IMG/VR virus record: IMGVR_UViG_3300033997_000066
Span: 1 to 43,148 of that record
Strand: one strand, 5' to 3'
DNA length: 43,148 nucleotides
Source of the DNA: a virus
The position numbers were made by a program, and so were the translations under genes. Below the pieces are notes generated by a model that saw nothing but the letters and a program-made list of their open reading frames with translations, was not told the DNA's origin and made no database searches. Each line of letters opens with the position of its first letter. Position 1 is the stretch's first letter. Positions 1-43,148 of this stretch are shown here, piece after piece.

Positions 1-127
1 ATCTTCCCAGCCCAGCGGGTAAATCGTTGTGTCCGTCACGTCTTGACTGGCAGAACCGAAGAACAGCTGGCCCATACTGTCCAGTGACAGAATCTGGTAC
101 GGGTAGACCGTAGTGTCGTTGCCATCC
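1..127. repeat. Terminal direct repeat, copy 1 (identical to 43022..43148); a circular-assembly overlap, not a biological LTR
   Basis: Read directly: atcttcccagcccagcgggtaaatcg...gtagtgtcgttgccatcc occurs at both window ends. It lies inside a coding sequence that stays in frame across the junction. Confidence 0.95.
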
Positions 128-627
128 ACCAGTGCAGCGCCTGCGAATGCTTTCCCGCTGACGCCGGCCTTGATTGTCAACGCAAGCAGGTGCGAACGCA
201 GGTTCTTGTACGTCAGCACGATGCGTTCGGCTTTCCGGTACATTTCTTCTGATACAGGCTTTGTTCCTGTGACCATCACGATTTTGAACGTGTACGGCGC
301 GCCTGGCGGGTCCATCTCCCACCACTCGACAACATCAATCAGGTAGCCCAGCGGCTTCAGCGCTCGGTCAATCGCGCCAATGGTGCCCTTGTGCTTGTGC
401 ACGTCCAGGCTGGCTTTGATAACGTCGCGCTTTTCTTGCTCGCTCCAATCAATGTCCCATTCGTCCACGCTGAACGCCCAGGCCAGCCACGGCAGTAGTT
501 CTGCGGGGCATGTGTCAGGGTTCCAGGACTCGCGCACCAGCAACGGCACGCCGGACAGCCTGTCGGTCACCTCAGACAGCGCACGTTCCTGCGCAGTGGC
601 GTTGGGCGGCAGCAGGTGGTCAGTCAT
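1..627 (-). CDS. Baseplate/tail protein I (P2 gpI-like), first 209 codons; the ORF runs off the window start and continues at 43021 downward
   Basis: Own translation from ATG 627..625: MTDHLLPPNATAQERALSEVTDRLSGVPLLVRESWNPDTCPAELLPWLAWAFSVDEWD... This carries the classic gpI LLPPN..ERAL and LPWLAWA signatures. The start overlaps the gpJ stop (ATGACTGA). This ORF is not in the supplied track because it is split by the window edge. Confidence 0.85.
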   Translation of the reverse strand, partial: MTDHLLPPNATAQERALSEVTDRLSGVPLLVRESWNPDTCPAELLPWLAWAFSVDEWDIDWSEQEKRDVIKASLDVHKHKGTIGAIDRALKPLGYLIDVVEWWEMDPPGAPYTFKIVMVTGTKPVSEEMYRKAERIVLTYKNLRSHLLALTIKAGVSGKAFAGAALVDGNDTTVYPYQILSLDSMGQLFFGSASQDVTDTTIYPLGWED

Positions 628-1519
628 CCAGGCCACCGATTGTCACGTTGGTGCCGGTGCACCAGGGCGCCTGGTCCCATTCGGCCACGATGTTGGCCAC
701 AGGACTGGTCAGGGTCACGTTCTGGACGCCTTCCTGGTGCAGCGCCGCGTACAGGCCAGACAGCGTAATGTCGCGGCCCATGCGGTGGCTTTTCTCCACG
801 TAGGCGTCCAGGGCGCTTTGCGCGGCCGCCAGGACCACTTCGCCGTCAGGGCCTGGGTACAAGGTCAGCGACGCGGAAACGGAGTAGGGCAGCAGCTCGG
901 CCGACTTGACCAGCACCTGGTCGGTTAGCGGTCGCACGTCGTCTGCGCTCAGGGTCGCGTTCACGGCAGCCAGCAGGTCTGCAGGCGCGGTGCCGTCCCC
1001 GATGTTGGACAGCACGGCGACTTCGACCTGGCCAGGCACTGGGCTTTCGGCGTTGGCGTCCAGCACGCGCGCGTCTGCGCCAAGCGTGTGGAAAATGTAG
1101 GCGCCGGTCGGGCCTGCGGTGCTGAAGCCCTCGAACGACAGCTGGACGCGGCGCCGTAGGGATTCGTCGGATTCCATCACGGCCGGCGTCGGCGGCACTG
1201 TGGTATCGTCGGCCGGCACCAGGGTAAGGCGCTGCACGTTGTAGCGCGCGGCGATCTGGTCCAGGTCGGCACCTGCGCCGTATGCCAGCGTCACGGCCTT
1301 GATGGCTTCGTTGACGCGCTGGCGCAGCAGCATTTCGCGATAGGCGCCAACCTCCATGATCTTGTAGGCCGGGTCACTCTCAACCAGGGCGGTGAACGCA
1401 GGGTCGCGCGCCTGCAGGTCGGCGAGCCACTGGGCCAGGATGGTTTCGAAGTCCAGGACTTCGACTGCGTTCGGAAACGGCAGCTTGGAAAGGTCCACTG
1501 CGGTAAAGGCGCCTGCCAC
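620..1519 (-). CDS. Baseplate assembly protein J (P2 gpJ-like)
   Basis: 299 aa. The N-terminus (DLSKLPFPNAVEVLDFETILAQWLADLQARDP.F.AL.ESDPAYK) is typical of the Baseplate_J family. It sits between W and I as in P2. Confidence 0.9.
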   Translation of the reverse strand: MAGAFTAVDLSKLPFPNAVEVLDFETILAQWLADLQARDPAFTALVESDPAYKIMEVGAYREMLLRQRVNEAIKAVTLAYGAGADLDQIAARYNVQRLTLVPADDTTVPPTPAVMESDESLRRRVQLSFEGFSTAGPTGAYIFHTLGADARVLDANAESPVPGQVEVAVLSNIGDGTAPADLLAAVNATLSADDVRPLTDQVLVKSAELLPYSVSASLTLYPGPDGEVVLAAAQSALDAYVEKSHRMGRDITLSGLYAALHQEGVQNVTLTSPVANIVAEWDQAPWCTGTNVTIGGLDD

Positions 1520-1891
1520 TTATTCCACCACTATGCCGTCAAGGGTGATTGTCTGGCCGTCCGGCAGGTATTCGCCGGTCAGGTTTAATTCGATTCGGCC
1601 GGGTTCTGCCGCCACTGCCTGGACACTTTCCAGCTTGAACCTTGGTTCCCAGCGCTCCAGTGCTTCGGCCGTGGCTGCGTACAGGTCCAGCAGCGTGGTG
1701 CGGTTCATCGGCGCGTCGATCAGTCTGAACAGCCGGCTGCCGTACTCGCGGCGCATCACGCGGCTGCCGATAGGCGTCCGTAGAATGTCGCTGATGGATT
1801 GCCGCAGGTGCTGCAGGCCGCCCAGTCGCTTGCCGGTCGATGCGTTGATTCCGTCCATGCGCGCCATTCTGCGGGGCAGGCTGGCGCGCAT
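1520..1891 (-). CDS. Baseplate assembly protein W (GPW/gp25 family)
   Basis: 123 aa. The segment GKRLGGLQHLRQSISDILRTPIGSRVMRREYGSRL matches the P2 gpW signature. The true start may be the downstream Met (MDGINAS...). Confidence 0.9.
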   Translation of the reverse strand: MRASLPRRMARMDGINASTGKRLGGLQHLRQSISDILRTPIGSRVMRREYGSRLFRLIDAPMNRTTLLDLYAATAEALERWEPRFKLESVQAVAAEPGRIELNLTGEYLPDGQTITLDGIVVE

Positions 1892-1908
1892 CCTCTTGGG
1901 CTTTTTCC
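1891..1908 (-). repeat. 18-mer GGAAAAAGCCCAAGAGGA, copy in the V-W intergenic spacer
   Basis: Plus strand reads tcctcttgggctttttcc. The copy nearly fills the 19-nt gap between the gpV stop (1913..1911) and the gpW ATG (1891..1889). Its last A is the A of that ATG. Confidence 0.95.
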
Positions 1909-1910
1909 AG

Positions 1911-2543
1911 CTACGCGCCGCCGTCGCCGTCGCCGTCCGTGATAGAGCCAGACGCGGTGATGTTGCCGTTTACTGCGATGTTTCCCGTTACTGCGATGTT
2001 GCCGGTAATGGCTGCAGTGGTTGCGCCGCCAGAACCAACCAGGCCGCTCTTGTAGGTCAGCACACCATCAACTGTCAGGGCGTCTGTGCAGTGCACCAGC
2101 GGAGTGTTCAGGGTCACGCTGGTGTCGGCGTTGATGGATGCCACCTTGCAGTTGATGACCACGTTACCGGACCCGGCAACGGTGACGGTCAGCGTGTTGG
2201 TCGCGCTGTTGTAATCAACCGTGCTGCCGTCAGGGTACACGGTGGTTTCCTGGTCCTTGCTCGCGGCCGGCGCTGGGCTGTCGTCCTGGTACAGCGAGCC
2301 GATGACTACGGCCTGGCCCATGTCGCCGTAGGGCGACGCGATAAGCACCTGTTCGTCAACCTGGGGCGGCGACCACTGGCGGGTCTTGCCAGCTCGCGCA
2401 GCGCCCCATGGCAGCCAGTCGGTGGTCAGGCCGGCAGTGCTGACCTTCACGCGGGCGTTCGCTTCGTCAAGCTCCAAGATTTTGCCCACGCGCACCAGGT
2501 TTGCCACCTGGCGGTTCAGCTCGCCCAGTTCGTAGTCGCTCAT
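1911..2543 (-). CDS. Baseplate spike/assembly protein V (P2 gpV-like)
   Basis: 210 aa. N-terminus: LNRQVANLVRVGKILELDEANARVKVSTAGLTTDWLPW...SPPQVDEQVLIASPYGDMGQAVVIGSLY (phage baseplate assembly V OB-fold). The C-terminal part is a Gly/Thr-rich repeat spike. Confidence 0.9.
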   Translation of the reverse strand: MSDYELGELNRQVANLVRVGKILELDEANARVKVSTAGLTTDWLPWGAARAGKTRQWSPPQVDEQVLIASPYGDMGQAVVIGSLYQDDSPAPAASKDQETTVYPDGSTVDYNSATNTLTVTVAGSGNVVINCKVASINADTSVTLNTPLVHCTDALTVDGVLTYKSGLVGSGGATTAAITGNIAVTGNIAVNGNITASGSITDGDGDGGA

Positions 2544-3112
2544 GGGTCCATTCTCTCGTAACCGTCGCCATCGGCGCCATTGACGTGACCCTGCGAATAA
2601 ACCTCATCCGGCACCGTGCCTTCGTCGGTCCAAACGGTCTTGCCCAGGTGGATGACCTGCTGCCACTCGACGCGCCAGACTTCGTACTGCGGCAGGCCCT
2701 GGTCGCTGTCGCGGCCCATAAGCTTGAAGTCATCTTCATAGGCGCCAATGACCTGCGCCGGCCCTGTTGGTAGCTTCGGCGTGGTGCCGCTGTAGTTGGT
2801 CCAGCGGCGCTTGCGCAGCCAAGCGGCGAGTGCAGCAGCCAGCAGGCGGATGGACTGCTTGGCCTCGGGCGTGCGGAACCCAATAACCAGTTCGGCTTCG
2901 AACTTCGCCAGGACGGCCAGCTGCTCGGTGCCTGGGTCTTCGTCCTCCAGGTTTTCGAACTCGGTCATTTCCAGCAGGCAGGCCGGCTTCGGCAGCGTCT
3001 TGCGTTCCTCGCGGTAGAACTCGACGGTTACCAGGTCAGGAAACGCCGCCTTGATATCGGCCACGATGGCGTCGTGCAGCTCGGCCAGGTCAACTTCGGT
3101 ATTGGCGTTCAT
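2540..3112 (-). CDS. Hypothetical virion protein, possibly tail completion/terminator
   Basis: 190 aa ORF, translationally coupled on both sides. It lies between the gpZ-like gene and gpV, where P2 has R/S and lambda has U. I recognise no motif with certainty. Confidence 0.5.
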   Translation of the reverse strand: MNANTEVDLAELHDAIVADIKAAFPDLVTVEFYREERKTLPKPACLLEMTEFENLEDEDPGTEQLAVLAKFEAELVIGFRTPEAKQSIRLLAAALAAWLRKRRWTNYSGTTPKLPTGPAQVIGAYEDDFKLMGRDSDQGLPQYEVWRVEWQQVIHLGKTVWTDEGTVPDEVYSQGHVNGADGDGYERMDP

Positions 3113-3672
3113 CAGGATTCACCCAGCTTGAATTTCACGCGGGCGCGCAGGTCGCGCCGGAAGTGCTGCCAAAAAACGTCCAGCACCTGGTCAAAAATTT
3201 CGTCTTCGATGAATTCAATAGTCTTGCTCTCGATGGCGTGAAGCTGCTCGGCGACAGGCAGGCGGGCTTCCTTCACTCGCTTGAAAATGGTTTGCTTGCC
3301 CTTAACCTTGCTGCGGCCGACAAACCCGCCGTCGTACTCGGTGCCACGGAAGCTGGCGCCGTCCTTGGTCCTGGTAGGTCGCCCCTTGAAGCTGGACACA
3401 GGTAGGTCGTTCAGGCCGTACCACAGGGACATGCCTTGGTCGCGCGAGCCGGCAGCCGACATGCGCAACTTGATGGACTTCAGGCGCTTGCGCAGGACGG
3501 TGGCAGCGCGCAGCTGCAGCACCTTGGTCAGGCCCTTGGACGACATGCGCCGCAGGGTGGCTTCGGTGCGGCGCATGGCGCGGCCTAACGCGAAGATGGT
3601 CTGCTTGTCAGTGGCCTGCAGTTCCTCGCCGACCTGCAGCAGCTCGCGCCAATCAATGTCATAGTGCAGCAT
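3112..3672 (-). CDS. Minor tail protein Z-like (lambda gpZ family)
   Basis: About 186 aa from ATG 3672 (the track ORF begins at a TTG at 3693). Size and position directly after the FII-like gene match lambda gpZ. Confidence 0.65.
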   Translation of the reverse strand: MLHYDIDWRELLQVGEELQATDKQTIFALGRAMRRTEATLRRMSSKGLTKVLQLRAATVLRKRLKSIKLRMSAAGSRDQGMSLWYGLNDLPVSSFKGRPTRTKDGASFRGTEYDGGFVGRSKVKGKQTIFKRVKEARLPVAEQLHAIESKTIEFIEDEIFDQVLDVFWQHFRRDLRARVKFKLGES

Positions 3673-4000
3673 GCTGGTCACCGTCGCGCGCAAGGCGTAC
3701 CAGCGCCCAGCCGGTGCCGTCCGCTTCAGGGCTTGCGTAAACGTCGAACGTCTCGCCGGCCACGGTCACGCGGTCGTACTTGCTGATGCCCACCATGTCC
3801 GATTCCTTACCGGAAATGCGCGGTTCGCTGGTGTCCGCTTCGTACTCGCCCAGCTGGGCGTTCAGATACGGGTCATCGAACAGCACCGTTATGGTCCTGG
3901 TCGTGCCATCCTGAAACGTGACGACGGCGGATTGTGCAAACCCGCCGTCGTCATCAGTCTGCAGGAAGTCGTCCAGGTTTTCCCAGGACGGCCCGCGCAT
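3659..4000 (-). CDS. Head-tail attachment protein (lambda gpFII-like)
   Basis: 113 aa. VLFDDPYLNAQLGEYEADTSEPRISGKESDMVGISKYDRVTVAGETFDVYASPEADGTGWALVRL parallels lambda FII (GVFDDPE...SSPSLFVRTDEV..L.RGDTLTI.GE.F.V..V.PDD.G...L.L). Confidence 0.75.
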   Translation of the reverse strand: MRGPSWENLDDFLQTDDDGGFAQSAVVTFQDGTTRTITVLFDDPYLNAQLGEYEADTSEPRISGKESDMVGISKYDRVTVAGETFDVYASPEADGTGWALVRLARDGDQHAAL

Positions 4001-4308
4001 TACTCGGCCTGGTCTTTCTTGGCGGCTTCGATAGCGGCCAGGATTTCTGCCTTGGTGTTGCTGTCGCCGACAGTGATAACGCCCAGCTCAGCAGCCAGCG
4101 CAACCAGCTGCGCCTTGTTCAGCTTCGACAGGTCGGGGTCGTCGCCGTCGTCTTCCACGCCGTCTTCAGCGGTCGCCAGCACGGCCTTGCCACGGTGCAG
4201 CAGGTTCTTGGCGGTTGGTTCGTCCACTTCCACCAGGCCACCGGCCGCGACCACTTCGCCGTCCACAGCAATGGCGCTGGTCAGCTTCAGAACAAAACTC
4301 TTACCCAT
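4000..4308 (-). CDS. Hypothetical head-associated protein with a C-terminal HeH/SAP-like motif
   Basis: 102 aa directly downstream of the capsid gene. It has an acidic linker followed by LSKLNKAQLVALAAELGV...TKAEILAAIEAAKK. Confidence 0.55.
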   Translation of the reverse strand: MGKSFVLKLTSAIAVDGEVVAAGGLVEVDEPTAKNLLHRGKAVLATAEDGVEDDGDDPDLSKLNKAQLVALAAELGVITVGDSNTKAEILAAIEAAKKDQAE

Positions 4309-4327
4309 TTGCTCGATCCTCGATCAG

Positions 4328-4353
4328 GAAGAAAAGGCCCGCCGCAGCGGGCC
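4328..4353 (-). terminator. Stem-loop plus U-tract after the major capsid gene
   Basis: Minus strand reads GGCCCGC-TGCG-GCGGGCC followed by TTTTCTTCC. Confidence 0.6.
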
Positions 4354-4366
4354 TATCCGGTGGCCG

Positions 4367-6388
4367 TTAGGCCGGCTTGCGGCCCAGGCAGAACGACTGC
4401 AGGCGGCGCAGGACGAAATCCACGTCCTGGAACACCACGATGCGCAGCTTGCCCTTGGTGCTGTTGCTGTACGGGTCCACGGTCAGGTCCAGGCCGCCCC
4501 ACAGACCGATAATCAGGTCAGCGAAGTTGCCCATGAACACGTCGCCGTTGGCCACCTGGTTGGTCACGTCGGTGCCGTAGCCGTTCACGGTGTTGCCCTG
4601 TTCCCACACCGGGGCGCCGTTGGTGCCGGTGAACTTCTGCGTGGTCTTCAGAGCGCCGCGCATGCGGGCGTTCATGATGTAGGCCATGCTGTCCACGTCG
4701 GCGTTGTCGGCCGCGATTTCGGTTTCCATCTGCACCAGCTCGGCGTAGGTGGGGTTCACAGCGGCGAAGTTCACGGCGTTGATACCGGTGTAATTCGCGA
4801 TGCCGCGCGGCTGGTTGGCGGTGCCGGTGCCGTAGTAGCCGGCCAGGTCGATGGTGGTAGCCAGCGCCGAAGCCAGGTCGGAACGCACCAGCCCTTCAGC
4901 GTCCAGGCTCGACTGCTGCAGGAACTTGCGGGTGATTTCGGTAAACGCGCCCACGGTCTTTGGCGACAGGCTGATTTGGTCAAGGTCCGGAGCGCCTTCG
5001 CCTGCGGCTTCGTCTTCACCCAGCCAGTAACCCTGTGCACCCGCGATCTGGCGCGGAATGTCCAGGTTGCCCACCAAGCCCGACAGCACGCGGCCGCGCT
5101 GCATGATGGTGTTGCGGTTGCGCAGCATTTCCACGAACGACTGCGACAGCAGGTCGGTGGCGATGGCGTAACCACCGGTATTGCCTGGGGCGCCGCCAGC
5201 GGTCGAAGTGTTCAGGGCGCGCGACAGCACGTCGGTGGGGATCAGGATGCCTTGCGGTTCCTTGTCCGCACGCTCGGCGGCGGCGCGGCTGGCCTCAAAT
5301 TCGAAGGCAGCGGCTTCCTGGGCGCGCTTGTCGGTCGGGTTCACCAGGGCGCGCACGACGTTCAGGAACGAATAGTTGCGCACTTCCTTGTCGGTCAGGC
5401 CGATGTTCTGGTCTGCGGTCTGCTCGTTCAGCGGGCGGCTGCCGCGCTTGTTGATGTGGTCCAGGGCGGCGCGGGCGAATTCGTCGGTGGACTTGCCGTC
5501 CTTCACGAACTCGCGGGCCAGGTCGCTGCACTGGTAGCGCTCGCCCATTTCCAGGATGGACGCGGTGCGCTTGCGCTCGGCCTCGGTGCCGGAACGCTGG
5601 TGGCTGCGCACGTCGTCGCCGGCCTTCTCCAGGGTTTCCAGAACCTTGGTGATGTTGCCTTGTTCGTCCACTTCGGCGCGGACCAGGTTGCCAGCGGCAT
5701 CCCGCGTTACAATGATTTTCATGTTTCTGAATTCCTCAGACTTTGGCTGTTCAGTGGTCGCGCCACTTTCGACGGTGGCAGTTTGCGTGGGCGCGGCCTC
5801 GGGTTCCTCTTGGGCTTTTTCCATGCTGCGGCCCACGCCCACGGTGTGGTCGAACGGCACGCTGACCAGGGAAATTTCCAGCGGTTCCCAGTCGGTGATG
5901 CGGTAAACGTCGGTATCGTCGCGCGTCTCCACCAGCTTGGCACCGTGGACCCGGTAGCCGACAGAAACGTGCTTGCGAATGCCGTCTACAACGTCCTGGA
6001 AAATCTCATTGGCACGCGCACTTCGGCCGAAGCGCACCACCGCACGGCCCCGCCGGTCGGCTCCAATGGTGACGGATTCCACAACGCCCACCTGGTCGGT
6101 CCAGTCGTGGTCAACCAGCAGCGCCCCACCGTCGCGCAGACGGTCCAGGCGGATGCTTTCGGGGTTGTGGTCCAGGATTTCGATGCCAAACCAGCGTTCG
6201 CCCTCGAATTCGGACGAAAACGCCAGCTCTACGGTGCGCGCGTCAACGTCGAAGCTGCGAACTTCCATCACGCGCTGCAGGTCGCCTTTCGCGTTGAAGT
6301 CCGGCAGCGGCTTGTCGCCGTCGCGCGTCATGTAGGTGCCCACCAGGGCGGCAGCCATGACGGCTGCAGCAAGTTTACTCTTTCGCAT
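4367..6388 (-). CDS. Prohead protease (HK97/U35-S78 family) fused to an HK97-fold major capsid protein
   Basis: The N-terminal third (FDVDARTVELAFSSEFEGERWFGIEILDH...LLVDHDW.DQVGVVESV) is protease-like. The C-terminal ~400 aa has a coiled delta-like segment and an MCP body. I prefer ATG 6388 (MRKSK, GGAG 9 nt upstream) over the track GTG at 6403. Confidence 0.85.
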   Translation of the reverse strand: MRKSKLAAAVMAAALVGTYMTRDGDKPLPDFNAKGDLQRVMEVRSFDVDARTVELAFSSEFEGERWFGIEILDHNPESIRLDRLRDGGALLVDHDWTDQVGVVESVTIGADRRGRAVVRFGRSARANEIFQDVVDGIRKHVSVGYRVHGAKLVETRDDTDVYRITDWEPLEISLVSVPFDHTVGVGRSMEKAQEEPEAAPTQTATVESGATTEQPKSEEFRNMKIIVTRDAAGNLVRAEVDEQGNITKVLETLEKAGDDVRSHQRSGTEAERKRTASILEMGERYQCSDLAREFVKDGKSTDEFARAALDHINKRGSRPLNEQTADQNIGLTDKEVRNYSFLNVVRALVNPTDKRAQEAAAFEFEASRAAAERADKEPQGILIPTDVLSRALNTSTAGGAPGNTGGYAIATDLLSQSFVEMLRNRNTIMQRGRVLSGLVGNLDIPRQIAGAQGYWLGEDEAAGEGAPDLDQISLSPKTVGAFTEITRKFLQQSSLDAEGLVRSDLASALATTIDLAGYYGTGTANQPRGIANYTGINAVNFAAVNPTYAELVQMETEIAADNADVDSMAYIMNARMRGALKTTQKFTGTNGAPVWEQGNTVNGYGTDVTNQVANGDVFMGNFADLIIGLWGGLDLTVDPYSNSTKGKLRIVVFQDVDFVLRRLQSFCLGRKPA
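5805..5822 (-). repeat. 18-mer GGAAAAAGCCCAAGAGGA, copy inside the protease-capsid linker
   Basis: Plus strand reads tcctcttgggctttttcc. It is read in frame as E-K-A-Q-E-E (..SMEKAQEEPEAAP..). Confidence 0.95.
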
Positions 6389-8003
6389 TCTGCGGTGCTC
6401 CACTCGGTGCAGGTGCAGGTTTTTGGGGTTGCTTGCCCATGCTCAGCATGACCAGTTCGGTGGCGTCCTTTTCGTTGATGCCTTCGGCCACCATGGCGTC
6501 AATCATCGCGCGAATGTCGCGTGCGGTTTCGGCCCACAGGGTGGCCGGGTCCTTGCCCTGCTCGCGGATGATGGCGCTGGGGCTGGTCAGCATGTTGTTC
6601 TTGCTGTCCACAGCCGCGTCCACGTCGGCGCGCGGGTCGATCCACTGCCAGCGGCGTGGCTGCCAGGCCACTGCGCTGTAACGGTCGATGCGCTCGGGCT
6701 TCAGCGGGCGACCGCGAACGGTCAGCTTCCCGCCCAGCAGCGCGCGCGGCAACCAGGCTTCGAACACAGGCTGAATCAGGCTTTCAACCAGCCATTCCTG
6801 CAGGTCTTTCCAGTGCTCGCGTTCGTCCAGCGTGCCTTGCCGGATGCTGGAAAAGTTCACGCCTTCCAGGTCGCTCGACAGGTTGTTGTACAGGACGCCG
6901 AAACCGGCAGCGATACCGCGCAGCATGGTCTTGTAGAACGGTGCGAACTCGCCAGCCGGGTACTGCGGGTTCCATTCGTGCAGCTCGGCGCCTTCAGGCA
7001 GCACCGGGAAGGTGCCGGCTTCGGCGTCGATGCTCAGCATTTCCTGCACTTCGTCGTCGTCCAGGTCGTCCAGGAAGTCAGGGCGCTGGCCATCTTTCCA
7101 CTGGATGAAGCCCATTTTCGACGCACCCACGCGGGCGTTGATAATTGCCGCGTCTTCCATGCCGTTCAGGTGGCGCATGCGGAACAGGCCGGTGGCCATC
7201 CACGGCAGGCCGCGTTTCTGGCCCACCATGTCTTCCAGGAAGCCATGCACAATGTCGTCGGCCGGCACGCGCACGAAGTTGCGGCCGCCAAAGCGGTATT
7301 CAGATTCGCGTTCGTCGGTGGTGGTGAACAGGTAGAACAGCGGCCGGCCGTACTTGTTGAACTCGATGCCTTGCTTAATGAAGGTATCGCGGCCGGTGCG
7401 TTCTTCGTTCACGTCCACAGGGCAGCGCTGCGGGTCCAGCACCTGCAGGGCGAAGCCCCACGGCCCAGCGTCGCGGCCATAGATCAGGCGCACCATGAAT
7501 TCGCCGTCTTTCACGGCGCTGTTCACGCAGCCGGCCTGAATGGCGCGCCAGGAACGCTTGCCGGTCACGTCGCAGTTCTTGCGGTTGCCCCAGGCTTCAA
7601 ACCCAGCCTCAATGGCCTGGTTTGCCAGGGTGTCCAGCTTGCCCCTGTCGTCGCGGCTTTGCGCCTGCAGCTGCACGCCCTGCGGCCCGACGATGTTCTG
7701 GCGGCACATGCGCAGGAAAGACTTTGCATAGTCGTTGTTGCTCGACTGCTCGCGAGAGCGTGCCACAAGGATGCGCTGGTTGCGGTCCACCACCTGGTCG
7801 GCGGTCAGCGGGGTGCTGCCCCATTCGGTGCCGAAGCGGTCAGCCTTGCCGGCCGCGTACATGCGCGCGTGCACCCGGCTGCGCAGCGGCAGCCCCTGCT
7901 TTGGCGCACCGCCGCTTGTGTTCTGCTGCGGTTGGATCAGCGGAACGCCGGAACCCGAACGGGAAGCTGCGGCCTTTTCCTGCGCGATCTTCCACGAATT
8001 CAT
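6375..8003 (-). CDS. Portal protein, lambda family
   Basis: 542 aa. Position between the gpW-like and protease genes fits. The sequence pattern is that of a lambda gpB-type portal. Confidence 0.9.
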   Translation of the reverse strand: MNSWKIAQEKAAASRSGSGVPLIQPQQNTSGGAPKQGLPLRSRVHARMYAAGKADRFGTEWGSTPLTADQVVDRNQRILVARSREQSSNNDYAKSFLRMCRQNIVGPQGVQLQAQSRDDRGKLDTLANQAIEAGFEAWGNRKNCDVTGKRSWRAIQAGCVNSAVKDGEFMVRLIYGRDAGPWGFALQVLDPQRCPVDVNEERTGRDTFIKQGIEFNKYGRPLFYLFTTTDERESEYRFGGRNFVRVPADDIVHGFLEDMVGQKRGLPWMATGLFRMRHLNGMEDAAIINARVGASKMGFIQWKDGQRPDFLDDLDDDEVQEMLSIDAEAGTFPVLPEGAELHEWNPQYPAGEFAPFYKTMLRGIAAGFGVLYNNLSSDLEGVNFSSIRQGTLDEREHWKDLQEWLVESLIQPVFEAWLPRALLGGKLTVRGRPLKPERIDRYSAVAWQPRRWQWIDPRADVDAAVDSKNNMLTSPSAIIREQGKDPATLWAETARDIRAMIDAMVAEGINEKDATELVMLSMGKQPQKPAPAPSGAPQNAKE

Positions 8004-8539
8004 TATTTCAGCCTCACGCGCACGATGGCGCCGAAAATGGACTTGCCGCAGGCTGCCTGCTTCTCGCGGCGAACTTCGGCGCGGTACAGGTCGCGCAGCT
8101 TCATCAGCTCAGCCACAGGGGTGCGGTACAGCTCGCGGTTGTTGATGCGGTAGCGGTCCTGGTCGATGGTGGAACGCTTTTCCAGCACCGCTTCGATGGC
8201 TTCCAGGCAGCGCTGCGCATGGCTGCGGCCGTCGAAGCCTGCGCCAGCGCTCGCCATGTCGGGCGTGATAGTCAGCTGGCCTTGCTCGATTTCGTGCACC
8301 TCAGTGCCGCGAGTGGCGCGCACGGTGAACCAGTAGTCGCCAGGCGCCCAGGTCGCGGTCACGTCGGCGCCAGCGTGCAGGCGGTGCTGGCTGCCATCGG
8401 CGGTGGCCTGCAAATCAATTGCGGATTTGCCACGCAGAAGCACCGACAGCGCCCATTCGGGCGCCGGGTATGCGATCAGTGTCACCAGGCGGTCGAAGGT
8501 CAGCCCCGCGCCGATTTTCTCAGGAAGTCTGCAGCTCAC
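8003..8539 (-). CDS. Head-tail joining gpW-like protein with an extra N-terminal domain
   Basis: 178 aa. The C-terminal ~65 aa (AQRCLEAIEAVLEKRS..YRINNRELYRTPVAELMKLRDLYRAEV) resembles 68-aa lambda gpW. Position between TerL and portal matches lambda. The GTG start is uncertain. Confidence 0.55.
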   Translation of the reverse strand: MSCRLPEKIGAGLTFDRLVTLIAYPAPEWALSVLLRGKSAIDLQATADGSQHRLHAGADVTATWAPGDYWFTVRATRGTEVHEIEQGQLTITPDMASAGAGFDGRSHAQRCLEAIEAVLEKRSTIDQDRYRINNRELYRTPVAELMKLRDLYRAEVRREKQAACGKSIFGAIVRVRLK

Positions 8540-8545
8540 TAGGCG

Positions 8546-10597
8546 TCACCAGCTGTTCACCCATCCACCGCCACGTCGCTTGCCAGGCTTCTGGCCCAGC
8601 GACTTGGCGCGCTTAATAGTGGGCTTAGTCTGCTGGGGTTGCGGCGCTGCATCCTCTTGGGCTTTTTCCACCTGCTCGGCGTTGTCGTTCGCGGGCGCCT
8701 CGGGCTTCGGTAGCGGTGCCGGCTTCCTGCGCTGGACTGCTGCAGGCGCGGCCTGGCCCAAGCGCTCGGCAAGGCGTTTAAACGATGGGTTCATGATCTT
8801 CAGCGCCGCGTATGCGTACACGCGGCAGTCCAAGCCTTCGTTTCGCGCGCGGTCGGGCTTGTGCCACTCGCGCACCGGCTGGCCCTTGATGTAGCGGGTG
8901 ACCAGCTTTTCAGCCGTCAGCTGCTTATACCAGTCTTCGTCACGGTCGTTCGGGGTGTGGCAGTAGCCGCCACCACCAGGCTGCTTGGCGCCGACAGTGG
9001 ACGCCAGGCGGCGCATGACAATCAGCTTGGCTTCGTCAACGCCGACCAGGAACAGGTCAACTTTCCGCGCGTTCTTGCCCGACTGCTTGCGCTGCGGCTT
9101 CTCCACGATGGGCTTGCCCCAGCCTGGCACGCCCTTGCCCGCGAACAGGCGGCGACCGGTGCGACCCTTGGCGTAGTCGTAGGCCGCCTGGGTCATGCCG
9201 TTGCTGCCGCCAGTGTCCAGCAGGGCAGCGCTGATGGGCAGGTGGGCGCCGCTTTCGTGCTGGTAGGTGGACGCCAGCAGGTCGTCCAGGTCTTCCCACA
9301 CGTCGCCTTGCTCGGGTGCGCCCCACAGCACGTAATAGGCCACAGACCACGATTCCTCACCGACGCCCCAGGCCACCACCTCAACTTCCAGGCGGTCCAT
9401 CTGCTGGTCAATGCCTGCGGTCAGGTACAGGCCACCGGCCGGCACTTCGGCGCGGTATTCTTCGGCGCGAGCCATTAGCCCTGTGGGGTCTGCCTTCTCG
9501 CCCTTTTCTTCGTAGGTTTCGGCCAGGCTGACGTTGACGAACGACTGCAGGTCGTCCACCGCCAGCTTGTCCAGGTACGACTGCACAATGTCGCGCAGAC
9601 GCCGGAACGTTGAAAGCATTTCAGGTGCGTGGAAGCTGGCGTGGCCCTTGAACGGCTTGGCGGCCTTCCAGCCGGCGCCCAGCTTCTCGGCGTTGCGAAT
9701 GGCTGCGATGCGCTCGCCGTCGTCCCAGTAGGCGCCGCAGCTTTCGCAGGCGTACAGGGCTGTGTCGGGTTCGTGCTCGCGCCCCTTGTCGTATTCGGCG
9801 TCGGCAATGCCGGTGGACTGCCGGCCCTTCCAGGTGACGTTTTCCCACTTCAGGTACTGGTGGTGCTGGCAGTGCGGGCACGGCACGTAATAGCGCCGCT
9901 GGTCGCCTTCCAGAAAACCGGTTTCGATCCGGCTGGCGCCCTTGATGGTTGGTGTGCTGGACCTGGTGGACAGGGCGTCATCGCCGAAGGTGGCGGCACG
10001 CTGCGCCAGCAGCTCTACCGGGTCGCCTTCGGCCGTGGCTTCCATGCCGTCCACTTCGTCGGCCTGGGTGATGGGCGCCGAACGGCCGCGCAGGGTCTTG
10101 GGCGAGCCTGCCCAGCTGAACATCAGCCACCCGCCGATGTACGAAATGATGCGACTGTTGTTCACGCCCTCACGGCCGCGCTGCTTGGCCATCTTGCTGC
10201 TGATGGACGGGTTGGCGTCCAGCATGGGGCGCAGCTTCGTTTCCTGGAACGTCTGCACGTCGCCCTGCGTCGGCTGCACGAATATCTGCGAACGCGGTTC
10301 GTGCGCGATGAAATAGCCGGTGATGCACTGCTGAATGGTGGTCTTGCCCAGCTGGGCGCCGGTCATGTAGTCGGCGCGCCTGATGCCTGGTTCTTTCACC
10401 ACGTCCAGCATGCCGCGCTGATAGGGCGCGTTATCGAACCGTATAGGCCCCGGCTTCGCGTTGCCCACCGGAATGCGCACGTTGTCTTCAGCCCACTGGC
10501 TCGGCAGCATCCTTGCCGGTGGCACCAGGTTCTGCATGGCGCGGTGCATTGCTGCCACCACGCCGCGCAGGTTGCTGAACTGGTGGGCCTTAGCCAT
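8546..10597 (-). CDS. Terminase large subunit (lambda gpA family)
   Basis: 683 aa. The N-terminus (..LPSQWAEDNVRIPVGNAKPGPIRFDNAPYQRGMLD...MTGAQLGKTT) is a GpA-type Walker A region. It ends in a Pro/Lys-rich C-terminal tail. Confidence 0.95.
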   Translation of the reverse strand: MAKAHQFSNLRGVVAAMHRAMQNLVPPARMLPSQWAEDNVRIPVGNAKPGPIRFDNAPYQRGMLDVVKEPGIRRADYMTGAQLGKTTIQQCITGYFIAHEPRSQIFVQPTQGDVQTFQETKLRPMLDANPSISSKMAKQRGREGVNNSRIISYIGGWLMFSWAGSPKTLRGRSAPITQADEVDGMEATAEGDPVELLAQRAATFGDDALSTRSSTPTIKGASRIETGFLEGDQRRYYVPCPHCQHHQYLKWENVTWKGRQSTGIADAEYDKGREHEPDTALYACESCGAYWDDGERIAAIRNAEKLGAGWKAAKPFKGHASFHAPEMLSTFRRLRDIVQSYLDKLAVDDLQSFVNVSLAETYEEKGEKADPTGLMARAEEYRAEVPAGGLYLTAGIDQQMDRLEVEVVAWGVGEESWSVAYYVLWGAPEQGDVWEDLDDLLASTYQHESGAHLPISAALLDTGGSNGMTQAAYDYAKGRTGRRLFAGKGVPGWGKPIVEKPQRKQSGKNARKVDLFLVGVDEAKLIVMRRLASTVGAKQPGGGGYCHTPNDRDEDWYKQLTAEKLVTRYIKGQPVREWHKPDRARNEGLDCRVYAYAALKIMNPSFKRLAERLGQAAPAAVQRRKPAPLPKPEAPANDNAEQVEKAQEDAAPQPQQTKPTIKRAKSLGQKPGKRRGGGWVNSW
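8652..8669 (-). repeat. 18-mer GGAAAAAGCCCAAGAGGA, copy inside the TerL C-terminal tail
   Basis: Plus strand reads tcctcttgggctttttcc. It is read in frame as E-K-A-Q-E-D (..EQVEKAQEDAAPQ..). Confidence 0.95.
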
Positions 10598-11795
10598 GGG
10601 CCACGGCCTTGACGGCGGCCAGGTCGATCATGGCCGGGTTCACAGTGTGCCTGGCCACCTCGCCGAACTGGTCGTGCAGAACTATGCACTTCATGTCGCG
10701 CGGCGCGCGGTAGCCGCCCCAGTGCGCGTAGGCGTCTTTCGCGGCCAGCGTGCGGAAGCTTTCGACCGATACGCCTGGGTAATCCTTCAGCGACTGGTGG
10801 TGCACGTGGCCAATCCACCAGTAACGGTGCTCAGTCTCGCCCCAGTCCTTGGCGCGGTCAGCGGCCATGACGCCAGGCAGGCGTTCGGCCTTGCAGCTGT
10901 GGCCGTGGTGGCAGCCCACCAGGGTCTTGCCGTGGCGGAAATACTGGAACCCGCTAGGGCTGGTTTCCACGGTCACGCGCGGTTCGTTCGCGTAGACGTT
11001 CGCCAGGCAGATGGCCAGCATGATGCTGCCGGTGTCGTCGTGGTTGCCAATGACGTTGATAACCCGCACGTGGCCGTGCTTGGTCAGCGCGGATTCGATG
11101 CACTGGCGCATGATCTTGACGCCCACGCGGGCCATCTTCGAATAGCGGCCGTCAGTGTCTAGGCTGTGCCCGCTGCGAGTGGTGACGCCTTCCATGTTGT
11201 CGTAGTGGAACCAGTCGCCCAGGTTGATGATGGTTGCCTGCTCGCAGGCTGGCGACAGCTGCACCAGGCGGTCCATGGCGGCGCACTGGATGGCTTCGGC
11301 CAGCTCCAGGTTCCAGTCGTCGCCGGTTTCCTCGGGCCAGGACAGCATGCCCACGTGCAGGTCGCCGATGGGGTAGCAGGCCATCAGCCGGCCGTCAGTG
11401 TCGCCAGGGCGATCAGCTCGCGCGGGCAGGGCAGGCAGACCAGCGGCCATGGCCTGGATGCCTTCCTGGATGATTTCGGCCTGGCGCTGTTGGTCAATGC
11501 TGGTCTTGACCCACTGACCAGTCGGCTTGCCTTCCTTGTTGTAGTAGGTGCTCACGCCCTTGACGTGGTATCCGTCCGGCGCCACGCGCTGCATGTCGTG
11601 GTCGGGCGAATAGCCCTGGCGCGCGGCCTTTTTCTTCACGGCTTCCAGGGCGCCCCACACGGCGCGGCTGTCGATGCCCAGTTGCTCGCCGGCTTTCTTG
11701 GTGCTGCCGTGTTCCCAGTACGCCTGCAGGCACTCGGCCTGGCGCGGGGTGGCGAACTGCAGCAGGTTGTCGTCGCGCTCGGTAGTCTTGTTCAT
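10590..11795 (-). CDS. HTH domain fused to a calcineurin-like metallophosphoesterase
   Basis: 401 aa. The N-terminal HTH is TPRQAECLQAYWEHGSTKKAGEQLGIDSRAVWGAL. Phosphoesterase motifs appear in order: GDLHVG, GDWFHYDN, GNHDD, GHHGH, GHVHH. ATGA overlap with the TerS stop and 8-nt overlap with the TerL start. Confidence 0.8.
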   Translation of the reverse strand: MNKTTERDDNLLQFATPRQAECLQAYWEHGSTKKAGEQLGIDSRAVWGALEAVKKKAARQGYSPDHDMQRVAPDGYHVKGVSTYYNKEGKPTGQWVKTSIDQQRQAEIIQEGIQAMAAGLPALPARADRPGDTDGRLMACYPIGDLHVGMLSWPEETGDDWNLELAEAIQCAAMDRLVQLSPACEQATIINLGDWFHYDNMEGVTTRSGHSLDTDGRYSKMARVGVKIMRQCIESALTKHGHVRVINVIGNHDDTGSIMLAICLANVYANEPRVTVETSPSGFQYFRHGKTLVGCHHGHSCKAERLPGVMAADRAKDWGETEHRYWWIGHVHHQSLKDYPGVSVESFRTLAAKDAYAHWGGYRAPRDMKCIVLHDQFGEVARHTVNPAMIDLAAVKAVAHG

Positions 11796-12313
11796 TCGGC
11801 GGCTTCGTCTTCGTCGTCTTCGTCGTCGCCCAGGTCAATGTCGGCCTCGGCAGCTGTCACCAGCGCCAGGTCGATTTCGTCCATAAGCGTGTTTTTGAAT
11901 TCCAGTTCGTCGGTGCAGCCCAGCAACCGCAGCACCGCACGACCTGGAACGTTGCGCATGTTGGCGCGGATGGCTGCCATGGCGGCCGCCTGGGCGCGCT
12001 CCATTTCGCGAACCGGCGCCACCTCGCCCTTTTCCTTGGCCAGCTCCAGTTCGGCGCGCTCGGCTTCGGCTGCCAGCTTGCGGCGCTTCAGCTCGGTTTC
12101 ATCTGCCAGGGCGGTGCCGCTCCCTTCCTGCCTGGCCTTCTCGCGCAGGAACGTGGCAACGTCCGCTGAATTGAATTCACTTGCGACGCCGCGCTGACCT
12201 TTCTTTACAGGGCAACCAGCACGCACCCAGCCGTCAACCGTCGGCGGCGTGACGCCAAAAAACGCCGCAACCTCGCCCCGGTTAAGGGTTTGGCCCTTGC
12301 CTTTGCTAGCCAT
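11792..12313 (-). CDS. Terminase small subunit (Nu1-like wHTH)
   Basis: 173 aa. LNRGEVAAFFGVTPPTVDGWVRAGCPV..G.RGV..EF parallels the lambda Nu1 N-terminus. It also has a coiled coil and an acidic tail. Confidence 0.85.
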   Translation of the reverse strand: MASKGKGQTLNRGEVAAFFGVTPPTVDGWVRAGCPVKKGQRGVASEFNSADVATFLREKARQEGSGTALADETELKRRKLAAEAERAELELAKEKGEVAPVREMERAQAAAMAAIRANMRNVPGRAVLRLLGCTDELEFKNTLMDEIDLALVTAAEADIDLGDDEDDEDEAAE

Positions 12314-12469
12314 AAATTTTCCTGATGAAGATTGGTGTTCTAATCAATAATCCGAATTTCAAACGGCACGCAGATATGGGTTTTCGCGGAGTCTTTGCCC
12401 CCGCAGGCCATATGCCGCCCGGAAGGACCCGCCGAGAACACGCATAGCGCGCCTGTCAATCCCTTTCTG
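12314..12469. other. Putative cos (packaging site) region
   Basis: Non-coding gap between the Rz stop and the Nu1-like start. In lambda this is where cos lies. The gap is partly AT-rich (12314..12370). No cosN sequence could be identified by eye. Confidence 0.3.
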
Positions 12470-13009
12470 CTACCGTTCATCGCCTGCCGACGAACGGTCA
12501 TCGCTCGCCCTCACTGCATCGTATGCCCGCTCACACGCACGCCCGCGCTCTATGGCTTGGTCAGCAACTCCAGCCAGGTGGCCCGCTCTTGAGTCAGCGC
12601 GCTTGAGCACGTCGGCAAGCAATCGGGCGTCCTTGGAAGCTGCCTTGCTTGCGTCGGTAGTGCAGGCACTGACGCGGGCTTGACTGTCTGCCAGTCGGGC
12701 TGCGAGACGGTCAGCTGCTTGCTGCACGCTCCCAGCAAGGGCAGCAGCATCAGCAGCATCAGCATGGGCACGGTCGATTGCCTGTTGTGCATCTTGGGTC
12801 ACCTTGTCGATGGAGTGTTGCCGGGCAGTCTCAATGGCGCGTTGCTCGGCCTGTGCCTGTGCGGTCTTGGTGGCGTCTTCTGCCAGGTGGGCATTCCACT
12901 TGGCCTGCCATTCGGAGTTGGTCACCTTCACGCCGTGCGAGTAGGTGGCATAAAGCCCAGCCAGCACCATCAGCACCGGCCCGATGTAACGCAGCAGAAA
13001 GTCGCCCAT
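12470..13009 (-). CDS. i-spanin (Rz-like)
   Basis: An N-terminal TM segment (FLLRYIGPVLMVLAGLYATY) is followed by an Ala/Gln-rich coiled coil. ATG 13009 overlaps the endolysin stop (TGATG). Confidence 0.7.
   Translation of the reverse strand: MGDFLLRYIGPVLMVLAGLYATYSHGVKVTNSEWQAKWNAHLAEDATKTAQAQAEQRAIETARQHSIDKVTQDAQQAIDRAHADAADAAALAGSVQQAADRLAARLADSQARVSACTTDASKAASKDARLLADVLKRADSRAGHLAGVADQAIERGRACERAYDAVRASDDRSSAGDER
12550..12792 (-). CDS. o-spanin (Rz1-like lipoprotein) embedded in Rz in another frame
   Basis: Lipobox signal MLMLLMLLPLLGAC followed by a Pro-rich mature part. It is fully nested inside Rz. Confidence 0.7.
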   Translation of the reverse strand: MHNRQSTVPMLMLLMLLPLLGACSKQLTVSQPDWQTVKPASVPALPTQARQLPRTPDCLPTCSSALTQERATWLELLTKP

Positions 13010-13518
13010 CACTGCACCGCCATGCACTGGTTGTACCGCTTCAGCTGCCGCGACCACACGCCAGGGCAGCGCTTATTGCCAGGGGTGCTGCAGTCGTACC
13101 CAGCAGCGAACCGATACCGCAGTAGCGCCTTGCACGCTGCCACGTAGTTGCCGGCCTGCAGCTGGCGACGCATGGACGATTGCCGCCAGTTGCCCATGCC
13201 GTACTGCCCGACGAAATCCAGGTACAGGTCGTATTCCTCTTGGTGCAGCTTCACACCAGGCAAGGTGGCCGCAAATGCCTTTTCGTCCTGCGCCATCAGG
13301 TTGCGAGCCAAGACCGCTGCACGCTCGCGGGTGATGGTGTCGCCCATCTTCACGCGGGTGCCGTCTTCGTAGCGGGTAGAGCCATGGCCGATGGTGGGCA
13401 CGTCGCCCTTGGTGGGGATGATGGCCTGGCTGGTGTAGCCTTCGCTGGCCTGCCATCCGGCAAACCCTGCAGCACTGATGGACAGCGCCGCCACGATGAT
13501 GCGGTTGCGGATACTCAC
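13009..13518 (-). CDS. SAR endolysin, GH24 (T4/P21-type lysozyme)
   Basis: N-terminal weak TM segment IIVAALSISAAGFAGW, then the catalytic pattern EGYTSQAIIPTKGDVPTIGHGST (E-8-D-5-T). I place the start at GTG 13518, overlapping the holin stop (GTGA), not at the track start 13572. Confidence 0.9.
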   Translation of the reverse strand: MSIRNRIIVAALSISAAGFAGWQASEGYTSQAIIPTKGDVPTIGHGSTRYEDGTRVKMGDTITRERAAVLARNLMAQDEKAFAATLPGVKLHQEEYDLYLDFVGQYGMGNWRQSSMRRQLQAGNYVAACKALLRYRFAAGYDCSTPGNKRCPGVWSRQLKRYNQCMAVQ

Positions 13519-13706
13519 TTTAGCCACCCGCGAGCAACGAAGAACTGGCGAACAAAGCGCTTCCACGCCCATTCACCGATCAGGATTGCGGAATAGCAGA
13601 AGGCCAGGAAACTGGCAGCTTCTGCCCACGAAGTGATGCCGACTGCTGCCCATGCGGTCGCAACTTTGGCGACTGGGGCGGCGATAGTTTGGGCTTGATC
13701 GTTCAT
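13515..13706 (-). CDS. Holin (two-TM, pinholin-like)
   Basis: 63 aa with two hydrophobic helices and a basic C-terminus. It lies immediately upstream of the SAR endolysin. ATGA overlap with the Mor-like stop. Confidence 0.65.
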   Translation of the reverse strand: MNDQAQTIAAPVAKVATAWAAVGITSWAEAASFLAFCYSAILIGEWAWKRFVRQFFVARGWLK

Positions 13707-14155
13707 TGACTGGTGCGCGCCAGGTTGTTGAATACTGGCGAAGTGTTGTCGTTCGCCGCCTGTAATTCCTCTTGGGCTTTTTCCCGCATCAGGTTGCGCA
13801 CGTGACGGTCAGAACAGCCCATCAGCTCGGCCACGTCTTTGGCCTTCATGCCGCTGCTTGCCATGTCGATGATGGCGCGGTCACGGAACGCGCGGTAAAC
13901 CTCGGTGCAGCTGGCCGGGTTCAGTATCTCGCCACCGAACGCATCAACCAGGCGCTGCGCGTCGTGCCACCCAAGCAGCTGCACCAACTGATGGTCAGGC
14001 TTCAGGGTCTTGGGCACGTACAGGATGACATGCCAACTGGTCTGCTTGCTGTTCTTGCGGGTCTGGTAGGAGCGTGGCAGCTGGCCAATCAAGTATAACG
14101 CACGTTCACGCCCGATAACGTCGGCTATCTCTTGAGCACTCGCAGGTAATCGCAC
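13703..14155 (-). CDS. Mor/C-family late transcription activator
   Basis: 150 aa. FGGEILNPASCTEVYRAFRDRAIIDMASSGMKAKDVAELMGCSDRHVRNLMRE matches the Mu Mor pattern GG..vYiP....RD..I......G.....La...g.s...V. It is the first gene of the late cluster. GTG start with AAGGGG 7 nt upstream. Confidence 0.7.
   Translation of the reverse strand: MRLPASAQEIADVIGRERALYLIGQLPRSYQTRKNSKQTSWHVILYVPKTLKPDHQLVQLLGWHDAQRLVDAFGGEILNPASCTEVYRAFRDRAIIDMASSGMKAKDVAELMGCSDRHVRNLMREKAQEELQAANDNTSPVFNNLARTSQ
13767..13784 (-). repeat. 18-mer GGAAAAAGCCCAAGAGGA, copy inside the 3' part of the Mor-like gene
   Basis: Plus strand reads tcctcttgggctttttcc. It is read in frame as E-K-A-Q-E-E (..LMREKAQEELQAAN..). Confidence 0.95.
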
Positions 14156-14238
14156 GTCACGCCCCTTGTGTTTATCTGTTTGTCTAGTGGGGCAATTGTA
14201 CCAAATACTGGCGATGTGCTGTATAGAAATTGTTCAGT

Positions 14239-14488
14239 TGGGACAAGGTGGGACAAGCCTTGTCCCTGCTGAAACCCTTGATTTAGAAGGGCTGCAGCCG
14301 ATTTGGGACCAAGTGGGACTAGAATTGCATAGAGATAGGTAACCGTTCCCCTGTTCTCTGTACGCTTACCTATTTCTTTTAAATACTTGTCCCAAGTAGT
14401 CCCAAATGGCAGAAAAGCCTTATAAATCAGGCATTTGATGTGGGACCAGCACCTGTTTTGCTTGTCCCAAATTGGGACCAGTTGGGAC
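14239..14488. repeat. Iteron cluster: TGGGAC x7 forward, GTCCCA x3 reverse, plus one GTCCC, in an AT-rich non-coding gap
   Basis: Forward copies start at 14239, 14249, 14304, 14314, 14441, 14473 and 14483. Reverse copies start at 14389, 14399 and 14464. A partial copy is at 14262. Copies are mostly paired at 10-11 bp spacing, e.g. TTGGGACAAGGTGGGACAAG. GGGACAAG-C-CTTGTCCC forms an inverted repeat at 14250..14266. Confidence 0.85.
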
Positions 14489-14543
14489 CACCGATGGATG
14501 CCGCACGCTCGCCGCACCGGCCTGGTGGCAAATCGCGCGCATG

Positions 14544-14567
14544 AAAAACCCCGCACTGGGCGGGGTT
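14544..14567 (-). terminator. Intrinsic terminator ending the leftward early operon
   Basis: Minus strand reads AACCCCGC-CCAGT-GCGGGGTT followed by TTTTTC. Confidence 0.7.
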
Positions 14568-14585
14568 ATTGGTTGGTGTTGACGG

Positions 14586-14795
14586 TCAGCGGGTTGTCGG
14601 TGGGGCAGGGATGCGCATGCCGTGCTTGTCGTAACCGCTCACGCGCAGATAGCTGCCGCGATACAGCGCGTCTTCGTTGCAGGTCATGTTGCCAGGTGTG
14701 CGGGCCTTCTGCATCCAGGAATCAAGCGCGAATTTCTCGGCGCCTGTTTCCGCCATCAGTGTGATGACGCCGTGTTCATCCATCTGTGCTTTCAT
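14586..14795 (-). CDS. Hypothetical protein (69 aa)
   Basis: Internal ATG of the track ORF 14586..15014, with GGGGGAG 6 nt upstream. The longer version would overlap the HD gene. Confidence 0.5.
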   Translation of the reverse strand: MKAQMDEHGVITLMAETGAEKFALDSWMQKARTPGNMTCNEDALYRGSYLRVSGYDKHGMRIPAPPTTR

Positions 14796-14874
14796 GCTCG
14801 CTCCCCCTTCGGCCACTGCTTGCGCTTGCGCCCATGCGGCCGGATGAACACCAGGTACAGCCATGCCAGGCGGA

Positions 14875-15405
14875 TCATGCTGCACGCTCCAGCTGCAGCA
14901 TGGTGAAGTGGGTAAGAAACGACAGCTCAGCGTCGAACATCCGCCACGGCAGCACCCGGTCAGCGAAGGGCTCGACGCCCTCAAGCACCTGCCATTGGTC
15001 GGGATGCTCGGCAATCAGGTCGCGTTTCTCCGTCGCCAGTGCACGCAGGTCAGCCACCTTAATGGCGCCGACGTTGCCGCAGGTCAGGCCGAACTTTTCT
15101 TCAATGACCTGTTCAATGCGGCGTTCCACGTCTTTCAGCTCAGGGATAACCCATTTGATTGGGCTGGCAATGTCTCCGATGTAGGCTTCAGCCGCGTCGT
15201 GCAGCAGTGCTTCCAGGCGCAGGTCAGCGGGCACGTTCTGCGCCACCAGGATGCTGTGCTGGGCGACGCTGTAGTGCGCATAGGTGTGGCCGTTAAAACG
15301 GCAGATTCGCGCCAGTGAATGCGCAATGTCGCGAATGTCGATCATGTCCGGCGTGGGGTTGAGAATGTCGAACCGCTTGCCGGTGTGGGTGATTATCCAG
15401 GACAC
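14875..15405 (-). CDS. HD-domain phosphohydrolase (YfbR-like 5'-nucleotidase type)
   Basis: 176 aa. The pattern is H..RF.GH...YSVAQHS...LLHDAAEAYIGDI. GTG start with GAGGAAAGGA upstream. Confidence 0.8.
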   Translation of the reverse strand: MSWIITHTGKRFDILNPTPDMIDIRDIAHSLARICRFNGHTYAHYSVAQHSILVAQNVPADLRLEALLHDAAEAYIGDIASPIKWVIPELKDVERRIEQVIEEKFGLTCGNVGAIKVADLRALATEKRDLIAEHPDQWQVLEGVEPFADRVLPWRMFDAELSFLTHFTMLQLERAA

Positions 15406-15460
15406 GTTCCTTTCCTCAGTAGGTGGGCGCCAGCTGCGGCGCCCTGGTGGTTGTTGTCGA

Positions 15461-15838
15461 TCAGTGAACGCTGCCAGACTCAGGGAAGAACGCCTGCAGC
15501 CTCATGGCGCGCAACTGGTCGGCACGCTGCACAGCCATGGCCGATGCCACTTCGCCCTGACCTGCCATCGTGGCCTGGATGACTTCGGCCAGCGCTTCTT
15601 CCTTGGAAGGGAAGTGCGAACCGACAGCCACGGCGCTGTGGCCGTCCTTGCGCTGGGTGTGACCGATGATGAACGAGAACGGCAGGCGGTGTTCCCTGCA
15701 GGCGTCCACTACTTGCTGAAGCAGCGGAACGACGTGCTCCATGTAGGCGGCGAAGCGGTCGTATTCCTGCGGGTTGCACGCGGCCCAGTCTGCCAGGTCG
15801 AAACCTTCTTCGCTTTGGTGTTTGGTCTTCATGTCCAT
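15461..15838 (-). CDS. Hypothetical protein
   Basis: I prefer the start MDMKTK at 15838, with AAGAAAGAGGAAACA upstream. The identical 15-nt RBS block also precedes the gene at 24253. Confidence 0.5.
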   Translation of the reverse strand: MDMKTKHQSEEGFDLADWAACNPQEYDRFAAYMEHVVPLLQQVVDACREHRLPFSFIIGHTQRKDGHSAVAVGSHFPSKEEALAEVIQATMAGQGEVASAMAVQRADQLRAMRLQAFFPESGSVH

Positions 15839-15953
15839 GGGTGTTTCCTCTTTCTTCGTTGGGCTTGCCATCATCAGCGGGCTGGTAGCCATCCAGTCCC
15901 GGACAACCGGCCTGCACCACCGAAGTGGCCGGCCGGAGTTTCGGCGGGGTTGG

Positions 15954-16190
15954 TTACGGCAGCAGCTCGCCCAGTTCGACGCCGCGCTGGTGGTAGGTTT
16001 CGCGGGCTTGCTCGCGGTGTGCCTGGTATCGGTCCAGTGCTTCGCGCAGGGCCTTGCGCATTTCCTCGGCGCTCAGCTTGTCGAATTGCAGGATGGTGTC
16101 CAAGTCGCCAGCCAGGTTTACGCCGGCCACACTGGTGCTGTTGGAGCGCTGATGCAGGGCTTGGATTTTCTGAAGTTCGGTGGCTGCCAT
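15954..16190 (-). CDS. Hypothetical protein (78 aa, helical)
   Basis: ATG with GGAGGG upstream. It is the first ORF after intergenic element A. Confidence 0.5.
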   Translation of the reverse strand: MAATELQKIQALHQRSNSTSVAGVNLAGDLDTILQFDKLSAEEMRKALREALDRYQAHREQARETYHQRGVELGELLP

Positions 16191-16220
16191 CGTCTTGCCC
16201 TCCAGGGCGTTATTCGTTTC

Positions 16221-16275
16221 GTTGAAATGATTATCGGCGTTTACCTAAGTAAACAGCCAATTGATTGTTTCTATC
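16221..16275 (-). promoter_or_regulatory. Conserved intergenic element A (putative internal promoter/operator)
   Basis: 46 of 55 nt are identical to 24291..24345, including an exact 18-mer gtaaacagccaattgatt. Read on the minus strand it is TTGGCT - 19 nt containing the palindrome GTTTAC-N4-GTAAAC - GATAAT. Confidence 0.45.
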
Positions 16276-16294
16276 GACTTCACGCGCACCAATA

Positions 16295-16316
16295 GAAAAC
16301 CCGCCGAAGCGGGTTT
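16295..16316 (-). terminator. Intrinsic terminator after the primase gene
   Basis: Minus strand reads AAACCCGC-TTCG-GCGGGTTT followed by TCTATTGG. Confidence 0.65.
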
Positions 16317-16320
16317 GTGG

Positions 16321-18606
16321 TCAGAACGGTGCGCCTTCGCGCTCGCTGTATTCTGGCGGCATCTTGAACAGCCGTTTGCTGCCGGACTTCCTGGGCTTGT
16401 CGCCGGTCAGCTTCTGCAGCAGCCGGCTGCAGTCGGTGGCCTGGGTCTTGGTCGGCCTGTCGAAGCCAACCGACAGCAGCACGTCTGTGGCCGTCAGCTC
16501 GCGGCCCATGCCCTTTCGCGCCCAGTCGAAGCGCTGCAGCAGCATTTCTTCCAGCGGGTCGATGGCTTCGTGCTCGCGGTTGACGCCTTCCAGCGCGGCT
16601 TCCTCGTCACGCTCCAGCCACCAGCGCTCACCGTCGCGGAACAGCGCGGCGACTTCGGCCCATAGCTGCTGCACGTCAATGTCGTGCGTGTAGTTCACGC
16701 CGACTACCGGCACGGTCCACCAGCGCACGTTACCGGTTTCGTCGGCCAGGAAGCGTTCAGGGTTCACGCTCGCGAAGAACACAGTTCGGCGCTGATAGCG
16801 CGATTCCAGGCGGTCATACGGCCGGCGCAGCATGTCCACGTCTTGGCTGATAAACGCCTTCAGCTTCGCAATGTCGGCCTTCCTGAAAGTGCCGTCCAGC
16901 TCGCCCAGCTCGACCATCCAGTGGCCAATGGCGCTGCTGATGCTGTCCTTGTTGGTCGGGTCGATGTTGGCGCCGACCTTGATTAGCGTGCGCTGTTCCT
17001 GCGGCACCAGGGACTTGAACCAGGCGGTTTTGCCCAGCGACTGTTCGCCCTGCAGCACCAGCACGCCCTTGGACCAGAAGCCATTCGGCAGCAGGGCAGC
17101 TGCAGCGGCCGATACCAGCCAGCGGCGCAGCAGCAATTCCAGCAGCTCGCGGTCGTAGCCTGGCGCAGTCTCCAGGGTGTCGCACACGTCCTTCAGCCGG
17201 CTGATGCCGTCCCAGGGCCTGGACATGATGAATTCGGCCACCGGGTTGTAACTCTGCTGGTTCGCAATCAGCTTCAGGTAGTCGCCAGTGTCGGCCTTGG
17301 GCATGCGGTTGCGAGCGCACAGGCTGTTGATTTCGGCCAGGGCGCAGTTCGCGGCCGCGTCGCCACCGTAGTTACGGCCAGGGATGACCACGGCCACGTC
17401 CTTGCTGATGATGTTGTACCGCGCGGTGATGCCGTATTGCTCCAGCAGCCACTGCAGATTTTCCCACGTGTTCAGCGGCTGCTGACGGTCGGACAGGTGC
17501 GGGAACATGAACGGGTTGACGCTGCTGTCCAGGTCCAGGTGGTTGTCGTTGGCGGCCTTCGGGATAACCGCGTTGATCTGCTCGCGCACGGCGTCGATGC
17601 CCTGACGCTGGTGCAGGTCGTTGAAGTCGGTGGGCTTGCCGTCCAGGCTTTCGAACTCAGGCACCACCAGGATGGCATTGGCCGAACTGGCAGCCTGGCG
17701 GCCGTAGTGCACGCCGTCGTTGGTCTGGCCGGGTTTGTGGAATTGGTCGTTGTCCACGGCCACCAGGATGGTGGCGGCGCCGAACAGCTCGCGCATGGCC
17801 CTGGCGATGTTCGGCACGTTGCCAGCGTCGAACGCCACAGCCACGCAGTGACCGGTGGCCATGTGGATGCTGGCACCAGTCGAATAGCCCTCGCAGACGA
17901 CGATGACCGGGTTGCCGCCCATTGGCTTGCCACCCAGCATGAAGAACGCGCCGCGCTTCTGGCCGCCTGGCAGGTAGTCGCGGTCGCGGCCGATTTCGGC
18001 GTTGTCGTTGACGAAGATGGCCTGCAGGCTGACCAGGTGGCCGTCGATGTTCTGGATGGGCACCAGCAAGGCTTCCTGGCCGTTGCGCCACTTGCCGATG
18101 CGCAGCCCGAACGACAGCACGCCCTTGCGCTGCAGGTATGGGTGGTCATCGCCTTCAATGTCGTGCGCCAGGTCCCACATGGTCTTTGCACGTTCGGCCG
18201 CCATGGCGCGCTTGCGCTCACGCTCGGCCCGCTCGGCTTCTTCCTCGGCCTTGCGCTTGGCGCGGCGTGCCTCGATGGCCGCCTGGTCGATAGGCTCGCG
18301 CAGTTCTTCGTTCAGGCTGAACCCGAACTGGGTAGCCTCATGTATCAGGGTGGCGATGGTAATGCCGCCACTGGGCTTAATCGACTTCCAGGTGTCGCGG
18401 GCGTCAATGCTGTTGTAGGACTTGCCCGACTTGCTCCATTCGTCCCACAGCGCGAAACCTGCGTTGCCCAGCTCGGACTTAACCGCCATGCCGATGCGCA
18501 CCCATTCGTCACGGCTGCAGCCGGCGTCAAGGTACGTCAGGGCCTGGGCAATCTCGTCCTCGGTAAGGTCGCGGTAGGAATTCGCGCCCGTGCTCATTGG
18601 TTTCAT
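16321..18606 (-). CDS. Bifunctional primase/NTPase: PriCT-2 N-terminus, Toprim domain, VirE/D5-like P-loop domain
   Basis: 761 aa. PriCT-2-like: LDAGCSRDEWVRIGMAVKSELG..GFALWDEWS. Toprim: VVCEGYSTGASIH...ILVAVDND. Walker A: VLVLQGEQSLGKTAWF. Confidence 0.9.
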   Translation of the reverse strand: MKPMSTGANSYRDLTEDEIAQALTYLDAGCSRDEWVRIGMAVKSELGNAGFALWDEWSKSGKSYNSIDARDTWKSIKPSGGITIATLIHEATQFGFSLNEELREPIDQAAIEARRAKRKAEEEAERAERERKRAMAAERAKTMWDLAHDIEGDDHPYLQRKGVLSFGLRIGKWRNGQEALLVPIQNIDGHLVSLQAIFVNDNAEIGRDRDYLPGGQKRGAFFMLGGKPMGGNPVIVVCEGYSTGASIHMATGHCVAVAFDAGNVPNIARAMRELFGAATILVAVDNDQFHKPGQTNDGVHYGRQAASSANAILVVPEFESLDGKPTDFNDLHQRQGIDAVREQINAVIPKAANDNHLDLDSSVNPFMFPHLSDRQQPLNTWENLQWLLEQYGITARYNIISKDVAVVIPGRNYGGDAAANCALAEINSLCARNRMPKADTGDYLKLIANQQSYNPVAEFIMSRPWDGISRLKDVCDTLETAPGYDRELLELLLRRWLVSAAAAALLPNGFWSKGVLVLQGEQSLGKTAWFKSLVPQEQRTLIKVGANIDPTNKDSISSAIGHWMVELGELDGTFRKADIAKLKAFISQDVDMLRRPYDRLESRYQRRTVFFASVNPERFLADETGNVRWWTVPVVGVNYTHDIDVQQLWAEVAALFRDGERWWLERDEEAALEGVNREHEAIDPLEEMLLQRFDWARKGMGRELTATDVLLSVGFDRPTKTQATDCSRLLQKLTGDKPRKSGSKRLFKMPPEYSEREGAPF

Positions 18607-18615
18607 CTTTGCCCC

Positions 18616-18873
18616 TTACCGGGTGTACCAAATTTGCTTGATGGTGTGTTCCAGGCGCTCGACGGCAGCCAGGCCGCGTTTCTGCAGGATGCCACCGCTG
18701 ATAACGCCGCGTTCGTCCATCTTGCCGCGCAGGCGTGCCCGACGTGCTGCCTTGGTTGGCAGGGCGATGATGGCTCGCGCCTCGCATTCGTGGCGCCATT
18801 CCTCGCTATCCGACAGAACTTCACGGCCGTCGTGCAGCGTCACCTTGCTAGGCTTCCAGCTGCAGGCGTTCAC
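18616..18873 (-). CDS. Hypothetical protein (85 aa)
   Basis: I place the start at GTG 18873, overlapping the upstream stop (GTGA). Contains EEWRHECEAR...RRARL. No function is recognised. Confidence 0.45.
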   Translation of the reverse strand: MNACSWKPSKVTLHDGREVLSDSEEWRHECEARAIIALPTKAARRARLRGKMDERGVISGGILQKRGLAAVERLEHTIKQIWYTR

Positions 18874-19088
18874 GCTGGCACCATCTTGGCTTTCAGCAGC
18901 TCCAGGGCGTGTTCGGGAATCTGGCGCTTGTCGTCCTTGCACCGCCAGATGCGGACGGTTTGCGGCGACCGGTTCAGCAGCTCGCCGACCTTCTCAGCGG
19001 TCAGGCCATGAGTGGCCATCAGCTGGTGCAGCTGTTCGGTTCTATTGGTCATGTCGGTGTAATCATCAGTGTTGAAACAGGCGCCCAT
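18870..19088 (-). CDS. Small HTH DNA-binding protein (Cro/Ner-like candidate)
   Basis: 72 aa. The segment LTAEKVGELLNRSPQTVRIWRCKDDKRQIPEHAL is a helix-turn-helix. It is preceded by a non-coding gap. The start may instead be at 19052. Confidence 0.6.
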   Translation of the reverse strand: MGACFNTDDYTDMTNRTEQLHQLMATHGLTAEKVGELLNRSPQTVRIWRCKDDKRQIPEHALELLKAKMVPA

Positions 19089-19101
19089 TGTACATAGGCG
19101 C

Positions 19102-19119
19102 GTTGAAATAAGTAAACAG
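19102..19119 (-). promoter_or_regulatory. Partial third copy of the intergenic element (gttgaaat + aagtaaacag)
   Basis: It matches both ends of the element A segment 16221..16256 but lacks the central 18 nt. It lies in the gap upstream of the HTH gene. Confidence 0.3.
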
Positions 19120-19139
19120 TCTCTGTAATTACTTGCGGC

Positions 19140-19346
19140 TCACTTGCGTTCACCGAAAATCATTTCAATCTTCGCCATGGCTGCCTTGACGCGGGCGCGT
19201 GACGCCGATTGCTCGCGCAGCCTGGTGACCAGGCACTGCGCGGCGAAGGCTTCGGCGCCGACTTCGTCATGATAGCTTGCGTCCGTGGCGCGCTGCTGGT
19301 CCAGCTCGCGCGCCTGGGCGCTGTCGGCGTAGTCACTGCGCCGCAT
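19140..19346 (-). CDS. Hypothetical protein (68 aa)
   Basis: Track ORF in the same orientation as the operon. No motif recognised. Confidence 0.4.
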   Translation of the reverse strand: MRRSDYADSAQARELDQQRATDASYHDEVGAEAFAAQCLVTRLREQSASRARVKAAMAKIEMIFGERK

Positions 19347-19644
19347 GCTGCACCGATCCGAACAGCACCGCGTCGCCGCGCAGGGTGTTTTCGCGCACCG
19401 TAACCGGCTCCAGGTGGTCAGGGTTGCAGCAGTTTCGCACCTTGCAAAGATGGTCCAGCACTAGGCCGGCTTCGATCTGCCCGCGCAGCAGCTCCCAAAC
19501 CGCGCGGTGCGTCATGTGCCGCTTCCCGCCGATCCACACGCGGCCATAGCCGTTGCGGTTCAGCTCGCCTTGCCACTCCCAGCAGCCGCTGTCAGTCACT
19601 AGGATGCGTGGCGCCATCCTTGGTGGCAGGGCTTCCAGGCTCAT
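19333..19644 (-). CDS. HNH endonuclease (HNH_3 type)
   Basis: The pattern is CWEWQGELNRNGYGRVWIGGKRHMTHRAVWELL...LVLDHLCKVRNCCNPDHLEPVT..EN. The start may be the Met at 19644 or the track start at 19746. Confidence 0.8.
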   Translation of the reverse strand: MSLEALPPRMAPRILVTDSGCWEWQGELNRNGYGRVWIGGKRHMTHRAVWELLRGQIEAGLVLDHLCKVRNCCNPDHLEPVTVRENTLRGDAVLFGSVQHAAQ

Positions 19645-19720
19645 AACACCCACCAAAGCAGCGGGCACCAGAAGAACACCACGCAGCCAAGTGCGCACAG
19701 CAGCGCAATCTGTAGAAGGT

Positions 19721-20551
19721 TCACACGTCACGCGCCTTGCCGTCATTGACGACCAGCTTAACCGTGCCGCTTTCGCAGCCTGTCAGGTGGATTTCGCCAT
19801 CAGGCATATTCCCGTCCACCACCAGGTTCATGCCGAAGACACGGCGCGGCGCGCTCGGCTCTGCACCACCCGCCAGGGCTTCCAGTCGGTCGTAGGCAGC
19901 GCACGCTGCGCAGACATGCCCTGTCGCATCCCAGCGACCGCGAACCTGGTGACAGTGCCCTGGATAGCCGTGCGGTTCGTCGTCTTCGTCGCGAGCTGAC
20001 AGGGCTGCGCGGGCTGCGCTCTGCAGCTCGGCCAGCTGGGCGCGCAGGGTGTCGATCAGGTCGAAATCAGGCGCCTTGCCAAGTGGCGGCTTCCACTGCT
20101 CGCCGCCGTTGTACGTGTAGCGCATGCCCTGCAGGGTCTTGATGGCTGCGGCGGCGCTGCTGGGCTGGTCCAGGCCAAAAATGAAGTCTTTCAGTTCCTG
20201 CGCATACTCGCCGCGAGTGACCACGAACAACGCGCCGGTTTCGGTGTTTTGCAGCCACTTCACCGCACCGTTCCCGCGCTCGCGGTTGTGCGCCTTCCAG
20301 TACGCTAGGCCGATTTCCTGCAGCTTGCATTGCAGCGCGTCCCAGTCGGTCGGCAGGCCCATCAGCTCTTGCAGCCCCTTCACCTGGTCTTCCAGGGCAT
20401 AGGCGTGCGCTTCCAGCTTTTCGAACATGGCTGTCAGGTCAGTTTCTGCCTGCAAGGTTTCTGCGGCCCTATCCCAGCCTTCGCCCTCATCAAAGCGGGC
20501 GTTTCCGTATGCCATCAGAGCACTGGTAAATTCCTTGGAAGTCATTTGCAC
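19721..20551 (-). CDS. Hypothetical protein (276 aa, coiled-coil N-terminus)
   Basis: Long ORF in operon orientation, coupled to its neighbours. No confident family call. Confidence 0.55.
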   Translation of the reverse strand: MQMTSKEFTSALMAYGNARFDEGEGWDRAAETLQAETDLTAMFEKLEAHAYALEDQVKGLQELMGLPTDWDALQCKLQEIGLAYWKAHNRERGNGAVKWLQNTETGALFVVTRGEYAQELKDFIFGLDQPSSAAAAIKTLQGMRYTYNGGEQWKPPLGKAPDFDLIDTLRAQLAELQSAARAALSARDEDDEPHGYPGHCHQVRGRWDATGHVCAACAAYDRLEALAGGAEPSAPRRVFGMNLVVDGNMPDGEIHLTGCESGTVKLVVNDGKARDV

Positions 20552-20730
20552 ACCTCAGCGGCATTGCCGCGATAGTCAGGCCAGCCGTACTGGCCTTGGG
20601 TTTCTTTGAAGGTCTTGACCATTTCGCAGTACAGCGCTTGCTGCTGTTCCAGGTCGTCGGGCTGCGGGTCTGGCAGGTTCACCAGCACCACCAGCAGGGC
20701 GAAGCACGCCACCCAAAACAAGCGGTTCAT
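20542..20730 (-). CDS. Small membrane-anchored/secreted protein (62 aa)
   Basis: N-terminal hydrophobic segment LFWVACFALLVVLVNL. Confidence 0.5.
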   Translation of the reverse strand: MNRLFWVACFALLVVLVNLPDPQPDDLEQQQALYCEMVKTFKETQGQYGWPDYRGNAAEVCK

Positions 20731-20915
20731 TTCGCGTCACCCAGGTGCCAGCCGCTGCAGTAGCGGCAGGATTCGATGGGGCGCAGCTTGCCGGTTTTGG
20801 CGAAGATGCGCTGCTGTGCGGCCTTGGCCTGGTCCTTCGACCAGAACGACCGGCGAACCTGGCACTGGCTGTCGTCATAGATGACGGTGTTAGGTGCGAA
20901 CGGGTGCTGCTCCAT
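20727..20915 (-). CDS. Small zinc-ribbon protein ending CRYCSGWHLG (paralog of 21013..21342)
   Basis: I place the start at ATG 20915 (MEQHPF, GAGGG 8 nt upstream). The track TTG start at 20963 would run into the terminator. Confidence 0.55.
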   Translation of the reverse strand: MEQHPFAPNTVIYDDSQCQVRRSFWSKDQAKAAQQRIFAKTGKLRPIESCRYCSGWHLGDAK

Positions 20916-20963
20916 GGTGTTGCCCTCGCGTTGTTTACGTTTGGGAATTGTGCGCGCAGGCAA

Positions 20964-20995
20964 AGAAAAAGGCCCATTGATTGTTTCAATGGGCC
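20964..20995 (-). terminator. Intrinsic terminator between the two CxxC-GWHL genes
   Basis: Minus strand reads GGCCCATTG-AAACAAT-CAATGGGCC followed by TTTTTCTTTG. The hairpin's upstream arm and loop contain attgattgtttc, which is also present in element A. Confidence 0.7.
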
Positions 20996-21012
20996 TTCTG
21001 GCTGCCGATAGT

Positions 21013-21342
21013 TTACTGCTCGGCGTAAGGTCGCTGGCTGGTCAGATGCCAGCCGCTGCAGTGCGGGCACAGGTAGACCCTGCAGGGAATGTGCGGCGTC
21101 TTCGGGTCGCGCCGCACGTTCGCCAGCTCCAGCATGGCTTCGGGTTCGGTGCGATACCGGCGTTTCTTGCAGACTTCCTGGCCGTTCGGCATGCGCCAAC
21201 CGACCACCTTGCCGTTCCTGATGATGATGGCGGCGCCGGCCTCGCGTATCAGGGCCTTCAGTGCTCTTGATGCATAGCCACGGCGCCGGCCGTGCTCGCC
21301 TTCGATGCGCGCTCGCCTGCGGGCGAACTCGCCAGCGTTCAC
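21013..21342 (-). CDS. Small zinc-ribbon protein ending CPHCSGWHLTS
   Basis: 109 aa with a basic N-terminus. The C-terminal motif Y.C..CSGWHL is shared with 20727..20915. Confidence 0.55.
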   Translation of the reverse strand: MNAGEFARRRARIEGEHGRRRGYASRALKALIREAGAAIIIRNGKVVGWRMPNGQEVCKKRRYRTEPEAMLELANVRRDPKTPHIPCRVYLCPHCSGWHLTSQRPYAEQ

Positions 21343-21563
21343 GCGGCACCACCCAGCAGCCGATAGTCGCCGTCCGCACGCGGGTACAGGTGGGTGGCGC
21401 TAGGCACGGTCATGACACAGTGCGAGCCGTCGCCCAGGTCCACGATGCAGTCGCGCATTGCGACGCCGTACAGGTCAGCCAGACGCGCGGCGCTGACGTA
21501 GTGCGACTGGCCGTCGCTGTTGCAGGTGATGTTGCCAGGGTGCAGCACGTACTTGCGTTTCAC
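21339..21563 (-). CDS. Hypothetical protein (74 aa)
   Basis: Coupled ORF in operon orientation. Confidence 0.45.
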   Translation of the reverse strand: MKRKYVLHPGNITCNSDGQSHYVSAARLADLYGVAMRDCIVDLGDGSHCVMTVPSATHLYPRADGDYRLLGGAA

Positions 21564-21949
21564 ATTTCACCATCCAGGATGCGCACGGCATCGTCAGCCG
21601 ACCGCGCCACACCGGCACGGCCTCCATTGTCGTTCACGGCCTTCAGGAAGTTGCCCTGCTTGTCGCTGGCGCGCCCCTTGGCCGTCTTCACTTCCACCGC
21701 CACGAACACGGCGACCGTCTGCCCCACCATTTCCTGGGTGATGACCACCGGCACCAGGCCGAACAGGTCGCTGAACCCAGGCGGAAGGCCGGTGGTGAAC
21801 GGCCGCGCGCCTTCGATCAGCACGCGGTTGCCTGGCAGTTTCTTCACCTCGGTGCCGGTCCACGCCTGGCCGACGTTGGCGCGGAAGATCAGCCCCTTGT
21901 CAGCCAGCGCGTTGCGGATTTCGTTTTGTATGGCGTGTTCGCGGCTCAT
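21560..21949 (-). CDS. VRR-NUC domain nuclease
   Basis: 129 aa. The PD-(D/E)XK pattern is GFSDLFG ... VAVEVKT..G..S..Q..F. Confidence 0.85.
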   Translation of the reverse strand: MSREHAIQNEIRNALADKGLIFRANVGQAWTGTEVKKLPGNRVLIEGARPFTTGLPPGFSDLFGLVPVVITQEMVGQTVAVFVAVEVKTAKGRASDKQGNFLKAVNDNGGRAGVARSADDAVRILDGEM

Positions 21950-22185
21950 TGCGCACCACCCAGCAGGCCAACCGGCTGCGCCTGCGGCAGCTCGGTGCCA
22001 ACCAGCATTTCCATTTCGTAGGTCAGCGAAAGGAATACGAATGGCACCATAAGCATAGGGCAGCGCGGGTTCAGCTTGTACTGCGATCTGGCTTCAACAC
22101 CGCCAGGCGTTTTGCAGCTGACGCGCACCACTGGCGCGCCATCGTCTGCCTTGTCGCACCACCACACCAGCGGCAGGCCCTTCAT
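21946..22185 (-). CDS. Hypothetical protein (79 aa)
   Basis: Coupled ORF. No motif recognised. Confidence 0.4.
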   Translation of the reverse strand: MKGLPLVWWCDKADDGAPVVRVSCKTPGGVEARSQYKLNPRCPMLMVPFVFLSLTYEMEMLVGTELPQAQPVGLLGGAQ

Positions 22186-23156
22186 TGCGCACCTTCCTGC
22201 AGCTCCAGCTGGGCTTCCTTGTTCTGCTTCTCGCGCAGCTTCAGTTCCTTGTCGGCCAGCACGCGCTGCGATTCTTCAAGGATCAGGTGCAGTTCCATCA
22301 GGTGCTGCAGGTCTACTTCCACCTTGCCTTCGGCAATCTCGCCACGGTGGTATCGGTCGATCTGCAGGCGAGCGTCCATCGGCAGGCTGGAATGCAGCTT
22401 GATGGTGGCGCCGTGCAGGTCATCCAGCAGGTTGCGCGGCACGCTGGGGCCTTTCATGGTGCCAGCCGTCACCTTGCCCTTGCCCTGGGCCTTGGCCTTC
22501 TCCAGCTCGCCGCCCAGCACCTGGCCCGCGTCGTCGCCGTGCTGGCGCACCACGTCCACCGCGACGCTGCCCGACACTTCGCCGGCCTTGACCATCTGTT
22601 GAACTGCGGTCGGTGCGTTGGCCAGAATCAGCAGCTGGTCCACGCGCTGGCGGGTCATGCCGATTTTCTTGGCGATCTGGTCAGGCGTCCAGCCGAACGC
22701 AGCCAGGCGCTTGCAGCCGTTGGCCTTCTCAAGGTCGGTCAGTCGGCGGTTCGTGTTGCTGGTGAAGACTCGGGCCAGGCGGTCGGCGTCGTTGCCTTCG
22801 AACGGGACAACGGAAACCCAAAATTCCAGGATTTCGGGGTTGTCCTTGTTCGGCGTTTTCGGCAGCCGGCCCTGGGCATCCAGCTGGCGGTAGGACAGGG
22901 TGCGGCGCTCGCCCTCGACAATCCACACGCCACCTTCGGCACGCGGGCGAACTTCCAGCGGTGGGACCTGTCCACCTTCGGCCAGGTGCTCTGCCAGGGC
23001 GTCGATGCTTTCCTGGAAGGTCATGCCGTTTTCGTCCACCGCGTCTTTGTCGCGAAGGTTGAAACCAGGTTCAATGTGAATGTCTTCCAGGCGCACTTTC
23101 ATGGCGTCGGCGCGCTTGATTTCCTTGTCGGCGATCATTTGCTTGAAACTTTTCAT
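22182..23156 (-). CDS. ParB/KorB-like N-terminal domain DNA-binding protein
   Basis: 324 aa. LEDIHIEPGFNLRD...PPLEVRP...VWIVEGERRTLSY is a ParB/Srx fold. It is followed by the HTH TPDQIAKKIGMTRQRVDQLLILA. Confidence 0.85.
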   Translation of the reverse strand: MKSFKQMIADKEIKRADAMKVRLEDIHIEPGFNLRDKDAVDENGMTFQESIDALAEHLAEGGQVPPLEVRPRAEGGVWIVEGERRTLSYRQLDAQGRLPKTPNKDNPEILEFWVSVVPFEGNDADRLARVFTSNTNRRLTDLEKANGCKRLAAFGWTPDQIAKKIGMTRQRVDQLLILANAPTAVQQMVKAGEVSGSVAVDVVRQHGDDAGQVLGGELEKAKAQGKGKVTAGTMKGPSVPRNLLDDLHGATIKLHSSLPMDARLQIDRYHRGEIAEGKVEVDLQHLMELHLILEESQRVLADKELKLREKQNKEAQLELQEGAQ

Positions 23157-23172
23157 TGTGCTGCCTCTTTGT

Positions 23173-23697
23173 TTAAACGTACTTCATCCAATCGAATGGC
23201 TCGCACATAACGAGCCTGTTGTTTTTGGCTTTGTTCAGCCTTGCCGGCATCACCTGAATGTTCGCCGCGCAGTGCAGACCACACGCCAGCTTCGCCTGCA
23301 GCGGCACCATGTGGTCAACCTGCCAGGCAAGGCCGGTAGCCAGCTCGCGCAGTCGGCACAGGTCGGCAGCCTCGCGCATTACGAAGTCGTCCAGCTCGCC
23401 GTACCAGGGTGGGGTGGCATTCAGGCGTCTTGACCTTCTAGCTTGGTCGCGCGCCCTGAAATCCTCCTTTCTGTGCGCATAGTAAGACCTGAAGTAGTCG
23501 CCATTTTCTCTGTAGTGCCTTGCTGAACGCTCGCGTTCTGTCACAGCGTTTTCAGCGTAGTGCCGGGCATTGTCTTCAGCCAGACATGCAGTGCAGTTAC
23601 CTGTGCTGGTGTTTCTATCAGCAACGTGCCCGCGCTTGCACGGCTTGCCAGTGAAGTACCGGCGATGGCCTAGTGACTTAGCTTCGGCTCTTTTCAA
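23173..23697 (-). CDS. HNH endonuclease
   Basis: The C-terminal motif is WQVDHMVPL...GLH...NIQVMPARLNKAKNN. The upstream motif is RYFTGKPCKRGHVADR..TGNCTAC. The start is uncertain. I suggest TTG 23697, overlapping the upstream stop (TTGA). The 344-aa track ORF upstream part overlaps two better genes. Confidence 0.7.
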   Translation of the reverse strand: MKRAEAKSLGHRRYFTGKPCKRGHVADRNTSTGNCTACLAEDNARHYAENAVTERERSARHYRENGDYFRSYYAHRKEDFRARDQARRSRRLNATPPWYGELDDFVMREAADLCRLRELATGLAWQVDHMVPLQAKLACGLHCAANIQVMPARLNKAKNNRLVMCEPFDWMKYV

Positions 23698-23930
23698 TCC
23701 TTGTACTCTCCAGGCTTGATGAACTTGCACTGGCCGGAACCAATGCGGTGGGGGAAGTGGTAGCAATCCGCGTGGCAGGTGGGTCGTTCGTCCTTGCCGG
23801 CCATACGGTACTTGTCTTCTCGGTAGTCGCGGGCGCCGCACCCGCACTTCGGTTGCCGCAGGTATTCGCCAGGGTGCTTGCGCAGCACCCGGCGAGTGCC
23901 GCAGCGTCGGCAGCGGCAGTGGGTTTTCAT
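23694..23930 (-). CDS. Cys-rich small protein (putative zinc binding)
   Basis: 78 aa containing CRCRRCG...CGCG...CHADCYHFPH...C. Confidence 0.55.
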   Translation of the reverse strand: MKTHCRCRRCGTRRVLRKHPGEYLRQPKCGCGARDYREDKYRMAGKDERPTCHADCYHFPHRIGSGQCKFIKPGEYKD

Positions 23931-24253
23931 TACATGCCCAGGTGCGCGAGCCAGCCGAACAGAAGAACGAGTGCCGGGGCAAGGATCGTGCTGACCAGAA
24001 TGTGTTGCGCATCCTCCAGTTCTTCAGTCGGCGTGCGCTTCGGCTGTTTCTTGCGCGAGTAACCGCGAACCATGACCGCAGCCAGCAATGCCAGGCCGTA
24101 GGCGTGGAAGATGCCGATTTGCTGCACACCCAGCGGCACAGCGAACCAGCCCCACAGCACGGTAGTGACATACGCACACCAGAAGAACGATAGCGGCAGA
24201 CATGCAAACAGGATGATTGCGATTGCCGATAGGGCTTTGGCGGAATCTTTCAT
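23930..24253 (-). CDS. Small integral membrane protein (about 3 TM)
   Basis: 107 aa with three hydrophobic helices. A strong RBS (AAGAAAGAGGAAACA) lies upstream. Confidence 0.6.
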   Translation of the reverse strand: MKDSAKALSAIAIILFACLPLSFFWCAYVTTVLWGWFAVPLGVQQIGIFHAYGLALLAAVMVRGYSRKKQPKRTPTEELEDAQHILVSTILAPALVLLFGWLAHLGM

Positions 24254-24290
24254 TTTGGGTTGTTTCCTCTTTCTTGATTAATGTTGTGTT

Positions 24291-24345
24291 GCTGAAATGA
24301 TTTTCGCCGTTTCCGTCCGTAAACAGCCAATTGATTTTCTCTATC
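24291..24345 (-). promoter_or_regulatory. Conserved intergenic element B
   Basis: Same element as 16221..16275. On the minus strand it reads TTGGCT - 19 nt with GTTTAC-N4-GGAAAC - GAAAAT. It overlaps only the helicase stop codon. Confidence 0.45.
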
Positions 24346-25747
24346 AGCGCCGCCGCCCAGCATGAACTTTGCGCGCCCACGCCATCGGCGCCGCGTACCC
24401 GCGTTTGCGCCCAAGGGTCACCAGTTCGTCAAGCGTTTTGGCCATCGCCTGTTCAGCCTGCAGGCGCGCCCTGGTGGCTTTCTTGTCGGCCTCGCTCAGT
24501 TTCTTCAGCTCGCCTTCGGCTACGGCCTCGGGCTTGTATTCCGCCACCAGGCGTTTGTCGCAGTGCGGGCAGCACTCGGGTAGCGGCCGCTTGATCTGCC
24601 TGAAACAGCCCTCGCAGGTGACTGGCGGTGGTGGCCCGTTGTCGTTCGCTGCCTTGCCGCCACCGCCGTTGCCGTCCAGCGACCAGTCGCGCACGTCGTC
24701 AGGGAAGCCGTGGCGCGAACTGTTGCCCGCGTGGTCCAGAATGATGCCGGTCTTCCCAGGCTTCGGGCGCATGCAGCGCATGGATTCCTGTAGGTACTTG
24801 GACAGCGATTGCGTGGGGTTAGCCAGTATCACGGCGTCGATGGTCACAGGCTTGCCAGCCCAGGCCGACAGGTCGAAGCCCTCGCCGAATAGGCCGACGT
24901 TCCACAGCACCTTCACCTTGCCGTCTGCATAGTCCTTGATGGTGCGCTGCCGTTCGCCGTCGTCGGTGCCGCCGTCCAGGTGCGCGGCTGGAATGCCGGC
25001 CATGTTGAATTGCTGCGTCATGTACTGCGAGTGCGCGACGTTCACCGCGTAGCCCACAGTCAGCAGGCCGTCAGCGTGCTTGCGCCAGTGCGAAATCATG
25101 TCGCCGGTCAGCTTCGGTTCGCGCATGCGCTGTTCGCTGTCTTTCTTGGCGTAGTCGCCCATCTGCTTGCGCACGCCCTTCATGCTGGGTGCGCCTGGGG
25201 CGAAAATCTCATACGGCGCCAGGTTGCCCATGGCGATCAGCTCGGCCGTGGTTGGACCCAGCACCATTTCATCGAAGTATTCGCCCAGGCCGGTGCCATC
25301 CAGGCGCCACGGCGTGCCGGTCAGGCCGATGTGCTTTGCGTTCGGCCACGCCTCCATGATGGCTGCCCATCCGGCTGCGCCGATGTGGTGGCATTCGTCC
25401 CATATGACGGCGCGCGGCTCTGGCAGCTTCAGAATGCGGTTCTTCAGCGTGTCGATGCTGCACACCTGGGTCAGCGCATTGACGTACATGGGCCGTCCAG
25501 CCGCGATGAAACTGTGAGGTAACCCGCAGTCGTTGAACGTGCCGCTGGTCTGCTTCAGCAGCTCGGCACGGTGGCAGTTGAAGAACGTCTGCCTGCCCTG
25601 GCTGGCGAATGCCTGGGCGATGAAAGCCGCAATGACGGTCTTGCCACCACCAGGCGGCAGCACGACCAGGACGCGGCGAACACGGCGCAGGGCCTGGCCG
25701 GTGCGGGCCACAAGGTCCTGCTGATAGTCACGCAAACTAATAGCCAT
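24344..25747 (-). CDS. Superfamily-2 DEAD/DEAH-box helicase with a C-terminal zinc ribbon
   Basis: 467 aa. Walker A: LPPGGGKT. Motif II: VIWDECHH. C-terminal zinc ribbon: CEGC...CCPHC. Confidence 0.9.
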   Translation of the reverse strand: MAISLRDYQQDLVARTGQALRRVRRVLVVLPPGGGKTVIAAFIAQAFASQGRQTFFNCHRAELLKQTSGTFNDCGLPHSFIAAGRPMYVNALTQVCSIDTLKNRILKLPEPRAVIWDECHHIGAAGWAAIMEAWPNAKHIGLTGTPWRLDGTGLGEYFDEMVLGPTTAELIAMGNLAPYEIFAPGAPSMKGVRKQMGDYAKKDSEQRMREPKLTGDMISHWRKHADGLLTVGYAVNVAHSQYMTQQFNMAGIPAAHLDGGTDDGERQRTIKDYADGKVKVLWNVGLFGEGFDLSAWAGKPVTIDAVILANPTQSLSKYLQESMRCMRPKPGKTGIILDHAGNSSRHGFPDDVRDWSLDGNGGGGKAANDNGPPPPVTCEGCFRQIKRPLPECCPHCDKRLVAEYKPEAVAEGELKKLSEADKKATRARLQAEQAMAKTLDELVTLGRKRGYAAPMAWARKVHAGRRR

Positions 25748-25813
25748 AATTCGGGATCATCTTAGGTCACTGGTGAACATGGTAAGTATACAGAAGTAAC
25801 GGGAGGTAACGCC

Positions 25814-26221
25814 ATGCCCAAGACCATAATTCATGCCCAGCACCGCAAAGTCGTGCTGAAGATGACCATAGAAATCATCGTGACGTTCTGTAAAGCCTAT
25901 TTCGACGGCGAGAAGCCGGCCGACCGCGTGAACGACATGCTGATATGCGCGGCCATACTGGTGGGCCAGGTCGAAGGTCATCCGCTCAATGCGTCTAAGG
26001 TTTCGGAGTGGGTGGCGATGGCCAGGCCGACGGTTATCAGGCGCCTTGCTGTCCTTGAGAAAAAGGGCTTCGTGGTGCGCGCAGGAAGGACGTTCAAGCT
26101 TCGTCACGAAGTCGTGAACAGCGAACGGGTTGTGGCGTCCGGCATGGTCGCGCGCGAGGCGATATTCACAGCCTGCGCGCAACTGTCCAAACTGGACAGT
26201 AAGCCCGTTGCCAGACCGTGA
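25814..26221 (+). CDS. Winged-helix (MarR-like) transcriptional regulator
   Basis: 135 aa. LNASKVSEWVAMARPTVIRRLAVLEKKGFVVRAG is wHTH-like. GGGAGG lies 7 nt upstream. It is the first gene of the rightward operon, divergent from the helicase. Confidence 0.65.
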   Translation: MPKTIIHAQHRKVVLKMTIEIIVTFCKAYFDGEKPADRVNDMLICAAILVGQVEGHPLNASKVSEWVAMARPTVIRRLAVLEKKGFVVRAGRTFKLRHEVVNSERVVASGMVAREAIFTACAQLSKLDSKPVARP

Positions 26222-26339
26222 ACCTTAGCAATATTTTTACTTCTGATGATCTTGGGTTATGGGGTTGCAACGGCAATGAATACTGCGTTATTCTTCACTC
26301 GCCATCACGGCCAATAACCAACAATCACGGAATCCAACC

Positions 26340-27509
26340 ATGAAACCAGGCGTTTACGCGGGCATTCCAAATGCCGAGTACCACGGCGGCCCCGGCATTT
26401 CGAAGTCGGGCCTTGACCTAATCCACCGCAGCCCGATGCACTACCACGCGGTAGTCACTGCCGCGAACGACAACCACGAAAGCACCGCAGCCCAGGCCAT
26501 CGGCACTGCAGCGCACATGCTCATTCTTGAGCCTGCCGAGTTCGTGAAGAACTACTGCCTTGGCCTGCGCCCGCAGGACGTGCCGCACGCCATTGAAGAC
26601 CGCGACCAGCTGGTGGCGATGGTGGCGAAGCTGAACGAAGGGCGACTGCCGAAGCTGACCACTGGCGGCGCAAAGGCCGAACAGGTGGCACGCATCGTGG
26701 AAGCCTACGCGGTCGCACCGGCCGACTTTATCCGCGCTACCGCTGAAGAACTGGAAGCCCTGAAGGGCGCCGAACTGAAAGCCGAACTGGAAGCGCTGAA
26801 CGAACACCGCGCCGGCCTGCTGTCCACCAGCGGCAACCGCCACGAACTCGCCGAACTGCTGCGCGCCAACGGCGTAGAAGTCACCCTGTGGTCGGACGTG
26901 CAGGCGGAATGGCTGCAGAACAACCAGGGCCGCACCGTGCTGACGCAGGACCAGTGGGAACAGCTGCATGCCATGCGTGACGCGGTTATGGCGCACCCGG
27001 CTGCCAGGGGAGTGCTTGAGCGCGGGAACAACATGGTGGTGGACCTGAAGACCACCGACGACGCCAGCCTGGACGGCTTCAGCCGCTCGATTGCCAACTG
27101 GCGCTATGACGTGCAGCATCCGTACTACCTGGACGGCCTGCGCGAAGCCATCAGCCAGAGCGGTGGCGTAATCCCCGAAGCTGCAGTGGATGGCGCCGCC
27201 GAACTGTCGGCTTACTGGGTTGACCAGGAAACTGGCGTGCTGTGCCGCTGCCGACCAGACTTCTGGCGCGGCGAGCCGAAGCACTTCATCTTCATAGCGG
27301 TGGAGAAGAAAAAGCCCTACGCGGTTGGCGTGTACAAGCTGGACGAAGAAAGCGTGGAGCTGGGCCGCGCCGTCTATCGCGGCGACCTGCGCGTGTATGC
27401 CGAGTGCAAGGCGAACGACAACTGGCCTGGATACGGCGACAAAATCCAGACCATCAGCGTGCCAGGCTGGCATGCCAACAAGAACGCGCACCTGCTCGAC
27501 GCGCAGTAA
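26340..27509 (+). CDS. PD-(D/E)XK recombination exonuclease, RecE C-terminal/DUF3799 family
   Basis: 389 aa. Family motifs present: YAGIPNAEYHGGPGISKSGLDL...SPMHY, IGTAAHMLILEP, VVDLKTT, RYDVQHPYYLDGL, CRCRPDFW, FIAVEKKKPYAVGVY, WPGY. The motif order looks unusual (see findings). Confidence 0.8.
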   Translation: MKPGVYAGIPNAEYHGGPGISKSGLDLIHRSPMHYHAVVTAANDNHESTAAQAIGTAAHMLILEPAEFVKNYCLGLRPQDVPHAIEDRDQLVAMVAKLNEGRLPKLTTGGAKAEQVARIVEAYAVAPADFIRATAEELEALKGAELKAELEALNEHRAGLLSTSGNRHELAELLRANGVEVTLWSDVQAEWLQNNQGRTVLTQDQWEQLHAMRDAVMAHPAARGVLERGNNMVVDLKTTDDASLDGFSRSIANWRYDVQHPYYLDGLREAISQSGGVIPEAAVDGAAELSAYWVDQETGVLCRCRPDFWRGEPKHFIFIAVEKKKPYAVGVYKLDEESVELGRAVYRGDLRVYAECKANDNWPGYGDKIQTISVPGWHANKNAHLLDAQ

Positions 27510-27537
27510 TCAATCACTGAACGAGAACCAATAGAAA

Positions 27538-28515
27538 ATGTCTATCTTCAAGATCGAAGACGCCGAACGCGAAGGCGCGCGGCTGGTCGTTGGCATCGCT
27601 GGTGTCAGCGGCAGCGGAAAGACGCACAGCGCCCTGCTGCTGGCGTGGGGCATGGCCAACTACAACAGCCAGAAAGTCGGCCTGCTGTGCACCGAAAACC
27701 GCCGTGGCCGCATGTACTCCGACATTCTGGTGGACGGAAAGGGCAAGGTGCACAAGTTCAAGGTCATCGACATGCCGCCGCCATACAGCCCACAGCGGTA
27801 TATCGAAGCTATCAAGGCGTTCGCCGACTACGGCGTGGAAGTCATCGTGATTGATAGCGTCAGTCACGAATGGGAAGGGCAGGGCGGCTGCGAAGACATT
27901 GCCCACGCTGGCAGCCCGCGTAACCCGAAGTGGAACGAAGCCAAGCGCGAGCACAAATCGTTCATGAACGCCATGCTGCAGTCGCCGGCCCATATCATCG
28001 CCTGCCTGCGCGCCCGCGAGAAAGTGAAGCTGGAAAAGCGCGACGGGAAAACCGAGTATGTGCCGCAGGGCGTCATGGCCATTCAGGAAAAGAACTTCAC
28101 GTTTGAGCTGACCGCCAGCTTGATGATGTGGAACGGCGGAAAGTCGCGCGAAATCCTGAAGTGCCCAAGCGACCTGGTGCCGATCTTCGGCAACCCTGGC
28201 GAATGGGCTGATGGCTACTTGGGCCACGAACACGGCAAGATGCTGCGCGACTGGGTGGACGGCGGCAAGCAGCTTGACCCTGAAATCCAGCATGCACGCG
28301 ACCTGATGCAGATGGCGTGCGAACAGGGCCTGGAAGCCATGCAGGCCGAATGGGGCAAGCTGTCGAAGAAAGCGCAAAAGGCGCTCAAAGACGACGGCAC
28401 CCTGGATACCCTGAAGGCGTCGGCCAAAGCCTTCGATGACCAGCGCACCAGTGGCGGCGACGCTGACCTGGACGACCTCAACGCAGAAATCATGGCCGAA
28501 CACGGCCAGGCGTAA
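27538..28515 (+). CDS. Sak4-like RecA-fold ATPase (AAA_24 family) recombination protein
   Basis: 325 aa. Walker A: GVSGSGKT. Walker B-like: VIVIDSVSHEWEG. It lies between the exonuclease and SSB. Confidence 0.8.
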   Translation: MSIFKIEDAEREGARLVVGIAGVSGSGKTHSALLLAWGMANYNSQKVGLLCTENRRGRMYSDILVDGKGKVHKFKVIDMPPPYSPQRYIEAIKAFADYGVEVIVIDSVSHEWEGQGGCEDIAHAGSPRNPKWNEAKREHKSFMNAMLQSPAHIIACLRAREKVKLEKRDGKTEYVPQGVMAIQEKNFTFELTASLMMWNGGKSREILKCPSDLVPIFGNPGEWADGYLGHEHGKMLRDWVDGGKQLDPEIQHARDLMQMACEQGLEAMQAEWGKLSKKAQKALKDDGTLDTLKASAKAFDDQRTSGGDADLDDLNAEIMAEHGQA

Positions 28516-28536
28516 CCGAAAGAAAGGAACCGAGAA

Positions 28537-28755
28537 ATGGGACAAGCTGCCGAGTATCTGACGCCGGCCGAACTGGCGAAACGCTGGAACGACGCGGTGA
28601 CCACCGGCACCCTGGCGAACTGGCGCAGTAAGGGCATCGGCCCTGCCTTCGCCAAGTTCGGCAGCCGTGTCCGCTATCCGCTGGCAAAGGTAATCGCGTG
28701 GGAAGCGGTGAACCTGCACGGCGCAAACGACAACACCGAGGCTATCAACAAATGA
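28537..28755 (+). CDS. Excisionase/AlpA-type (MerR-superfamily) HTH protein
   Basis: 72 aa. The HTH is LTPAELAKRWNDAVTTGTLANWRSKGIGP.F.K.GSRVRY. Confidence 0.65.
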   Translation: MGQAAEYLTPAELAKRWNDAVTTGTLANWRSKGIGPAFAKFGSRVRYPLAKVIAWEAVNLHGANDNTEAINK

Positions 28756-29090
28756 AAGTGAATCCTGGTTACGAAACCCTGGCGAACGTACTGCAGCGCG
28801 CACTGGACCAGGCGCAAGCCGGCAAGGGCGCCGAGCGTCACGCCGACAGTAAGCCATTCGCCCAGCAACCCATGCAGACTATCGCTGGCCAGGTCGGGCC
28901 TGGTTTCTTGAGTGGCCAGGCCATCAAGAAAATCCAGGAAAGCCAGCAGCTGCCAGCTGGTCGCGACGTGGCCGAACTGCTGGGCGCCATCAACTATCTG
29001 GCCGGCCTGGTCATCTTCCTGGAAATGGCGCGGCTCGGCCGGCAGGCTAACGACAACGCACCAGCAGGGCAGGCGCTCGCCGATGGCTGA
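28752..29090 (+). CDS. Hypothetical protein (112 aa)
   Basis: I use the ATG at 28752, overlapping the previous stop (ATGA), rather than the track start 28698. Contains GKGAERH. The family is uncertain. Confidence 0.5.
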   Translation: MKVNPGYETLANVLQRALDQAQAGKGAERHADSKPFAQQPMQTIAGQVGPGFLSGQAIKKIQESQQLPAGRDVAELLGAINYLAGLVIFLEMARLGRQANDNAPAGQALADG

Positions 29091-29292
29091 TATATTCGAC
29101 CAAGCAAGCGAGCGCGAAACACGCGACCGCGAACTGGCCATCCAGGCTGTGCTGCGCGCCAGTAGCATTGGCTTACTGACGCCGAATGGCCGCTGCTACA
29201 ACTGCCAGGAAGCTGTCGGCAGGCACCAGCTGTTTTGCGACAGCGACTGCAGCGCGTACCACGAACAACGACAGCGCGCACGGCGCTACTGA
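29083..29292 (+). CDS. TraR/DksA-type C4 zinc-finger protein
   Basis: 69 aa from the internal ATG. CYNCQEAVG...FCDSDCSAYHEQ is the typical phage TraR layout. Confidence 0.65.
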   Translation: MADIFDQASERETRDRELAIQAVLRASSIGLLTPNGRCYNCQEAVGRHQLFCDSDCSAYHEQRQRARRY

Positions 29293-29344
29293 AACCAATT
29301 GCGGCCGGCAGGCGTCGGCCGCTTCACCATGAGGTAACGCCAGC

Positions 29345-29851
29345 ATGGCTGGATTGAACAAAGTGGAAATCATCGGGCGCCTGGGGAATGACCCTGAAGT
29401 GCGCTATGCCAACAACGGCAACGCCATCACGAACATCAGCCTGGCCACGTCCGAAACCTGGACCGACAACCAGGGCCAGAAGCAGGAAAAGACCGAGTGG
29501 CACCGCGTCGTGTTCTTCGGCAAGGTCGCGGAAATCGCGGGCGAGTATCTGCGCAAGGGTTCCGAATGCTACGTGTGCGGCAAGCTGGTGACCCGCAAGT
29601 GGCAGGACAACAACGGCCAGGACAAATACACCACCGAAATTGTGGTGGATGGCTTCGACGGCCGGCGCCTGCTTCTGATTGGCGGCCGACCTCAGAACGA
29701 CAACAACCAGGGCGGCCAGCAGCGCCAGCAGCCGCAACAGCGGCCACAGGGCCAGGGCCAGGGCCAGCAGCGACCACAGCAGCAACGCCCGCAGCAGCCT
29801 GCGCCGTCGCAGCACGACGTGAACAGCTATGACGATGATATTCCGTTCTAG
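29345..29851 (+). CDS. ssb: Single-stranded DNA-binding protein
   Basis: 168 aa. OB fold: [33 protein letters not shown]...[12 protein letters not shown]. It has a Gly/Gln/Pro-rich tail ending in DDDIPF. Confidence 0.95.
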
Positions 29852-29873
29852 TTCTAAGTAGAGCACTGCTTAT

Positions 29874-29903
29874 AGCCCGTCGTTATTGTCGGGCTTTTCT
29901 TTG
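29874..29903 (+). terminator. Stem-loop plus T-tract after ssb
   Basis: AGCCCG - 10 nt - CGGGCT followed by TTTCTTTG. Confidence 0.55.
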
Positions 29904-29948
29904 CGCGCTTAGTATTCCTATGCGTTTAAACACACTGAGACTTGAACC

Positions 29949-30650
29949 ATGAACCGCGAAACTTGGCTTAACCTGCTGGCGCAGAAGATGGCGCCGCGCT
30001 TCGATGAAATGGGTTTCCCGCTGCCCAAATTCCGCGTGTCGGTCGGCTTCGGCGCAGCTGGCCAGCGGTCTGCGACAGCTGCCGAAGTCTGGCACTCCAG
30101 CGTCAGCGAAGACGGCACCTTTGAAATCCTGATAATGCCGGACCAGGTGGACGCCGACCTGGTGGCCTGTCACCTGGCGCACGAACTGACCCATACGGCC
30201 GTTGGCTTCGACCAGGGGCACAAGGGCAACTTTGCTAAGGTGGCGCTGGCACTGGGAATGAACCGGCCTATGACCGCGACCACGCCAGGCCCAGCGTTCA
30301 AGGAATGGGTGGCGCCGTTCCTGGCCGAACTCGGGGCAATGCCCCATGCCAAGCTGCGCTTTGACCGTGGCATGTCGAAGCCGGCGCCGCGCAAGCCCAA
30401 GGCAGGCGAAGACGGCGAGCGCTCGCAGGATGACCAGGCCGACCAGGAACAGCGGCCAGCTGTGCCGCGCAGGGCAGGGGAAAGCACCAGGCCGCCGAAG
30501 CAAACCACCCGGCTGAAGAAAGCCGAATGCAGCCAGTGCGGCTACACGGTGCGGGTGACGCAGCGCTGGCTGGAAGTCGGCCCGCCACACTGCCCGCAGC
30601 ATGGCGCCATGGACGTTGACGTGGACCTGCCTGACGAAGCCGGCGAGTAA
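29949..30650 (+). CDS. SprT/ArdC-like zinc metalloprotease domain with a C-terminal zinc ribbon
   Basis: 233 aa. HExxH motif: CHLAHELTHTAVG. A charged low-complexity linker follows. Zinc ribbon: CSQCGY...HCPQHG. Confidence 0.7.
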   Translation: MNRETWLNLLAQKMAPRFDEMGFPLPKFRVSVGFGAAGQRSATAAEVWHSSVSEDGTFEILIMPDQVDADLVACHLAHELTHTAVGFDQGHKGNFAKVALALGMNRPMTATTPGPAFKEWVAPFLAELGAMPHAKLRFDRGMSKPAPRKPKAGEDGERSQDDQADQEQRPAVPRRAGESTRPPKQTTRLKKAECSQCGYTVRVTQRWLEVGPPHCPQHGAMDVDVDLPDEAGE

Positions 30651-30651
30651 C

Positions 30652-30680
30652 AAAAACCCCGCCACTCGGCGGGGTTCTTG
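30652..30680. terminator. Bidirectional intrinsic terminator between the convergent SprT-like and int genes
   Basis: AAAAACCCCGCC-ACTC-GGCGGGGTTCTTGCTT. A/T tracts flank the hairpin on both sides. Confidence 0.75.
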
Positions 30681-30682
30681 CT

Positions 30683-31921
30683 TCAGGCTGCCAGGTCGTC
30701 CGCCTGGTCCGGCTCCAGCGCCTTGGCTAGCCAGACTTCCCATTTGCCCATCGCCTCGCGCATCTGCGGCAGGTAGTCGTACCGGTCGTAATGCTTGCTG
30801 CCGGTGTCGGTCCTGGCGTGCTGCTGGATCAGGTCGCGGGTGAAACGGTCAATACCCGCATCGCCGGCCCGCGACTTCCAGGTGCGGCGCAGGTCGCGCG
30901 GCTGGAAAGGCATGATGCCTTCCATGCGGCTGGCGCCACGGCTCACGCTGGGGATGCCGACCACGGCGCCCTTGGCCCCAGCCCTGGCGGGGAACAGCCA
31001 GCCGTTGCCGCCCATGGCAATCAGCTGCTGGAACAGTGCCACGGCCTGCGCCGTCAGCGGCACCAGGTGCATGGTCTTTCGGCCCTTCGTCTTGTGGGCG
31101 GGGATGGTCCACAGCCTGGCTTTCAGGTCCACGTCGCAGCCCTCGACCGTCAGGCACTCTTTCACCCGCTGGCCGGTGGCGAGCACCAGGCGCAGCACGT
31201 CGCCGGTCTGGTCGGGCGCCGTGTTCCACACGTGGCGAACTTCGTCGGCCGTCAGGTTGCGTTCGCGAGTGTTGTTCGCTGCCTTGTCGCGCGGCACGGC
31301 TGCAACAGGGTTGTACTTCAGGCCCCAGTCGGTGCGGTGCTCAATGGTGTAATCGTTCGTGGACTTCATGCCCCAGGTGAAGGCTGCAGCCATGGCCGTG
31401 CGCTGCATGTCGGTGGTGCGCCTGGCGCCACGCTTCATGCCCTTGGCCAGCAGCGTGGCAATGTCGGCCGGCTCGACTTCGGCAGCTGGGCGGTTCCTGC
31501 CCAGGCCGTCAGCGGCGCTGTACTTGCCAGTCAGCAGCAGGCGTTCTGACTCGCCCGCGCTGGACGCGCCCCGGTCCTTCAGCGTCTGGATGTAACCCTG
31601 GAACAGCTTTTCGACGGTCGGCGAATCGACGCGGACCACGACAGCGTTAGGGTCGCGGCCGGCCAGCAGCAGGTCGCGCACTTCGTCTTCGAACTTGCGG
31701 CGCGCGTCGGCCAGGCCCAGGTCGGGGTATCGGCCAAGCGTCTTGCTGACCTGTTTCTTGTCGCTCCACCACACGGCAAACCAGGTGGCGTTCGGCCCCT
31801 TGGCGCCAAGCCGGATGCGTAGGCGAAGGCTGCCACCACCACGGCCGGCAGCGCTGTCGTTCAAAACGGTTTCACTGGTCACGTTGCGGATGGCGGCTTG
31901 TATCTGGCGTTCGGTAAGCAC
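30683..31921 (-). CDS. int: Tyrosine integrase, P4-type (N-terminal DUF4102-like arm-binding domain)
   Basis: 412 aa. N-terminus: LTERQIQAAIRN...GSLRLRI...WFAVWW...LGRYPDLGLADARRKFE. The catalytic domain has R..., HDLRRT and a C-terminal HY...Y region. GTG start with GGGAG upstream. Confidence 0.95.
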   Translation of the reverse strand: MLTERQIQAAIRNVTSETVLNDSAAGRGGGSLRLRIRLGAKGPNATWFAVWWSDKKQVSKTLGRYPDLGLADARRKFEDEVRDLLLAGRDPNAVVVRVDSPTVEKLFQGYIQTLKDRGASSAGESERLLLTGKYSAADGLGRNRPAAEVEPADIATLLAKGMKRGARRTTDMQRTAMAAAFTWGMKSTNDYTIEHRTDWGLKYNPVAAVPRDKAANNTRERNLTADEVRHVWNTAPDQTGDVLRLVLATGQRVKECLTVEGCDVDLKARLWTIPAHKTKGRKTMHLVPLTAQAVALFQQLIAMGGNGWLFPARAGAKGAVVGIPSVSRGASRMEGIMPFQPRDLRRTWKSRAGDAGIDRFTRDLIQQHARTDTGSKHYDRYDYLPQMREAMGKWEVWLAKALEPDQADDLAA

Positions 31922-31935
31922 GGCGGCTGGCTCCC

Positions 31936-31973
31936 AAATTAGGGTATGGTTCAGGGTACGGTTCGGCAGAAGC
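31936..31973 (+). repeat. attP arm-type repeat 1 (contains two TAGGGTAYGGTT units)
   Basis: aaattagggtatggttcagggtacggttcggcagaagc is 34/38 identical to 32159..32196. A further TAGGGT half-unit lies at 32051..32056. Confidence 0.6.
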
Positions 31974-32158
31974 GAAAATGCTTATCGTTCGTAATCACTT
32001 AACCCGCAGGCCACAAGATAGCTTAATGATATCAGTGGCTTAGCGTTATTTAGGGTGACTACAAATTACTGCCGGTGAACCATTTTTAACCGCCTTCTAA
32101 GCAGTTTGCAAGCACTCAAATACCGTAGGAAAAACAAGCACTTAGGCGAAACGCAGAA

Positions 32159-32196
32159 AAATTAGGGTACGGTTTAGGGTACGGTTAGGCAAAAGC
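32159..32196 (+). repeat. attP arm-type repeat 2
   Basis: aaattagggtacggtttagggtacggttaggcaaaagc, in the same orientation as repeat 1, about 220 bp away. Confidence 0.6.
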
Positions 32197-32223
32197 TTCA
32201 CCCTGATTCACCCGGCGTAATCA

Positions 32224-32300
<77 letters not shown>

Positions 32301-33350
32301 TCACTCTGCCTTCACCTCGACTTCGGGCTGTTCTTCCTTGTTCGGCTTCTCGGCCTCCAGGTCGCAGACATAGCCACCCGACGCATCCAGCCGATGGGTC
32401 ACCCGGCTGATAAGCCACTCACCATCCACGCCAGGCCGGAATGCTGCCAGGGTCAGCGGGCATTCGGCGGCGATCAGCGGCGAGCCGGTGCAGGTCAGCG
32501 CCACTGTCTGTTCGCCGCGCTCGCGCTTCGACAGCTCGGCCCGCGCAGCCGCCAGGGCCATTTCCTGGGTCGGGTAGTATTGTTTCAGCCGGCGCACCGG
32601 CTCACCCTTGCCCACCTTCACTTCGTTGCGCTTGGCCTGCTTCACGGCGTGCCAGTAGGCCACCACCATGCCGGCCGTCTCGCGCTTGGCCAGGACCATG
32701 CGCCAGGCTGTGCAGTCGGTGGGAACCAGGGCCACAGACGCCAGCGTCTCGCCGCTCACCGACTTGGATTCGCCCCGCTTGGCCAGGACCAGCTTGCCGT
32801 TCGCAGGCTTCACCACGGCGTCGTATTTCTTCGCCAGGCGCAGCAGCAGGTTGATGTCGGATTCGTCGGCCTGGTCGGTGTGCGGCAGAACAATGAACTT
32901 CAGCGACGCAGCCACGGCCGGTTCCATGCCGTGTTCCTTGGCGATCTTCGCCACCATGTCGCCCAGCTTGGTGCCCTTCGGCCAGCTTCGGGTTTTCTGC
33001 GTCTGCAGGTCGGACTTGCCGCCCTTCGACTTGTCGTAGGTGGCAGCCCTGGCCCTGATAACCATTTCACCAGGCCAGCCGGCCAGCTCCACTTCGTCGC
33101 AGACGAACAGGCCCATTGGCAGGTTCATGCCGTCGTAGCCAAGGGATAGCTGCAGCTCGGCGCCGGTCGGCGGAATGGCGATAGGCGCCAGCGGGTTGTT
33201 GTCGGCCAGGGTGATTTCCAACATGTCGGATTCCATGCCCACGGCGTCGGTCAGCGTCAGGCTGATGAACCGCGAGGCAATGGCGGCCGTAATGTCCACC
33301 TGGTCGGCTGTGATGCTCCAGGTTGGCTGGATGCCGCTTATCAGTCCCAC
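32301..33350 (-). CDS. Tail/late control protein D (P2 gpD-like)
   Basis: 349 aa. N-terminus [32 protein letters not shown] is a gpD hallmark. The stop codon abuts the tRNA CCA end. Confidence 0.9.
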
Positions 33351-33550
33351 AGGCGCACCGCCTGCACGGCCGTGGCCGGCTGCACGTCTGGAAGGGTGAC
33401 CAGGACGCCGGCCGGCAGCACCGGCCCACGGTCAGCCAGGCCGGGGTTCGCCTCCATCAGCTGTTCGACCACCTGGCCGTCCTGGGTGCCGTAGAACTTC
33501 CAGGCGATGTAGTCGGCGGTGTCGCCCTCGCTGGTGCGGTACTGCGTCAT
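33341..33550 (-). CDS. Tail protein X (P2 gpX-like, LysM-like)
   Basis: 69 aa. The pattern is YRTSEGDTADYIAWKFYG...VEQLMEANPGLAD..PVLPAGV.V.LP. Confidence 0.85.
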   Translation of the reverse strand: MTQYRTSEGDTADYIAWKFYGTQDGQVVEQLMEANPGLADRGPVLPAGVLVTLPDVQPATAVQAVRLWD

Positions 33551-33951
33551 TAGCTGAACCTCTTAAGCTGCAGGGTGAATTCCTGTTTGCGCGGCAAGCC
33601 TTCGGCCGCGAACGTGGCCTGCTTTTCATCCACGGATTCGATGACCCACCGCCCCATGATGCCGCCCTGGCCGCTGACCATCAGCTGCGGCACGCCTCGA
33701 CCAGCCAGGCCGCGCATCTGGTTCAGCTGGGCAAAGCCGCCCCGATACTCGGGATAGATGACGCCGGCCAGGGTCATGGCGTCTTCGCCTGGTCCGGTGA
33801 ACTGCAGGCCAGGCAGGCGGCCGTACAGGTCTTGCTGCGCCCAGCGGTAAGCAGTGCGCCGGCTCAGCTCCTGGTAGGCCGCCGTGGTGATGCTGAACTG
33901 GAAGCTGCCCAGCTGCATCATCACGCTGGCGCCCATGCGATAGCCAATCAT
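33550..33951 (-). CDS. Tail protein U (P2 gpU-like)
   Basis: 133 aa. MMQLGSFQFS..TAAYQEL.R...YRWA.Q...GR.P.LQFTG.G.D..TL.G. The start at 33951 is coupled to the tape measure stop (ATGA). An alternative Met lies 10 codons downstream. Confidence 0.85.
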   Translation of the reverse strand: MIGYRMGASVMMQLGSFQFSITTAAYQELSRRTAYRWAQQDLYGRLPGLQFTGPGEDAMTLAGVIYPEYRGGFAQLNQMRGLAGRGVPQLMVSGQGGIMGRWVIESVDEKQATFAAEGLPRKQEFTLQLKRFS

Positions 33952-36224
33952 TGTGCGGTCGCCCCGTCAGTCATGGCGCTGCGCTGTTTGATTTTGCGCT
34001 GGCGCTCTTGTTCTTCTGCGATCCGGCGCGCCAGGTCGCGGTTACTCTCACCAGGCTGCTGGACAATCTGGTAACTGTTCTGGCTGTTGTCGGTGTAGTT
34101 GCCGGCCTGGCCCTTGGCGGTTGCCATGGCTGGCTGCGGCAGGGCAGGCGCACCAGGCGCAGCTGCTGCAGCTGGCTGTTCCTCGCCGCCGAAAAATTCC
34201 TTGGTGGCCTGCCAGGCGCCGCCGATGCCGTTGCCTACGGCGTTCTTGAACGCCACGGCCTTGTCGGCAATGCCGCCGATATTGTTGGCCACCCAGGTCA
34301 GGCCCTGAATCAGCAGCTGCATGGGCGTCAGCACGAAGTTAATGCCTGCCGCCAGCGCCTCGCCGAACGTCTTGCCGGCCGCGCCAGCCTTGCCCAGTTC
34401 GTCCTGCGTGTACTGCACCGGGCCAAGCAGGCTGGTGAACCACTGCCAGGCGGTCTGCACTGCGCTGCCGATCATGCTGAACAGCGGGTGGATGGGCTGC
34501 AGCGCCTGCCAGAAGTCGCGGAAGGTCTGCACCACCGGCTGCAGTCCGGCTTGCAGGCCAGTCAGAATGCCCCCCATGAACGCCTGCACGCCGTCCCAGT
34601 GCCTGTAGATCATGGTGCCAGCCAAGGCCAGGCCAGCCACGGCAGCGCCGACGCCGGTAGACACGAACGCCATGCCGATGGCGCGGACGCCGGCCGCTAC
34701 AGCTGGCATCGCGGTGGATGCCATGACCATGCCGGCCCGCAGCCTGGTGAAGGTTGCGACCACCTGCAGGGCTCCACCCTTCAGGAAGGTGAAGGCGTAG
34801 GCCGATGCCAGGGTGGCAACCCGCAGGCCGACCAGGGCAACAGCGGTTCCCACCACCGCCTTGGTCAAAGCCGGGTGCTCGCGCGCGAAGTCGGCCATCA
34901 CGCTGACAATTGGCGCGAAGGCGCCGAACACGCTGTTGACGGCAGGCAGCAGGACGAACCCGAAGTTGACCGCCAGTTCCTCGGTGCGGTTCTTCATGAT
35001 CTGCCATTGCGCGTTCGTGGTCTGCAGGCGCGCTGCAAACTCGCGCGACATGCTGCCCTTGGCTGCGGCGCTGTTGGCCATTTCCAGCTGCTTGCGGAAT
35101 TCCCCGGTGTTGTTCGCCAGCTTCGCCATGGTGTCGGCGTGCTCCAGTCCGACCAGCTCGACCATGACGCCCAGCTGGTCTTCCTTCGGCAGCTTGCCGA
35201 TGGCATCCATCACTTTAAGGATGGTCTGGCCGGCATCCTTCTGCATGCCCTTCTGCACGTCGGACACGCTCAGGCCGATTTGCTTCATGGCGGCGTGGAA
35301 TTTCTTGGTGCCCTTATCGGCCGCCGCGAACTTGGCGAACATGGCGTTGGTCGCGGTGCTCGCGGTTTCGGAACGCTCGCCCAGCGTCAGCAGGGTGGAA
35401 CCCAGCGCAGCCATGTCCTTAGCGCCGATCTTGACGGCAGACGCAGCGCCACCAGTTCGGGTCAGGAAGTCGATAATATCGCTACCCTTCGAAATGGCGT
35501 TGTCGTCCAGGTAGTTCACGGCGTCGGCCAGGTCGCCGATTGCGGGAATCGGGATTTTGAACAGACCGGCAATCTTGCCCATGTTGTCTGCCAGCTCTCC
35601 GGCCGGAAGCTCGAATGCATCAGCCATCATCGCAGCCGTGCGAGTGAACTCCAGAATGTCATCCTTGGCCACGCCCATGCGCGAACCAGCGGTGACCATT
35701 GCCGCCAGGTCGTTGGTGGCCAGCGGGATTTCGCGGCCCAGCTGCTGGATGGCCTTGCCCATGTCGTAGTAAACCTGGGTCAGCTGGCCGTTCTTGTCGC
35801 GCGCGCCTTCCACCTGCTTGGCCACGCCAAGCATTGCGGTTTCGAACTGGGCGGCTTTGACGATGGGCGCAGCAGCGGTGGCACCCAGCGCCACCGTGTC
35901 GAACATTTGCCCGCGAAGGTCAGCGCGTCGCTGTGCGTTGGCCTGCTGCGCAGACTCTACGCGGCGCAGGCTTTCATGGGCTGCACGCAGCTTGTCCACC
36001 TGCGCTGTCAGGGTAGCGTACCGGGCGCGCAGGCCGTCCACGTTCTTGCCCATTTCGCCGAACGTGCGAATGGAAGTTGTCAGCAGTCGCTGTTCGGTTT
36101 CCAGGCGGCGCAGGGCAGAGCCGACCTGGCCAACCTGGCCTTTGATATCACCGAAGGCAGCACGCAAGCTGCTTGCGACTGCACCACCGATTTGGATTGT
36201 CGCACTCAGGCGCTTGTTAGCCAT
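33948..36224 (-). CDS. Tail tape measure protein
   Basis: 758 aa. N-terminal coiled coil, central Ala/Gly-rich hydrophobic helices, and position after E/E'. Confidence 0.9.
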   Translation of the reverse strand: MANKRLSATIQIGGAVASSLRAAFGDIKGQVGQVGSALRRLETEQRLLTTSIRTFGEMGKNVDGLRARYATLTAQVDKLRAAHESLRRVESAQQANAQRRADLRGQMFDTVALGATAAAPIVKAAQFETAMLGVAKQVEGARDKNGQLTQVYYDMGKAIQQLGREIPLATNDLAAMVTAGSRMGVAKDDILEFTRTAAMMADAFELPAGELADNMGKIAGLFKIPIPAIGDLADAVNYLDDNAISKGSDIIDFLTRTGGAASAVKIGAKDMAALGSTLLTLGERSETASTATNAMFAKFAAADKGTKKFHAAMKQIGLSVSDVQKGMQKDAGQTILKVMDAIGKLPKEDQLGVMVELVGLEHADTMAKLANNTGEFRKQLEMANSAAAKGSMSREFAARLQTTNAQWQIMKNRTEELAVNFGFVLLPAVNSVFGAFAPIVSVMADFAREHPALTKAVVGTAVALVGLRVATLASAYAFTFLKGGALQVVATFTRLRAGMVMASTAMPAVAAGVRAIGMAFVSTGVGAAVAGLALAGTMIYRHWDGVQAFMGGILTGLQAGLQPVVQTFRDFWQALQPIHPLFSMIGSAVQTAWQWFTSLLGPVQYTQDELGKAGAAGKTFGEALAAGINFVLTPMQLLIQGLTWVANNIGGIADKAVAFKNAVGNGIGGAWQATKEFFGGEEQPAAAAAPGAPALPQPAMATAKGQAGNYTDNSQNSYQIVQQPGESNRDLARRIAEEQERQRKIKQRSAMTDGATAQ

Positions 36225-36635
36225 CTGCTTTCGGTAATCCGTCCAAGTACCAAAGGAACTGGGACGTTCTCAGCCCCATGATTTCCGCGAGTGACCAGCC
36301 TGTGTGGCTGGCCAGTGCTAGAACGCCCGCGCGGACGTATTTGCGCTCTAGTCGATGAAACCCCGGTAAGCGGTCTGCAGCCGCATGAAGTCGCGCAGTG
36401 GCATCTGGCGCAGGTCTTCGGGCGACAGGTCGCACAGGTTGGCGAACGCATGGATTTCACGCGAAGCGTCGGTGCCGCTCATTTCGGAAACAGCTTCCTG
36501 GTCGCGCACAGTCGGTTCGCGCATGCGCACAACGGACTGCTTCATGTTGTTCAGTTCAGCGGGGCGCGACAGGGTAATGTCAGCGCTGCCGTCGTCGTTG
36601 TACTTCAGCCACTCGGGTTGCTTCGCTTTCGCCAT
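36217..36635 (-). CDS. Tail assembly chaperone E+E' (-1 frameshift product)
   Basis: The E frame reads ..QTAYRGF at the slippery G_GGT_TTC. A -1 slip continues HRLERKYVRAGVLALASHTGWSLAEIMGLRTSQFLWYLDGLPKADG to the stop at 36217. This matches the track ORF 36217..36435. Confidence 0.75.
36348..36635 (-). CDS. Tail assembly chaperone E (P2 gpE-like)
   Basis: 95 aa located between the tube and tape measure genes. REPTVRDQEAVSEMSG...LC.LSPEDL..MPLRDF..LQ is gpE-like. Confidence 0.85.
   Translation of the reverse strand: MAKAKQPEWLKYNDDGSADITLSRPAELNNMKQSVVRMREPTVRDQEAVSEMSGTDASREIHAFANLCDLSPEDLRQMPLRDFMRLQTAYRGFID
36357..36363 (-). promoter_or_regulatory. Slippery heptamer GGGTTTC (X_XXY_YYZ) for the E/E' -1 frameshift
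   Basis: Plus strand reads gaaaccc. In the E frame it reads G GGT TTC, three codons before the E stop. Confidence 0.7.
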
Positions 36636-36670
36636 GTTGATTCACCTGCAAATGATTTCTGGTTTGGGGA

Positions 36671-36692
36671 AAGGCCGGTCTTCGCCGGCCTT
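36671..36692 (-). terminator. Stem-loop after the tail tube gene (weak or no U-tract; attenuator or stabiliser)
   Basis: Minus strand reads AAGGCCGG-CGAAGA-CCGGCCTT followed by TCCCCAAACC. Confidence 0.35.
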
Positions 36693-36699
36693 GTGGTGC

Positions 36700-37206
36700 T
36701 TAAAGGCCCAGTGCGCGGCGCATGGCCGCCAGCACGTCGATGCCGTTGATGACGCGAACCATGTTTTCGGCGTCCACTTCGTGGATAGTGCGGCCGTCGT
36801 GCGTCAGTTTGTAGTAGGTCAGGGTCATGGTGGCCTTGAGCAACGGCATTTCGCCAGGCTTGCTGGTGCCTGGGTCCAGCTCGGTAATCTTGCCGCGCAT
36901 GTTGTGCACCACGGCCTTGGTGGTGCCGTCGAACGACTCCAGGCCCTCGCGCACGGTCAGCGGCACGACACTGCCAGCAGCCAGGCCGAACAGCGCCAGC
37001 ACGTCGCGGTCGAAGGCGAACAGGCTGAAGTCGCAGACCATCTTCTGCATGCCCATGGTCACGTCGATTGGCACGTCCATGCCGCCAGCGCGAAATTCTT
37101 CCTCAACGGTCGCCAGCTTGGGCGCGTTGAATTCGCTGACCTGGCCGGCGTAGCCCCGGCCATCCACGGACAGAGTAAAGTTTTTCCGAACGTCGCGAGC
37201 GGCCAT
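36700..37206 (-). CDS. Major tail tube protein (P2 FII-like)
   Basis: 168 aa. The pattern is F.L.VDGRGYAGQV.EF..PKL...EEFRAGGMD.P......GM.K... Confidence 0.9.
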   Translation of the reverse strand: MAARDVRKNFTLSVDGRGYAGQVSEFNAPKLATVEEEFRAGGMDVPIDVTMGMQKMVCDFSLFAFDRDVLALFGLAAGSVVPLTVREGLESFDGTTKAVVHNMRGKITELDPGTSKPGEMPLLKATMTLTYYKLTHDGRTIHEVDAENMVRVINGIDVLAAMRRALGL

Positions 37207-38642
37207 TATTCGAAAATCTCCGTGATGTAGTCGTTAACGATACGGCTTCGCATGATGATGTGTTCGGCCGGATAAACAGGGGTGAAATCAAAGTCGAAGT
37301 ATACCTTACCCTGCGCGATCTGGTCAGGCGTGTTCACGTCAGGGTCAGCCCAGCAGGTGCCGCCCAGGATGGCGCCGATGGTCACCAGGTGGCGCAGGTA
37401 GGCGTTCACGCCTTCCACCACGTCTTCCACGTACTGCTTGGTGATACCACGGTCCACGGCCCACAGGTGGTTCGCCATGATGCTGTCGTTGATGATGTCA
37501 GCAGTACGGCGCACGCACAGGAAGGCAAAGCGCTGGTCACTCGACAGCGTGCGGTTGCCCCACAGGCGGAAACCGTCTTCGCGAATGATGGTCGCAACCT
37601 TCATTTCGTTCAGCAGGTTGGCGCGTGCGTTCGCATCTCCCAGCGTGAAGTCGATAGGGCGCGCGGTGCCCTGGATGCCGTTGATGGTCTGGTTGGAAGG
37701 CGACCACCAGAACCCGCGCTCGTTGTCGATCTTGGCAATCAGACCGGCGACAGCAGGGCTGGCCCACTCGGTGACGGTCGTGCCGGTGCTGTCGGTCTTG
37801 ATGACCTTGGGGTCAACCAGGTACACGCGAGCACTGCCGAAGTCGCCAGCGTAGCCGATGGCGTCGGCGTCGTTGGTGTTCGGACCATCGGCGATGATGA
37901 CGGCGCGCAGGCGCTCGGCAATGCCGATCAGCTCGGCCACCACGGCGTTGCCGACGATGCCGAACGATGCAGTGGCCGCAGCCCCGGTGCCGCCACCGCC
38001 AGTAAGGGCGACGGTCGGCGCGCTGGTGTAGCCGCTGCCGGCCTTGGTCACGCGAATGCTGGTGACCTTGCCAGCATTGGCACCAGTGCCCAGGACGGCT
38101 TCAGCGGTGGCGCCAGTTCCACCACCACCGGTCAGGGCGACAGCCGGGGCAGTGGTATAACCGGTGCCCTGGTTGGTCATGGTGATGGCGGTAACGCCAC
38201 CGGCCACGCGGGTGTGCGTGAAGCCAGGCGCCAGCAGGATGCGAGGCTGGAAGCCCACCACCGACTTGGCTCCCAGGAATGCGTGCACGCCTTCGTACTG
38301 GCCATTCACGGCGTTGACGCCGCCCAGGATGTTGGCCAGGGTTTCGGCGTCGGTTTCGCCTTCCTCGACGCGAACGACGATGACCACGGCGCCGGCCTGG
38401 TCAAAGATGCCATCCATGGCAGCAGGCAGGGTGCCTTCGCCAGTGCCCAGCAGGTCCAGTTTCGCGGCCTCACGACGGCTGCCGGCGATCAGAACAGGGG
38501 TGTTCAGCGGGAACGCCGAAGCGTCCGCGTTAGGTGCGGTGCCGATCAGACCGATTACGCTGGAACGAACGGTGGAAATCGGGCGTGGTCCAGCGTCGAT
38601 TTCGATAACCTCGACGCCATGAAGAAAAGTTTCGCCAGCCAT
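37206..38642 (-). CDS. Contractile tail sheath protein (P2 FI-like) with an ~80-aa internal insertion
   Basis: 478 aa. N-terminus: [30 protein letters not shown]-terminal part: ..[15 protein letters not shown]. Confidence 0.95.
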
Positions 38643-38711
38643 GTTGTGTGGGCCTCGATAGACGCAGGATTAGGAAGCGTGCCGGAATGTTCGCAGCTGG
38701 CGCGGCGCGGT

Positions 38712-38729
38712 TCCTCTTGGGCTTTTTCC
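38712..38729 (-). repeat. 18-mer GGAAAAAGCCCAAGAGGA, intergenic copy upstream of the sheath gene
   Basis: Plus strand reads tcctcttgggctttttcc. It starts 5 nt downstream (minus sense) of the terminator U-tract and ends 69 nt upstream of the sheath ATG. Confidence 0.95.
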
Positions 38730-38734
38730 AAGCA

Positions 38735-38759
38735 TAAAAAAGCCGCCCCGAAGGGCGGC
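38735..38759 (-). terminator. Strong intrinsic terminator after the tail fibre genes
   Basis: Minus strand reads GCCGCCC-TTCG-GGGCGGC followed by TTTTTTAT. Confidence 0.8.
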
Positions 38760-38777
38760 AAGCAGGCGTGCGGTGTG

Positions 38778-39443
38778 TCAGGTCTTGATGATGTGATTCA
38801 GCACTATGGTGGGCTGCGTGTTGTTGTGCGCGCCGCCGCCGCCAGCATTCTGGATGCTGATGCCGGTGCCGGCAGCATAGATGCCAATGCCGGTGCCAGC
38901 GGCCGCAATGCTGATGCCAGTGCCGCTTACGCTAGTGCTGCCGGTCAGGTGGTTGTTCGCCGTGCCAACCTGCGAGCCTTGCCCGTTGGCGACGCTTACG
39001 CGGTCATAGGTGTGCGAGTGGCCAGGGTCATAGACGCCGTGCGCGTGGCCTGGGTCGTATACGGTGTGCGCGTGGGTCGGGTCACTGACGCCGTGCGCGT
39101 GCAAAGGCATCTGCGGCACAGTCAGCGCGTGGGTTTCAGCACCACCAGCGGCGCCAAGCGTGGCACCGTTGACGCCGGAAGCGCCTGCGGCCAGTCGGCT
39201 GGCGGCCGTGCCTCCCATGTTGTCTTTGCCGGCCGCCACTCGGCCGCGCAGGTCAGGAAGGTTGAACGTGGTGGAGCCGTCGCCAGAGCCATAGGTGGTG
39301 CCGACGACCGCGAACAGGTGGGCATGTGCCGTGCGACTTACCGCCTGTCCATGGCAAAGCATCCAGCCATCAGGTGCGACAGCGCCAGCAAACGGCAGCA
39401 CCACACCACAAAGGCCGAAGATAGATTGTGTCGCTCGACTCAT
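38778..39443 (-). CDS. Tail-collar domain fibre protein (MdpB-like) with an HxH repeat
   Basis: 221 aa from ATG 39443 (ATGA overlap with the upstream stop). The collar motif is PDGWMLCHGQAVSRT.HA.LFAVVGTTYG.GDGSTTFNLPDLRGR. The His repeat is HAHGVSDPTHAHTVYDPGHAHGVYDPGHSH. The longer track ORF is rejected. Confidence 0.8.
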   Translation of the reverse strand: MSRATQSIFGLCGVVLPFAGAVAPDGWMLCHGQAVSRTAHAHLFAVVGTTYGSGDGSTTFNLPDLRGRVAAGKDNMGGTAASRLAAGASGVNGATLGAAGGAETHALTVPQMPLHAHGVSDPTHAHTVYDPGHAHGVYDPGHSHTYDRVSVANGQGSQVGTANNHLTGSTSVSGTGISIAAAGTGIGIYAAGTGISIQNAGGGGAHNNTQPTIVLNHIIKT

Positions 39444-39646
39444 ACACTGGCGCCTCCATCGGCGTTTACTTGAATCCATTTCTTGCCGTCCCATCGGCGC
39501 CGGTATCCAGGGCGCGCGATGGGCGGCTTTCGGGTGATGCACCCGGCAGGAATCTGCCAGGTGCCGTCAATCAGTCTGTCTGCCATCGCTGGCCCAACCA
39601 GGAAGCCTTCGGCGTCCAGTTGGTAAACCTCTTTGTGCAGGTCCAT
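39440..39646 (-). CDS. Small protein at the P2 gpG position (possible fibre assembly/adaptor)
   Basis: 68 aa, starting 3 nt after the H-like stop. The call rests on position only. Confidence 0.35.
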   Translation of the reverse strand: MDLHKEVYQLDAEGFLVGPAMADRLIDGTWQIPAGCITRKPPIARPGYRRRWDGKKWIQVNADGGASV

Positions 39647-39649
39647 GTT

Positions 39650-41035
39650 TCACGCCTTGATGCAGTAAAGGAGGGCGACGTTTCGTGGGCGCGTTTCGCT
39701 TGCGAAGACGCCGCTTTCGCCAAACGTTGCGGTCTGCCAGTTGCCCGCGCCAGTCAGGGTCAGGTCGCCTTGCGACAAAGTACCCGCATCGTCGTTCAGA
39801 GACGTTACGCTCCCAGGGTTCAGAGACCTCGTGTTGATATAGTGGCTGTGAGTTTGCACCGCGAAGCCCTGCGCGGAGCCAAGTACACGGCCAGCATCAG
39901 CGCCGCGCCCGTCATCCAGGCCGCGAATGAACTCCCCTCGCAGGTCAGGCAGGTTGAACGTGGAACTGCCATCGCCAACGCCAAAGGTGGTTCCAATGGC
40001 GGCGAACAGCGCATTGTAAGTGGTTCGGCTCACGGCGCCGCCGTTGCACTTCAGCCATCCAGTAGGGGCTGTGGCGCAGGCGAACGCCTGCACGGCACCA
40101 GGCGGCGTCAGTTGGGCGCCGAGCGATGCAAGAACGGCTTTCAGCACTGCAGCGTCCACCACTTTGCCAGCGGTCCCCGCGTTGCCTTCGTCAGTGGTTG
40201 CCAGCTCAACCAGGCCGCGCTGTTCAGTCGTAGCGCTCGCGATCTGGTCAAGCGCCTCGTTTTGGTAGGCGTGGATGACCGAACCAGCAGGGTAAGCGCT
40301 TGTCAGGGTAATCTGCGCAGTGCCGGTGACGGCGTAGTCGATGGTTTCAATCAGGCGCACACCATCGACGTATACCGAAATGCCACTGGCATTGATCAGT
40401 GCGAAGTTCACCACGGTTTGACCGGCCGCGAGCGTCTGGCGCTCGGGGATAACGTCCACCAGCACATTCACGGCGTCAGAAGGGCTGCGCCACTGGAAAT
40501 CCTCATCAGTGTTCGTGCGCTTAGTAAGCACCTGGCCGGCCAGACCGCCAGCCACCTTGCTGCGCAGCAGGAACTGGGAAACCACCCACTGGCGCGACGC
40601 AAGCACAATGCTTGGATCAATCTTCAGCTGCACCACCGAAGCGTTCGACACTTCAATGATGATGCGCACCACCAGGTCGCGGCTTGCACCTTCGGACAGT
40701 TGCGGTTTGTACGTGTCAGGGAAGTTGCCAACCGCGATCAGTTGGCCGTCCACGTCATACAGGCCGACTTCGCGCACGGTCCATCCGCCAACGTCGGAAG
40801 GCACCACCAGCTCAGCGATGACGTAATTCGGGTTGGACGGATCAGTGCTAAGCTGATTCAGCTGAGCACGATAAACTTGGCGAACCAGGGCGGTCTGCCC
40901 CTGGTTCGGCGTAGTTGGGTTGCCGTTGCCATCGCCAAGGGCCATTTCGGTAAGCTGGATTTGCTGACCAAGCGCAACAGCGTTTGCGATTTTTGCCTGA
41001 CCGATGGTGGTCAAGATTGTGAAATAAGTAGCCAT
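39650..41035 (-). CDS. Tail fibre protein (P2 gpH-like N-terminus, C-terminal tail-collar domain)
   Basis: 461 aa. The N-terminus closely parallels P2 gpH: TILTTIGQAKIANA...L.EMALGDGNGNPTTP...QTALV..VYRA.LN....DP.NPNYVIAELVVPSDVGGWTVREVGLYDVDGQLIAVGNFPDTYKP. C-terminal collar motif: GW..CNGGAVSRTTYNALFAAIGTTFGVGDGSSTFNLPDLRGEF. Confidence 0.9.
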   Translation of the reverse strand: MATYFTILTTIGQAKIANAVALGQQIQLTEMALGDGNGNPTTPNQGQTALVRQVYRAQLNQLSTDPSNPNYVIAELVVPSDVGGWTVREVGLYDVDGQLIAVGNFPDTYKPQLSEGASRDLVVRIIIEVSNASVVQLKIDPSIVLASRQWVVSQFLLRSKVAGGLAGQVLTKRTNTDEDFQWRSPSDAVNVLVDVIPERQTLAAGQTVVNFALINASGISVYVDGVRLIETIDYAVTGTAQITLTSAYPAGSVIHAYQNEALDQIASATTEQRGLVELATTDEGNAGTAGKVVDAAVLKAVLASLGAQLTPPGAVQAFACATAPTGWLKCNGGAVSRTTYNALFAAIGTTFGVGDGSSTFNLPDLRGEFIRGLDDGRGADAGRVLGSAQGFAVQTHSHYINTRSLNPGSVTSLNDDAGTLSQGDLTLTGAGNWQTATFGESGVFASETRPRNVALLYCIKA

Positions 41036-41061
41036 TTCTATTTAGCCCTTGTCGTAATCGG

Positions 41062-42936
41062 TCAGCCTACGCGGTTCCAGTTGGCGCCGTTGAATCGGAA
41101 CCTGCCGAACCCGTAGTTCGTGGAAATGTTAACCGATGATGCGCCGTCAATGGTGGTTCCATCAGACGTACTAACCACGATCACCCATGTTGCAGCGTCG
41201 CCCTTCCCGTCTTTGATGACGACTTCGCGCCCTTGCATCGGATACGCAGGGAGGATAACGGCGGTCGCTGCGCTTGCAGTGTATCCGCGAATCCACACAT
41301 CGTCTTCAGGCTGCATCTGGTAGTTTGCCTGAACAGTAGGGAAATGCTGGTTCGGGCTTTGTGCGGCGCCAGTCCTGAAGTTGGACCCGGAGCGAATGCC
41401 AGCGTACTTGTTGCTGGACTCCGAAACGTTTTCACACGATGCGTCGATAACTACGCCGCGATAAGTGTAAGTGTTTCCGGTGGATTGGTCGAATGCATTC
41501 CCGCCACCGCCAATGACGTTGTTGGCAATGCCGATATTCTTCGCAGTGGCGCTGGCGCAATAAACGGCAGCACACCATTGCGCATCGGTGGTTGCAACTT
41601 CCAGTGTGTTCCAGCTGCACAGGGTGTTTCCGACAATGGTGCCGCCGTTCGCTGCGAGCATGACGATGGTGGTGCCGATATTCTGGAAGAACGTATTTCC
41701 GAAAATCGCGAAGTTAACCAGCGACGCGCCAGCACCACCAGAATTTTGCGCGATGATACCGCCCTTCGAAACGACCTCGCCGTTGAAGGTGTTTCCGTAA
41801 ATCTGTACGCCAAGTGCGTACTGCGAAGCACTGGTGGAGTCGAAGTTGATCTGGAAGTCGCGCGCACCATCAAAGTGGTTGCCGTAAATGCGAATGTCGA
41901 TTGCGCCACTTCCGGCAGCAACGTTGAACTTGATGGCGTTGATGTTGAAGCCGCCGAGATAGCAGCCTGAAATAGACAGGTCTTCCACGGCGTCCGCATA
42001 AAGCCCATATGCGCTACCGATTAACTCGGTAATCGACCTGCTTACGGTGCCGTCACCAGTGGTGATGCTCACCGGCCTGGCGTTGACGTTCGCCCCGTTG
42101 AACTCGCAGCCGGTGAACGTCACCGTTACCGGATACCCGTGGTTCGTGCTCTTTTTCAGCCAGACCTGTGCGAAGCCCTCCTGAAGCGCGGCGTTCGCAT
42201 GGTCGAAGATGCCCTTAAAGCTGCAGTTTTCGACCTTGATAACAGAGCCGCCCTCGAAAACGATTTGCGACGGCATACGCCACATCCAGCAGTTTTCAAT
42301 CTGCGCGCCCTGTGACCCGTAGATGCGAATGTGTGCACCAGTCGTGGCCTTGTCTGCCAACGCTGTGTCGCCAGTCGAATACATGACGGAGTGCTGGAAA
42401 AAGATATCGGAAACGCGCGCCGGACCACTATACCCGCCAGGCGTAGCGTTGCCGAACACCAGCGTGTCGCCATAGTCGCCAGAGCGTATGAACACCACGC
42501 CCTGCCAAGAACTGGCATCACCACGCAGCCAGCAGCCATACGGGGCATTCAGAGTAGCCGACAGGCGATAAATGCCAAGCGGCACATCCACCACGCCATT
42601 AACCCCTGCTGCATCAAGTGCAGCCTGGATGGCCGCCGTGTCATCAGTGACGCCATCACCAACCGCGCCGAAATCCTTGGTGCTCAAACCCTCGCGCAGC
42701 TTATCCATGACGGTGCGGCCAACAGCGCCAACGCCGCGAGGGCGGAAGCCGATCATGGCGGCGCCCTTCGTCGCATCGCTCGCGTTAGCCGGGTCAACGG
42801 CCAGTTCATTGTCGAACCCAGGCAGCAAGTCAAGCACTCGCAAACTGCGACTGTTCCCGCCCTGGGTTACCTCGATAAGCTCGTTTCCACTCAGCGGCAG
42901 CGATGCGCCTTGAAGGTCAGAAATTTTCCATCCCAT
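41062..42936 (-). CDS. Tailspike with a pectate-lyase-like right-handed beta-helix (putative polysaccharide depolymerase)
   Basis: 624 aa. STKDFGAVGDGVTDDTAAIQAALDAAG....V.VP.G.Y is the Pectate_lyase_3 signature. Long beta-helix-like repeats follow (..N..F.GN.F..). Confidence 0.85.
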   Translation of the reverse strand: MGWKISDLQGASLPLSGNELIEVTQGGNSRSLRVLDLLPGFDNELAVDPANASDATKGAAMIGFRPRGVGAVGRTVMDKLREGLSTKDFGAVGDGVTDDTAAIQAALDAAGVNGVVDVPLGIYRLSATLNAPYGCWLRGDASSWQGVVFIRSGDYGDTLVFGNATPGGYSGPARVSDIFFQHSVMYSTGDTALADKATTGAHIRIYGSQGAQIENCWMWRMPSQIVFEGGSVIKVENCSFKGIFDHANAALQEGFAQVWLKKSTNHGYPVTVTFTGCEFNGANVNARPVSITTGDGTVSRSITELIGSAYGLYADAVEDLSISGCYLGGFNINAIKFNVAAGSGAIDIRIYGNHFDGARDFQINFDSTSASQYALGVQIYGNTFNGEVVSKGGIIAQNSGGAGASLVNFAIFGNTFFQNIGTTIVMLAANGGTIVGNTLCSWNTLEVATTDAQWCAAVYCASATAKNIGIANNVIGGGGNAFDQSTGNTYTYRGVVIDASCENVSESSNKYAGIRSGSNFRTGAAQSPNQHFPTVQANYQMQPEDDVWIRGYTASAATAVILPAYPMQGREVVIKDGKGDAATWVIVVSTSDGTTIDGASSVNISTNYGFGRFRFNGANWNRVG

Positions 42937-42940
42937 CTAT

Positions 42941-43148
42941 TCAACTCTCCACAGTTCGAAGGAAACCGGACTCTGTAATCCGCTGCGCACCATCAGCTGT
43001 AAGGCGCGCTATCAGCGATTCATCTTCCCAGCCCAGCGGGTAAATCGTTGTGTCCGTCACGTCTTGACTGGCAGAACCGAAGAACAGCTGGCCCATACTG
43101 TCCAGTGACAGAATCTGGTACGGGTAGACCGTAGTGTCGTTGCCATCC
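42941..43148 (-). CDS. Baseplate/tail protein I, 3' part (stop TGA at 42943..42941); 43022..43148 duplicates 1..127
   Basis: Reading downward from 43021 in the frame inherited from position 1 gives ..WEDESLIARLTADGAQRITESGFLRTVES-stop. The complete gene is join(42941..43021,1..627), 235 aa. Confidence 0.8.
   Translation of the reverse strand, partial: DGNDTTVYPYQILSLDSMGQLFFGSASQDVTDTTIYPLGWEDESLIARLTADGAQRITESGFLRTVES
43022..43148. repeat. Terminal direct repeat, copy 2
   Basis: Identical to 1..127. Confidence 0.95.

Follow-up and report, generated by a model that had tools for sequence, protein, structure and literature searches.

With a probability of about 80%, the 18-nt word GGAAAAAGCCCAAGAGGA is the activator-binding box of five late promoters, read most likely by a small Mor-like protein encoded by the same virus. 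The window, i.e. the whole stretch of 43,148 nt of viral DNA that was analysed, contains five exact copies of the word, every one on the minus strand (Table 1). In dinucleotide shuffles, matches with 3 mismatches or fewer average 0.02, and none of 100 shuffles reaches five. The element is most likely the upstream half of a promoter, a name that the initial annotation had not given it, and would belong to five late promoters of a small P2-tailed phage, three of them hidden in coding sequence. It is a phage control element of an ordinary kind that is new for this phage group; a literature search yielded no description of this motif, nor of such an element for the group.

Table 1. Predicted late promoters and associated features of the window, by position. 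Every box is an exact match to the word; box scores are from the weight matrix (PWM).
Feature	Position	Strand	Remarks
Baseplate W start codon	1856..1858	(-)	MDGINA.., 112 codons; conserved; 8 nt past T of -10 (7 nt between)
Inverted repeat	1858..1890	(-)	TGCGCGCC (1890-1883) / GGCGCGCA (1865-1858); encloses P_W -10, ends at A of W start codon
P_W -10	1866..1871	(-)	CAGAAT; 19 nt past box
P_W box	1891..1908	(-)	non-coding, directly past baseplate V stop; PWM 29.3 bits
Protease-scaffold-capsid fusion gene	4367..6403	(-)	678 aa; Pfam Peptidase_S78 95-190, Phage_capsid 410-674
Internal in-frame ATG	5720..5722	(-)	M228, MKIIVTRDAA; predicted start of nested scaffold-capsid product
Shine-Dalgarno-like sequence	5732..5737	(-)	GAGGAA; 9 nt before internal ATG
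P_capsid-internal -10	5780..5785	(-)	CAAACT; codons Q-T; predicted start near 5773
P_capsid-internal box	5805..5822	(-)	protease/capsid linker (M-EKAQEE-P); PWM 34.3 bits, best in window
TerL gene	8546..10597	(-)	Pfam GpA_ATPase + GpA_nuclease; P_head in its tail
P_head -10	8627..8632	(-)	CAGACT; codons Q-T; predicted start near 8620, upstream of head-tail joining and portal genes
P_head box	8652..8669	(-)	TerL C-terminal tail (EKAQED); PWM 32.0 bits
Candidate activator (Mor-like) gene	13703..14155	(-)	150 aa, C-terminal HTH, divergent Mor/C relative; PHROG 836
P_lys -10	13742..13747	(-)	AACACT; codons N-T of conserved AANDNT tail; predicted start near 13735, upstream of lysis genes
P_lys box	13767..13784	(-)	within last 30 codons of Mor-like gene (R-EKAQEE-L); PWM 32.2 bits
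Tail sheath gene	37206..38642	(-)	Pfam Phage_sheath_1 + Phage_sheath_1C; first gene after P_sheath
P_sheath -10	38687..38692	(-)	GAACAT (TGc before); 19 nt past box; predicted start near 38680
P_sheath box	38712..38729	(-)	non-coding; about -49 to -32 of predicted promoter; PWM 31.6 bits
Intrinsic terminator	38742..38759	(-)	GCCGCCCTTCGGGGCGGC + T-run; ends tail-fibre operon just upstream of P_sheath

Three of the five copies are coding and share a common phase. The initial annotation had placed them in unrelated ORFs, in the same frame and always in linkers or tails, which phase and Pfam domain maps of the three proteins confirm: all three lie outside Pfam domains. The TerL copy (..EKAQEDAA..) covers codons about 643-648, GpA_nuclease ending earlier, at residue 605 of 683; the copy in the protease-capsid fusion (..SMEKAQEEPE..) covers residues 195-200, between the two annotated domains; and that of the Mor-like protein (..REKAQEELQ..) covers residues 125-130, just past the HTH (93-123). 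The shared frame stands as an observation, and it is weak as independent evidence: it is a 1-in-9 event (p about 0.11) that counts only once because the sites are orthologous across the family. The two remaining copies are non-coding, one between the baseplate V stop (TAG, 1911-1913) and W, the other past an intrinsic terminator and ahead of the sheath gene, whose ATG is at 38642.

The proposal that constraint acts on the nucleotides and not on the peptide, for which the non-coding copies had been invoked, holds on several grounds. The identical word is found in two non-coding places, and it lies at a fixed distance from a downstream hexamer (see below). Every related genome has a variant of its own, which it uses at all five orthologous sites whether they are coding or not. 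Within a genome, third-codon positions of the box are as invariant as the others (identity 1.00 at -34, -28 and -22; 0.98 at -25), and positions that differ between genomes are identical within each genome, third-codon positions included. Selection on the peptide E-K-A-Q-E-E itself, as a protease or assembly signal with DNA identity as a by-product, could explain the single frame in three proteins and the E-x-(A/P)-Q-E-E-like peptide kept in Mor-like homologues. Under such selection the peptide was expected to persist with varied codons. The non-coding copies contradict such selection; synonymous positions are as fixed as the rest within a genome, and the peptide shifts between genomes (EKAQEE, EKPQEE, ANPQEE, EIPREE, DKPQEE) together with the non-coding copies. 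Peptide selection is thus scarcely credible and, as judged from sequence, the word is a DNA signal.

At all five window copies the box is followed, at a distance of exactly 19 nt, by a weak -10 hexamer of the form nAnnnT (CAGAAT, CAAACT, CAGACT, AACACT and GAACAT). The family consensus of the box, G-r-A-A-A-n-C-C-G-C-C-A-G-A-G-G-A, extends from about -48 to about -32, where conservation ends; G at -48, C at -39 and G at -33 are invariant, and the 19-nt spacer is free sequence. Among 126 distinct sites from 34 loci, the hexamer has A at position 2 in 117 and T at position 6 in 116 (about 92%), and A is enriched 7-8 nt past the -10 T, at the expected point of transcription initiation. As an internal control, no -10 is seen in four loci whose seeds were spurious. 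A weight matrix for sites of 43 nt (e.g. 38687-38729 at P_sheath), built on other genomes with the window left out, retrieves precisely the five sites of the window at 29-34 bits, the next best scoring 8.8 and the shuffle maximum being 15.8. No -35 hexamer is found at the five window sites (best match 2/6, spacers 16-19), so that the host RNA polymerase should need a phage-encoded activator at the box. An extended -10 (TGn) is present at P_sheath only. Inspection of the window copy and of the family consensus against their reverse complements reveals no dyad symmetry in the box. Two sites are positioned directly after a terminator or stop codon and before operon starts. From this organisation, established by sequence comparison, we infer activator binding and transcription starts at the five sites.

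The same features bear on two other readings of the repeat. Strand-specific nicking sites are known in T5-like and phiKMV-like phages, and a non-transcriptional DNA site of this sort (nicking site, recombination hot spot, replication or packaging signal) would likewise have its copies all on one strand and perfect over 18 nt. Such a site has no need of a -10 exactly 19 nt on, whose two key bases are retained in about 92% of 126 sites, nor of an A-rich start point 7-8 nt further. It would also have no need to follow terminators and head operons, or to lie 42-66 nt ahead of an internal ribosome-binding site and ATG, both conserved. We consider it quite improbable. A signal acting at the RNA level, such as a Shine-Dalgarno-like AAGAGGA or a site for an RNA-binding or processing protein on late mRNAs, would agree with the purine-rich 3' half of the box, which resembles a ribosome-binding site, and with the presence of every copy on the transcribed strand. 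However, there is no conserved start codon 5-10 nt past the box; only the W copy in the window has an ATG after it, without spacing, and the conserved W start lies 33 nt further. The flanks are devoid of conserved structure outside the W sites, and what is conserved along with the box, at a constant distance, is a -10 hexamer, an element of DNA. An RNA signal is accordingly highly improbable. Among other promoter types, sigma-54 promoters were discarded by eye on the spacing of GG and GC, which does not fit, and T7-type promoters since no polymerase gene is annotated in four complete relatives and the conserved segment gives way to a sigma-70-type -10.

The predicted late promoter pattern recurs in related phages. 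In each of Mano, PPpW-3, Mica and ep3, five copies of a genome-specific box variant occupy these five places, all on one strand, and the opposite strand has no copy. Variants of their own, in these places and with unchanged spacing, are likewise found in relatives from Escherichia, Pseudomonas, Achromobacter and Burkholderia and in about 30 further metagenomic or prophage relatives found via the capsid protein. Sites in relatives were sought with 16-mer seeds allowing two mismatches, in replacement of 11-mer seeds (one mismatch) that were too noisy in GC-rich DNA. The order terminator-then-box at P_sheath is also found in Mano, Mica, PPpW-3 and ep3, where the orthologous -10 hexamers are gacaat (Mano and Mica), caacat (PPpW-3) and gaccat (ep3). 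At the place orthologous to the P_head -10, PPpW-3 has the identical hexamer CAGACT. A separate search of IMG/VR for the exact 18-mer gave 23 loci, of which only L007 and L010 belong to true relatives; the rest are unrelated prophage-like contigs.

The Mor-like protein is most likely the binder of the box. In all relatives examined, its gene is the one regulator adjoining the late genes; the first box lies within the 3' end of that gene, which immediately precedes the lysis genes, as does Mu C. The protein matches PHROG 836, 'late transcriptional activator', with E 6.9e-30. Pfam Mor (PF08765) is matched by 11 of 43 homologues (best E 8.2e-9) and not by the window protein itself, which has only sub-threshold hits to HTH_23 and Sigma70_r4_2. 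A profile search of PDB sequences with the Mor-like protein did not find Mor, its hhalign comparison to Mu C gave no match, and its AlphaFold model (pLDDT 82) had no significant Foldseek match, Mu C ranking tenth with E 1.1. Comparison by hhalign to Mu Mor gives E 0.025 and a probability of 1.9%, yet the alignment is collinear over GG / R-D-x-x-I / HTH. The NDN codons of the AANDNT tail, at the P_lys -10, are nearly invariant across the 43 homologues. The recognition helix shows rather little variation (xDRHVRN), in contrast to the middle of the box, and the 8 loci that have both gene and sites are too few to show covariation between the two. A close relative identified via the Mor-like protein is on a contig that ends right after the lysis genes, with no further sites there.

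The late promoters could be as described and their box be read by a different factor, either another phage DNA-binding protein or a polymerase modified by, for example, a TraR/DksA-like zinc-finger protein, which is annotated in relatives. This would be in line with the weak case for Mor/C membership of the candidate, with the asymmetry of the box, with the helix-box covariation that could not be shown, and with the other small HTH proteins that relatives encode beside the DksA/TraR-like protein. Against it stand the position of the Mor-like gene as sole regulator beside the late genes, with the first box inside it, and the match to a late-activator PHROG. That the box variants are genome-specific in hosts ranging from Escherichia to Burkholderia moreover speaks for a reader encoded by the phage. 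We regard a different reader as unlikely and favour the Mor-like protein as activator.

Several known systems resemble this arrangement in part. Middle promoters of T4 combine a MotA box with a -10 and use AsiA-remodelled sigma-70; the MotA box has its centre near -30 and is 11-13 bp away from the -10. As in the window, a phage-specific box takes the place of the -35 and is combined with a normal -10, but the end of the box is here 19 bp from the -10. In P2/186, the late promoters PP, PO, PV and PF are activated by the zinc-finger proteins Ogr/B. There too the activator-dependent late promoters are few and the tail genes have the P2-type order, with a promoter immediately ahead of the sheath gene and another within the baseplate block. 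The Ogr-type dyad TGT-N12-ACA, which P2/186 late promoters have about 55 bp upstream of the start, is absent from the 100 nt that precede each of the five -10 hexamers of the window. The window also differs from P2/186 in its candidate activator, which has an HTH and is no Ogr-type zinc finger, and in its predicted baseplate promoter, which lies between V and W instead of before V.

Parallels also exist with Mu. Its Pm promoter has a -10, no -35 (1-2 of 6) and an activator site overlapping the -35 region (PMC4287176). Pm, activated by Mor, and Plys, PI, PP and Pmom, activated by C, are used by host sigma-70 polymerase with a -10 and no usable -35, as would be the case here with 2/6 (PMC4287176; 10.1101/2025.05.02.651988). 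As at four of the five window sites, Mu promoters have no extended -10, and their activator site overlaps or abuts the -35 region. Both phages would have a handful of late promoters heading lysis, head and tail operons, with the activator gene directly ahead of the lysis genes. In Mu the activator sites form imperfect dyads with their centre at -43.5, that of Pm extending from -51 to -36, whereas the box of the window is asymmetric, about -48 to -32, with its centre near -40. Unlike in Mu, the protein is here at best a distant Mor/C relative and three of the five predicted promoters are inside coding sequence.

The box in the protease-capsid fusion is associated with a putative nested gene. 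The initial annotation had pointed to the in-frame ATG opening MKIIVTRD, with GAGGAA 9 nt upstream, and had found a separate internal capsid product conceivable. Both sequence elements are as it described, and comparison lends strong support to the product: an internal in-frame ATG is present in 28 of 28 distinct lineages, 42-66 nt past the -10. A peptide of the form M(x)EKILRDA is conserved after it, and in all 28 it is preceded at 7-12 nt by an SD-like sequence (by eye in printed flanks, unscored). This suggests a nested scaffold-capsid product from the internal start, whose use we infer. The internal promoter together with the conserved ribosome-binding site and ATG would yield scaffold-capsid protein in excess over the full-length protease-capsid fusion. 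Internal in-frame starts with their own ribosome-binding site are used in lambda C/Nu3, Mu I/Z and P2 O to make a shorter abundant product whose C-terminus is common with a longer protease-bearing product. The predicted start in the window would be of this kind. In contrast to the lambda C/Nu3 type, the common C-terminal part would be the major capsid protein itself plus a scaffold-like segment, and a dedicated predicted promoter precedes the internal start. In the paper on phage Murka, the homologous gene is given only as a single 684-aa propeptide (PMC10892653).

The start codon of baseplate W coincides with the predicted transcription start of P_W, so that the W mRNA would be leaderless. 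The same geometry (7-9 nt, no SD) is found in 20 other lineages, with an ORF of 112 codons in 19 of them and 102 in one; in PPpW-3, too, the W start is at the predicted transcription start. Leaderless mRNA is known from lambda cI transcribed from PRM, where the start codon is the transcription start and no Shine-Dalgarno is present. W would be similar, although it is a late structural gene, unlike cI. An inverted repeat surrounds the P_W -10, and its region has an MFE of -24.2 kcal/mol. When each sequence is folded against shuffles, W sites as a class have a mean z of -1.9 compared to -0.1 to -0.8 for other site classes. A consensus structure sought with RNAalifold for the W hairpin has no common pairs, since the stems differ in register between sequences.

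In the predicted transcription programme, the Mor-like gene, which lies immediately upstream of the late genes, would contain the first late promoter within its 3' end. P_lys would give the transcript for the lysis genes, which the terminase genes follow on the same strand, P_head that for the head-tail joining and portal genes, and P_capsid-internal that for the distal two thirds of the protease-capsid gene. P_W would drive expression from baseplate W onward, through the tail fibres, and P_sheath that of the sheath, tube and remaining tail genes. Three of the promoters would be written through ORFs, accommodated in linkers or tails where the box reads E-x-(A/P)-Q-E-E.

A more extended interpretation can be put forward tentatively, at somewhat less than even odds. 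Late gene dosage would be set by promoters within ORFs, the internal promoter and nested start fixing the ratio of protease fusion to bulk capsid protein. W would be made only from its leaderless transcript, its start codon being locked in a hairpin in read-through mRNA. A small protein whose HTH resembles sigma region 4 would recognise the asymmetric box, and its mode of binding would not be that of the dyad-bound Mor/C of Mu.

These assignments provide a predicted transcription map for a widespread and poorly characterised group of small myoviruses, comprising Jilinvirus/Iiscvirinae, Hiroshimavirus, Manovirus, Micavirus and many prophages and metagenomic contigs; Jilinvirus isolates are described as 'not well characterized' in the BASEL paper (PMC11990801). 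The apparent peptide motifs that are conserved in TerL, capsid and activator would be explained as DNA signals, and two annotation corrections are predicted, namely a nested scaffold-capsid product from M228 and a 112-codon W with a leaderless start. The system is a clean natural example of promoter and coding sequence sharing the same bases. The pair of box and activator is compact, portable and variable between genomes, and could serve as a source of orthogonal expression switches.

The 18-mer GGAAAAAGCCCAAGAGGA is present in the window in five exact copies, all on the minus strand, for a chance expectation of 0.02 matches with up to three mismatches allowed (shuffles of the window). The copies have unrelated flanks beyond one base on either side. 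The three coding copies lie in a single phase, are translated as E-K-A-Q-E-E/D and, according to Pfam domain maps, all fall outside the domains of their host proteins, as expected from the initial annotation, which had assigned them to linker or tail segments in one frame and had also recorded the two non-coding copies found in the V/W and terminator/sheath gaps. Every copy is followed at exactly 19 nt by a hexamer whose second base is A and whose sixth is T (5/5), and the best match to a TTGACA -35 element at spacers of 16-19 nt is 2/6 over the five sites. Judged from sequence, box plus hexamer is the signature of a promoter that requires an activator: a weak -10 and no -35. With a transcription start assumed 7 nt past the -10 T, the 18-mer would cover about -49 to -32. 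We favor, with a probability of roughly four in five, the reading that the element forms the upstream half of five late promoters that depend on an activator, three copies being overprinted on coding sequence. The starting observation was real and soundly reasoned.

Positions in the window of the boxes of the five predicted promoters, with the hexamers found 19 nt past them, and of other features
Feature	Position	Strand	-10 hexamer	Description
Box, P_W	1891-1908	-	CAGAAT	exact match; non-coding, between stop of baseplate V and W
Box, P_capsid-internal	5805-5822	-	CAAACT	exact match; coding, between S78 protease and HK97-type capsid domain of 678-aa fusion protein
Box, P_head	8652-8669	-	CAGACT	exact match; coding, beyond nuclease domain of TerL
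Box, P_lys	13767-13784	-	AACACT	exact match; coding, immediately past HTH of 150-aa regulator
Box, P_sheath	38712-38729	-	GAACAT	exact match; non-coding, intrinsic terminator on one side, sheath gene on other; sole site of five with TGn extension
Baseplate W start	1858-1856	-		ATG of 112-codon ORF, conserved start
W start geometry	1856-1890	-		
Internal capsid start	5722-5720			ATG (M228), GAGGAA 9 nt upstream
Candidate activator gene	13703-14155	-		150-aa protein
Conserved tail of candidate activator	13703-13790			
60-nt AT-rich elements	16216-16275; 24286-24345			82% identical; internal GTTTAC..GTAAAC inverted repeat
ORFs preceding AT-rich elements	16321..18606; 24344..25747	-		
27-nt-period repeats	38835-38925; 39009-39101			
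74-nt duplicated segment	39244-39317; 39936-40009			80% identity, 692 nt apart
Terminal direct repeat	1-127; 43022-43148			perfect, 127 nt

The genome groups with small myoviruses that have P2-like tails and a fused protease-capsid protein, among them Pseudomonas phage PPpW-3, Achromobacter phage Mano, Burkholderia phage Mica and Escherichia phages ep3, ECOO78 and ECO1230-10. The four complete relatives each carry five same-strand copies, and none on the opposite strand, of their own box variant (Mano, GGAAAAnCCGCAAGAGGA; PPpW-3, GGCAAACCCACAAGAGGA; Mica, GGAAATCCCACGGGAGGA; ep3, GACAAACCCCAAGAAGAA). The places are the same in these genomes and in the window: one in the Mor-like gene at its 3' end, one in the tail of TerL, one midway along the capsid fusion, one in the baseplate V/W gap and one past the terminator ahead of the sheath gene. 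The relatives retain the 19-nt spacing and the -10 hexamer, which is often identical at orthologous sites. Eighty more loci were fetched from IMG/VR with the capsid protein as anchor; a 16-mer from the capsid linker served as seed, other occurrences being sought in the same locus. About 30 lineages have this layout, strand-specific and with a lineage-specific variant, and the four loci with a spurious seed, which lack a -10 partner, provide a built-in control. Alignment on the -10 of 126 distinct sites from 34 loci gives the consensus G-r-A-A-A-n-C-C-G-C-C-A-G-A-G-G-A, 19 unconstrained bases and a -10 of the form nAnanT (A in 117/126, T in 116/126); A is enriched 7-8 nt past the -10 T, where the start site is expected. 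A weight matrix built from all genomes except the window recovers exactly its five sites at 29-34 bits, the next best scoring 8.8 and the shuffled maximum being 15.8. In the enterobacterial, Escherichia-type loci L004, L032 and L033 the box begins at its 5' end with TTGACA or CTGACA (e.g., TTGACAAACCCCAAGAAGAA); TTGACA is the sigma-70 -35 consensus, here about 32 nt from the -10 and too far for normal use, and may be a coincidence or a second polymerase contact.

The initial annotation had proposed that the nucleotides are constrained rather than the peptide, and the family bears this out. Positions -35, -34, -28, -26 and -22 relative to the -10 have an identity of 0.86-1.00 within a genome versus 0.45-0.72 between genomes, and in the coding copies several of them fall on third-codon positions. 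Between genomes the peptide varies (EKAQEE, EKPQEE, ANPQEE, EIPREE, DKPQEE) in step with the non-coding copies. Together these patterns place the constraint on the DNA. The conserved tail of the Mor-like family, R-E-x-x-Q-E-...-A-A-N-D-N (alignment A2), is the translated box and -10 region of the first predicted late promoter, so part of the apparent conservation of this protein family is a DNA signal. The shared frame of the coding copies, in which the -10 makes exactly two codons (Q-T, N-T, D-T or D-N), is a 1-in-9 coincidence inherited family-wide; no argument from stop codons was found that is strong enough to impose it. In L010, an IMG/VR relative whose Mor-like protein is 67% identical to that of the window, the Mor site has the window 18-mer unchanged and the TerL and capsid sites have GAAAAAACCCAAGAGGA; hence some box positions, around -43 and -42, can vary within a genome, which is also seen in Mano and locus L030.

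An in-frame ATG lies 42-66 nt past the -10 of the capsid-internal promoter in 28/28 distinct lineages, preceded at 7-12 nt by a Shine-Dalgarno-like sequence and followed by a conserved M(x)EKILRDA. The window start and its GAGGAA, already pointed out from the sequence, were confirmed. The obvious reading is that the protease-capsid gene would contain a nested gene: the full-length product would bring the protease into the prohead, and a shorter scaffold-capsid product would come in bulk from a promoter and a ribosome-binding site of its own. The one published account of the homologous gene that was found treats it as a single 684-aa propeptide (PMC10892653).

The W start lies 8 nt past the -10 T (7 nt between) and has no Shine-Dalgarno sequence; PPpW-3 is the same, and the distance is 7-9 nt in 20 other lineages. 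Overall, the arrangement is found at the corresponding place of L001-L004 and about 20 IMG/VR loci. As the start codon coincides with the predicted transcription start and lacks a Shine-Dalgarno sequence, baseplate W mRNA is predicted to be leaderless. For W, the start of the longest ORF (ATG 1891) and those annotated in Mano and PPpW-3 are probably wrong. An inverted repeat surrounds the P_W -10 and terminates at the W start codon, with which the hairpin pairs. W sites fold considerably better than the other site classes, with a mean MFE of -13.0 kcal/mol (z -1.9) versus -5 to -9 (z -0.1 to -0.8); the stem is retained across genomes with differing sequence and register. In read-through RNA the hairpin would hide the start codon.

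The candidate activator matches PHROG 836 'late transcriptional activator' (E 6.9e-30), its counterparts in the relatives carry the same annotation and its gene, like that of Mu C, lies directly ahead of the lysis genes. Pfam Mor is matched by 11/43 homologues (best E 8.2e-9), and the window protein hits only generic HTH and sigma-region-4 models of Pfam, below threshold. Profile search of PDB sequences did not recover Mor, and the AlphaFold model (pLDDT 82) has no significant Foldseek match, Mu C ranking tenth (E 1.1). With hhalign, the protein is collinear with Mu Mor across the hallmark GG, R-D-x-x-I and HTH, a statistically weak match (E 0.025), and does not match Mu C. No covariation between recognition helix and box was demonstrated, too few loci holding gene and sites together. 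Given these mixed matches, we name it a divergent Mor-like protein and infer its role as box reader, the confidence in the identity of the activator being lower than that in the promoters.

The terminal direct repeat most likely marks the overlap in an assembly that is circular or terminally redundant and gives a genome of about 43,021 bp, so that the window would hold the whole genome (about 43.0 kb), put together with an overlap. Each 60-nt AT-rich element lies just past the stop of a large minus-strand ORF; they could be early/middle promoters, operators or terminators. The 27-nt-period repeats and the 74-nt duplication lie in ORFs ahead of the sheath promoter that are presumed, from gene order in relatives, to code for tail fibres; they suggest 9-residue repeat units and duplication of a fibre module. 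The identical 18-mer is also found in unrelated prophage-like IMG/VR contigs (L009, L013, L018 and L021, tandem; L011, L014, L015, L017, L019, L020, L022, L025), most with a -10-like hexamer 19 nt on (ttaatt, ctaatt, tttaat, gaccat). These copies adjoin a divergent gene start and precede a small hydrophobic ORF; one group has directly upstream a second variant, GGAAAwCCCACAAGAGGA, with AAGAAT after 19 nt. No Mor-like ORF is present within the fetched stretches. This box type may be used outside this phage group.

Upstream of the five window sites the P2 Ogr dyad TGT-N12-ACA is absent, and the annotations of the four complete relatives include no phage RNA polymerase. The closest logic is that of phage Mu, whose Pm has a -10 but lacks both a -35 and an extended -10, and requires Mor, which binds a dyad spanning -51 to -36 (centre -43.5), C working similarly at four late promoters (PMC4287176; preprint 10.1101/2025.05.02.651988). 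The five window sites share this logic, but their box is about 3 bp nearer the -10 and is not a dyad, and on this defining feature they fall outside the Mu promoter family. A description of the motif was not found in the literature searched, full-text search of motif strings included. The element probably works in the same way as the Mu promoters; it is a phage device of a well-known type, in a form that has yet to be described.
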